A stretch of DNA of 64,000 nucleotides from Takakia lepidozioides (lineage: Eukaryota; Plantae; Bryophyta). Each line of letters opens with the position of its first letter. The stretch's first letter is position 1. The notes below the pieces were generated by a model. It was not told the DNA's origin and ran no database searches. It saw nothing but the letters and a program-made list of their open reading frames with translations. Below are positions 1 to 64,000 of this stretch, piece by piece. The stretch lies in NCBI GenBank assembly GCA_030704615.1, contig CM060732.1:47864001-47928000 (forward strand), read 5' to 3'. The position numbers and the translations under genes were made by a program.

Positions 1-218
1 TTGATCATTTGCCATAAATTTTAGCCATCTTGGCTGAGTGGATCCCTCGGATGCTCACTCAGCTAAACAGCCCATGGAGTATCTTGGTGAGACGACACAT
101 TTTGGATGCGGTCCCTACCTTTGGACCTGGGCCTCCTTCCCTTCGCTGGACAACAGCTCTGTCCGTGCTTCCCCTCTCGGATCTAAGGCTTGGGACTCCA
201 TCTAGGATGTTTGATTAA
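1..218 (+). mobile_element. LINE (L1/Tx1-like) ORF2 remnant, post-RT region
   Basis: Translation LAILAEWIPRMLTQLNSPWSILVRRHIL resembles the 'a.l.kWi.r.l....pW..l' segment that follows the RT domain of plant LINEs; truncated. Confidence 0.4.
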
Positions 219-299
219 GAATCAGACATCTTCTTCCCCACGCTCTCCTTTTAACTAAGGAGGAGACTTTAAAGCAACATTTATTTGCTAACTATAGTA

Positions 300-1900
300 C
301 GGACTCAGAGTGCTTATCAAGTGCTTTGCACAAAGCATAGAAAGAGCGCACAAAACGCCAGATAATAAAAGGGGATGCGATAATGTTGTAAACAATGTTC
401 GATTGTTTCGGGAGCATCCAATTGACAACACAAACATGAGTTATGATCCGGCCCCGAAATATATTGAAGAATTGGAAGAATCCTGTTTAGCGATTTTCCA
501 TAAAGAAACCCGAGATTTTTGTTGCCCTGTCTTTTCTCTAGACATCATTCCAGATAGATCTCCAGTTAGGCGGTGACGTAAGAATGGGGTGCCATTTATA
601 ATCCCATTTCTGGTCCATGGACACTGGAGGATTGAGCAAGGAGTAACCCAACTTAATTGTATAAGCAAAGAAGGGATCATGATTTTTTCATGATATCCAA
701 TTCCATTCAACAGAATCAAATTGTAGCAGCTTGACAGGGGCAATAAGAAACCAGTGGAAATTACCAAAATTGTGCATGATATCAGGAGGTGGAGTAGGGT
801 CGATAGCTCCCGAGTAAAGACAGAAAACTTTGATAGCATACAGAGAATTTTTTTCTGTTTCGCACTAGATATGGGAAGTGGTTACCAAGAGAATTTGTTT
901 TGATGTGTCAACCTCGTAACATTCCGGAAAGTCCGAAGACCACAAACAAAGCGGAGTGTGAGGAGCCACAAGATCTTCCTAACCAATTAGCAAGGAGTAG
1001 CCGACAATTGGTAGGGAAAGAAGTCTACAATAAAATCCAATTGGGAAGGATTTCTTGAGTCACCATCCAAGATTTAGCTTGTCTGGTCGTGAGACCAGTA
1101 GAAGCCGTAGTGAGAGGTACAAGGTGGTCAGAGTCCTAGAGATGTGAAAAATGAGAAATTCCCGCAGCTTCCCGTTTTGCCCAATTCCCTGCTTGCAAGA
1201 TTCAAGGAGGCTCAGGCTTCATCCACAACAATTTCGAAGATATTCTAGGGCCTCTGACAAGTGAGTGAAAGCTACATATTAAGCCTAGTAAGCAAACACC
1301 TCATCGTTTTCATCATCGTCGCCGGAGGCAATATCATCCAGCAGAGCGCGGGCCATAACTGGAATCCGGATTTCTCCTTTCACTCATCTGTACTCCTACG
1401 GAATTATCATGATCAAGAGATCTCAAAACTGAAGTCCTTGTCCGGTGTGGGCTACGTTGCAAGCTCATACTTTGTGGAATATTTGGAAATCCATATGCTC
1501 TTATACATTCCATGTGTGAGAGTTATTCTTTATAGGGTTCACTCAAACTTATTGTCTAAAACAAGAAATACATGGCATGTTCTTTGTGCTGTTTTTTCAG
1601 ATGTGGAGAGAGGAGGAGAATGGCACAACTTCTTGCTAACTTTGACAACATTGGGCTAAATGACATCAATTGTGTAGTAGAATCTTTGAATCTTCTGTTA
1701 CCTAGAATGACAACCTCCTAACATGTTGGAAGTTCATTAATGTTCGTTGCCCTGGCAATGAGTTCGACATGAACTAGAGGAATCGTCATAGCTTTAGAAA
1801 AGGGAAATCTAAAACTCAACTATCTTTTGAGCCCCCTAAACGTAAGAGAGGGATGTCGTGCACCTAAGCATCGTGCCACAACATACATCGCTGTCTACCA
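300..1900 (-). mobile_element. Highly degenerate LINE ORF2 3' part
   Basis: Broken minus-strand frames give VVDEA*ASLNLASRELG (vaW..l...k..GGLG-like) and KSRVSLWKIAKQ (zf-RVT 'K.k.FlWk' like); many stops. Confidence 0.3.
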
Positions 1901-1954
1901 CACAATCTAAGCACACAACCTTATAAAGCTATACCACAATAGATAAGAGATGAT

Positions 1955-2128
1955 AAATGAGACCGGAACCGCCAATGATCCCCCGGTTCCAGTTACCAGC
2001 CGGTTCCTGGAAAAACCCATACCTGCCGGGTCCGGTTCTGGTACCGGCTCGTTGCTACTCCCCCGGTTCCAGTTCCTGGGTGCCGGATCCGGTTCCAACC
2101 CGCCTAAGCGGGTACCCGCACAACATTG
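1955..2128. mobile_element. Truncated DNA-transposon/MITE end with AACCGG/CCGGTT subterminal repeats
   Basis: Dense ccggtt/aaccgg repeats ending in CAACATTG (2121-2128), the same terminus as the neighbouring element; hAT-like CAATGTTG TIR inferred. Confidence 0.45.
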
Positions 2129-2349
2129 GGAATAACCTGTCTTCAGGGGTCAAGATCTTTATTCACGGAATACGATGTGTGTGCCTCATGGCGTTAAAAG
2201 GGGTTTTAATTTTTTTTCCCGAATAATTCGAAATAATTTGTAAGGTGATTTTTTTGCCAAAACAAAATACTTTATAATAAAGTTAAACAGGGATACCTCC
2301 CCTTGTTCCATTAAAAAAAAAAAAAACAAAACTCAATATTGAAAGAACC

Positions 2350-3005
2350 TTGTCGGCCGGTTACTTCAATTTATTGACTTTCTAATAACCTACCGGTTGC
2401 GGTTAAGAGTGACATGTGTTTTGGCCGGGTATCCATAAATCCGGTTATCATTTTCGCTATAAATGAGGGTTATACAACCGGTTATGTATATATATATATA
2501 TATTTAAAAAAGAATATGGAATTATAGCTGAAACTTCTATCAATCATAAATATAATTTCAAGCCTGCATTAGTACAATAGAGCTGGCCTGCAGATATATT
2601 TTAGATATATGACAGGAATTACTAAATGAATTGGGCTCATCACTGGGGACTTCCAAAAAAATAACAATGTCTTATCATAATGTTTCAATGTGCTTCAATA
2701 TATGAAGCCCTGGCAAGCTCATTCATGAATTTAGCCAAGGACACACCATAGAACCGCCACTCATAACCCAATACATATATTCATAACCATCCTAAAGAAA
2801 AAACCAACCGGTTGTCTACATCAATTTTAAAAATTTGGCCTCCGCCGGTTACTATTGGGACCGGTTACTTGTATGCATACACTCTGCCGGTTCCTAAGGG
2901 GACCGGTTATTTCAATTTTTCATCTCATGCGATTATATATATATATATAACCAGATAGATAACCAACTGTTATTAGAGACAAGAATAAATAACCGCCCAA
3001 CATTG
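2350..3005. mobile_element. Second truncated MITE end with ACCGGTT repeats
   Basis: Repeated accggtt/ccggtta motifs in AT-rich DNA, ending taaccgccCAACATTG (2998-3005). Confidence 0.45.
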
Positions 3006-3028
3006 GTATCAACCTCGTCTATAGTGGA

Positions 3029-3055
3029 TGGGGCCGGGCCGGGCCGGGTCGGGCC
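3029..3055 (+). promoter_or_regulatory. Tandem GGGCC (site II-like) motifs upstream of gene 1
   Basis: Five tandem 5-nt units (GGGCC x3, GGGTC, GGGCC) about 140 nt before the ATG; resembles TCP-bound site II elements (inference). Confidence 0.35.
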
Positions 3056-3193
3056 GGGGTCCGCGAGGGGTTGGACGGAGCGAGCGAGGTGCGAGGGCAG
3101 GAGAGAGCGAGGCCTGCCGTCCAGGCTTTGCTTGCTTCCGTCGCAGTGCGCTCCCAGCTCCTCGAGATTTGCACAGCTTGTGTTTGTGCACCC

Positions 3194-5649
3194 ATGGCGT
3201 CCACCACGGCTCCGACCTTGCGCTCTTCCTGGGCTTCGACTGTCGCCACTCGTGGTATGTTCATGTTAAGCTTCACCGCTGCATTTGATCTGTTGTGAGT
3301 GCATTCTGCGATTGGCTGATGCCTTCTCCAATTTTACATTACTGGCCTGCGTAATTTTCTCTTTTTTTGCATCTGCGAAATGTGTTTTGAAAGTGTGTTG
3401 TCCTTTTCCCTCAATGCGTCTCATTCTCCCTGCGTCTATCCGACCTTGAAGTCTTCTGCTGGCTTGCTACCTGAGTCCGCGGCTGGGGCCTCTAGCGTGA
3501 CTGATTGGCGTCTCATGGATACCTTGGGTATTTCCTAGGTGAAGGTGTGAAAGTACCGTTGTTAGTCGCAGCATTCCCCGGTTTGATCCTGCTTGAGCAA
3601 TTTCAGCTGTAGCAGGCAGCAAGGCTTTGCACGTTAACTTCCGTAGTTTTGAATTTGGCACCCATTGTTCGTTCATGGAGGGAAATTTGTTCAGAGGGAA
3701 AATTATGGGCGACAGCATGAAGAGGCTGTGTACTCAAATTTGCAAGACAACTGACTTCGGAAGGGTGGAGATAGCACACACAGAGATTAAGAAAATCAGA
3801 GGCCTAACACTCTGGATGGCAATCTGGCATGCCTTCCAACTAACCCTAGTACTCCATTCTCTGCCTCTATAAATGTCAACTGGTTGTTACCTGCATACAT
3901 TGTGACGTCTAAGAAGTGTTTGAGTCTAACAGTTACCATATTATTCTTCAGGGTGCTCGTCGTGATATTCATATTATGATGGAAGAGCTTCAGGTTTGCC
4001 TCTCTCTTGCCAAGTAACATTGCAATTCCAAATGTCTGGTGCCAAGTCAATTAACCATTCGTATGGTGATTTCTATTTTCTCCCCATGAACAGGTGATTC
4101 CTTCTCAAACTCTTGCCACGGAGTGTTGGTGAAAGTTTCTCCCATCCAGACTGCACCATCACAGGTGGTGAGGCGGGGGAAGGCTCGCCAAGCTGTCGTG
4201 CGTGCTGAATACAGGTGACGGCCTTGGAACCTGCATTGTTTGCTGATTCCTTGGTATGCTTCGGTTTTTTTCATTGTGGGAGATGATTGAAATGATGTGA
4301 ATTGCTACGATATTGCACATGTAATGTAAGATGATGTCAGAGCATTGTATGGCTGAAGCTTTTCGTTAACTTGTTAGAGTTATAGAAAAATGCGTCGGAC
4401 ATATTATCAGTTTGTCTCCAAAATAGGGTGCCATGCTGGTCCACATTTTGTCCTAATGTTTTCGAGCAAATGTGGGATGTGGCACTGATACTCCCTGTCA
4501 ATAACTTTGCAGCAGACGAGGAGGCGGTGCAGGTGACTTTGTTGCTGGATTCTTGCTTGGTGGGGTGGTGTTTGGTGCACTGGGCTACTTGATCGCACCT
4601 CAGGTATGTAGTCTATTCCTGTTGTGTGCATCCCTGGGTTCTAAACATGGTTAACCATGTTGGATACTGGAGTACATTAAAAAAAAATCGGCAGGTCATG
4701 AATTTCTGTTTATTTTCAGTGAGATTGTTTGAGTACGTTACAAAAGTTGTCCAACAGCTGAATTTTTGGCATTATTCTGCAAGGTTACCAAGTCCATTGC
4801 AGCAGCAGAGAAAGAGAAGGAGGAGGAAGAAGAAGGTCCACCAAAAAAGCTACCCAGATTTTTGGAAGATGATGAAGGACTCGAGGTGGGCTTGAACAAC
4901 TATGTTGACCCCCCAGGAGACGTACGTGAGTTGGGCCTGGGAGGCAGTCTTCTGGCCATATAAACCATGGTCTTGAGCTTGTTTGTTTGGTGCTAGGAAC
5001 TCTTGGGTGTGTTGTCTAGGTAGCTCTCTACCAGCTGCATATTGTGGTCTCATACTACATTGCCTTGATCATTGTCTGCGGAGGAACTCTTGGGTATGTT
5101 GTCTAGTCTACCAGCTGCATATTCCTTGTATTCTCATACTCCATCACCTTGATCATTGTCTGCCAAGCCAGACTCAGTTTTCCCTTGCTTTGTAACACCA
5201 AATGGTTCTAAAGGAAGCCCCCTTCTTGAAACGTTCCAGACCTCAATCCCATTGAAACTACTGGGTAGAACCTATGTTAAGTGGCAGAACCAATTCTCAG
5301 CTTGAAAGTTTCAACTTGCTACGCCGGACAGTTGTTATCACCACCTAGCTAACTATCTCAAACCCATGCTTGGAAAGGAGATTCAAAGTAACAGATGATT
5401 GTGCTACTAATGCGTCCAACCATTCAGGAAACAAAGATTGAATGGTGGTCATTATCTACATATCCTAAGGCATGCATCGCAAGACTCTGATTGTGTGCAT
5501 TCTGGGTTGTGCAGAAAACAAGGAAGAATTTGAATGACAAGATTGCGCAGTTAAATGCTGCGATTGATGATGTGTCTGCACAGTTAAGGTCAGATGAGGG
5601 ATTTGGCATCCCCAATGATAGCGCAGTGGAGCTGGAGTCAGCTGCTTAG
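3194..5649 (+). CDS. Small plastid inner-envelope-type membrane protein (At1g42960/At5g16660-like family), 169 aa, 5 exons
   Basis: Exons 3194-3254, 4094-4214, 4513-4603, 4784-4885, 5515-5649 with GT-AG introns join in frame. Product has a transit-like N-terminus ending VVRAEY, a TM segment GDFVAGFLLGGVVFGALGYLIAPQ, and a coiled coil GLEKTRKNLNDKIAQLNAAIDDVS. Confidence 0.85.
4996..5162. repeat. Imperfect ~85-bp tandem duplication in intron 4
   Basis: ggaactcttgggt...ctaccagctgcatatt...ccttgatcattgtctg occurs twice in tandem. Confidence 0.7.
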
Positions 5650-7104
5650 CCAGTATTTTGTGGTCTTTGAATAATTCCGAGTCTTGGTTCCTTTTCCTGT
5701 AGACCGTGGTTTGCTGGTGGGGGCAATGGCAGACTTGGAGTTTTGTGTTCTAGGTGGAGGTCCAGCTGCATTATTTTTGTAGGATGTGCCTTCTCAGGAA
5801 ATGTATCCACAGCAGTTAAAGAGATAGGACATTTCTCGCCCTTGAACGGTATGTCAAATGACTTGGTATGGCCTGGACCGCATTTTTATATTTATGAGAG
5901 ACCTTAGGGATCCTTGGTAGAAGCAACTCTGCGAAGTTCTTTGAGGGTAATCCTTAAATCAAGGCCGCATTAAACTCTGGCAGATCAGCTGCTGCGGCAA
6001 TCGCCTCCAAATAAGGGTTCGTTATGGGCAAAAATTCAAGTTGCCTCAACCACATTCTTGTTTGTTTTCCAAACATGACACTTAACTTTATATTATTGTG
6101 CACTGGGGTTGTGCTTGCATTGTACTATCACTAAGTTCTATTGCTCTCGGTTTCTGCAGCTTAGCAGAGTCGAGGCTTCTAAAAAGAACACGGCTGTTAT
6201 TCAAAACCATGGGGAACTTTTTTAGAATGTCCATTGATCCTTTAGAGGTGCTATGCAATCACCACAGGTCCCTGATGAACTGGTTCAAACATGCAATCTC
6301 ACATGATTTGGATTTAGTGCACAGGATATCTAACTAGTAAGTCTGCAAACCTTCAAAGTTTCAGCGTGGTGGCTGCATATCATATATAAATGTGATGCAA
6401 CAGTTTCAAGTTTCCCTCTCCCTCCCTCCCTCCCTCCCTCCCTCACTCCCACCAGCAAGCAGAAAGAACCAGGGAGGGCTCCATTCTCCATTCACACCCC
6501 TTGGCTGGATTTGAGGATATCAGATTAAACAATTAGCAGCAGAAGCTGAATTTGAGGATTTCAGATTAAAGAATCAGCTTCAGATGATGGAATGGTGGGC
6601 TCTATAGCTTCTCTTTCAACAATTTTGACGTTGGCATTACATTTTGTGAGGGGGTTTGGGATGAAGTGGGGCATGGAACTCACACGGGCAGCAGCAGCAG
6701 CGTTATGTAATGGAAAAGGAGGAGGGAGGGAAGAAAAGGCCGGCAAGCAGCACGTGTGAGGGAGAAACGGGTCGGCCCACTTTCCCGAGGCCGTCGTCGT
6801 CGTCGGCTCATTTCACTTGTGCAGCGCCGCACTGCATCCCCGACAACGCGGTGTATTTCCGCGCTAGAGCGGATGCAGAGGGGTACAGGGGGGGTGGGGA
6901 ATTGGGGAGGAGGGAATGGTTGGTGTGGGGGGGGAGAGACGATGAATAGGTGCACTTGGGTTGTGGCGGGACTGTTGTGTTTGTGCTGCCATGGGGCTGC
7001 TGTGGCCGCCGTCTGCTGATGTGCGAGTTGTGCGAGACTTGAGAAGCAGGGGTGGACGGAGGAGGTTGTAGGAAGAGGAGGGAGCGTTGGTGGTTGGTGA
7101 ATGC

Positions 7105-10100
7105 ATGAAGGGGGGCAAGATGTGCTCGTGTTGGGATGCCGTGGAGGGGGCGCTGGGCAACTGCTGGTCTAAATCTGGGAAACCCGACATCTCTCCCCCT
7201 TACAGTGTCAATAATTCTGGTATGCCTCTGCGTTCCTGCTCAAGTGGGCTTGCTTTTAGCTCCTCTGCCAGCTTGATGGGAACCCCACAGTTGTGGGTGG
7301 TCCTGTTTTTCAAGTTGTTATCTGCTGAAGTATGTGGCATCACTGTTGCCTTGTAAGAGGTTGTCTGATGTGCTCATACATGGCTGTGATAGCGAACTGG
7401 GTTATCTGGTTGTGCATCTAAACAGGACTGGGTTTTCTGCTTTTCAGTTCAACCTTGTCATGCATTGCATGGTGGAACGATGTGCAGTCACTTACAACAA
7501 GCCTGTAGACCTTCCCATCATCTGATGATCATCTTAAGAAGATGTCTGGGAAAACCATGAAGGTTCTGGCAGCTTGTAATATTCTGTCGAGCTTAGGTAG
7601 CTCTTTTGTGTCAGGTTATCTCACGTCGGAAGATGTCTGTTTGTTGTCAACATGCAAGCTTGTCTTTTCTCTATGAGGACTCTCTTTCCTTTTTGGGAAG
7701 CCCATGTAAGCGCGGAACCTACGGGAGAAATAGTGGGTTACTTCGCTCCCACGATAGAAGTGACAGTAATCTGGACTTTGCTCCTCTTGTGGGGGTTGTT
7801 TTGAGCAGGTCACGATCAGGTACGTGTGGAGGTCAATGAGAATGGGGCCCCAATTCCATTAAGTATACCCTCATCAGGTGAGGTTGGGACAGCCACTCCA
7901 AGAGCTTCCGAGGAGATAAGGCAGGGAGGGCACTTGCGGGTCTTTTCATTTCAAGACCTCAAAGCTGCCACACGCAACTTTCGTCCTGACAGTATGCTGG
8001 GGGAAGGGGGATTTGGAAGTGTTTACAAGGGTTGGATTGATGAGAATGGGACTGCTGCTGCCAAGGCAGGCACAGGCATGACTGTTGCTGTCAAGCAGCT
8101 AAATCAGGAAGGATTGCAAGGTCACAAAGAATGGCTAGTAAGGCTCACACCTTTCCCAGATATTACACCACATCAAGGGCCGTTGAGGTTGTAAGATGCT
8201 GTAGCTGCATGACTGCATGCGGCCCCGGGTACTATGAGAATACCCTATCTTAATGCCTCGATGCTACACAAGTGCAGTTTGTGCTTTGGCTGACGGACAA
8301 CCAAGCTTCTAAGGAGCTTCAATCCCTTACTGCATCCTTCAGTGGTCCTTGCTGGAGACTTGTGCTTTGACTGAGGGATAACCAAGCTGGCAAAGGGTGT
8401 CTCCCCCTTTGTCCATCGTGTGAAGTGGGCACTGCTTCAATTGCCAAGCTGCCTGGAGCCACTAAACTTCATAGTCCAGGTGCAGGTAGACAAGAAATGA
8501 TACGACCCAGGTAGGAAGTTCTGGTTAGTTATGTGGAGGAAATTGTGCTTAGATGCATGTAACATTTATATGTGCGGTTGCAGGCAGAGGTGAACTTTCT
8601 TGGTCAGCTTCATCATGCCAATTTGGTCCGATTGATTGGCTATTGCACAGAGGATGATCAACGGCTGCTGGTTTATGAATTTATGCCTCGTGGAAGCTTG
8701 GAAAATCATCTTTTCCGAAGTAAGTGACGATACTCCTTACTCTGTTGGGTGGTTTGTTACCAAGTAAGTGATTAAGCTTTGTCTGTCACTGCAAGTGCCA
8801 TCTGGCTCATGGTCGGTATCAGGAGACATTGCAGTGCCTACAATCAGGTTAAAGACACAGTTAGTCACACTATATGCATGTGCAATGGGGTTCAATGCCA
8901 TATGTATTACAGACCAGAAAGTGCCCTCTGTGATTTCCTCAGGGTTGAGCATTTGTGCCTGTCAATCACATTCAGTTTTAGTCTAAGAGAATTTGGAACT
9001 TAGTGTCCATATTTGTAGGAATATGGTTGAGTGTCATGGGAAAATGTGCTCTATATGTACTAGAGAACGCCTGGCTCGCCTAGGACGGGCTTTCCTGGCA
9101 TAGTCAGCCCTAGCTGACCTGTTCCCTGGCGTTAAGAGCTGGGGATCCTGAGTTCCCTGTAGTTCCCTTGAGTTCCCTAGCGTTGTCTCACGGGGCCACC
9201 GCTGATTCGTTATGCAGACTCGGCTGGGGATGCCGAATTGGCAGTGGCACTCCGCACCCTAATTGTGTGATATGATCGACCTCTAAAACGGCATAATCTG
9301 CCTCCGATGCTTTTTACGTTGTTACAGTTAGGCTTGGTTATAACTGATAATCCATGCGATTATTGACCTACTTATCCTTCTTTCACAAGATGCTCTAGGT
9401 GAAGTGGGTCCTTGGGATGCATAATTGTGACACTCTCAATCGTTCTAACACGCTGTTGTGACAACGTGATAGTATGCCGTAACTGTCCATAAGCACAATA
9501 GCTCTGCTGCATGGACCTGTAAGTTATGGTTTGCTGCAGGACCCTACTAGCACTATGGATTCTGTAATATATTTGACAGATGTGAAGCCACGGAAAGCTT
9601 TGGTGGGTAATGTACATACTTTGGCTTAGCACCTGTTTTGCTTGGGTATAATGCAGAAGGCGCTATGCCTCTACCTTGGTCAACGCGAATGAAGATTGCT
9701 TTGGGAGCCGCAAAGGGACTTGCTTTTCTGCATGAAGCAGTGAGGCCTGTTATTTATAGAGATTTCAAGACATCCAACATTTTACTGGATTCTGTGTGTA
9801 CTTATTCACCCTCCCTGTGATTTGAGACTGGGAATCTGAACAAGAGCATGGGGGGGTTATTGTTTATGTCGATGACTGTACATTGTTCGCCACGAAGACA
9901 AAACATGCATTGTGTTAATGAGTTTGGTTGGTGACATCCAGGACTCTCTGAGCTGTAAACCATGCGTAGAAGATGATTCATGCAACAAGGAATTTTCTGA
10001 TAGGTGAGGAGAAAGGGCTAAATTTGTCAGTGTAGGCAGCTGAGTCATGATCGGACATTCACTAATGGCAGGACTACACAGCAAAGTTATCGGACTTCGG

Positions 10101-11381
10101 GCTAGCCAAGGATGGACCTGAAGGAGACAAGACCCATGTCTCAACTCGTGTAATGGGAACTTATGGCTATGCAGCACCAGAATATGTGATGACTGGTGAG
10201 TCCCATCCTGTAGTGTTGAGCTTCTCAGTGTTGTGTCTGACTTGCAGAAAAGATGAGGAAACTGCTTGATTAAGTCAGCCCAGCACCATGCTGCAAGGAA
10301 TGGATGAAGGATGTCCATGTCTTTTGTATATGTTAGTTGGAATGTTTGGGGAAGGCATCTTTTCCATGTTGGGTGAGTTATGGTGCATTATAGTGGGGCT
10401 TCCAAGATCAGTCCAGTCAACATGGCGAATTGGTGACTAGCAGGAGAAAAGCCGGCAGTGAAGTGTCTGGATGTAATGATAGGTCAAATGCCTTCGGTGG
10501 TATGTGACAGCAGGGACGTCTCTAGCTGTTCAGATGTCTGAAGTATGTGACAAGATTTCCACAACTCTACATGTCTGCCTTGGTCTGTGTGAAGCTTCAT
10601 TAGACTTTTTCGGGAGAAGCGTCAGAAGCCCTGCTGCTGATTGCACCTTTGGTTATATGGTATGTCGATACATGGTCTGTTGACTAAACATGTGGGCGCT
10701 TCACAGCTGGCTTAGTTTAGTCTTCTGGCCACCACAATTGGCCACCATCTTATTAGTTGCTGGAGCTCCACAGTCTGCTCCATCCAGCATTAGGTGCATA
10801 TCATTGCATGTAATTGAGTCATTCTTTGCTAAATGGATTGGACCGTATGACATGAGGGCACAGGGCATTTGACATCAAGAAGCGATGTTTATAGCTTCGG
10901 AGTGGTGCTGTTAGAGATGCTCACAGGCCGGCGGTCCATGGATAAAAACAGGCCAAGTGGGGAACAAAACCTTGTAGAGTGGGCTCGACCATATCTCAAT
11001 GACAGACGGAAGCTGCTCCGACTTATTGATCCTCGCCTGGAGGGTCACTACTCCGTCAAGGGTGCCCAAAAAGCAGCCATACTGTCGCATCACTGCCTCA
11101 GCCGTGACCCCAAGTCAAGACCCCTCATGGGTGATGTGGTGGACACATTAAGACCTCTGCAAGATTTAAAAGACATGGCCAGTAGTTCACATCAGTACCC
11201 AAGTGGATCTTCTGTGGATCGTCACCGATCTGGGAGCAATTCAAGTGCTAATGGATCAAGCCATCACCAGTACAGCCATCACAATAACTACCCATCCCCC
11301 CGAAATGGACCTGTTCGAGGCAGCAATGGTCTACCCAATCACCAGCAGTCTCCCAGGCAGTACAACGGTAGAGCAGCATAG
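7105..11381 (+). CDS. Receptor-like cytoplasmic Ser/Thr kinase, RLCK-VII (PBL34/35/36-like), 6 exons
   Basis: Exons 7105-7219, 7809-8137, 8584-8719, 9657-9793, 10072-10195, 10864-11381 join in frame. Motifs [75 protein letters not shown]. Confidence 0.93.
9059..9325 (-). mobile_element. Possible non-autonomous Helitron 3' end in kinase intron 3
   Basis: Reverse strand ends with a GC-rich imperfect hairpin (cgtcctaggcgagccaggcg) followed by CTAG then T; GC-richer than the surrounding intron. Confidence 0.3.
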
Positions 11382-12277
11382 AGGCAGACCTCATGTCTAT
11401 GTTGTATCGTCCTGTTTGTCTTATGGGTTTGTATTTTACTTGACTATCTGAATTCTAAATTCCTTTCTCTCACTGTTTGTGGGTCGGTGCAAGAGGTATG
11501 CACAACTGGCTGAAGTGCTAAGCTGTCTCATTAGTACCAGGTTCCTTAGAAATCTGTAAAGTTGGTGCCATGTGAATTGCAAGCCAAGTCTCTGGCATAT
11601 ATTATACAGGCTAACTTCCAGCTCTGGAGACAATGCTTGCTTACGGGACGAGAATAGGATGATGATTGAAGAGATGAGGTGTGTTGAGCGACCTGGTTGC
11701 TAATCAGTTCGGTGAGGTTCTATTTTTGCTATTGTAAGTTTCCAGTTTGGGAATGCAGTCCAGTCGAATTTCAGCACCGCATTGAAGTGGCTTCTATTTG
11801 GCTGTTAGATTCCATCTTCTGGGGTATGCTCTAGCTAGCAGTGTTTATGAGGAAGTTGTCCGCATTGTGACTCGGGACTCATTTTTCTGTGCAGTGCACC
11901 TTGTTGACATTGCCTTAATGAAGTATCAGTCAAAATACGAAGCTCGGAAAATGATGGCTGCGACTACCACTTTTGTTTCATTGTCAACCAAAAGATGATG
12001 CATTTCAGATGCCATACGACTCTAACCCACCAATCTCATTCATTTTCTCATTCATGTCCATTTTGACATGGTAGCACCCATGCACCATATCCTGCAGATC
12101 CATGGCAATGGCTCGTTAACGCCAAACTTCAGTCCAAACACACTCACCAGTTGGTTGAAAGTGGATAGCAAAAGTAGAAAGAAATTGGAAGTGGTCTCTC
12201 AGTGGAAAGCGGCCCTAAAAGAAGCCATACAAAAAACTGATGGAATTGTATCATGTTCAAAGAAAAGAAAAGCTTGT

Positions 12278-13392
12278 CTAGACTTTTGCACCTAAGCTAA
12301 AACCGCCAACCAATAAGCCCCCCAGGTTAATGATATATCTACTTTCCATATCAGTACTCTTGCAGCATTCCTCGGTCATGGTTGGTAAACCAGGTGGTTC
12401 ACAGTATCCAGGGGATGTCCATGTGTGTTGCTTCATGTCATACATCACAACTTCTGGATTGGGTATATTGCCAGTCCACATGATTATGAGATTGTCATGG
12501 CTCACCACGTCAAAATAGTAGTGCATGGTGGCTATTCTTGCGATCTCCATGGTTGCAATCTCCAACCACTCTGCAGTCTTCCTAGAAACTTGGAACTCCC
12601 ATATTTCTAAGAGTGGATCATCTCGATGGTGAAGAAGCCCAACTAGCAATAGGCGCCCCTCACTCTCTCTACAAGCCTTGGCAACACAACAACCAGGCAT
12701 ATGTATAGCAACTTGAGGCATTTGTGTAGCTACTTGAGTCCACACCCCGGCACCCATCTCATAAGCCATCAAAACTCCATAAAACAGAGCGAAGAGAGTA
12801 GGGCCACATATCACACTTCCCTCACAAGACCACCACCGTTCACTTGCCGGCATCTTCGCCATACATGTGTGTTCTCCCATGTAACACAGTGCCGTCCGTG
12901 CGATACTCGTGTGACATCACAATGATCTTGTAGGTCTTGCTGCGTCTATCCACAATCAAGTGCACCTTGTCCACATCCCCAGTGTCTTAGAGGCAGGGCA
13001 GGCAATTGTCTGGAGCTGTTCAAGAGAGGATTGAACACAATCCATGATAAGTCAGCATCGCCCTTGTACATTTTGCAAAGAAATAAGCCTCCATCTGCAG
13101 CACAAACATACTGTGTACGAAAATTGTCCTTGGGGAGTTTGAGGCCGATTTTGTGCCAGCGTCGAGTTGGGGGGTATACAACATACAAACATGTGGGCAT
13201 CTGCCGAAAGACAAGAGATAGGAGTCTTGGTGAAGAGGGAGGTGCTGACAGACTTGTTGGAAACTAGCAGTCGATGGGAGGGAATTCCACAACTTGCAAA
13301 TCGATTGAAAGCGGGACAAGACTTCGATCTGGCAAAAAGGCCAACACTACCATCACTAACTCGAATGGAAGCCTGCTCCAAATCTCCTCCAT
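12278..13392 (-). pseudogene. Intronless F-box/kelch-like (beta-propeller) gene broken by several frameshifts
   Basis: MEEIWSRLPFELVMVVLAFLP..SL / SRFQSICKLWNSL (F-box), then AADGGLFLC..WIVFNPL...RQLPALP, LMAYEMGAGVW, GRLLLVG..IWEF, VVMYDMKQHTW, spread over four or more frames. Confidence 0.8.
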
Positions 13393-14366
13393 ATTGCGGA
13401 GGCTACAAAACCTCTCCAATTGTGTTCTTGTGATCCAAACACGGAGCGTGGGGGAAAGAGAAGAAGGGGAAGAAAGACGACTTTGAGAAAAACCATGAGT
13501 CCGACTTGCTGTCAAAAGCCTCGCTCTTGCTTTTGCTATTCTGGTACTTGAACCTTCTTTCCCTTGTACTATTTCCAGCCTTGCTTTGTATGTTTTCTAT
13601 TTTTGTGGTTTGTACACAGAAACCCTGAAACTGTGTGCGTGAAATCGGGAGGGAGATGGAAGCAACTACTGCAACCACAGTCTGTGTCCCAGTCTCCTCT
13701 CACATACACACCCACACAACGCCCTCTCTCCTCTGGTCTCTCTCTCACACTCTAACCAGCTTGTTGTTAGTTGTGTCGTGCACTCTATGATACCTTGGCG
13801 CTTTCGAGTACCCATACTCATCGATCTGGGGTGACAGGGAATGCTTGCAGTTGCTCGTCAAACACTCAAATGCTAGTGGCTGCGTCCGCATGGTGAATAC
13901 ATTCTAAGTGCTGCTTTCCAAAGTCTATTCACCCGCCATACAATCCAGTGTCTTCTCCAACCTCAACCCAGTTTCCCTAATGATGTGTTAATTTTCCCGA
14001 GCTGAGGGTTTCACTTTGTTAGATTAAAGGAAAAAGACATCTCTTTTAGTACACACACTTATACTATGCACATATTTGACCTCTCTCAGTCTAGCTTGTC
14101 TCGCCTGCTCGTGCCTATTTTAGTTTGTGGGGATTACTAATCAGACAACACAAAGAGGCGAGGGAAAAAGTTATTCAAATCCATAAAAGATCATTTAGAG
14201 TTAACTCTTTCAATGGGACGTGTGACATCTGTCGCTAGCAGATCCGTTTTTATATGGCCTAGATGCTTATCCGGTCATACGATTTTGAGGATTATGAATG
14301 TTACAGAGATTGGGAGTAACTTCAAATCTTGCACAGTGGGCCCGCTACAACGCACCACCTTTCTAA

Positions 14367-14816
14367 TGTAAGTGCAAGGGGCTTGGAAAGATAGCTGCTC
14401 GATAGCTGTACCTTAAGTGTGAATCGTAAGCATCTGCCATATCTAATCTTTTGCAATACAAGACTTAAACTAGACAGCAGAACACGAGCTTGAGAAGAAC
14501 AAGACTATATCGGCTAACTCTCTCTCACACTGTGAAGAAAGCACTATGGAAGGACAAGGACTGCAGGAACAGTTGAGCGCTGAATTGAACATGAAATAGG
14601 GAGAAACTGAGTCATAGATATACCGTGAGCAGTACCTAAGTCAGTGGAGAGAACTACGGAGAAACTATAGCGTTTAAATGGTGGAACTCCTAAAATTATC
14701 TATGCCTTCACCGAACAGATCTAAGTCTGCTCTTATCTAAGTCTGATCTTATCTACGAGGTATCTACGTTGACCGCAACTACCAGCCGAGCTCAACTCCG
14801 GCTGTTAATGCCAACA
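14367..14816 (-). mobile_element. LTR-like remnant (TG...CA) with nearby PBS-like TGGTGCGTTG on the minus strand
   Basis: Bounded by tgta...ccaaca; PBS-like sequence lies ~9 nt from the end; no TSD found. Confidence 0.25.
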
Positions 14817-14829
14817 ATCTTCGTGCCGC

Positions 14830-15480
14830 TCCTCGTCTTCTTTGCTCATGAGCTTCTATTTGCATAAAGTAACAGCAGTTGATGGATGGGTTCCTTGAAA
14901 TATATTCAGAATTCCTGGCATCTATCTTTCCTATATTTGATTTTGACATTTCTTGTTCTGATTCTCAAAGACTTTTCAATCGCTTCAATCGGATCAAAGT
15001 GCTGAACTAAGGGTATCCGTCTTCACTGTCACGGTCACTACTTGCATTCGGAATGCATCATGTGGAAGCCCCCCTAATTTTTTTTAAACTTAGGAATTTC
15101 ACATCAACCTTAGAGTCAAAGAGAAACAAAAGGAGAATGTTCATCATAGAGGGTTTAATTTTGTTTCCCTCGAGTTTTGAGAAAACAATGGTTGTAAAAA
15201 AGTGGATGAAAGCCCCGGATTGGATTAAAAGGGCAAGGAAAATTAACGTTGCATATGTTTTTTGGTTCTTATTTGCAGTAGTCAACTAGTGGAAAATAGT
15301 GTGTCCAAGTACTGCATATTATGTGCCTCTCAGATGTCAGAAGAATTTGGTTTCTCTTTTCTTAAAGTCTGGCTGATTGGAGAACCTCTTCAATGAGGAT
15401 TTTGGGGCGAAGGGGAATCGTCCGTTTTTGGACTCTTTGTACGCTGCAGGCATGAAGCTGGTTGGAGCCATGGTGAGTGC
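14830..15480 (-). mobile_element. Degenerate LINE RT remnant
   Basis: Frames give YKESKNGRF..NQPDFKKRE (YKi.aK..Rl..Q.gF..R-like) and QKTYATLIFLALLIQSGAF (KAyDrv.w.Fl..l..Gf-like). Confidence 0.3.
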
Positions 15481-15889
15481 TCAGCGATATGTGGGCACCC
15501 GAGAAAATCCACGCTCAACTGATGAATTTAGGATGTCCCCAGCTCCTGACGTGGAGACTGGAGACATCAGCTAAGTATGCTCTTGCGCCCTTGGATCTCT
15601 CCATCTTTTCCCCCTCTCCGGTGAGCTCTGCTTATCCCACTCGCCCTCTTTTCATTCATGCATCATGTCCTACTCCCGAACGATGTTGGGTGCTGACAAT
15701 TAAAAATGTGGAAGGTTGTCTAATCAGGCACCTACCAGCTGCTGTCCTTCGATTCCTGGTGGATTTTGGTCCCAGAGCGCACCTCGGTTCCGTTCAAGTT
15801 GGTTTCGTTGAAACATACAGCCTTTTCACACCTCCCCACTGGGTTCGGATGGTCCCCCTTATGACAAAAGAATGAAGCTTCACTAGATG

Positions 15890-16290
15890 TTCTCTCAGCA
15901 ATCAAATTGTGGAGTTTATTAGATCGGAAGCTTTGATGTCCAAACGTAGGCAAATTAAAAAACATTGGGCTTCTTTCCTCTCGCACAATGCCATTATATT
16001 CCTTCATGAGCATAACTTGAACGATATTAACATTATGTCTATTGGTCCTTCGATTTGGCCGCCTCCACCAGCTTGGTGGAACCCCACAGTGGTAGACACT
16101 CGTAGGGGCACAACTATTCTCGTTTCTCCATCTTTACTATGTTCTTTCAGAGATATTCAAACAAGTTGGGTTGTAAGCAAGAGTGCGGTGCGCTGTCACA
16201 ACTTCATCCTCTTGTTTTGGGGCATGTGCTCTTCTTAATACTTATGCTCTTAATTCGAGCCTGGAAGAATAGCTCTTTGGTTGCTCATCA
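15890..16290 (+). mobile_element. LINE ORF2 APE endonuclease remnant
   Basis: SKRRQIKKHW..IIFLHEHNL (LQE-like), RRGTTILVSP, LNTYALNS..IALW (NiYAP..R..lW); cut off by the LTR at 16291. Confidence 0.55.
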
Positions 16291-17059
16291 TACTAAGTTC
16301 CAATTAATCATGCATTCATTCCACAGCTTCTCTCGTGTCTCTCTACACAGTATGTTTGTATCGATTCAATATCGGATTAAGATTAATCATGTATCATGCG
16401 CCATGGTGTCTCTATTCTACCCTACTGTATAATTTTACAGCTTGCATGAACTAAGCCTCATTCAAGTCATCATCTCCTCTTCACTGTTTCCGCTCTCCGT
16501 TACGTCTCTTCCTCTCCTGAACAAGTCGCCCTCTTCAAGAAGTGATCCCCTTCCTGTTGCCGCTCTGCCTAATCTACCCGCAAGCTGTTCTAACCACCTA
16601 ACTAACTAACCGTCACCCCTGAAGTAACACGTTCCCTCTGCAGATGTCGTTCTCACACAGTCGTTCCCTGTCAATGATAACTGTTCCCCATGTACTGTGA
16701 CAGGTTGTGTCAAGCTGTGCCGAGCTGTGACTAGCTGTGTAAAGCTGTGTCGGGCTGTGACTGGCTGTGCGAAGTTGTGTCGGGCTGTGTGAAGCTGTGT
16801 CGGGCTGTGTCAGACTGTGTCTGGCTGTGATAGACTGTGACGGCTGTGTAAAGCTGTGTCGGGCTGTGACTGGCTGTGCGAAGCTGTGTCGGGCTGTGTA
16901 AAGTTGTGTCTGGCTGTGATAGATTGTGACGAGCTGTCTCACCCCCCTAAAACCTGCTCCTGCCACCCCTAAGGCTCCTGTTGGTCTCAGTCTGCGCAAA
17001 AAGTAAGGGTACCTCACAGAACCCGTAAAAGCGTCTTAGTCCCAAGCAGCCCTCTAACA
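16291..17059 (-). mobile_element. Truncated inverted LTR of retro-family 1
   Basis: Reverse complement of the 17190 LTR from TGTTAGAGGG through ...gaacttagta; distal end missing. Confidence 0.9.
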
Positions 17060-17189
17060 ACCGGCATGACATGTCAGCATGCATATCAGCCCAAACTCAT
17101 TACTCCATGAGCCTTCCACTGCCGGAGTGTGCCTATTCAAGCCACATCTTCGAAACGCAGAGATGGAACGGGGTTTTGAAACCAGCATT

Positions 17190-18123
17190 TGTTAGAGGGC
17201 TGCTTGGGACTTAGAGGCTTTTACGGGTTCTGTGGGGTACCCTTAATTTTTGCGCAGACTGAGACCAATAGGAGCCTTACGGGTGGCAGACGCAGGCTTT
17301 AGGGGGGTTAGACAGCTCGTCACAGTCTATCACAGCCAGACACAGCTTTACACAGCCCGACACAGCTTCGCACAGCCAGTCACAGCCCGACACAACTTTA
17401 CACAGCCCGTCACAGTCTATCACAGCCAGACACAGCCCGACACAGCTTCGCACAGCCAGTCATAGCCCGACACAGCTTTACACAGCCCGTCACAGTCTAT
17501 CACAGCCAGACACAGCCGGACACAGCTTTACACAGCCAGTCACAGCTCGGCACAGCTTGACACAACCTGTCACAGTACATGGGGAACAGTTATCATTGAC
17601 AGGGAACGACTGTGTAGGATCGACATCTGCAGAGGGAACGTGTTACTTCAGGGGTGACGGTTAGTTAGTTAGATGGTTAGAACAGCTTGCAGGTAGATTA
17701 GGCAAAGCGGCAACAGGAAGGGGATCACTTCTTGAGGGGGGGCGATTTGTTCAGGGGAAGAGGAGACGTAACGGAGAGCGGAAACAGTGAAGAGGAGATG
17801 ATGACTTGATTGAGGCTTAATTCATGCAAGCTGTAAAATTATATAGTAGGGTAGATTAGAGACACCATGGCATAGACATGATACATGATTAATCTTAATC
17901 CGATACTGAATCGATACAAACATACTGTGTAGAGAGACACGAGAGAAGCTGTGGAATGAATGCATGATTAATTGGAACTTAGTAGATACTGAAGCAATCT
18001 GATGCTTCAGTATACACGGTAAGGTAAATTGATAGGGCTGAGTGCTTAGAGATATCCAACTCTTCTATCTTGGAGTTTCCACCTCGGATAGCAAAGGGAT
18101 GGGTGAGTAAAAGCCGCTCGACA
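17190..18123 (+). repeat. 5' LTR, family 1
   Basis: TGTTAGAGGG...GCTCGACA; contains the 10-bp CACAG array; ~80-bp deletion relative to the 3' LTR. Confidence 0.92.
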
Positions 18124-18125
18124 TT

Positions 18126-18143
18126 TGGCGACCATACTGGGGA
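18126..18143 (+). other. Primer binding site, probably tRNA-Arg type
   Basis: TGGCGACCATACTGGGGA starts 2 nt after the LTR-ending CA; tRNA identity inferred. Confidence 0.75.
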
Positions 18144-19177
18144 ACTGGGTCAATAACAACCAGATGTGACAGGCATTTGGTGGGATCATGGTGGTTGGAG
18201 AATTAAAGAATTTGATGTGCATCAAATTCCCTGTGGAACTGAGAAAGAAAGGTTGTCCAAGCAATTCTTGGAATTGCCAGACGGTTGCAAGGAAAACATT
18301 CTTAAGAGAGTGCATGATGCAGATCCTGAGTGGGGTCTGGAGAAAGGAGTGATAAAGATTTATCAGGTGGCCTGTAGAGGGAGAGCAAGTTGGTTACCAA
18401 CGCTGGTTTATGTGATAGCGTTGCTATCCATTAAACGAGTGGAGTTTGAAGGCTAGGAGGAACGGAAAGTGAATGTTTACACTCATATGCATGAAGAGTT
18501 GGTACTGGTAAAGAATTGGATTCCTAAGGATATTCTGTGGATCAAACTCACACCAAGAACAGCTTTTCAGACTTGTTTGCAATATGGTTATATGGTAACG
18601 GAGACTTCTAATATAGCCAAGGGTGCATTGAAGCTTGAAAGAAACCCAGGCATATACGAGAGATACTATAGAAGAGAGTTTTGGTTATTGCCACATTAAA
18701 GAAATGAAAGACATGGGACATGAGTGATGAAAGAGAAGCTAGACTCTAGAGATATTCAGCAAAAAGAGAAAATTATCTGAAAGCTAATTATCCCTATCTT
18801 TGGGAGAGAGGAATAGACATAGGGGAATCATCTCGACCTCTCACACCATTAAGATCAGAGAGTACATCACCCATACCGGAAGAACTAGAGTTGGATGCCA
18901 CTCCTTCTTTTTCTTTGCAAGAAAGATTAAGGGAATTGGTACAGGAAGAAGATCAACCACGAGGTGAAAGATCTGAGGTACATCCCTGGATAAAAGATTT
19001 GACATAAATCTTTTATAAGAGTTGGCATGGAACACCAAAAGCAGAAACTCAAGTTTCTGAAACAGAAGATGAAGAAAGAGGAGAGGATGTGGCAGAGCCA
19101 ACGGAGAGTTCAAACTCTCCAACACCATTGCAATTGAGTTACATGAGTGAAGAAGAAGACACCCAAGGGGGCAAAAC

Positions 19178-22100
19178 TTGGAAGATGAAAACATGGAGAA
19201 GAAATTGGAAGTGGAAGAGTATGAAAAAGTAGACCCAACAGCTGAGGTTGAGACTACAACCAGGACATCCCAACCCGTTGGACTTGGATCAAGTGGAGCA
19301 CTTGGATCACAGGCCAACGAAGGTGTCGGCTCGGGGGGATTAGGCGGGCGGCCTGGATGTGGCTCTGGGGGGACAGGGAGTGTGGGAAGTAGTGCAACTG
19401 GAGCTGGGAATATTGTGAATATAGTGAGGCCAGTAGCAGGGAGTGCTCAGGGGCCAGCACTTGGTGGAAGTTCCACCACAACTACCACAGGTCCTCAAGG
19501 ACCAGCACCAGCAAGGGGGCCAGCACCTGTCAGTGGGCAGGGGGTAAGGCCACAGATGGCATTACAACCAACACGGGAAAAACCACCTTTTCCAATATAT
19601 TCAAGAAAAAAGGATCCTGAAAAACACATTAGCCAATTTGAACACATGTGTATTGTGAACAATGAGAATGGCGATGATGCCAAGATGAGACTGTTTCTTT
19701 GTTCACTTATCAAGAAAGCAAGTGAATGGCGGACTAGCCCAAACGCAACTACTGCTCAGGGGATTGCCTAAAGGTCAAGGCCTCGTGCAGGTAAGCTGCC
19801 AAGCATTTCTGATCCTCATAATGCAAGACTTCAGTGACAGATTGAGTCCCACGGAATAGACCATCAGATTCTACCCATGCAGGTTTCTTGTAGCTATTGA
19901 TCCACAGGGAATCATAGGTAATCTTGTGCTTGAAATCTGACCCCCTTGGATGAATATGGACCCACACTCTATCTCTGCTCCTTCAGGTATCCATTAATCA
20001 TTTCCTAACCTGGAATGGCTTGAATACAACATTCCGAAATAGGTTCAGGACAAATAAAACTGAGGATTAAGTGTATGGAAGTTTACAACAGTTAAAGTAA
20101 AAGAAGCATGAAACCGTTGAGGAGTATATGAAAAAGATGGAATTGATGATGAAAAAGCTGGCTGCTGTACCAGCACCAGGTTTACAGAAGACTTGGTTTG
20201 TGAGTGGACTAAGACCAGAGTTGCAAAAGAAAATGGATATGTTATCCCATAATACAGTGGAGGAGGCATTTGAAACAGCGAACAGAATTGAGCAATTGGG
20301 AATGTTCAGGAGAGAGAAAATGGATGATGAGGACTCTGAGGATGAGTCAGATGAGGAAGAAGAGCAAGAGCTTAAGAGGAAGAGTAAGAGGAAGGAAAAG
20401 TTGAAGAGGGATAACTATGAGAAAAGATTAGAAGAAATCTTGAAGAAGTATGCCACAGAGGCTGCAACACATTGGAGGAAGGGTGTTTGGTGTGCAAAAT
20501 GCCAGAATGAAGGCCATACCACCACTGAATGCCACATGAAGGAGAAACACTGTACTATCTGTAAAATGGATAACCATTCTATTGAGAATTGTTACTACAA
20601 CAGAAGGATAGCTGCAAGAGAACATAGGCAAGTAAAGGTGCATCAAGTGCAGCGCCAGCCAAGAAGAAACAGTGATCAGGACCACTATGGTAGGCCTGGT
20701 GGTTATAACAATGGCATGGAAGGGAGAGGTAATCCAAGAGGAAATTACCAAGGAAATTCCAGAGGCAACTATCAGATTACAGAAACAATCCCAGAACAGA
20801 CCAAGGGCGAGGACCTAATGGGAAAGAACTGTATTACTATTGTAATCAGGCAGGACATCGCAAGGCAGCCTGTCCATTCTGGATCAGACACCAGAATGAG
20901 ATGAGAGCTCTTGTGAATGAGGGGCCAGTGGTGGCAGCTCACATGGTTAGGCCATGTGTTGTACCAGAAGTAAGTACAATGATAGTAACTAGAAAAAAAA
21001 GCCAAAATAATACCTCCAGTAGATGAGGAAGGTGATGATAATGAAGATGGCAGTGATGTGCCTGAAGATGATGAGGCTTGGAGAGATGAGAAGGAACTGC
21101 ACAAGGAAGTGGCAGATACCATAAGGGAAATGCAGAAGAGTACTGATATTCCTATGGCAGATTCCTCTGATTCTGAAGGAGAAGAGGAAGTGAGTGAGGA
21201 TGAAGGGAAGAAAGAAGCTGCAGAAATGCAGAGTAATGAAGGGACTTTGGCTGAAGTAATATGCCAGTCCAAAGCGGAGATTACCATTGAACATCTATTG
21301 GCTGTGGCACCTTATTGTAGACACAGGCTGTATCAAGCAATCAATTGGATTGCCCATGTGACAGGGAACACAGACCTGAACAACAAGGTGACTAGTTATA
21401 ATGTGAAGCCGAAAGGGCAAGAAACAGTCATGGACTTTGATGATTCTATGCCAGTAATCCAATTGAGAATTGAAAGCACATAACTAACTGATGTACTGAT
21501 AGATGGAGGCTCTGGAGTGAATATCATGACAGACCAATTAAGGCAGAAGCTTGGTCTAAGTAACATGAAACCAGCCCCATTTACAGTAACAATGGCAGAT
21601 CAAATAAGTGTTCAGCCATTTGGATTGATAAGAGGAGTTAAGATACAGATTCAAAAGATGATCTTTAAGATCACAGTAACTGTGTTGAAAATGGATGAAG
21701 TCATGGAAGCTTACTCCTTATTGCTGGGTCGACCGTGGCTGAAACAGACCAGGGTATTCTATGACTGGAATTCCCAGTTATTAACTGTGCATGATGGGAT
21801 GCACAAAATACAAATCACCACTAAGAAATCTAGTAAATTACCTGCTACGAGAAGACCTCGAGGGGTCAGGGAGTATGACTGGAGGGGAGGACTTGATGAG
21901 GAGCAGGAAGCTACCCTGTTCGCTGCACACCCAGAGTGGGAGCAGGTTGCAGAGATGCAACTGGAAGGCCTAAGTTGTTTAAAAGGTATCTGCTGTGGTG
22001 TAGTGACAGCAACACCAATTGAGGGTAAAACAAGCAGTTACCCACCACATTTCTATGAAAAAAGAGAGGGAGAAATGGAAATCCTAGAGGAACCAGCCAC

Positions 22101-22863
22101 TGTGAGTTTACAGGATGAAGTGGTGACTGGTTGGACAATCACAGCTGATGAGCAGGTGAGAGAAGTGAATGTGGGAACTGAAGGGGAACCGAGGATGGTG
22201 AAGGTAGGGGCTGATTTGGAGCCAGAATTCTTTGAGGAAGCTAAGAGTCTGTTCATCAAATACAGAGATGTATTTGCTTGGAGCTACGAGGATCTAAAAG
22301 GGATACCACCTGAGATTTGTCAGCATAAGATTGAACTGGAACCAGGGTCAATACCAATCAAACAGACAAGGTACAGAATGAATCCCAACTATGCACAGAA
22401 GGTTGGAGAAGAGATCAAGAAGTTGGCTGAGGCTAAGTTTATATACCCGATAGAGTATACAACTAGGTTGTCACCCATTGTGATAGTTCCCAAGAAGAAT
22501 GGTTTACTGAGAGTTTGTGTGAACTATAAGAAGTTGAATGCTTGTACGAAGAAAGATCCTTTCCCTTTGCCATTCACAGAAGCGGTATTGGACACTGTGG
22601 CAGGCCATGAGATGTACTCATTCATGGATGGCTTCAGTGGTTATAATCAAGTGCAAGTGGCAGAAGAAGACCAGGGAAATACAGCTTTCATCACAGACTG
22701 GGGTGCTTATGCATACAAAGTCATGCCTTTTAGACTTTGTAATGCACCAACAACCTTTCAGAGAGTGATAAATGAATATTTTCATGAGTATCTGGATGAT
22801 TTCATGCAGGTGTTCTTGGATGATTTCAGTGTGTACAGCTCTAAGAATGAGCACTTGCAGAAA
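19178..22863 (+). pseudogene. gag-protease-RT of family 1 (interrupted)
   Basis: Gag DPEKHISQFE..LFLCSL..ASEW, ETVEEY, WFVSGLRPEL; zinc knuckles CAKCQNEGHTTTEC and CTICKMDNHSIENC; protease LIDGGSGVNI; RT PIVIVPKKNG.LRVCV, MDGFSGYNQ, FLDDF; stops and frameshifts. Confidence 0.92.
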
Positions 22864-23394
22864 AATCATTGCCAGTGCTTCTCTTTCAGTTGTGCTATAG
22901 TTCCTTTCAACACTGTTCATCAACCTGCTAGCATAGTACACAGGTGAATCTATATTTCCTGTAACATTTTGGGCTAACACTGCTCCCAACGCTTCTCCTG
23001 AGGCATCACAATGAACATGAAATACTACATGTCAGTGAGGGTTAATCAGCACAGGTGTAGTTGTTACTGACAATGTAAGTTCCTCAAAAGCCTGTTGACA
23101 TTCAGCTGTCCATGCAAACACTGCATCTTTCTCCAGAAGCTTGCTCAATGGTGCTGCTATCTGTGCATACCGTTTGACAAATCTTCTGTAATAACTGGTT
23201 TGTCCAAGGAATCTCCTTAGACTCTTAACATTTACTGGTGGTGGAGAGGCTTTAATAGCCTCTGTCTTTCTGGGATCCACAAGAAGTCCCCTCTTACACA
23301 CAATGTGTCCCAAAAGCACCCCTGAGTTCACACAGAAAGTACACTTATCTGGATTCAGGCCCAGACCTCTCATCCTGCATCTGGCCAAACATAA
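22864..23394 (-). pseudogene. Inverted RT C-terminus/RNase H segment of the same pol
   Basis: Minus strand reads LCLARCRMRGLGLNPDKC..LLGHIV..FLGQTSYYRRFVK..HCDASGEALGAVLAQ..YYASR..NYSTTEREALAMI, the direct continuation of forward ...NEHLQK. Confidence 0.9.
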
Positions 23395-23554
23395 GGGATA
23401 CAGTGGTATCCATGACAAACCATTGCAGCACGACTTGCATATTGAAACACAGAAACAGTCACGGGCTGCACCGGTAATACCAATGGAGCATGAAGCACTT
23501 GTCGTAAAGCCAAATGTGTATGGCCTGAGCGGAGAACACGGGTGTTCGCATAGT

Positions 23555-23695
23555 TATCACAGCCCACCACAGCATCACACAGCCTATCACAGCCCACCAC
23601 AGTGCCACACAGTTTATCACAGCCCACCACAGTATCACACAGCCTATCACAGCCCACCACAGTTTGACACAGTCTGTCACAGCCCAACACAGCCC
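23555..23695 (+). repeat. Internal 10-bp periodic CACAG array
   Basis: cacagcccac/cacagtttat/cacagcctat units, same architecture as the LTR array. Confidence 0.85.
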
Positions 23696-24471
23696 ACGCG
23701 TCCATAGGGTCAGTGACAGGTGGACGTGGGTTAACGTCCGAAAAGTGGCCGGCGGAAGAAAATACAGCTTGGAAGTCAAACTCGGAGAAAGTGCCACGCG
23801 GATAGGGAAAGACGGAGGCAGGTCTAGAAACGAACACGTGGTCGTCAGGGCGAAGCACACCGCAGTGCATATATTGCAAAAGCGGGTGTCATCATGCAAG
23901 AAGACAAATTGGGCCGTCAAAGTACCTACCCGGTACATCAACCCAAACTATTTGTGGGCCCATTAATGCATTCAGGGCAAGGGTAACGGAACCCTTTACG
24001 AGTACAGAAAAGGGGGATCTTTGTCGCATGTGCTATCCTAGTGGACATTCCAGGGGGGAAAGTCCACTGAGGGGAGTTAAATTAAGAAGTTACCCAAGGA
24101 GGCAACAGCCAATCACGAGCGAGAATTACATGCAGGTGGTTTCCTCCAAGAAACAAGAGCAAGAAATTAGCAGGGTTATGAGTGCGAGAGTCGGGGTGGC
24201 TCCGAATAACCAGCGTCTCGGCATGAGAGACAATCAAAGCTATAGTTTTGTAGCTATGGCAAATATTACAGATTACACGCTCGCTTTACTTCTCACGCAG
24301 TGGCACAAGGACGGACGGGTTGAGAGTACATTCTCTCTCACTCGATACTTACAAGCCCCACAGGCTTACACGCACTTACCCGTTCCATTCTGTGCCAACC
24401 ATACCTTTATGCTCTGTGCCCTGCAAGCTTTTCTTCAGCTGTTTCAAACAAGACCTTTTTGTTTGTCTAGA

Positions 24472-27400
24472 ATGAAGAGAGTGAGGGGAATGGAGGATAT
24501 CAGGGTGAAGAGCACCACGATACTGCAGAAACAAACAATTGCTACACCGCAGGCAGTGCAGCTGCTGAGGGAGTTGCGATTGGAGGGGCTGCTACGCAAG
24601 GACTGGTCCTTGCATCATCGGCAATATATGCTTCAATTTCTTCAGAACTTTGAGCCTAGGTCGGGAGTAACCCAGGTGAGGGGAGTAGATATAGAAATTA
24701 CTCCCCAGTACCTGCAGCAATTGTTCGAATTGCCATCGGGTCATGTGGATGTGGATGAGCACAGGGCAAGATTACAGATAGGGCATCTGTTCCAAGAAGG
24801 GAGTTTCTTTAAGACTCAAGGTTACGCTTGCACCAAAGCCGAGTACCCAGGGCTTAGAGATGTTGGCCAAATACTGAACGTTCTGTTTGCCATGAAACAC
24901 AACCAACAGTATTTGAGTAGGTCATTCACAGAGGAGATACTGAAAGCCTTGCGAGGAGAGGATGTAGCTTGGGCAGAGTTAATGTACAATGGTCTGGTGG
25001 AAGAGATGAAGAGGTTACAGGGCACTGCTGCTAAGTCTCCGATCATCGTGTCTGGCCCAGTCATTGCTCAGATCATTCTTGACTCTTGCATACTTGATGC
25101 GCAAGAACGTAAGGAGATGGGAGTATTTGAGGCAGCAACCACTGCAATGGAGGAGCAGGGTTCTTCACATAGTGAGGGTGGACTGGCAGAGCAACACCAG
25201 TCTAAGACTCAGAAGAGGGGTATGACTGTAGTGGCGGATCCATTGGCTTCAAGAAAGCCGCAAGATGATGTTTCCCAAGCTCTTGTGCAGGATGGGGCAC
25301 AGCAGCACAGAGGGCTGTTATTACTAAAAGACCTTTGGAGAGGGAAGAAGAAGTCACTTCGGTACCACAACCATCACAACCAGTTGAATCGGTTGTCTCT
25401 GAGGTACCTCAGTTAGTACATGCTGTTCCACCAGAGCCTATTGCTCTGGAAAGAGAAGGGTTGGTCATTCCCACTACAGAGCAGGTTGTTGTTAGAGGGC
25501 TGCTTGGGACTTTAACGCTTTTACGGGTTCTGTGGGGTACCCTTAATTTTTACACAGACTGAGACCAACAGGAGCCTTAGGGGTGACAACAGCAGGCTTT
25601 AGGGGGGGGGGGGGGGGGTTTACACAGCCTGACACAGCCCATCACAGCCAGTCACAGCCGCCACAGCCTGTCACAGCCAACACAGCCCAACACAGCCCGT
25701 CACAGCCAGTCACAGCCGCCACAGCCCGACACAGCCCGTCACAGCCCGTCACAGCCCGACACAGCCCATCACAGCAACACAGCCTGACACAGCCCGACAC
25801 AGCCAGTCACAGCCCGATACAGCCTTACACAGCCAGTCACAGCTCGGCACAGCTTGACACAGCCTGTCACAGTACATGGGGAACAGTTATCATTGGCAGG
25901 GAACGACTGTGAGGGAACGACATCTGCAGAAGGAACATGTTACTTCAGGGATGACGGTTAATTAGTTAGGTGGTTAGAACAGCTTGCGGGCAGATAAGGG
26001 GAGCGGCAACGGAAAGAGGGGACACTTCACGGGGAGCGTTTCTTGGTCATGTAGGAGGGGAGATCAGGCGGAGAGCAAGAACGAGAGAAGAAAGAAGGAG
26101 AAAAGATGAACAGTAGATGCTTACTTTCATGCAAAGCTGTAGTGATACTGTAGGGCGGATTAGAGTCACCTTGACATTGGCCTAGTACCTGATAAATCGT
26201 CAACTGATACTTATTCGATACAAGCACACTATGTAGAGAGACATGAGTGAAGCTGTGAAATGAATGCATGATTAACTGGAACTAAGAAGATACTGAAGCA
26301 AACTGATGCTTCAGTATGGGAAGCACAACCATGATTCACTAGTTGCAGGTCATGACTGATTGTACTGAGCAGGCTGAGTACTTAGAGATATCCATCTCTT
26401 CTATCTTGGAGTTTCCACCTCGGATAGCGAAGGGATGGGTGAGTAAAAGCCGTTCGACAGTCGTGGCAGAAATTGAGAAGGGTGACCTTCTCTATGAAAA
26501 CTCTGGCTTGGTCAGGGAATCAGTGGTACCAGAGGTGTAGAGTCTGTCCAGGGAAATCCCTGCTGTGCATGTAATACCCACACCTGTGACGGAGGTACCA
26601 GGGGTATAATATCAAGACACTGCAGCACCTGTGGAGGATGAGGTGGTTCAGGAAGAGGATCTGGTGGGGCAATGGCCTGAATGGTTGGTGAAGCATCACA
26701 CTGTGGAGGATCAGGAAGAGCAGCAACAAGTTCACCATGATGACCCCCAGCAGGCCATGCTTATGAGTTCCATAAGCAGGACACTCAATTTGTTAGGCAC
26801 TTATGTGAAATCCCATGTTCCATTTACCCAATTGGCAGCTTTGAAGGAGGAACTCAGGAAAGAGTTTGAGACTCGAATTGCCATTAAGTGTGCTAACAAG
26901 GTAGATGAGGAGATCAATCTCAAGTTACAGCAAGAGTTGGAGGACACAAAGGCTGCCTTGCAGTTGGCTAAGGGACATTTGATTGAAGCAGGTCTCGAGC
27001 AGGACCAGTTGCATGAAGCACATAAGCAACAGTTATACCAATTGCAGGTGAAGCATGAGGGCAAGTTGCAAGAAGTGAATGTACTACATACAGAGTTGGA
27101 GGCAGTACATCAGAGGATGACCATACAATGTGCTACACTCACAACTACTCTAGAGCAAACTGCATTAGAAGTTAACAGACAAGGGGAGATATGTATGATG
27201 GCAGAAGCTGAGATAATAGAGCAAATGAAACTCATTGTTGATTTGTAGGCTACAATCTGTTGCAATGAGAATACTTTCCAACAGTACAGACAGGTTGAGG
27301 CTAACCATGAGAGGTACATCCTGGAGTTGCAACAAACAGTCATGGTCAATAGAAATGAACTCTCTGTGGCTAACAAGGCTTGGAAGGAAGCCAATAATCT

Positions 27401-29000
27401 GGCTGCTGCCTATGCGGGCCTGGTTGAACCTCATGCGAAGCGCATGGAGGCTTTACAGCAGCAGTTAGATGTGTACAGACTCACGGAGGAGCAGACTCTC
27501 AGGGGTGCCACACAGGACTTGTCGGATAACCACCTTATGCAGGTCTGGTTAGCACAAGGGTCGGTAGAAGGCAAAGCACCAAGGAAGCTCATCCAGGGCG
27601 AGATGAATGAGCTCAGATTGCATGTGCAGAACATTGCCACAACTACTATAGACAATGTCTATAATAGGATAGCAGAGCTACAGGAGGAGGTGGAAGGCCT
27701 GCAGACTCAAGTGGATGACCTGAGTTCAAATATTGACAAGAGAGTCTTTGTTCCTGAGGAGCAGCTGGTGGCTACTTATTTACATGCCAGGACTCTAATT
27801 TTTCAATCTACTTCGCAGGGGGTGCAGGAGATGTCAGTGGTAGAAGGGCCAGTGGTACCAATACCACAACAGGTGTCTGTACAGGTAGTTGACCCTATTG
27901 CTACTACAGCCAAACCACAGCCTGAGGTATGGGGGGATGCTGCTTTTAACCCAACTAGGACTTCTACTGCACGGGAGTACAATCGGGCTATGATTATGCC
28001 CTTCAACCAAATTCCCATTGTGCTGGATTTGGCTTGGAAGGAATTTAGTCCTCTGCAGTCGTTGGCACATTACTACCAAATCATGCGCATTTGGTTGCCA
28101 GTGGCAACTCGGACTAAGGTTCTTCCGAACAATCGATCCATTGAGGATCATCACTTTGCAAGGTACAAGTCTGAGGCAGGTACCATGCTGAAGGAATTAA
28201 TTGTCTTCCAGGTTGTACATGGGTACATCTATACCAAGACCAAGGAGGTATCTAGTATTGTCATGGGCTGTGGATTATACTATGCTGCTTGTTTTATGGC
28301 ACGTTATCACATTGAGCAGCAGAAGATGCAATCACGGTTTCTGAGTTATTCAAGTGGGGATCATTGGGTCTTACCTTCAGTGCCACCTCATATGTACCTA
28401 TATGATGCAAAATTTATGATGCAGAAGGATTCCCAACTTCGTTCATGGTTTAATTCGGCTTGGAACAATTTGGCAACACATAAATTCGGCCCTGAGGATA
28501 TTTTCTTTAAGGGACATGAAGCCTGGAAATACTTACACTATTCCAAAGTCATTGGCACACCTCTCACCTATACGGCTAAGGAATTCAGGGCGTTCACTAA
28601 TTTTGCTTGCAAACGCTTACAACAAGTTGTACAGTTTAAACTTCCAGACATGGTGGGCCTACATTGTATGCCACGCAGGATTCCCGAGAAACCACTTAAA
28701 GTTCGGCCGTTAAAACACCTAAGGGGGGACGAGGATTCTGATACTACTGTTTCTTCAGAGGACTCTTTTGACATGGCAGAGGACTATGCACTTCAGATGG
28801 CAGAGAAGAAACGATGGGGATCTCCTATGCCTGAGAGGTTACCTTGTTATCAGCCAAAGGAGGGTCAAACATTTCCAGGTAGTGCTCAATCATCTCCATC
28901 AGCCAGTGACAGGACTCGGGCTCGCACACGGAGTCCTTCACAAGACTCTCACCGACAGAAGGGTGCTCGCTCACAAAGGTTTGCTGATCCCAAACAGTAA
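24472..29000 (+). pseudogene. Large sense extra ORF of family 1 (roughly 1,180 codons excluding the solo LTR): plant-transposon-protein-like N-terminus, coiled coil, unknown C-terminal domain
   Basis: ORF segments 24472-25489, 26465-27248 and 27327-29000. N-terminal QFLQNF..VRGVDIEIT..LFELP and VAWAELMY..LVEEM resemble Athila-ORF1/Transposase_32-type domains; a long heptad region follows. Confidence 0.7.
25490..26459 (+). mobile_element. Solo LTR of a family-1 relative inserted in the extra ORF
   Basis: TGTTAGAGGG...GTTCGACA flanked by GTTGT/GTCGT (5-bp TSD, one mismatch). Confidence 0.9.
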
Positions 29001-29021
29001 ACCGTGAGGACACGGCTTTTT

Positions 29022-29035
29022 GAGAGAGGGAGGGG
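29022..29035 (+). other. Polypurine tract
   Basis: GAGAGAGGGAGGGG 3 nt before the 3' LTR. Confidence 0.85.
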
Positions 29036-29038
29036 TAA

Positions 29039-30017
29039 CGTTAAAGGGCTACTTGGGACTTAGACGCTTTTACGGGTTCTGTGGGGTACCCTTAATTTTT
29101 GCGCAGACTGAGACCAACAGGAGCCTTAGGGGTGGCAGGCGCAGGCTTTAGACAGCTCGTCACAAGTCTATCACAACCAGACACAGCTTTACACAGCCTG
29201 ACATAGCTTCGCACAGCCAGTCACAGCCCGACACAGCTTTACACAGCCCGTCACAGTCTATCACAGCCAGACACAGTCTGACACAGCCCGACACAGCTTC
29301 GCACAGCCAATCACAGCCCGGCACAGCTTCACACAGCCAGTCACAGCCCGACACAGCTTTACACAGCCAGTCACAGCTCGGCACAACTTGACACAGCCTG
29401 TCACGGTACATGGGGAACAGTTATCATTGACAGGGAACGACATCTGCAGAGGGAACGTGTTACTTCAGGGGTGACGGTTAGTTAGTTAGGTGGTTAGAAC
29501 AGCTTGCGGGTAGATTAGGCAGAGTGGCAACAGGAAGGGGATCACTTCTTGAGGAGGGCGATTTGTTCAGGGGAGGAGGAGACGTAACGGAGAGCGGAAA
29601 CAGTGAAGAAGAGATGATGACTTGATTGAGGCTTAATTCATGCAAGCTGTAAAATTATACAGTAGGTAGATTAGAGACACCATGGCATAGGCATGATACA
29701 TGATTAATCTTAATCCGATATTGAATCGATACAAACATACTGTGTAGAGAGACACGAGAGAAGCTGTGGAATGAATGCATGATTAATTGGAACTTAGTAG
29801 ATACTGAAGCAATCTGATGCTTCAGTATACACGGTAAGGTAAATTGATAACATGAAGGCAAGAAGGAATACAAATAGGAAGCACAACCATGATTCACTAG
29901 CTGCAGGTCATGACTGATTGTTCTGAGCGGGCTGTGTGCTTAGAGATATCCACCTCTTCTATCTTGGAGTTTCCACCTCGGATAGCAAAGGGATGGGTGA
30001 GTAAAAGCCGCTCGATA
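29039..30017 (+). repeat. 3' LTR, family 1
   Basis: Homologous to 17190-18123; termini mutated to CG...TA; followed by TSD GCATT. Confidence 0.9.
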
Positions 30018-30614
30018 GCATTGCCCAACCGATTCAGCTCCGCATCTTGGTCCATTAATCTGCTGCACATTGTGAAGTTTTCTGCCCGTTCACCACAAGT
30101 TGAAGAAGGAGTATTCTTAAAACACGGGTACTCATAATCTGAAAATGGCTCCAGCTTATGTTGCTTGAGTGCGAATATGAGTGTGGTTGGCTTGGCAGCT
30201 TTACATCTGGTCCATCCCACTCGATATGATGAGCAGGTTCAGCTTGACTTCTCTCACACAAAAGATGTTGCCAAGATGGGGTTTGCTGCCCTAGATGACT
30301 TCCCGTCGTTGTTCTGGGCTGCAACATACAATTAATCTGGCCCATGGCGAGGGGCCTTGCCTTCCACCAATCATCTGTAAGTCCTGTGAAACTGTTTTTG
30401 TGGCAGTTTATAAGCAGTGGGCAGCGATGGTGGGCTATTGTAGGATTTGATGAACTCAATGCCGTGTACTGACAGCAACCCCTCATCTCTTATGCAAGCA
30501 TTCAACAAGCCAAGTTGACTGCAGAGCATATTCAGCCCCCCACGTTTCTAGTTGCCTAATGTTCTTCATCTCCTGGGCAGAGCATTTTCCAGGGTCTCCA
30601 TCTGTGATGACACA

Positions 30615-31986
30615 CTATCTTCTCATGTGGTTCAGCTTCTGGTCTTGCTCTTGTTTGCACCACCCCAATGAAGGGCAGTTCCCACCTGCTTGATTCTCTC
30701 CATATGGTTGTCTTGGCAAGGTTTCCCACAACCGCCTTTCCTTTTCAGACTGCCAGTCATCAGCCTCGTTCTCCAATGCTTCACTTTCTTCCCAAGTGAA
30801 GTGCTCTCCTCTTTTATGCTTCAACGTCCCTGCAGGTGTCTTTTCCTTCATCTCCCGTGGTGCTTTCAAATGAATGAGCACTGATTTGCATCTATTGGCA
30901 ACACTTACGGTGTCCCTTTCCTCGCATGCCACTGCAAGCCCATCATTGACTTTCTTGGCAGGGAAGTCTCCTCCTTCTCCCTCATTTTCTGGCTCTGTTG
31001 GTGCCCCCACTCACCATGCTATCAGGGCTGCATTTATTTTGTGGTGTTGCGCCAGCCAAGGGCGATCTTTCACTGGTCCGATTGTTGGCAGCAGCTGATT
31101 GGAGTCTTCTTGGTAGAGTCTCCCACGAGCTCCCATCAGTTTCAGGCATCAGGTTTTCTACCCTGCCCTTCCACTTTTCATAAGTGAGGTGCCTGTCTTC
31201 CTCCCTTTCACTCTTCAGCCTCTCAGACAGATTTTTCTTCATGCAATTGCTGCTCCCATACTTCCAGTCCTTGTTTAATTTTCTCCAACCATCACCCTCA
31301 GATTTGACAAGGTATTGCTGCCCTTCCTTGTGTCTTTCCTCACTCCCAGCTGCTGGTTTTATCCCAGATTCACCTCTCATCCTTGCCTGGGGTTTTGCTT
31401 GCCAAACAGCCCTTGTGTGGGGAACTTGAACGAAAGGCAACATCTCATTCTCAGCTCCTGTCTTTGTACCTCTTTGCAGCAGTCCAGCCTCGGGTGCCTC
31501 ACTTTCTGATTGCTGGGTTGCATTCTTCGACCGCCAACCTTTGACAGGAAAGTGTGCTCCATCTTCCTCATCTTCTACTGGTTCCCTTGATGCTTCACCT
31601 CGTATGTCTTCCTCCTCATGTTTTAGCAGCAGCTCCCATGCCTGAATTGCTACTTTTCCTCGTAGTTGATCTTGTGCTTTCCTTTTTTTCCGGAGCTTAA
31701 TCAACTGTTTTGTCTTGGCAGCTCCCTTGCCATGAGTGCCTTGTCTCACTACATCTCCCTTGGCTGCCCACCATCCGTGGAGTCTTTCTTGCACTATTCT
31801 AACCCTCGTTGGCATGCACTTTGCTGCGATGCCCCACATGTATTTGCTGCTCCCTTTAATCATCAACATAGTGCTCCAGAGCCAGTTCCTCATTGTTGAC
31901 CAGTTGACCTTCTCAGCCCTTGGACCCCATTTTCCCTTCTCCCATGTTGCCTCGTCTTTCTGCTTCATCATTTGCTTTACTTGCAC
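30615..31986 (-). other. Unassigned K/E/W-rich ORF remnants, probably an older retroelement interior
   Basis: 334-aa and 131-aa ORFs with an internal duplication (WETLPR twice); followed on the + strand by a PPT-like run (32098-32107) and a short LTR-like segment (~32110-32338). Confidence 0.3.
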
Positions 31987-32362
31987 GATGTTGCTTCTTC
32001 CCTACAGCTCATCATGTGTTGTGGCTCTTTCCCATGTTGCACTCACTCCCATCACACGTTGTGCAGTTGATAAGACTGAGATGAGTTGATGCAGGATAGG
32101 GGGAGGGCTTGCTGATATATGTTGTCCGATAGGCCCCACGCACAGAGTCAAAGCTGGAAGTCAGCCTTGCAAGGACCCAAGAGAGAGAAGTCTGGTGGGG
32201 GTAGCATCTTGGGGGATGGCAGTTAGGGCAATGTGTGTCTAGGGCAATATATCATAGCAGCAGGTGATGTGCTGCCAATTTTGAGAATAAAGACAGCCTG
32301 TAAGCTGTAGATTTGTATCAGTGGTTTCTTCTGACACATATTGCTCCCAGTTTGCCATAACC

Positions 32363-33725
32363 AATTTTGTTTGCGTTTGTAGTGCATGTGCGAGCTTGCT
32401 GGGGAAGGGCAAAGAGGTCCATGGTTGCATCGTCAAAGCTAGAATTGTGGCAGATGTCATTCGGAACAATACCCTTGTGGACAGGGAGTGTTCAACAATA
32501 TGGCTGAGCAAAGGATAGAGTGTAATGACTGCTAATGAAGGCACCTTCTTCAATTTCACCTTGTTTTCCCCTCTTATCAGAATTGCCCCTAATTATTCAT
32601 GTATGAATTCTACAAGTTAGCTGGTTGAGTGAAGCTTTGATAGTTTGGAGTGACTTTGACATGATTCTGCCAATGTGACAACAGGAAAGTATCAGAAACA
32701 GGTAACACAGACGAGGAGAAGTTGTGGAATGAATACTTTTCTGACTCCAGTCAATGGTGGGACAATCGAGGCAAGAAGGTGAATGTTTGTTGGATTATAG
32801 AGAGTAGCAGATGCAATTGAGCGTAGGAACTAGTGTGATAAGTTGAGTTGGGTGCTTCCTAGAACAAGTCTAGGTTGTCATCATCAACTGCTAGCAACAA
32901 GGCAAGGTTGAATGCATGATTCGTGCGAGGCATGGATAGCTGAAGGAGCAAGGATAGAATGTGGGTGCAGATTCACCCAAGAGGGCCGGACTTCAAGCTC
33001 CAGATTAACTATGAAGCTACAAGAAACCTACATGGGTAGATGGTTAACTAGCAGCAATGGCACAATTGATAAAATCAGACATTGTTAATGAAGGCATCTT
33101 CTTCAGCACATTTCACCCTATTTTTCCCTCTTATCAGAATCGGCCCAAAATTTCCATGTTGAATTCTGCAAGTTAGCTGGTTGAGTGAATCTAGTTTGGA
33201 GTGACTTTGACATGATACTGCTATGTGACAACAGGAAAGTATCAAAAAACAAGTAACAAACATGAGGAGAAGCTGTGGAATGAATACTTTTCTGCCCCCA
33301 GTCAATGATGGGACAACCGAGGCAAAAAGGTGAATGCCTGCTACATTTCAGAGAGTAGCAGACGCAATTGAGCATAGGAACTAGTGTGATAAGCTGAGTT
33401 GGGTGTTTCCTAGAACAAATGTAGGTTGTCATTGTCAGCTACTAGCAGCAAGGCAAGGATGAATGCATGATTTGTGCAGGGGCATGGATAGCTGAAGGAG
33501 CAGGGATACAGTGTGGTCCAGATTCATCCTAGAGGGCCAAATTTCAAGCACAAGATTACCTATGATTCCCTGTGGATCAATAACTACAAGAAACCTCCAT
33601 GGGTAGATGGTCTATAATGTGGAACTCACTGAAGTCTTGCATTATGAGGATCAGAACTGCTTGGCAGCTTACTTGTACGAGGCCTTGACCCTTAGCAATC
33701 CCCAGAGCAGCAGTAGCTTTTGGGC
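32363..33725 (+). pseudogene. PLS-PPR fragment followed by two tandem copies of an intron-split OSB-type PDF motif
   Basis: FVCVCSACASL..GKEVHGCIVKA..DVIRNNTLVD, then EEKLWNEYFSDSSQWWDNRGKK|GT-intron-AG|IHPRGP(D/N)FK(H)K..SLWI..KKP.WV twice (~550-bp unit). Confidence 0.7.
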
Positions 33726-33908
33726 TGCTTTTTTACTTTGTGTTTTTCATTTTGTCCCATAAGCTCTTTGAGCTTTTTGCAGATGTAATAAAGTACCATT
33801 TTGTTTCATTTCATTCATTTTCATTTCATTTTGTTTCATGGCATGTCTTTCATCGTTTGTGCATTTCTAATGCATGATTAGTTCTTTGTATGGCATTACT
33901 AGTCGACT

Positions 33909-34482
33909 CACTACAAACACCAAAACTCCAAAGCATGAATCACTATGAATGATTGTTCAAGTAATTTCGAGCACTTCATGTAAAGTAGTAAAGCAGTGGT
34001 TGCGCCAACTTCCGCAGTCGCAATTGCCATTGGGCATGTAATACTGCAAGTTATGTGGTCTACTACCACGTGGCGCCTCGGGCCCATGACCACGAGGCAG
34101 CAGTGCTGCTCGTCGTGGCGCCGCCACGTCGGCGTCCACATCGTCGTCCACGTCCGTGTCCACGTCCGCGTCCATGTGTCACTGCGCTTCGGTGAGTCGG
34201 TCCACTCATCCGAAGGGAAAAGTCAAAGTCAGCCCAAAAGGTCAGACACACGGGCGGCCCGCCTGGTTACGCCACGTGGTTCTTCAGCATTAATCGCATT
34301 AATCGCTGAGCAGTTGTTCGCGCGTCTGCGTCCTTTACCACTCCAATCATTGGATGTTCAACCCAACTACCACGTTTGTTGTAACTAGTCGTTTGTAACT
34401 TCCAGTCGATCCCAATTTTTTGACTTTTACGACTCAAAATGAATTGTTACCCCAGTGGTAAATGACACGAATGCTTCTAGTG
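33909..34482. mobile_element. Possible non-autonomous CACTA element
   Basis: Begins CACTACAAAC, ends CTTCTAGTG; flanks ACT/AAT; right end resembles the CACTA end at 54449 (tgtcattt..act.gggtaa). Confidence 0.4.
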
Positions 34483-34783
34483 AATGTTGGATGCTACAAT
34501 TGTAGGCCTCATGGTAGTGTTGATTGTATTCAGCCAAGGATTCCCTGCATTAATCCCACGGTCATAGGACCATCCTCGGTTATAGGCGGCGCATGTTCAT
34601 GCCGACGTGGCAGATGACGGCGCAGTGCCACATCAGCATTTGTCGTCATATCAGCTTGCTGACATCACGCTCACGCCACATCAGCGTGGGTGCACGCTCA
34701 CGCCACGTCAGCTGTCGTGAGTGTACACTCATGCCACATCACTCTTGCGTGAGCGTACGCTCACGCCATTGCGTCGTTGTGTT

Positions 34784-34928
34784 GTGGTTCCACGAGGGGT
34801 GGTGGTAGCTTAGTGGGTCTCAATGGGGGTGGCATAGGACTCACCATGGGGCGGAAACCTTGTGGTGGGAGTCGTGGGAGTCTTGGGACTCATCATGGCC
34901 CAATGGGGCCGTGGTGGGTGGGCCAAGA
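34784..34928 (+). repeat. Inverted LTR fragment of retro-family 2
   Basis: Matches 53832-53976 directly and 38285-38430 as reverse complement. Confidence 0.85.
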
Positions 34929-35331
34929 TGTCGTGTCGCGCACCTCACTTCGGTAAGCTCCCCTTCAAGTTATAGTTACTCGCTTTGATGCGCGCGCCTA
35001 ACTCCCAAACTGGCTGCTGGGCCAACTCGGAGCTTCGGCTGTTCACCGGGACACAACGGTCCCCCTTTACTCCTCCACGAGACCCTCTCTCAATTTGGGC
35101 CAAGTGGAAATTCCCTTTGGTCGATGGCAGTCCGGAACAGCTCCCCACACCTTAGTCGCTTTCCGGCTCGCACGCTTACTCACTAGTTTTTGGTTACCAA
35201 CGGGCTTGCACTGTTCTCGGGGTTACTACTCCCTATATATACTTCTGTGACTATCCGCGGGGGGTTTCACAAACAACCCTGCCATTTTATGGCGAAGAAC
35301 CACGAAAACCCTCGACTCCCGGTAATGAGTC

Positions 35332-37811
35332 ATTTCTCACATACTTTTGGTAATAGGAGGCGAGTCCTAGGAAGGATCGCACTCCAGGGACCGAAGTCGG
35401 AGGCTCCCAGTCCAAGATCACTCTCACCTTTCTGTCATCCATTTTGATCCCCTCCTGTGTAATCACATGCCCTAGGAACTCCACTTTTGTGACCCCAAAT
35501 TCGCACTTTGAAGCTTTGGCATACAACTTCCCTTCCCGTAATTTCTGGAACACCCTTTTTAGGTGCTCCAGGTGCTCTTCCTTTGTTTTCGAGTACACCA
35601 AGATGTCGTCGATGTACACGATCACAAAGTCATCCAACCACTCCTGGAAATGGCTGTTCATTAGCGTGCTAAAGGTCGCGGGTGCGGTGGTGAGCCCAAA
35701 AGGCATCACCAAGAACTCATATGAACTATATCTTGTCCTGCACGCGGTCTTCTCCTCATCTCCTTCCGCCACTCGGATTTGATGGTAGCCGGAGCGCAAA
35801 TCGATCCGGCTGAAATACTTTGCTCCTGCCAACCAATCAAAGAGGTCGTCGATCCTTGGCAAAGGGTACCGGTTTTTGATAGTCACCTTATTCAGAGCCC
35901 TATAATCGACACACATCCGCAACGTCCCATCCTTCTTGTCTACGAATAGCACCGGGGCTCCGTAGGTTGACTTACACGGCCAGATGTACCCCTTTGACAT
36001 TAGATCCTTGAGCTGAGCCTTCAGCTCGACCAACTCTCTGTGGCTCAATCGGTAGGGCGCCTTGGCAGGCAGCTCCGATCCCGGTATCACCTCAATCTTG
36101 TGGTCAACTCCTCTTCGCGGTGGCAAGCCGCTTGGTAAATCCTCCAGCATCACATCCTGGTATTTCTCCAAAATCCCCTTGATCCAATCTGGGCTCGGCT
36201 CCTTGTTACCTTCTCCCTTCACCTGTCTTACGTAAAGCAAAAACTGGGGCTCGTGTGACTCCTCCACGGCCCACTCCTTTGCTGACAACAGGTTTATTTG
36301 CCTTCCCACTGGGTTGGGCATTTCCGACATTCGTAAAACTTCGCCACCATTCCCACACGGTAGCGTGACTATTCTCTTGCGGCTATCTATGACCGCTCCG
36401 GATTTGCTCAAAAATGTCATCCCCAGAATGAGATCCACTCCATCGATCTCGTAAATGGTGAAGTTCTCACGTCCCTCTTAACTCCCAAGCTGAAACATCG
36501 AACGCCAACCTCGTCGCCAGTTGTGGTTCTCCTTTGGCAGAACGCACTTCAATAGAGGCCTCCAGTTTTCGTGCCGTTGCCGGTGTCATGAAGAAGTGTG
36601 ACACTCCTGTGTCCACCAACAACGACATGTTAGTTCCGGAAATTATCCTATTCACGAATATTAACTGACTTCGTTTACGCAAGGCGCCAGTTTCCTGATA
36701 CAACTCACAAGAGTAGTTGCCTACCTTACAAGTCTTGGCGACCACCGCCTCCACCAAGCGGCTGATGGAATCTTCGGACAGCTTCGTGGCCGCCCGAGTC
36801 ATGTTCAATTGTTGGGGTTTTGTGCACTTCTTGGTCATGTGCCCGTGCTCCCCGTAATTAAAGCACACTCCATCGAAGGTCGCCTTCTGTCCGCAATAAG
36901 CCGCCGCACCTGATTTTCCTTTCGGAGCACCGGGTGCCGCCTTGACGTGTGAAGGCCCTCCCTTCGATTTCCACGTGCCATTGTTGCCGCGTGGCCTATC
37001 CCACTTCTTTTCCGGTCGGAAGGAGTCACCCTCCCGCCAGGTCTTCTTGTGGTTCAGCTCCGTACGGCCTTGTCTTTCGCCCCTAGGGACATCCGAGAAA
37101 CATTCAGCCCTCTCAATTGCCTCATTCAAAGTCTTAGGTGGCTTCTCTTCCAACTTCCGCCTCGCCCATGGGGCCAGTCCCGCCACAAAGTTGAAGACCA
37201 TTTCTGGTTCTGCCATGTCCGCGACTTCGAGCAACAGCACATTGAAAGCCTGAACATATCCCTGAATGTCATCTGTTTGCTTCAAATTCCTCATCTTGTC
37301 TCGGGCGAACCAGGACGCGTTGAGGGGTACAAATTGTCTCTTCATAAGTTCCTTGAACCCACTCTAGCCCAAGGTTTCTGGGTTTGGACCTTGGTCGTGA
37401 AGGCGTTTCTGCCACCATTGTTGAGCATAGCCCCTCAAATAGGTGGGAGCCACTTCCACCCGATCCTCGTCACTCAACTTGGCCTCCCAGAAGTACTGCT
37501 CCAGCTCCAAGAGCCAGGTGTTGAGTGCCTTCCGATTTCGGACACCCCTCGAAGGTGTCGGGTTCCTTAGGCTTCACCTTAAACTTTGCCTTAGTGGAAG
37601 TGGCGTTAGCCGCCTTCAATACGTCTTTCAACGTCCCGCCAAACTGCGCCAACAACTCTTCCCAAAAGGCTGCTAGCATGGGAGGCATCTGTTGGTCTGG
37701 CGGAGCCTCCGGGAAGTCCTCGGGCTCCAACTCCCCAGATTCCTCCCGTTCTTGAATGGCCTCGCTTTCAAAAGCATGAATCGCCTCCTCAAATTGCCGC
37801 TTCGGTGACAC
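35332..37811 (-). pseudogene. gag-protease-RT of family 2
   Basis: KPKEPDTFEG, LKQT.DIQGYV..F, FVAGL, knuckle [69 protein letters not shown]; frameshifted. Confidence 0.9.
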
Positions 37812-37927
37812 GTCGCCCCCATCGAACTCACCAGAATCATCATCTTTCGGGCCGTTCCGCTTTCACTTTGGCTTGTCCGACCCCATGTTGAGGCCGATCT
37901 CAAGGACAATCGCGTACTGAACTCTAA

Positions 37928-37939
37928 GCTCTGATACCA
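37928..37939 (-). other. Primer binding site, tRNA-iMet
   Basis: TGGTATCAGAGC on the minus strand 2 nt after the LTR. Confidence 0.9.
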
Positions 37940-38604
37940 AGTGTCGCGCACCTCACTTCGGTAAGCTCCCATTGAAGTTATAGTTACTCGCTTTGATGCG
38001 CGCGCCTAACTCCCAAACTGGCCGCCGGTCCAACTCGGAGCTTCGGCTGTTCACCGGGACATAACTGTCCCCCTTTACTCCTCCACGAGACCCTCTCTCA
38101 ATTTGGGCCAAGTGGAAATTCCCTTTGGTCGATGGCAGTCCGGAACAGCTCCCCACACCTTGGTCGCTTTCCGGCTCGCACGCTTACTCACTGTGACTGT
38201 CCGTGTGGGTTTCACAAACAACCCTGCCATTTTATGGCGAAGAACCACGAAAACCCTCGACTCCTAGTGATGAGTCGCGGTGAGTCTTGGCCCACCCACC
38301 ACGGCCCCATTGGGCCGTGATGAGTCCCAAGACTCCCCACGACTCCCACCACAAGGTTTCCGCCCCATGGTGAGTCCTATGTCAGCCCCACTGAGACCCA
38401 CTAAGCTACCACCACCCCTCGTGGAACCACCCCCACCACAACCCGGTGTGCGGGGCTCCACCTAGTGAGCGCCTCCGCCTCCTTGAGTGCATTGGGCACT
38501 CAAGGGTGCTTCAGCCCCTGCATCTATTGTTGCCACTGCCCCCACCACAGGGGCAGCCCCTTTTGTGTCCCGACCCCCTGCCCTCAAGGCAAAGGGCCGC
38601 GACA

Positions 38605-39715
38605 TGGCGGGTGTTTCTGAACTCAACCGCCTTCCCATGCGAGGCTTTCTCTTTTGGGTCTGTATGCTCCATGTTGTTGTAGTACGTGAGGACACATATG
38701 ACGGGGGCGAGGTAGTTTTGCTGGACCTTGAAACAGCATTGGCAACCACGCTTGTAAGACTCTCCATACTCGGACTTCTTTCTCCTTGGGCCTTTATGAG
38801 GGTGAGATGTTCCAGCACCCACAAGAGGTCCTCTACGCTTCAGTTTTGGATCCTCCACTATTGCATTGTTGGTGCGCTTGTCATCCGGACCGTAGCAGCA
38901 TTGATATCTGGACATTAAATTCAAATCGATATCCATCACAGTAGGTGGGAAACAAAAATGGCAACACACATGCAATGATAGTACAAAAGGACTGTGAGGA
39001 TAGTGCACACATGGTATTGTTTAGGAATGTGTTGCCTCTGGGCTCTTTTCGCATGCCGGGTTACACTTTAGTATGGACACTAATCCAAAACAAAGTGGGG
39101 TAGTCCACTAAACTCTGCTCTTTAAGGATAAAGTCATCAACTCTATCCCAAGGTATGCAGGCCTTCTGAACATTCACTCGCACACCCATATACCCATATT
39201 GCGTCTCACTCTTCTAATGGAGGTCCTTCGTGTTGAAGGCTCCTGGTTTTGGTTTTTGCAAACATTGTCGAAGAGGCCATATAAGCGGGCTTTCCGTTTC
39301 TAGTCTGTCGTGGCATTCTGCTTGCACATCCATGCCCTATACAGTACAGAGGACACGCTTCAAAACCTGCAAGAAACGCGCCGCAGTACCCTGGACACGA
39401 TGGACAACGTGCAAGAGCAACAGTGCGTACGTTTAGGGTTTTAGCAAGTGGCACGAGCCAGGGATAAGGTTTGGGTTTAGGCCCTAAAAATGGAGGGCTC
39501 AGATGGGATTTAGGAGCAGACGGTCCAAATCGGGCCTCGTAGGCGGACTGGAAGTTGGGGAACTGGCACAGCGGACTGGCCTCCAACGTATTGGCCGGCA
39601 AACTAGCGAGGAGCGGACTCATGAGCAGCGGACTGGCAGGCAGACTGACAGGGTGGACGTGAGGGGACTGGCACGGAGGGGCGGACTGGGGGCGGGGCGC
39701 GGCTGGGGGACCGCG

Positions 39716-39747
<32 letters not shown>

Positions 39748-39809
39748 CGGGGGAGCCGGGCGTCCGTGCGCGGGGCCCACCGCTCAGGCCGCTCGTGCGC
39801 CATAACTCC
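38605..39809 (-). mobile_element. MULE-type transposon 5' remnant (WRKY/GCM-like N-terminal domain)
   Basis: YQCCYGPDDKR...KRGCQCCFKVQQ..APVICVLTY..EHTD..SHG resembles the N-terminus of plant SWIM/MULE proteins (At4g13970-like); GC-rich terminus beginning GGAG at 39809; interrupted by family 2. Confidence 0.6.
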
Positions 39810-39844
39810 GCTAATATTGTAAAATGAGAAGCGCTATAAAAAGA

Positions 39845-39910
39845 GGTCGGTAGCTCAATAGTGCACTGAGTGCCACCCAGGTGATTTTAGGTTGAAATCC
39901 TTCTACCTTG
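39845..39910 (+). mobile_element. tRNA-derived SINE-like head, copy 1
   Basis: GTAGCTCAATAG (A box)..tgccacccag..GGTTGAAATCC (B box); no intact cloverleaf. Confidence 0.5.
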
Positions 39911-40357
39911 GGCATGATCAATCGGCATGATGCTGACCACCCTAAGAATGAGTCATGTAATCCTCCTCTAAAACTGTCTTGAAGTGGGTACTTGGTACAG
40001 TGCAATTGTGACATGCAACTAGAGTATCATTTTTTTAATCACTTCATTGCACTTCATTGCCTGAAGGGTTATGGGTTATGGGTGTGAAAAGGTTAGTTTA
40101 CACCAGAGTCAGATTTCAAAGCTCAATACACTCAGTTCGAAATACAAAACTAAAAAAAAAAAAAGTATGACGATTGGTGATTCAATTGAGAAATAAATAT
40201 AATTCCAATTTCTGTGGCCGTGCTTTCAGACCGTCAGTATAGAGATCTTATGTTTTTGAACCCTATAATTTGCGCAGTATAGGGTTTCTGGCATGCCATG
40301 CTGGATTAGTACCATTCAATCAAAAACTTGTTTTCCAACTATATTTTTACCACCAAC

Positions 40358-40425
40358 AGTCAGTAGCTCAGTTGGTAAGTGCACTGACTGCCACCCAGAT
40401 GACTCTCGCTTAAAATCCTGCTGCT
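40358..40425 (+). mobile_element. tRNA-derived SINE-like head, copy 2
   Basis: GTAGCTCAGTTGG..gtgcactgactgccacccag..ttaaaatcc, homologous to copy 1. Confidence 0.5.
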
Positions 40426-41671
40426 TGATGGGTGTGGTACGCTCTTCTCCCCCTTCCCTGCGCAGTGTCGCATGGGAAAGCCTTCACGGCCAGGTTACTG
40501 AGAGGTTATTTTCTCCTCTGTCTCTCTCAGTGCCTCAACCAACCTCTAATTAGGCAATGAGGAGTTTTCAAAGGTTGTAGACACATCTCCAACCACCAAA
40601 TGCGGCCACATTACCAAATATAGGTGATTGGGATACTCTAACCAATCTGGTGTGTAGCAATTAGACAACAATTTGTTGTTGTTTAGTAGGCCAGATATCA
40701 ACATCCTCATTGAGTTCATCCCAATTAACTGAAGATGATAATCCTTCAAGAGTAATGCAATCATATAAGTATGACGGATGATAACCGATGTTTCTTAAGG
40801 AATCAATTCCTTCCATGAAATTTGTGTGGTCGTATATATTCTGCCGCTCTTCGGAGTAGTGCTACACCGCCCGGCAATGTGCTACACACAAATCTTCCTT
40901 ATGTGCAAACTTAGACCACAACACACACAAATTATACACACACCAAAATTATTTAGGTGATCATCACACACACAAAGTTGATGCCAAGATGGACTACGTC
41001 TGTAACTTGCTTAAATTTCACACTATGCCTACTCGCAATTTGTGTGACTATTGTGACAAAAACACATATGTCTTGGCTCCTCCCTCATCCACCAGATGTG
41101 TTCTTTGCCTTATGGCATCAATGGGGTTTAATGTTTCCCCTCCAATAAACTAAATGGCGAATGCCCTTTGGGGAAAAAAAAAAAAAAAACACAGAAGAAG
41201 AAACTCAAAACAACCCAACTCTATCCTATAGTTAGACTGGTCAAACAACCAAGGAGAATGATGCCCATAGTAAGGGGGGAAGGGGGTGGTCGGTTCCTGA
41301 TAGTAATATATAGGACACCTCCCCAAGGAAGCGTACATTCTTGACCCCGACCAAGGTTTGTGATATATTATTGTATTGATGGACATCACACTAGGCTTAC
41401 TCGCAAATTGTGCAAATTTGTGTGACTATTGTGTGAAAGAACTCGTACTTCACCCCCCTAGAAGAAACCCAACACTTCCCGGTTAGATTTGTCAAACAAC
41501 CAAGTAATAACTAACCAAGGCATCATGCTTAGTAGCATGATGCGCGAAGTACGCAGGGGTGTCGGTTTGTGATACACTGTATTGATGGGCATATTGACAC
41601 TGGAAAGTTTGATAGACTTGCACTTATTACTCAAAGATAGCAAGGGATATGACTCCCGGCCTGGCTGCTCC

Positions 41672-42008
41672 AGCACGAGTGCCCCGTACTAACTACTAAC
41701 ACACGTGTCTCTTCCACACACACAACCACACGTGACTCTTTCATACGAACTGGGGCTGAATTCTCCTCATCAGTGTTTTTTTTTTGGCGAAAAATCGCCC
41801 TCAAAACATTAAAATGAAATATTCTGTCGAAAATTCCCTGTTTTTTCATGGATGAAATCGCCAAACTTCTACAAGGAAAAAAAAAAGGATGGATGAATTC
41901 GCCAAATGTGAATGATATAAATGGATGAAAGTACATATGAGGATGATTCTATCCAAATTTTCAATGGATGAACAGAATATATAGCTATTTCTTGTAGCCA
42001 CTCGTGCT
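41672..42008. mobile_element. MITE-like element
   Basis: 10-bp inverted termini AGCACGAGTG...CACTCGTGCT; internal ggatgaa repeats. Confidence 0.4.
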
Positions 42009-42675
42009 ATTTTTCAAATTTAAGAAACAAATCACTGCTCCTCGTTAATATCGTTTTGTTTTGCTTACAGCGTAATAGCCAGCCACGAGTACGTGGGCCG
42101 ACATTTCCTTGTCTTTTACCTCCAAGATCTTTTGCTTCGTCCCATTTCTTTTGATCATCAAAAGAAACTATGAAAAGAAAAAAAACATTACAGTATCCCA
42201 TTTCCATAACGCAGAGGAAGACCCTCGTGTCGGGGCAGGTCGGCGCCCCTTGCATTTTGGCTCCCCTTGAATTTCATGCCCTACGGCCCGAGATTCAGTA
42301 TATATTAAGATTCAAGATAAGATTCATTAAGTAAGATTCAAGGGGCGCCCTCCAACCGGGGCCTTCATCTATAAGTAGAAAAGGCGGCCCACCGGCGCGT
42401 GCCTCACGCTAGTGGGTATATTGGTGGGAAAAAGTTCGATGCCTGCTTTCCATCCTTGTGGACAGAAGCGCGGGAGGAATTCAGGGCGCATGAAGAATGT
42501 GCCACAGAGATCTAGTAGAGTAGATTTCATCTTGTGTTGTTTTCGCGTGAGCACCATAGATGTGTCCATCCATCCAGACGGATGACAAAGGCATCCCGAG
42601 ACGATAAAGACGCGCGGGGCCGGATGAGAAATGGGGCCGCCGCAGGGGACGAGACAACTGTGAAGGTAGGCAGAG

Positions 42676-42695
42676 TGGGCCGGGCCGGGCCGGGC
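42676..42695 (+). promoter_or_regulatory. Tandem GGGCC motifs in a GC-rich region upstream of the NPF gene
   Basis: TGGGCCGGGCCGGGCCGGGC, same motif as 3029-3055. Confidence 0.3.
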
Positions 42696-44199
42696 GCACA
42701 CGACAGGCCAAAAATAACGGGCGGGGGGTGCATCGCATGATGCCGGGGGGTGGGGACGACGTGGCGGCCTCTCAGTGGCTTCCTCGCTCGGGAGGGAGAG
42801 TGCGGTCCGAGAAGGAGAGGGCAGATGACATTTACATCTACCTACCCGGTATTACACGCGGCGATGGGTGACACGCGGGAAGACAGTAGACCCCTCAGTC
42901 AGCTAGTGATCGGGCGCCATGTGGCGGACGTGGTGGAGAGCGGGGACAGGGAACGGAAGGGGGAAGTGGCGCAAGGCAAGCGTCGCGCTCCTTGGCTGCA
43001 GTGCTGCACGGCAGAGAGGGGGCGGGGAGAGGGCAGGGAGGCCCTGCCCTGCCCTGCACGCTTCGATCGCCATCGTTGCGGGGGGATGGGGGGGGGAAGA
43101 GGAGAGCTGTGGATCCCATAGGGGGGGCCCAGCCGAGGCATGAGAGAGCTTGAATACCCCGCATGTCCATCGCTACGGGCATCCATTCCCACCTCCGCTG
43201 GGTTGCTAAGTACTGCTGCTGCATGCTCCGCTCGGTGGTGCCATCCTTGCTGAATCCGTCGGGTACCAGTCTCGTTTATTCCACCCTGCTGTAGCGGGGA
43301 GATTCTCTCTCTCGCTCCCGGGTGTGTCTCGCATAGACATGCTTACGGTTATGATGTCGATGTAGGGCTGGGATTGGGCTGCAGTGTTAAAGTTTGTGAT
43401 CGTTGAAGAAGAGACCAGTAAGTGCGTGCTGCACCGGGTTGATTGAAACAGTGTGTGCATGTTGTCCGAGCGACGATTAGAATGTGGAATGTGTGAATTA
43501 GACTAGGATATTGTTGATCGATCTGATATTGCACGTTGAACTGCTGCTCTGCGAGTTATTCTTGCGCAAGCTTATGCACAGGCTCCTACCTGTGGAGAGA
43601 TAGTATTTTATGATCAGCCAGTTTGCTACATTATATTACGTGTGTGAAGAGAAAGAAAGAAGTTAGAAAGAAAATAGTGCGTTCGCAGGAGGAAAGAGGT
43701 CTCAAGGGACAGAGAGGGAGGTTGAGGGTGAGAGAGACATCTTTGCGTTTGAAGGGACTGACTGTTAGTGCTTGAGTACGATAAATATGATATAAGAACA
43801 AGTTTCCTCCTCGGATGTACAAGAAGGGTGAATCTACAGTGATCTTGCCCGCAGGTGCTAGCTATTGTTAGACGATAGAAGTGTGCGTTCCTAGAAATCA
43901 TGTCATGTCACGAGATATCTCTATGTTGTATAAAGACATGGATGCATAAGCGCTTGCAAGAGTTGCCTGAAATAAGGCATATGATCTGGAGGACAAGTTA
44001 GGATCCACTGACACTGTATGTGCAACCTCCACTCTTTAAGTACATTATGGTTGTACACGACCATGCATTTGGCTGAGTGATATACATCTTGTTCAACTTT
44101 ATACTTGTTGAATTGCGAATCAACAAGAAACATTTAAATCTCGAGCGATCAGTCCAAGCTGACCAGAAATCCCACTGGATGTAGCATGCACAGGCATAG

Positions 44200-47100
44200 A
44201 TGGCACCAGAGCAGCAACAAAGTTGCTGTAGCGGAAACCTGTCACCATGTAATGGAGGGGCGCCATGCACAGATTCGGGAAAGCAGTTTTCAAAGCTGCA
44301 TGATCTACGAAATGAATCTGACATTGTGAGCGATGGTGCCGTGGACATCCATGGCTGCCCATCCGTGAAGACCAAGACCGGTAACTGGAAGGCTTGCTGC
44401 CTGATTTTTGGTTAGTGATCCTCTTCCGTCTTTCTTCTGATACTTGGGTGCCTGCATATAACTCGTACTAAGATTAAGCTCAAAGTTTCAGTGCTGGACT
44501 ATTACAACAAACAGCACAGCTTAAATTTTACAAAATTGCTAGATCGTGATCCAGACGTCGAAGTTTCACCATGTGAGGTCAGAAGTCCTTAACGCACACT
44601 CATCTTACGCGAATCCAACTTGACCAGGCGGACGTTGAAAACGGATCCGTAACTTCTTAAACCACTTTCAGAGGCACATGTTCATTGAAGCTGTCCGAGA
44701 GCATTCCTTCACTGATCTGGAAGCAGAAGCTTAGACCTAAATTTTAAATATTTCCTTGTTGTCTGTGGACTTCTCTGCGATCTGGAATTCTCATTGTGCA
44801 TACAAAACTAGTAGACCTACCTCAGCTGAAGATTGGAGAGATGAAAACATTAGTGAGCTGGAGGACGATGCATGCATACCCTGCTGAAACCTCCGTGCAA
44901 TGCAAAATGAAAATGTTGATACTGGTCTATAGTCTTCCGGATCCTCGTATCTGATTCCAAAATAAAAGTTTTAATTTGATTATTAATATGTGCCCAAGCA
45001 TGTGAAGCAGATCTCGGCGGCTAGTCCAGCTGATGTGTAACTTACAAAATGTGCAGGTTGCGAAGTGTGTGAGAGGGTGGCATTCTATGCGATATCATCT
45101 AATTTAGTTACATATTTGACGACTGTGCTACGAGAAGATATTTCGGATTCGGCGAGGAATGTCAACAACTGGGGAGGGACAACGTTTATCACGCCTTTGA
45201 TCGGAGCCTTCATTGCTGATGCATTTTTGGGGCGTTTCTGGACGATTGCCACATTCTCCTGTGGCTATTTTCTGGTAAGTGTGTCGTACTTTGGCACTCG
45301 AAGTATTTCCTTAGTTCCTTTCTCACAATCTATATAGATGAATTTACCTTTCGTCATGACCATTACTCAGATCAAGCTACCCCACTTATATTAGCCCTTA
45401 GACATCCTCGTTGACAAACCACCCATCACTGTCGTTACTGCAAGCGCCCATGGCTATTTACCTCTCTCTTGTCCTTACTTAGTAGACTTTAATCATTTAG
45501 CCTGGGCGCTTATGCCTGATCCTCCTTCTTTTTCAGGCAAGTACTATGATCTAATAAGACTGATTTTAAGGCAACTTCAAACACAGTCTAAACAAGTTGT
45601 AGGTGTTAAGTTGTTGTTTCGATCTCGATCTCGCATATGCAAGTGCTCTTAAGTACTTAAAGTTCCTGCCACGGCCGCGCAGCTATCCTTCCTCTGTACT
45701 GCGTGCTCTCACTCAGCTGTGAAGGTCTGGGCTAAGCTTGCGCCAGTAGGTGTTGGAAGCTAGATGTAATCAGTCATGGGTGATTTTTCTTGCTGTCTTT
45801 GTCAGGATTCCAATTTCTGTCTATCTGATGAAGTAACTCTAATCCTTCATGTGCTTCACTATCGGTGGGCTTGGATGTGCAGGCACTAGTGTTTGTCACA
45901 ATGTCAGTGTCACTGCCATATTTGAAGCCTCCAAGCTGTGACGCTATGCAACTTACAGGGAAGACCTGTCAAAAAGCCTCAACGGGACAGATTGGGTTTT
46001 TCTATTTCTCCTTATATCTAATGGCACTTGGTGCCGGGGGAATAAAGTCTTGTGTAACTGCTTTTGCGGGAGACCAATTTGATAAAGGCGATGCGCGTGA
46101 GGCTAAGCGCTTGATGTCATTTCCGAATTGGTGGTTTGTAAGCATCAGTTTTGGCACCATGCTCTCTGTGAGCCTATTGGTATATGTGCAGGACAATGTG
46201 GGGTGGTCCTGGGGGTATGGCGTGCCTACTGCCATCACCGGCTTTGCCACGCTAGCCTACCTGGTTGGTACACCCCTGTATAGGCACCAGATCCCGTCTG
46301 GGAGCCCTTTGACCCGCGTGGCCCAAGTTCTTTTCGCTGCGACGCGTAAGTGGAGCATTGCTGCTCCTTCCAATCCGGAGCTTCTGTATGAGTTTGATGA
46401 CAAGCAGGCAACCTTAAGCCCTCGCTGCAAAAGACTGCCCCATTCTCCAAGTTTATTGTAAGTCGCGAGTTCTTTTTACTATTTGGCCACTTTCCAGGGC
46501 GCTTGCTTTGAACCTGTCCGGGATCACCGTCTGCCAAGGAGGCAGTGATCAATGTGATGCATTATTTGTACGTGTACGTACGTAGTTCAGCTAACTAGTG
46601 CCAGATCCTTTCAGAAAAAATAACCTGTGACCCTAGGTAGGTATACTTGTCCACAGGCTTATCATGCTTCAGAATAGTTGGACACTACAAGTCCTTCTGA
46701 GTCCAACAAAAGTTTTCTTTGCACTGGCACCTTGCCCACTTTCCAACTTCTGGCCAGTTTGCACACTCGCTGTCAAGATGTGTGCTCAAAAATAAAAGAA
46801 GAGACGGGAAAGAAAACTGATAAGATCGAGACCTCTACTTTAGAAGATGACCGTGTACAGACGTACGGGTGCAAATTATGCATTGTCCTTGCAATGTTCA
46901 CAATTTGTAGGACTGCAAGACCGTCTTCAAAAGGTGTTGAGTCCTGGGCAGAAGGAGAGATTTTATGTACCTAAGTACCTCGGCGTCAATGCGTTGCAGT
47001 TGGAATCTGGGTGAGTGGTCGCATGGTTTTCTTTCCTAATGTCGTCAAGTAGTTCCATGTGCAGCTTATGTCTTATCATTCTATACGGAAGCTACACACC

Positions 47101-48078
47101 GGAAACAACTACAGTATTTGGAGTTTCCTGCATGATTAGTCCTCAGCTGTTTTGACATGTACATGCAGGTTTTTGGACAGGGCAGCCACACCCATGACAG
47201 AGGGGAGTGTACATAATTTCGATACCCCCCCAAATCCCTGGACGCTATGCACAGTTACCCAGGTAGAGGAGGTGAAGCTATTGGTGCGAACGCTTCCAAT
47301 CTGGGTGACGAATTTGATGTTTTCGACTGTGTTTTCCCAGGTGGGCACTCTGTTTTTGAACCAGGGAACCACAATGGACCGTCATATGGGACCTAATTTT
47401 GAGATTCCAGCAGCATCAATGCCGCTGTTTATTACAGCCACCATTTGCGTCTTCTTACCTTTGTACGATAAGTTCTTTGTGCCTTTTGTGCGGGAGATAA
47501 CGGGTGATGAGCGTGGCCTCACCATGCTGCAGCGCATTGGAGTAGGCCAAATTATCTCCACACTCTCCATTGCGGTTGCGGCTGTGGTAGAGATGCGACG
47601 CCTGCATGTGGCACGGGTCAATGGGCTGCTGGATGCAATTAATGTGCCCATGTCCATTTTTTGGCTGCTCCCGCAATACATGCTGACAGGTGTTTGCGAG
47701 GTTTTCATCAGCGTGGGGCAGATGGAGTTCTTCTTGGACCAGGCCCCTGACTCTATGCGCAGCTTGGGCAACGCGCTCTACCTCAGCACTGTAGCAGTGG
47801 GAAGCTTTGTTAGCAGCCTGCTGGTCACCGTCGTCACCAAGATCACCTACAATTCCAATGGCGGCTGGATAGGGAACAATCTAAATCGTAGTCACATGGA
47901 CTATTTTTACTGGATGCTTACAGCCCTAAGTTTTGTCAACACCATTATCTTTGTGCTGTGCGCGCGCTGGTACACTTACAAGTCTACGGTCATTAGACGG
48001 AATCTTGCAGAGTCGAGTGACTCCGCAGACTCAAGTGGCCCCCTCACGGGCCACTCTATCAACGTCAACAGTCTGTAA
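44200..48078 (+). CDS. NRT1/PTR family (NPF, NPF8/PTR-like) transporter, 637 aa, 4 exons
   Basis: Exons 44200-44410, 45057-45274, 45883-46457, 47169-48078 join in frame. KTGNWKAC, ExxER motif EVCERVAFY, GAFIADAFLGRFWTI, GAGGIKSCV.AFAGDQFD, LCTVTQVEEVK, LQRIGVG, QAPDSMRSLG. Confidence 0.93.
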
Positions 48079-49699
48079 GTCTACACTTTTCAAGAGCTTA
48101 TCTTAGTCATCTTCCTCTTTTCAACCTTGAAAATCTTCTTCATGTACTTAGTCCCAGAGGGAGTTAGTAGACTAGTTAGCTAGCTGCAGAATGAATGCAG
48201 GCCTCACCAGATTTCATGTGTAAGAGTATTGCATTTCTATATTGGACGATGATTGTCCCAAGGCTACTGCTTGAAGCCAGCAGCCGTATAAAGGGGTTAC
48301 GAGGGGCTCCACATGGGGCTCTTACAGTCACATCAAGCTTACCACGTAGTGTGAAATATAAAAAGCTCCACAAGGTAAAAATAAAAGCTCTCTGAAGTTC
48401 CCCACCCAATGTTGGACTGCGCTATCACGCTTGCAGCTCCGATGCCTTCCATGAAGATTCAAAGCGTGCGGACCATCCTCAGTGTTTTGCTCCATGGCCC
48501 AAAGGCAAGGTCTTCCTTCCAATCTATCAAGTCCTAAGACTTGGCTGGAAATTTTTAGGCTGAGATTTGTACATGAACGATTCATCCCCTCCAGTGATCA
48601 TAAGGATCAATGGGAGGGTTCCTAAGCTTGCTATTCGCACTCCTAAGCTTGCAGTCGCAATTTAAAGTTGGGGTGCTGATGTTTGTGTTAATAATTGCAT
48701 TTTTGGCTTCTGAGTACATGTTGACGTTTAGCAACCATTTTGATGAATTTTGACCCATTTTCATCAAACTTGGGGTGGGATATTGGCATTTGTTTTCTGA
48801 ACTGAAGGGTCGATGCAAGTAATGCAAGTAATGACTGGAGGGAAGTAATGACTAGTATAAGTAAATGACTGGAGGGAAGTTTGTTGTTTGATCTTTTGCC
48901 GCTACCCAAAACATCTACAAGAAGATTTTCTGGGATTACTAGGGGCAAACACAGGGCAGCATCCAACCTCGACACAGAGTTTTTTTTAAATAATAATTTA
49001 AGGTTAAATTGTGTAACTTTTTAAAATAATAATTCAAGGTTATATTGTGTAATTATATTTACAAATATTACTGTTAGTTGCTTTGATAAATTTACTATAT
49101 GTAGTGTGCTTATAATAAATATTTGCAAATATCAATGGATTGTGCAATGATAAAAAGTAAGCTAAGAAGATCATATCAAAATTAATAGTGAAGATTTAAC
49201 TTTGTAAGACTTTATAAAAAGACCCATTGCGCAGTGACTGGGTAACAAGACTTGGAGAAATAAAACATTAGGGATTTGGGGGGCTTATTACGTCATTTTG
49301 AAGACTACTATAGTCATTATATTCTGCTTATTTTCCTATGTCCATGTCAGACTATACATAACGGTCCATAATGCGCCGGTGAGTGCCAATTATGGTCCAT
49401 AATACGCTGTTCTTTAAACTAAGAGTTAGCAAAGAATATTTCATATAAATTGAATTTTTCAAGAGTTACATTCTTATTCATGAATAATCTGGTGTACATA
49501 TGTAGAGCTCAAGATATGCAAAGATCAAATTGCTTCATGGTAGCAAAACTTGAACTAAATTGTTGTTCAATATAAAAAAAAATCAATCGAAAGAATGTTG
49601 ATTAGTATCTCTCCCGACAGAGCTCAGGGGTCTCAAAGAATGTCGATTGTACCTGCTTATCCTATTTGTTCTTCTAGAGCTTAGCTACACTATCTTTGT

Positions 49700-51600
49700 C
49701 AGATAGTACTTATGATAGTGCAATTGGTAAATTGCTGGCCATGGACATTAGTTCTCTTCATATATTCGGCTATATTGTTGTCATCACAGTGCTTTACAAT
49801 CTCGGCGTCATCCTCTGCATCTGAGTCAATCTCCTTCACTTTCAAAGAGGAACCACCTAGAACATTGATAGTAGGAGATGGAGAAACATGTACGATCAAA
49901 TCAGGTCCAACAACAGCGCTTAAAGTTCTAGGAACTAGATTGACAGAAGAAACATGTTCAGCTCAATTGTTCTCTTTGACTCGTACTGCAAAGCAGCTTG
50001 GCAAGATATATCTCCTCTACTTTCTAATATGCAAGAGACAATGTTTTGTATTAATGCAGGATCATTATAAATGTCATATTCATTGTCTTTGTCATAGCGC
50101 ATGTATGCCTTGCAAGATTTGTCTTGACAACCGCATGTCACTCTCTATAGGTACCCCTATTTTATTACACATGTTGATCGTTGTAACACGCAATGATTTA
50201 TTGCTTACTCTTGTGGTGGCCAAACCAACACCCAAAGCCATATCTTTCATCATCTTGGCAATAGTCTTCAATCCTAGCCTTTGATGAGAATACCACTGCA
50301 AACAAACAAACAAACAAATCCACAGTTAGATAGCAATAATTATACACTAAATTACAAAATCTACACTGAGGGAATAGGTGAGTACTTACCTAGTACTTAC
50401 AAGTTCCTTCGAAGGGCCATTAATGGCTCGGAGGAAAAGCAGATGAGCTCCTGCTTCCTCTATAGTCGATTTCGAACGATGAGCAAAGAAGGTTTTGAAC
50501 GTGAGAACAATATCAGGAATATGAGAGGCGATAGGTCGCCGTAAGGTCTTTGGCTGGCAATGAAGGATGTCCATCCTATAATTTTTAAAATCGCGCTCAT
50601 CATATCTGACAAACTCCCCAAATTGATCTGCTCCAAAAGTCAATTCATTGTCTACAATACTTCACATCTCCTTCTGAGCTCTGATTAAGAAATTCCTAAA
50701 ACAAAAATAGCAAATCCTGTAAGCACATTCTGTAGGTGTTAGCCGATGTGTAATCCGATGATCTTCTGCTCATTGTCTTAAGATAAAGGCACACAAACTC
50801 TCCGCGTCTAACCCAATGCACTAGAATGTTTGATCGAACTGTTCACCAAAATTGTTGCTTTATTGAACGGACATCACGTATTATATTGAAAGTGTGCATT
50901 AGTAACCCAGACCCCACTGCTCAGTGACCGGAAAAGACCTCCAACCCTGATACAAAAGATGAATCAAATTACAAATGTAACCACAAACAATATATAATCA
51001 GCAAGCAAAAAAACGCCAACAGGAATACAACATGTAGTGTGTCATCAAAATACAGTAACTTACGAGGATTGTAAAGCTTTCTATCTTCTTCTGAAAAACT
51101 TATTGAACTGGTCAACAAGAATTCGAGGGACATCACGTTCATAGACATCTTCTATAGTCTCATTCAAGGGAATTAGCTTATTAATACGACACCAAGCATC
51201 AAAACGCCTCCTACCCATTTTGGTCTCCACCTCTTTGAACATACTCATTCTCATCAGAATCAATGTCATGGAAGCCAAGAGAATCAGAAGGATTAGGAAC
51301 ATTGAAAGCCATAGTATAATCATCATGCCAGCCTCATGGCCACCATCGCAGGGAATACTGGAAACTCTTGATAATCCGGAATTGAAACTATCCTCCAAGC
51401 GGCCATCGTCAGTCTGCTCTACCTAAGAAGGATCTAAGGCAATGACAAAGTTATCTTGGATAGCAAGATGATTTGCAACAACTTGAGCAGGAACCGGAGG
51501 CGCAACAGATGAGAGTTGAGGCCGAGGAAAGTTTGTAATATTAGAAAGAACTTTTCTACTCCGCTTCCTAGTAGAAGGATTCATCCTCATCTCATAACCA
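49700..51600 (-). pseudogene. Decayed intron-containing tyrosine recombinase, Crypton/DUF3504 type
   Basis: In order: ETKMGRRRFDAW..FNKFF..RKLYNP | NFLIRAQKE (catalytic R) | FVRYDERDFKN | LLFLRAI | WYSHQRLGLKTIAKMMK | SNKSLRVTT (HxxR position) | MRLS(GH)KSCKAYMRY (frameshift; catalytic Y). GT-AG introns ~51063-50947 and 50400-50296. Confidence 0.75.
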
Positions 51601-52879
51601 TCTCGACAAGGTGTGCCCAAGTGTGTGAGGTGGTGGGGCCGTTGGCCTGAGCTCTTGGGGAGGTCACTCCCCGTATTTACAAAACCACGTGAGAACAAAC
51701 ATAGGGTGCAATTTATTTTTTGAGGTAAATTTTAGAAAAGTTTTACTTATAAAATATGATAAGGCAATATCCTTTCACCCAGTTTTTTTTTTTTTTTTTT
51801 AAATCACAAAAAATCCAGAGTTTTACTTAAAAAATTAATGCAATAAAGGGTTTTAATACAGTATAATGTATCCATCCTTGTGAAGTTTCTCATATTTCAT
51901 CCAGCTCAATTCATCATGACGAAATCAAGTAGAGGTCACCTGAAGTTCAAATATGATTCCCATGATACACAGTGGATTGATGTTGATACTATAATCTCAA
52001 CAGTGACTATGGCATTTGAACCATCTCAAAACTTCTACTCTTTAGATCCAAGTGATGTTGCGGTTTTGAATGAGTTCGTGATTAATAAAAATTAAATTTT
52101 TTCTTGGGTCTGGCATTTGACTTATGTTATATGGAATGTACTTGCACTGCACATGGCAGCACAGACGCCGCACCGGCTAGCAAGTAACGAGATTATGCAG
52201 AATGAAGTCCCACATACTTCATCCAAAGATTTGACAGGGAACTGGGAACATTGAGGGAGGGAACGGCGAAGACCGTTCAGTGATCGCAACGGTTGCTACA
52301 ATTTGAAGAGAGACACAGAGAAGGTAGAAAAGAAGTCACATGGGACGTACTGAATTTGATGTTCCATTGCAATATTTAAGCTCATGTTGCAATCAGATCA
52401 TTGCAAGAATGAAGCGAATGTATGGGCGACCTTAGACGTGGATTAAAAACCTTCGTCAAATTGTAACTAACTTCGAAGTTTTCTTTTGGGGAAGAAGTCA
52501 TGATGGAAGAGGTATTGAGGGACACATTTTTTGGTAAGTTATTGCAACTCATCATCATCAACCTCTTGCTAAGAACCCATCACCTAATATGACATCCGGG
52601 AGAGCAGATAATGTTGCTTCAGATTCAATAACTGCTTCCAATATTTTGTTCCAATTTTGCTAAGTTGTGCCTGGAAGGTAGGTATATCATCTTCAAGGTT
52701 TTTAGAAACTTATAGTTTCATTGCCAGTAAATCACATATCTCTCTCTCAGCTAGCTGCGAGCTAGCTCGCTTGATCACCTATCACAGGGCTTACAAGCAT
52801 AGAGTGATATATCTTCCCTGCAATATGTCTCATCCCTTCTATTTGTCTGTGCTAATTTGCCACCCATCTGCCTCCTACA

Positions 52880-53656
52880 CCGTACAATGTGATATGCCAT
52901 GCAAGCTCTACCCGCACAATATCCAAGACCTCCTCCCGGAATTCAGAATAGCACCAGCCCCATCAATACTACAACTATTTAAATCATCTCAAAACCCCCT
53001 AGTCTATACCCCCCGGGCCCCCCCTCCCACCCCCTCACCGCACCTCCATGTATGTCACCGACATCACCTAACACACATCAACAATCACCTCCTATATCCC
53101 AATTGTCACCCACTCCACCACCGTACCTCCATCTACCAGACCCAGACTACCCTGAGGCCTTCGTCATTGAAGCTATCCTCGGCATCAAAACCCAAACATC
53201 ACTTGACGCCTTCGGAGCGATATGTGTTGATACATACTATTTGTGTAAATGGGAGGGATTCCCAGCAAAAGATATTAAAACATGGCAAATTGAAGACGAG
53301 CTCTTTGGATCACATGACGATTGCGACCCGGTTCATAACCACACTCTCCTCATCAGATTCCACAAAACCACAAACACCACCTATCTAAGGCACATCCACC
53401 AACATCATGTATCGCAAACCCAACCCACTGACACCCGCTACATCAGCCAACCACTAGCCACTCCTAATATACAAATACACATCACCGAGTGCAACCCAAA
53501 CAAAGATATTATGTCCGGCCACCCATTAATATGCCCCAGCACCTCACAATCCAACATTTACACAATCAACGATAGTTTTGCCGGATCCATTCCCAATGTC
53601 CGGCTTACCTGGCTTTGGTATAAATATTCCACCTCTGACACACATAATAGCCAGCT
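52880..53656 (+). pseudogene. Chromodomain-containing ORF remnant (TE-derived)
   Basis: FVIEAILGIK...YYLCKWEGFPAKDIKTWQIEDEL fits the chromo consensus (E.Il..r..YlvKW.G....TWe...L); C/A-rich; cut by the LTR at 53657. Confidence 0.6.
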
Positions 53657-54448
53657 TGTCGCGGCCCTTTGCCTTGAGGGCAGGGGGCCGGGGCACAAGA
53701 AGGGTTGCCCCTGTGGTTGGGGCAGTGGCAACAATAGGTATGGGGGCTGAAGCACCCTTGAGTGCCCAAGGCACTCAAGGAGGCGGAGGCGCTCACTAGG
53801 TGGAGCCCCGCACACCGGGTTGCGGTGGGGGTGGTTCCACGAGAGGTGGTGGTAGCTTAGTGGGTCTTAGTGGGGGTGGCATAGGACTCACCATGGGGCT
53901 GAGACCTTGTGGTGGGAGTCGTGGGGAGTCTTGGGACTCATCACGGTCCATTGGGGCCGTGGTGGGTGGGCCAAGACTCGCCGCTACTCATCACCGGGAA
54001 ACAAGGGTCTTCGTGGTGGTTCGCCATAAAAGGATGGTGTTGTTTGTGAAACCCCCGCGGACAGTTACAGAAGTATATATAGGGAGTAGTACCCCGAGAA
54101 CGGTGCAAGCCCGTTGGTGACAAAAACTAGTGAGTAAGCATGCGAGCCGGAAAGCGACCAAGGTGTGGAGAGCTGTTCCGGACTGCCAACAACCAAAGGG
54201 AATTTCCACTAGGCCCAAAGTGTGCGAGGGTCTCGTGGAGGAGAAAAAGAGGGACCGTTATGCCCAGGTGAGCAGCCGAAGCTCCGAGTTGGCCCGGCGG
54301 CCAGTTTGGGAGTTAGGCGCGCGCATCAATACGAGTAATTATGACTTGAGGGGGAGTTTACCGAAGTGAGGTGTGCGACACTTGGTATCAGAGCTTAGAG
54401 TTCAGTACGCAATTGTCTTTAAGATCGGCCTCACCATAGGGTCGGGCA
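53657..54448 (+). mobile_element. Family-2 5' LTR (53657-54380) with Met PBS (54383-54394) and start of leader
   Basis: TGTCGCGGCC...GTGCGACA then TGGTATCAGAGC; homologous to 37942-38604 reversed. Confidence 0.9.
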
Positions 54449-54815
54449 CACTAATACAGATTGTCATTTTTATGACTACGGGTAATATAAACCTTGGTAA
54501 CCATGACTATATATGTGACTACATAGTGATGAAACCCATTGTTGGGCGCATTTTAATATATTTTAATCTAATGAAATCATACATGTTACTACATGACTAG
54601 GAACTGTGGTCAAACATTGTTGACCAAGAACACATGCTTGGTTTATATAACTAGTAGTCATACGCAATACTACACGTCAGACACGTGTCATATAAGCTTA
54701 TGACTAAATGACTACACCACCACTACACATTAATGACATGTCATAGAAGCTTATGACTACATAACTACAGTAGGTTTCACAGCTATGTTTATATGACTAC
54801 ATCACTACACGTGGC
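54449..54815. mobile_element. CACTA transposon end with subterminal repeats
   Basis: CACTAATACAG at the point where retro leader homology stops; many (A)TGACTAC/GTAGTCA repeats. Confidence 0.65.
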
Positions 54816-54969
54816 ATCTTAAAGCATATACATGGGTTCATCCATTGGATGACCTCATCCATCTATCTTTAACAAAGCACTTGTGTCAATGGAATGACAC
54901 AAAGTGCAAAAAGTTAAAAAATTCAAAAAGTTGCTTTAGGGTTGTCCACGTTCAGCCGTGAACACAGAG

Positions 54970-55633
54970 GGCTGGGACTTAGCCTCTTTTTGTCTCCCGC
55001 GCTACCAAATGTTTTCGTAGTATCGAGCCGAAGCAGGGAGAACTTATGTCATGGAACGGGATGATCGCAGGATATGCAATGCAGGGGCGTGGGGTTGAGG
55101 CTTTGCGACCTATTCTTGAGCACTGATCCAGCTTTCTTGAGCTTATTCTTAAGCAAATGATGTAGGAAGGGCGAGGATATGCACAGTGGGGGCGTAGTAT
55201 AGAGGCTTCGGAGAAGTATGAGCAAATAATGCGGGAAGGGGTGAAGCCGGACCGAGTCACGTTCATTTAAGTTTGCAATATCACCCTCGTGGTATGCACA
55301 GCAAGGCCGCGGGAAAGAGGCTTTGGAGACCTACGATCAAATGATGGCGGAAGGGGTGTGCCCGACCACATCACGTTTGATTGCATTTGCAATGCATGCG
55401 TAAGCTTGGCAGCCCTGGAAAAGGGCATCTATGGTGACATTGTCAAAGCTGGAATTATACCCGATGTCATTCTGAACAATACTCTCATGGACATGTATGC
55501 AAAATGTGGGTGGATGAAGGGTGCAAAGGGAGTGTTCAACAGTATGGCTAAACGAGATGTGGTGTCGTGGAGTGCGATGACTGCAGGATATGCACAGCAA
55601 AGGCGCGGGATGGAGGCTTTGGAGACCTATGAG
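54970..55633 (+). pseudogene. PLS-class PPR gene remnant
   Basis: SWNGMIAGYAMQGRG.EAL, EGVKPDRVTFI, NACVSLAALEKG, NTLMDMYAKCG...AKGVFNSMAKRDVVSWSAM; stops and deletions. Confidence 0.85.
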
Positions 55634-56093
55634 CACCTTCTTCAATACACTTCAGCCTGTTTTCCCTGTTATCAGAGTCGTCCCTAAATTTTCAGGTTGA
55701 ATTCTGCAAGTTAGCTCGTTGGTGCAAAAAAATGAATGTCTATTGGAAGCGCAAGTCACACTACGGCAATGGGGGTGGGGGGTGGTAGCGATGCCCGACC
55801 GACCTCCCTGAGGTCGTTAAGGGGGTCTAAAGCCGTCACGGCCAAGTCCCAAATACCGACCCCTCAGGGGTCAGCAAGGCGTCATTAAAAAGGCGTCGTT
55901 AAAAAGGCGTCGGTAAATCGGGCAGTTAAGACGAGAGCTCCTATTCTGTCAGTTGCCAGCGCAATTCCATCAGTGACGAAGGTCAACGAAGGTCAACACG
56001 AACATTTCAATCTGCCCAACGAACCTGCCCGGAAAAATTAAAATTTTAGAGTTTGAAATTGAATACAATATCACATTCCAAATGACAGAAGAG

Positions 56094-59000
56094 CCACCTT
56101 CGTTCAACTTAGGTCCAACAAATTTATATTTTTACCTGCATCCCTGAACATTTTCGCATCACACGATAAAACCAAGGTAGAGATATAAATGGCAAAAAAA
56201 CATGCAGAATTCTTCCACGTACATGCAACCTAGTTTCGAATGTTGCAGTGACCAAAGAAGCCATAAAGAGGGTCACCTTCGTTCACCAAAGGTCATAGTC
56301 GATAGCTGGGCAACCCAAGATGTAAAAAATAGGAGGGCCGAAGGTACAAGCTTGACCCGGTCGGGTGTGATCAAATTCGGAGAAATTGATGGTGGGAATT
56401 CACATGCATCTACCATAGGTACAAATTGCACAAGTGATAAATGCAACAATAGAAAACGAGACACCCTCGTACTCCCTGGGTCATGTCAATTGCATGAATG
56501 GAATATATATCTACACAATGACGACCAAGGAAAAAACAAAATGCGACAAAATGGAAGAATGCATTAACTGGGGAATGCAGTTTAGAACATTCGAGATGAT
56601 GGGAGAATTTGACATGCTTCATAAATGTAACACATGTGCTAACAAATTGCAAGTATTTGACAAATATCTTCTGGGGTTGTGTCATCTGATCTTATACACC
56701 ACAACAAGCAAGGACATCACATCGGACCTGGGATTAAAAAGCATTATTACCCATTTTTTTGAAATGTGACATGTATGGTCCCAAAATGTAAATATCCCAA
56801 ATGTGATGAAATGTGTTATTCACAAGTGTCGTCAGATCCCAAATCTATTACACAGTCGGGCAAAACATCGACCGAGCTTGTGCCCATACTACTGTTGGAC
56901 ATGTCACATGCCTCGGTAGCCTCGTCCAGAACATAAACATAACTACCATTCCCAAATAAGGACTTCTTCCGTGTCCAGGTGATGGTGTTATCCCACTCCT
57001 TGTCGTGATTTGATGCCGCTTGTCTTTGGGCCGCCACCTCTGCATACATTGGGAGCTCTGGAAACAACTGTGGGCTCAGGGGCAACTCAGCGTCATAGGT
57101 ATACAGTGGCCCTCCCATCCTCCGCCTCTTCACGACCGGTTGCCTAAACATTTGTGGTCATATGGTCATAAACATTTGTGATCATATGGTCAAAACCACA
57201 TACAGAATGGAAACGATTAATACAGCAACGTTGCAAGCAGGGAATCACCAGATAATGAGAAAATATTACCTGTTGATGAGATCCAAAACCCTCGTACCCT
57301 CAAAAACTCCATGAGTGTCTGATAGAACGCAGGGGATTTTTCTTTGCGTCCTCTATAAGGGTTGCCTTCGGGTGATACTGTCATCTCAAATGTTGGAAGA
57401 TAGTGTCTCAACAGATCCCCGGTGAAACAATCAGGGTTCTTTGAAAAAACGGACCCTTGTTCACTGATCTGAAAGTCCTTGCAGGACTCCAACACCAAAC
57501 AATGCACTTCAAAGACAAATGTCTGTGCACATACAAAGGAAGGGAAACAGATTAGCACTCCAACAAATACCACCACAATTGATGGAAATGTAAATCAAAA
57601 GGGGAAGAAATTTGCACTCCAAGAAACACCACCACAAACGCCTGAAATGTAAAGTATAAGATCTCACCTTCCCTGTGTTGCAATTCAAAGCTCTGTCATT
57701 GATGCATGTCCACGTCCTGAACAGTCTCATCTCCTTCTTCCTCATGTGCCTATGTATCGACGTCCACAGATCACTTGGCGCCACAACAATGAAGCAACCA
57801 TTATCATCCATGAGTTGGTACGCTATCTCAAATGCGTGGCGCATGTTCTCATGAGAATACTCATTCCACTCTGGGACATCATCATCATAGGGGGTCAATG
57901 ACGGATCAACAAGATCGACACTGTGACCGTCCGGAAGCTCGCAGAACACCATGTCTGCAGTTTCAAGGTTACGTGTACCAGTATTCTCACATCCGACATC
58001 ACCAAGGAACTTGGAGATTGAATACAACAAGGACTCCTATTCCATCTTCTCGGATTTAATGAGGGTTGCCAATGTTTTTAATCCCCCTGCAAACACAAAA
58101 CCTTGGAATCCGGCAGCAGAGGAAGAACCAATGTATTTGGCTGCCCAGACCATGTCGTCACTTTTAGTTCCACTATGTCTTCTTTTCTTCTTGTTCTGGG
58201 TTCCGTCATTTGCACTTCCTGCAAGTTTCAACTCTCCACGATCAGATGCAGTTTGTTCTTTGTCTCCTTTGTTCCTCTTGCCCACTGTGATGTACTGTCT
58301 CTGTTTGTTTTTTGCTTTTTCAGCTTCCAAAGCTGCAATCTTTCATCTTCCAAAGCAGTTGCGGTGTTGAGGGCCTCTCGACGTTGTAGTTGTCGCTGGG
58401 TATTCTCAGCATCAGACGCCCCGGTCGGATTGTCCTTACCAACCTTGGCCTCCTCAGCAACAATCTTCTGTCTCTCACCAGCCGGACCTTCCTTGGCAGG
58501 GTAGTCCAGATACCAGGGGCATAGAGATGCACAAAAAGGGGTGATGTTCCCATACTGGTCAGTTGTGTACATAGTAATTCTGTCGTTGTCAATAGTCGTC
58601 CAAGCCTCGACGACAGAGGGTAGATGATCAATTCCATGAACCTCAAGAAGATACCTGAGACAACGACAATACGAGTTTAATCTGTGTATACGCTCCTCTT
58701 ATAATATGTACATCATTGTAAAAGTTGGTATACAAAGGTCCATGCAGTCAATCGAGCCCACCCACTGCCCACCTATGTCAAACGAAGGTTAAAGAATATA
58801 GCAAATATCTGCTGCTAGGACGGATGCGGATTGCTGGCAGACTAGTGTACAGTGTGTAGATTTAAATAAAATTTATATATCTGATTACCATATCATATGA
58901 TTTATATCTGCATAATCAGAGAGATACATACAGATATCATAACATAGTATATATATGATGGATCAGTTATGGATCATTAATCATCACTAATACAACACAA

Positions 59001-60281
59001 GTATACACGTTACTTGTCATAATCATCTAGTCATGACTAATCCATCTAGCAGTACATAGACTTTATAGATTAAATACCAGATATTTCGTAGATATTAAAT
59101 TGTCACTGCATATCACATAATATTTTAACATTATGCAGTACTGACATTAGGGCGACATAGCTCCCTGCGCACCTCCGAATCTAGGGTACCTCCGTAAAAC
59201 GAAGGTGGCTTAAAGGCCAAAGCAAAGATGAATAGCATTTAAAACTATGTGTGCAATCGACTACACACGATTATAGACATTCATAGACTTAATCTGTATC
59301 TACGTCGTGTATAATATATATATATATATAAACCATACATGTATATTGTAGTCTAAAGATTTTACATTGGAATAGTCGTATAACACATTACATCAATTAC
59401 ATAGACAATATGATTAGTCTATCGACATTATGTACTATAGTGTAGAATCAATAGACTGAAAATAAATATAAATGGACTCAAATAATTTATATTCTACCTG
59501 TCATTACGGCTACACTGTCACCTCCGTCAACCGAAGGTGGGTACATATTAAAGGGTACCATAAAAAATAAACAATATTCTGAGATATATTTAAAATAGAC
59601 TAACTAGATAAGATATTAGTATCGGCGGATAAAATAAAATATTTGAATTAGTAGATTATACTTATCATTCATGGGCACCTTACTTCACAACTGCGCCTCT
59701 AGGGAACCTCCATCTAACGAAGGTGGGTACATTATTTACAATATTTACATTATTTATTAGCATCGGCATATATTAGAATGAGAGTGACCGTTGAGAAAGA
59801 GAGTACATCGAGGACCAGTTACCATATGGATTTAACCCGCAACTGTTTGAAATATTTATTCGCTCAAAACAATGTTTTGAGCTGCTCCAAACGCTGAAAT
59901 CGCTCAAAACAAGGTTATATAAGCTCAAAACAGTGAAGACTCTCAAACAAAACTGACCTGCGTCGGACGAAGGTCGAAGCTTGACCCGGACTTGTATGAT
60001 CAACTTTGGAGAAATCGATGGCGGGAATTCACTTGCATCTACAATATTTCAAAATTGATATAGATAACCCTATAAAACGAGACACCTACGTCCTCCTTGG
60101 GTCATCCATTTATTGCGTTTTTTGTTTATGTTCTCCCATTCAGCCTCCACCTTCGTCAACCAAAGGTGGCCTATCTTTCAATTTGCAGGCACGTGCGGTG
60201 GACGGAGGTGGCTTATCTGTCACTAAAGTAACATGCTTGGTTGTCTATTCATACCTTCGCCTGTTTGGACAACGAAGGTGG
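56094..60281. repeat. About ten dispersed copies of a 21-bp palindrome CACCTYCGT-N3-ACGRAGGTG
   Basis: Copies at ~56094, 56274, 58769, 59188, 59519, 59706, 59955, 60147, 60190, 60253. Confidence 0.75.
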
Positions 60282-63200
60282 CATAGAAATTGAGATTAGG
60301 GGATCATTAACAGCTGTGGCTCACAACAAGCCCTGAACTACCAATAGAACGGAGGTGGGAGCTTGGACAATGGTGTACCTGTAAACCAGTCTTTTAGCGG
60401 CACGAGGGCCGCCTGAGTCATCTGACAGCAGCATTGTCCGGCGATGGGATTCAATCTCCGATAGGAATAATTTCTTATATGCCATCTTCTTCCATTGTTG
60501 TATCCACCGGTCCAAGGGAGGTGCAGTTCCCTCATCCATGGGGAAATCCGTGATCTTGTCGAGCAGCTCCATAGCTTCCGTTGTTACATGTGGACATCAT
60601 ATTGGTGTTACGGAGCAGTCCATAAAGAAATACATGCAAGTACTACAGGAGTATCGTAGGGGAAGACTCGTGACCTGAAACCACCATGTCTCTTTGGACA
60701 ACCACTTGTCCATTATCTTGTCTGTGATCTTCCCCTCCACCCCTGGAAAAAAAGCTTCTATCTGCTGGGCAGGTGCTTCAATATGCAGCTGCAACCACCT
60801 TTGCTTTTTTTCTGGGGAAACTTCCGAAGTCACAATCAAATATGCTCTCTCCAAGCCCGCTCTTTTCCCCCCCTCTTGACATGTTTGTAGAGTTTTCAAG
60901 AAAATTGGACCCGTTGCCGGGATCACAAATAGGCAACTTCTTTACCATCTGCTTAGATGTCTTCGCCTTTGCACTGTTTTTGGCAGCAACAATGGCCACC
61001 GCCAACCCGTCACGGTTTCGTTCTTGCTCTGGTGTATCGGCACCGTACCTTATTTTGGCTTGTGCAATGGCCTTCATGATGTCCGCCTGCATGCCAATCA
61101 AACAATCCTCATGATCGAATCTTATGGACCACCTTAAGTGTGCAATTCCAACGGACAAGTAATCCATGAAGTGCAATGTAAGAAGAACTCACATGCGCCA
61201 AAATCTCAATCATAGCCTCTTGGGTCATCGTATACAAGGTTTTCCCGGGCTCCTTGGCCAGAGATTTCTTGTAGTGCCGCTTGGTGAGGAGCCCCTTGTA
61301 TTGCTCTATTGGGCTAATACCTATCATTTGAATATACCACAGGTTGTGTATGTCCTCGGTCTTTACAAATGCCTTCTCATTAATACTGCAAGCAACGCAA
61401 CACAGGCACTTAAAGTTTGAAGTACGGACATGATGAAGATGAAATTGGCATTCCTTAACAGTCAAGTCATGTGCTACAGGTCAAGTAGCTTACGCGTTTG
61501 TTTGGAACATGGCAGCTTTGAGCATGCCGATTGTGTTCGCCTGGCATCGAAGAATTTTAGATTGCACTCGCACATGCCATTGTTTCTCCTTTGCCTTCAC
61601 AGTATTGATCAATTTTAACCACGTGTGCAGGCAGTGATTGTCATCCCACACGTAAAACATACGATTTTTCACCCATGACCGATTATCATCAGCCTGACAC
61701 TCTGCATCAAACTCGTCGCTAACCTGTTGCCAGTGTGCACTCCACCATGCTCGGATCTCATCTGTGACCAATGCGGGGTTCTCCATCTCATCGGTGGGTG
61801 TCAAATAAAAATACCCGTGCCCTTCCACATACCCATTCGTAAGAAAATAATCTTTCAATGCATCTCCCGCATTCTCCCCTACAATCGGTCTAATCTTTGG
61901 ATTCAAGGTCATCCTACAAAGAGGCACTTTGGGAAGCAAGGTGGAATAACTTATCGCAAGTTTGTTGACCACGGACTGCAGATTTCCTGCGTTGTGGTCT
62001 TCCAGCACAAGCAACTGCTTCATGGCATCGCCTTGATCCAAGATCTCCTCCGTTGTAGATGCAAGCCCAGCGGGATCGGGAACCGCAGGGACTTCCTCCT
62101 CATTGTACAATGAATGCGTGTTTGCTGCTGGCATATCCATGGTTGATGCAGTAACTGAAATAACCGGGCTGTTCAGAATACTCACATCTGGCCTCGCAAG
62201 GACCTGCTTGTGGGGAGACAAAAAAGCTTGAGGGCCCCCGTAAGACGACTCCCACTGCCCACGATGCTCAATAGCCTTGACTACTTCACCCCCGCCTGCG
62301 ATGGCCTTCTTCGAGGGAGCTGCAAGGTGTACGCGGCCGAGCTCGCTCACAGTTGGCTGGATGGAGCGATCGACATAAGGGGTGGCTAAGAACTCCCCAT
62401 CTAGATCCTCCAGAACGCCATCCGCGATAGGAGGTAGCGGCAAACAATCCTGCAATATGTCCGCTTTCTCTAATAGCGTGCTAAGACCTCCGTCTGAAAA
62501 CTGGCTGCCTCCCTCCAAATCCTGCAGACAATGAACGCAAGCATAATGAAAAGTAGAGCAAAAACAAAAACAAACAGCAAAGCTTAGAAACAACAAAGCC
62601 ATTGGCACGGGGGCTGCTATTTCATGAGCGGCATGAGCATGAGCGGGATAAAAAAAAGCATGAGCGGGCCATTGTCTGTCCACGGAAATAGGGTTAGGAG
62701 GCACGGAAATAGGGTCATGTGGACTCGTCATAGCAATGAAATGCAACATTTTATTGCAAATTTTGTGGCAAGCCACGTCTATACAAGTGTGTCCTAACTG
62801 TCATAGCAGGAATGGGAACTACTCTCCTACACCTTCCGAGGAACTTGGCCCTCCTTCTTCCTCATCCCCCTCATCCCCCCCATCCTCCGAGCTTTGTGAT
62901 GCATCGGTTGCAGTATGCCTCTCAAAAATGCCGTCCTCTCCTTGGGGGACTGTCCACCTCACCTCCTGGGAATCTTCTGCCTCTTCTCCCCCACTTTCCT
63001 CAGCATAATCCAAGACAAATCTACGAGCCCGACGGGCTCTAATAGCTGCTGCCTCCTCCCTCATCTTCATTTTCTTGAGGCTTGCCTCGTCTAAAATCTG
63101 CTGTACACGACTAGGTTCGGAACACCTCCTAATGGACACCGAAGCAAGCCGGGCAGCATAAGTAGGAAGGATGTAGTCCCTTTCTGGACTAGGCATGAAA

Positions 63201-63958
63201 TCCCCCCTGGCAAAAAAAGGCACGTTCCTCCTGCCCATGAACTCCGGTGTAGACGTCCTTCCTGCCGTACTTGGCATCCTACAGTAAGAACAAATCCACT
63301 TCAAGAATGTCAATACCAGCAAAAGCAGAAAGGGTTTTCAATGAAATAAGAGAGCAAAGGGAGGTGCCTCACGAAATCTGGAGGCAACTTACAATGCGAC
63401 CACTCACTCGTACACCGGGGGCTCCTCGGCCTCGATCCCAACTTGTTCCTCCCCCTGCTCCTTCTCGGATTTTTCCTCATCCTCCGAGGATGCCTCTTCC
63501 TCTTTTGGCAGACGTTCAGCCGCTGCAAGTTCCGAGTTGTGGAGGGCAGTATCTGGCTCGAAGGCGAACACATGCCTATCGGACAACGTCCCTGCCCACA
63601 TTGAAGCACCTGAGGAACAAAGCAGGCGGTTAATAGTTTGCAGCATGCAATTGCAATCGGGCCAGGGGACAAACTGAGCACGTGAAGGCTTACCCGTGCC
63701 GCATGTGAGGTCCAGAATCCGCCCTTGGACATCCGAGCACGTCTCCATGAGGGTTTGGATGAAAGCAGGGCTCCGGGTCCGGCTGTACCGCCATGGTTTG
63801 CCTGTCTTTGTGTCCTTCGGCATACTGGAGTGGGGCACATAGTTGTAGAGGACATCTTAGGTAACAGGGTCCACAGCGGCATCAACAAGACGACCGTCGT
63901 TGCGGAATTTGAACGTAGACCCTCTCTTCACAAAGCAATATGCCTCAAACACCAATGT
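56816..63958 (-). pseudogene. Multi-exon gene: beta-class amino-MTase-like domain + acidic linker + ParB/Srx-like domain + second MTase-like domain (5' part outside window; carries stops/frameshifts)
   Basis: Spliced 63958-63694 + 63609-: RSPAFIQTLMETCSDVQGRILDLTCGTGASMWAGTLSDRHVFAFEPD (motifs X-I-II). ParB-like KVPLCRM..IRP..LKDYF..GY..FYVWDDNHCL (61930-61500). Second MTase ADMVFCELPDG..AFEIAYQLMDDNGCFIV..KEKSPAFYQTLMEF/EGTRVLDL (57958-57270). Confidence 0.75.
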
Positions 63959-64000
63959 CTGCACATCCACAAAAGAGGGATCAACTCCGGGATCTAGTTT

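Follow-up and report, generated by a model that had tools for sequence, protein, structure and literature searches.

Two related copies of a ParB-methyltransferase-like transposon gene, probably side by side in the genome of Takakia lepidozioides

In the window, by which the whole 64,000-nucleotide stretch of Takakia lepidozioides DNA analysed is meant, the part from about 55728 to the end is read, with a probability of roughly 0.7 for the reading and both of its units together, as made up of two related copies of DNA transposons, which carry the accessory gene on the minus strand in both cases and of which neither is likely functional. Unit H would be the terminal part of an element that is transcribed and very abundant, and whose copy in the window bears a nonsense codon. 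Unit L, from 62521 down to 56816, would be an older paralogue, low in copy number and decayed, in which the layout of the family is complete: a predicted ParB/Srx-fold domain, then a long middle region, then a domain like the beta-class amino-methyltransferases, and a tail exon. It is interrupted by and then trailed by blocks of its own 19-22-bp palindrome. The locus sets a young abundant copy beside an old decayed paralogue, and its features are as follows.

62609-64000, minus strand: high-copy element H, terminal 1.4 kb, continuing past the window (contig depth and loose ends)
63694-63958, minus strand: gene 1 exon, motif X (RSPAFIQTLMET) and motif I, first half (ILDLTCGTG); spanned by the X9 contig at 63692-63958
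63610-63693, minus strand: gene 1 intron, 84 nt, GT..AG (X9 joint from 63607 to 63692, skipping 84, cut +2, 207 nt of flank)
63392-63609, minus strand: gene 1 exon, motif I, second half, plus motif II (GASMWAGTLSDRHVFAFEPD), then an acidic stretch
63278-63391, minus strand: gene 1 intron, 114 nt, GT..AG, skipping the stop at 63404 (X9 joint from 63277 to 63392)
62819-63277, minus strand: gene 1 last exon, conserved tail (Y-x-LP-x-YA ... RR-x-FV-x-D/E-acidic) and stop codon
61493-62521, minus strand: gene 2 exon, disordered N-terminal region and predicted ParB/Srx-fold domain (about 61951-61493; family matches, model)
60324-61465, minus strand: gene 2 middle-region exons (middle-region profile of Riccia, L002 and Adiantum)
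58700-60320, no strand: palindrome-rich intron or insert inside gene 2 (site counts, colinear homology on both sides)
58231-58698, minus strand: gene 2 exon, middle region continued with the CPWYLDYP block (E 3e-4, profile positions 288-372)
57650-58030, minus strand: gene 2 domain A, N-terminal half (E 7e-6 against the Riccia domain profile)
57272-57534, minus strand: gene 2 domain A exon, motif X (KSPAFYQTLMEF) and degenerate motif I (WISSTG) (tblastx)
56816-57151, minus strand: gene 2 tail exon, ELPMYAE ... YVLDEATEA (translation against the family tail motif, by eye)
55970-56484, no strand: half-site and palindrome block downstream of gene 2 (same sites as in the insert)
55728-55969, no strand: lower boundary of unit L, uncertain (CACTA 5-mer at 55759, short palindromes, three GGCGTCGTTAAAAA-type repeats)

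The boundary at 62609 and the high-copy element

The two units are separated by a roughly 500-fold jump in DNA contig depth at 62609, from 45-350 at 58001-62600, where unit L amounts to about 2-5 copies, to 40,000-87,000 at 62609-64000, and in all four of the four runs the contigs have loose ends with disagreeing flanks at 62608/62609. Because of this depth step and contig divergence, the methyltransferase motifs quoted in the initial annotation and the ParB-like exon are placed in two different units. The minus-strand reading itself (RSPAFIQTLMETCS..GRILDLTCGTG / ASMWAGTLSDRHVFAFEPD) is present in gene 1, but within element H and apart from the ParB-like exon. Accordingly, the proposed gene with ParB-like and methyltransferase-like domains holds as a description of a transposon-associated family with the motif order X-I-II, and not as one gene here, where the domains lie in two adjacent units. 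The terminus of element H (GGGGGCTGCTATTTCATGAGCGG) occurs once in the window, and the end that the reads define opens with GGGGGCTGCTA (GGGGGCTG...), not with CACTA.

The portion of element H inside the window is the 3' part of a gene of the ParB-methyltransferase family, its last three exons carrying motifs X, I and II and the conserved tail, with motif IV falling beyond the window. The motif X/I exon can be aligned with the Riccia domain over its X-I region; the tail ORF of the metagenome contig L002 matches 63211-63128 in the last exon (E 0.004), and the tail motif is also found in Riccia P0163, P0164 and P0013 and at 13965-14282 of the Riccia locus L001. The 84-nt GT..AG intron at 63693-63610 predicted earlier was confirmed by a 770-nt contig from run X9 that lacks it, and both GT..AG joints of gene 1 occur in X9, while neither occurs in the DNA run X1, no contig of which contains the 84-nt joint. 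The locus is direct evidence for the predicted splicing of the abundant family, with X9 presumed to be RNA, which is a guess. The description of the copy as decayed also stands, since gene 1 has an in-frame stop at 63859-63857 where the other copies (runs X1, X6 and X9) have a sense codon.

Domains of the low-copy paralogue and its relatives

The N-terminal domain of gene 2 is predicted from its structural model to have the ParB N-terminal (CTPase/Srx) fold. Its exon has 214 matches among database proteins (best E 1e-21), a family with the consensus WDGNHR, in the alignment of which N never varies and 90% or more of the sequences keep G and H; at 61645-61631 gene 2 reads DDNHC in place of DGNHR, so that both the Gly and the Arg of the Box II Gly...Arg nucleotide-binding motif are lost. 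The AF2 model (pLDDT 84.6) had only ParB/Srx-type proteins in its best 40 Foldseek rows and gave in VIA a Z of 7.3-7.5 at an rmsd of 2.6 A over 95-98 residues (Z 7.0-7.5 and 91-98 residues across the comparisons), all fold Z values being below 8, a range rated middling by the tool. The strong structural matches were confined to ParB, Noc, KorB, PadC, SerK, Srx and SbnI, and when 48,161 chains were scanned independently of Foldseek, only 14 reached a Z of at least 2, the best 11 being ParB/Srx-type proteins. The consensus, and the model, which matches only proteins of the ParB/Srx fold, bear out the ParB/Srx-like domain with DDNHC for DGNHR that had been noticed from the sequence; neither single sequences nor the profile of the family gave a Pfam ParBc or PDB sequence match.

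Downstream, the middle-region profile matches 60941-60600 (E 0.007) and 60596-60324 (E 0.06), colinearly with the family, and the CPWYLDYP block follows directly after the second of these along the profile, so the homology of gene 2 to the family is colinear across both sides of the palindrome-rich insert. The window exon at 58036-57512 matches the Riccia domain profile (E 7e-6), and 27 of the 30 nearest Atlas clusters of domain A carry PF01555. The next exon (57272-57534) is paralogous to 63958-63694 of gene 1, with two tblastx blocks of 60-65% identity, an identical 177-nt spacing and exon ends alike, whereas the motif I/II exon of gene 1 has no counterpart in gene 2.

The full-length liverwort relatives comprise a ParB-like N-terminus, a long middle region and a C-terminal domain with a weak PF01555 match, which in Riccia reaches E 5e-5 to 9e-6 and 23.7-26.2 bits over profile positions 165-218 of 221, against a Pfam gathering score of 26.7 bits; L002 scores 13.6 bits, and the precomputed PF01555 flag is set on 5 of 26 Riccia paralogues. 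No window piece matches PF01555 at E<=1, and none alone reaches any Pfam threshold. The Riccia P0153:925-1175 model (mean pLDDT 68), on which, rather than on the split exons of the window, the methyltransferase fold was modelled, matches CcrM, M1.HpyAVI, M.BceJIV, M.RsrI, the rotifer N4CMT and M.PvuII (Foldseek, E 1e-10 to 2e-6). A Rossmann-type fold with the permuted order IV ... X-I-II is seen in this modelled relative, and the window exons align in the same order, which suggests that the C-terminal domain of the family is beta-class DNA amino-methyltransferase-like. A SAM-binding motif I of the D/E-x-F-x-G-x-G type is found in gene 1 (ILDLTCGTGG), Riccia (VIDFAGGWG) and L002 (VLDMNVGLG). 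The catalytic (D/N/S)PP(Y/F/W) tetrapeptide is absent, the motif IV position reading ELPD in gene 2 (57940-57929), where DPPY would stand, DLPT, DMPS or DLPS in Riccia and CFPH in L002. Canonical N6A/N4C methylation is doubtful because this DPPY catalytic loop is replaced (ELPDG in the window, DLPTG in Riccia, CFPHN), and, judged from the motifs, so is the enzymatic activity of the family.

Palindromes, the carrier element and the possible role of the protein

The palindrome sites have the form ACCTYCGT-N3-ACGRAGGT, with six full sites in the window, all within 56275-60167 (shuffle mean 0.2). The related ACGAAGGTS has 10 matches where 0.57 would be expected, and 9 of these lie in 55976-60280, so that the subterminal repeats described behind 55759 are real, but the CACTA terminus to which they were assigned is unsupported. 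A segment at 56336-56484 is duplicated at 59965-60105 (76.5% identity, 149 nt, E 1.5e-27). Private palindrome arrays accompany the gene in the window and at three of the four related loci examined: in Riccia L001 and L004 they lie beside or inside the gene, and L002 contains about 21 copies of a 24-bp palindrome in introns and flanks. The family is hosted by Riccia, where the relatives are multicopy and on all chromosomes, by Adiantum and by Takakia lepidozioides, L002 being of metagenomic origin.

The carrier resembles a Mutator-like element more than Sola or Plavaka. In Riccia L001, the ORF at 6379-7632 beside the gene has weak MULE/ZSWIM-RNaseH matches (PF21056, E 0.045; PF10551, E 0.11) and MULE/ZSWIM as its nearest named Atlas clusters, and a 33-nt inverted repeat has copies 13.8 kb apart; at two of three Riccia loci a MULE-like ORF is absent within 10 kb. 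A CACTA classification is not supported by the H end, by the lack of a Tnp2-type transposase in the region or by the MULE-like appearance of this neighbour; the far end of an element starting at 55759 would fall outside the window. The initial annotation had nevertheless proposed a single CACTA (En/Spm) element from 55759 to 64000 with one spliced gene encoding both domains, for which the CACTA 5-mer with repeats behind it, and the Plavaka elements (CACTA superfamily) of red algae with ParB-type accessory genes (10.1101/2025.02.11.637652), might speak. This is very improbable, as the element boundary at 62609 falls between the two joined domains and its terminus is not CACTA, the CACTA at 55759 is a single 5-mer within a 17-mer unique in the window (matched at <=3 mismatches in 18 of 100 shuffles), the flank ceases to resemble two other copies in the window at about 55728 instead, and the Tnp2 transposase that was to be expected has no ORF of its type in 55759-64000. 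Also improbable, if slightly less so, is that unit L (62521-56816) is the pseudogene remnant of a host gene, either stranded or domesticated in the past, beside which the high-copy element inserted: its low depth (about 2-5 copies), undefined lower end and lack of a transposase ORF in 55759-62608 would fit, but its private palindrome blocks are of the same kind as in transposon-borne relatives, it is visibly decayed (DDNHC, degenerate motif I, missing motif II exon), and the Riccia relatives are multicopy on all chromosomes.

Within the preferred composite of two transposon copies, the protein may recognise the private palindromes of its element through the ParB-like or an adjacent region, whereby the SAM-binding methyltransferase-like module would be brought onto the element's own DNA, marking it or organising it for transposition or against silencing. 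In the strongest form, which we consider unlikely, a ParB-fold clamp with a non-canonical amino-methyltransferase would load on the palindromes and mark the element's own DNA with 6mA, 4mC or something else, a transposon self-recognition that counters silencing and aided the very high copy number of one family; if true, this would be transposon-run epigenetic self-recognition in land-plant genomes. Doubtful as well, but with an appreciable chance, is the same anatomy with a dead methyltransferase-like domain, the protein being a palindrome-binding accessory factor like TnpA of En/Spm that helps transposition or represses the element without DNA modification. The unconserved catalytic tetrapeptide (DLPTG, DMPSG, ELPDG, CFPHN), the PF01555 scores just below the gathering cut-off and the inactive methyltransferase domains known from DIRS1 elements (PMC4738411) are consistent with it; against it, Riccia, L002 and gene 1 all retain motif X and motif I (D-x-x-x-G-x-G), the domain is kept in many copies, and the conserved Pro and next small residue among Riccia paralogues suggest a constrained rather than a free loop.

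Comparison with known systems

Algal transposons with ParB-methyltransferase accessory genes beside inverted-repeat arrays were published in 2025, with self-marking already proposed for them (PMC12477816; 10.1101/2025.02.11.637652). The same architecture, likened as such and not by sequence, is found here: a transposon-borne ParB-like and N4C/N6A-type methyltransferase-like protein of about 1,100 aa, with inverted-repeat arrays adjacent to the gene, the closest counterpart being the accessory protein of the Ectocarpus Sola1-1_Ec32 family, to which the accessory genes PAG2 and PAG3 of red-algal Plavaka and Mutator elements are related. The role proposed for the algal systems, binding and modifying the element's own DNA, is proposed here as well, whereas the hosts are land plants (Riccia, Adiantum and Takakia), for which no report of this transposon-borne design was found in the literature. 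Bostrychia differs, its methylase being a separate protein and its ParB domain part of a fusion with a 2OG oxygenase.

Beta-class enzymes (CcrM, M1.HpyAVI, M.RsrI, M.PvuII, rotifer N4CMT) share the fold, the permuted order IV...X-I-II and the glycine pattern of motif I, but the family lacks (D/N/S)PP(Y/F/W) and its PF01555 scores are at or just below threshold. The Marchantia MpDN4MT1a/b, compared by description, are likewise PF01555-type enzymes of a liverwort; they are a sperm-expressed host gene pair that keeps TSPPY, with no ParB domain mentioned (bioRxiv 10.1101/2021.02.12.428880), in contrast to the family here, which is without the PP-aromatic motif.

As the initial annotation rightly supposed, the closest bacterial analogue is the ParB-N6_N4 methyltransferase fusion of phages. 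Searched by tblastn against 50,697 phage records, the methyltransferase part gave E 0.009-0.3 only, and the ParB part had no match. The phage and prophage fusions of a ParB-CTPase fold with N6_N4_Mtase (PF01555) join these two folds in an identical N-to-C order and are likewise linked to mobile elements (10.1101/2025.10.10.680097), whereas the plant proteins differ in their introns, in a middle region of about 600 aa and in the replacement of the DPPY loop. If active, the proteins would equip bryophyte and fern transposons with a DNA-recognition and DNA-modification module of their own, a design reported only from algal transposons and phages would extend to land plants, and the family would offer a concrete testable case in which the palindromes are the sites and the activities are the binding of SAM and of nucleotides.

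Two units on the minus strand of a land-plant locus

The window is land-plant DNA, and all of the genes of interest within 55759-64000 lie on its minus strand. The features to which the text refers are as follows:

45865-48078: gene for an NPF/POT-family transporter, seen as ORFs with apparently intact exons, some 8 kb from the region on its upstream side
55289-55640: PPR fragment
55970-56484: second palindrome block, downstream of gene 2, a part of it duplicated at 59965-60105
58030-57272, minus strand: domain A, the methyltransferase-like domain of gene 2, paralogous to domain B
63958-63392, minus strand: domain B, the methyltransferase-like domain of gene 1, paralogous to domain A

The contigs of four public runs were compared with 58001-64000. 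In the DNA run X1, the contig depths sum to 45-350 over 58001-62600, with the locus-identical contigs at a depth of 22-29, and it rises by a several hundred-fold step to 40,000-87,000 over 62601-64000, a figure that is not a copy number. In all four runs the contigs cease matching at 62608/62609, and the sequences past that point are mutually discordant, a pattern characteristic of a transposon end. Because of the depth step and this divergence, 62609-64000 is taken to be the end of an element of high abundance, H, and the sequence below it is assigned to a different, low-copy unit, L. The initial annotation had proposed one element and one gene with both domains; the methyltransferase motifs that it quoted sit in H, while the ParB-like exon sits in L. 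The terminus of H, GGGGGCTGCTATTTCATGAGCGG, occurs once in the window, and the short direct repeats of its subterminal region, CACGGAAATAGGGT (two copies) and CATGAGCGG (three copies) in 62681-62722 and 62620-62665, may be transposase-binding sites. Within L, the bin 60001-60200 is about three times as deep as the adjoining bins (351 vs. about 100, run X1); it overlaps the segment duplicated at 56336-56484, which its raised depth marks as a somewhat more abundant repeat.

The quoted minus-strand translation of gene 1 was found in the window, and its predicted 84-nt GT..AG intron (63693-63610) is skipped exactly by a 770-nt minus-strand contig of X9, a run whose RNA nature is a guess. A second contig of this presumed RNA run skips 114 nt, also GT..AG (63391-63278), and neither joint is present in the DNA run X1, despite the enormous depth there. 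The 114-nt intron bypasses the stop at 63404 and joins the methyltransferase-like exon to the last exon (63277-62819), whose motif Y-x-LP-x-YA ... RR-x-FV-acidic is also C-terminal in the relatives. The in-frame stop at 63859-63857 is replaced by a sense codon in other copies from X1, X6 and X9; the damage is confined to the window copy of gene 1, and the family itself is undamaged. The locus had been described as decayed, in agreement with the damage seen in both window copies.

Only the ParB-like exon and the tail exon were recovered in the window by tblastn of the family proteins, the other parts requiring profiles. Gene 2 follows the order of the family: its profile matches of the middle region lie, in sequence, at 60941-60600, 60596-60324 and 58698-58231, so that the 1.6 kb between the last two is an intron or an insert.

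The ParB-like and methyltransferase-like domains

The exon 62521-61493 has 214 protein matches at E<=0.001 (best E 1e-21) among 1.84 billion representatives, the named sources being two ferns, Adiantum capillus-veneris and A. nelumboides, and the liverwort Riccia sorocarpa, whose paralogues number in the dozens and occur on every chromosome; the remaining members are from metagenome or Logan contigs, and word-indexed homologue searches yielded Riccia paralogues only. The family alignment is marked by the blocks IPLCRL, VR, GY and F-x-VWDGNHRL-x-AW. As noticed initially, DDNHC stands at 61645-61631 of the window in place of the family's DGNHR, with both Gly and Arg gone; ParB-fold proteins need this Arg to bind nucleotide (10.1101/2025.10.10.680097).

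The family is recognized by neither Pfam nor PDB sequences: ten window ORFs had no Pfam match, PDB searches with single exons and the family profile gave chance matches only, and the sole Pfam match among ten long homologues, an NIF domain, is unrelated and lies in a chimeric Adiantum gene model. In that model, the 1176-aa P0104 of A. capillus-veneris, an NIF/FCP1 phosphatase domain is attached to the ParB-like region and a motif X/I-like stretch, and the model is probably a chimeric annotation spanning transposon and host gene. The AlphaFold model built from the family alignment has a mean pLDDT of 84.6, with residues 50-210 mostly >90. In Foldseek, the first 40 rows for this model are taken by ParB, Noc, KorB, PadC and sulfiredoxin, at best with E 0.018 and probability 0.99; VIA gave Z 7.3-7.5, with an rmsd of about 2.6 A over 95-98 residues; and of 48,161 chains scanned independently of Foldseek only 14 reached Z>=2, the first 11 being ParB/Srx-type proteins. 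Membership of Pfam ParBc was not obtained. On the predicted structure, the ParB/Srx fold suspected in the initial annotation can be regarded as established for this exon's domain.

The second domain is seen in the Riccia protein P0153 (1207 aa), whose ParB-like domain lies around residue 280 and whose C-terminal domain matches the X-I-II part of the PF01555 profile (E 5e-5; 23.7 bits, cut-off 26.7). Shorter Riccia paralogues score up to 26.2 bits against the same cut-off, and a precomputed PF01555 assignment exists for 5 of 26 paralogues. The model of P0153:925-1175 (pLDDT 68, pTM 0.72) matches in fold CcrM (E 1.3e-10), followed by M1.HpyAVI, M.BceJIV, M.MboIIA, M.RsrI, rotifer N4CMT and M.PvuII, and this predicted structure thus resembles the beta-class DNA amino-methyltransferases. 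The UniRef name "Trimethylguanosine synthase", attached to P0153, P0151, P0154, P0158 and others, is probably a misleading automatic name, for Pfam and the fold search favour PF01555-type DNA methyltransferases.

The profile of the Riccia domain picks up the window exon 58036-57512 (E 7e-6), and PF01555 is present in 27 of the 30 Atlas clusters nearest to that exon. The window exons were searched one at a time, the Pfam and fold evidence coming from single exons and relatives. The suggested PF01555 assignment stands in part: the relatives' domain matches weakly and has a beta-class fold in the Riccia model, while the ten window ORFs remain without a Pfam match. Domains A and B share equal spacing of two matched blocks and similarly placed exon ends, with splice sites read from sequence; in domain A, motif I is degenerate and the counterpart of the motif I/II exon is absent. 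At the motif IV position, DLPTG, DMPSG or DLPSG is found in Riccia, ELPDG in domain A and CFPHN in the metagenome contig L002, and (D/N/S)PP(Y/F/W) is absent there. The family retains the fold and SAM motif, without the classic catalytic loop.

Private palindromes and the kind of transposon

The palindrome ACCTYCGT-N3-ACGRAGGT crowds the 1.6 kb of intron or insert in gene 2. The window has six full sites of it, all within 56275-60167, whereas shuffled sequence gave a mean of 0.2; the pattern was taken from the same data. The relatives also bear palindromes, of differing sequence. In L002 (1-7196), each intron and both flanks consist mostly of a 24-bp palindrome, ATTACTAACGAYRTCGTTAGTAAT, present in about 21 copies; the Riccia locus L001 has two distinct families, one on each side of its ParB-methyltransferase gene (4013-4274, 8494-9371, 14351-15141); a third motif occurs in the Riccia locus L004, and no palindrome with perfect 8-nt arms was found in L003, also of Riccia.

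The CACTA terminus claimed at 55759 was based on one 5-mer, and H, whose end is well defined, does not terminate in CACTA. Just upstream of the claimed terminus, the approximately 95-nt segment 55633-55727 has copies at 33090-33183 and 32555-32627 (82-86% identity), and the similarity among the three stops near 55728. Alignment of 55740-55960 with 62572-62800 gave no convincing shared terminus, and two short post-hoc likenesses, at 55777 and about 55932, were discounted. Around the gene of L001 lies a 33-nt inverted repeat (2138-2170 and 15990-16022, 13.8 kb apart), enclosing an ORF with weak matches to ZSWIM-RNaseH (E 0.045) and MULE (E 0.11), whose nearest named Atlas clusters are MULE-type; this ORF was not found in two further Riccia loci or in the window. 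A hAT-type DUF659 ORF of L002 (6035-6451), on the strand opposite to the gene, may belong to a neighbouring element. The best guess from these relatives outside the window is a Mutator-like carrier.

Comparison with known systems

The protein-level findings are real, and the transposon framing of the initial annotation needs correction. Fusions of the ParB fold with PF01555 are typical of phages (10.1101/2025.10.10.680097); the phage sequence search gave no significant match, and sequence therefore offers no basis for claiming a phage origin. No report of a transposon-borne ParB-methyltransferase design in land plants was found in the literature. ParB-linked methyltransferases of chlorophytes and haptophytes have been listed by Iyer et al. 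(PMC4738411), and in the red-algal Plavaka elements a ParB-2OG-oxygenase gene lies beside inverted-repeat arrays, with the methylase gene separate (10.1101/2025.02.11.637652). As read from its sequence, the present locus is a new land-plant case of an accessory-gene type recently described in transposons, with a predicted function.
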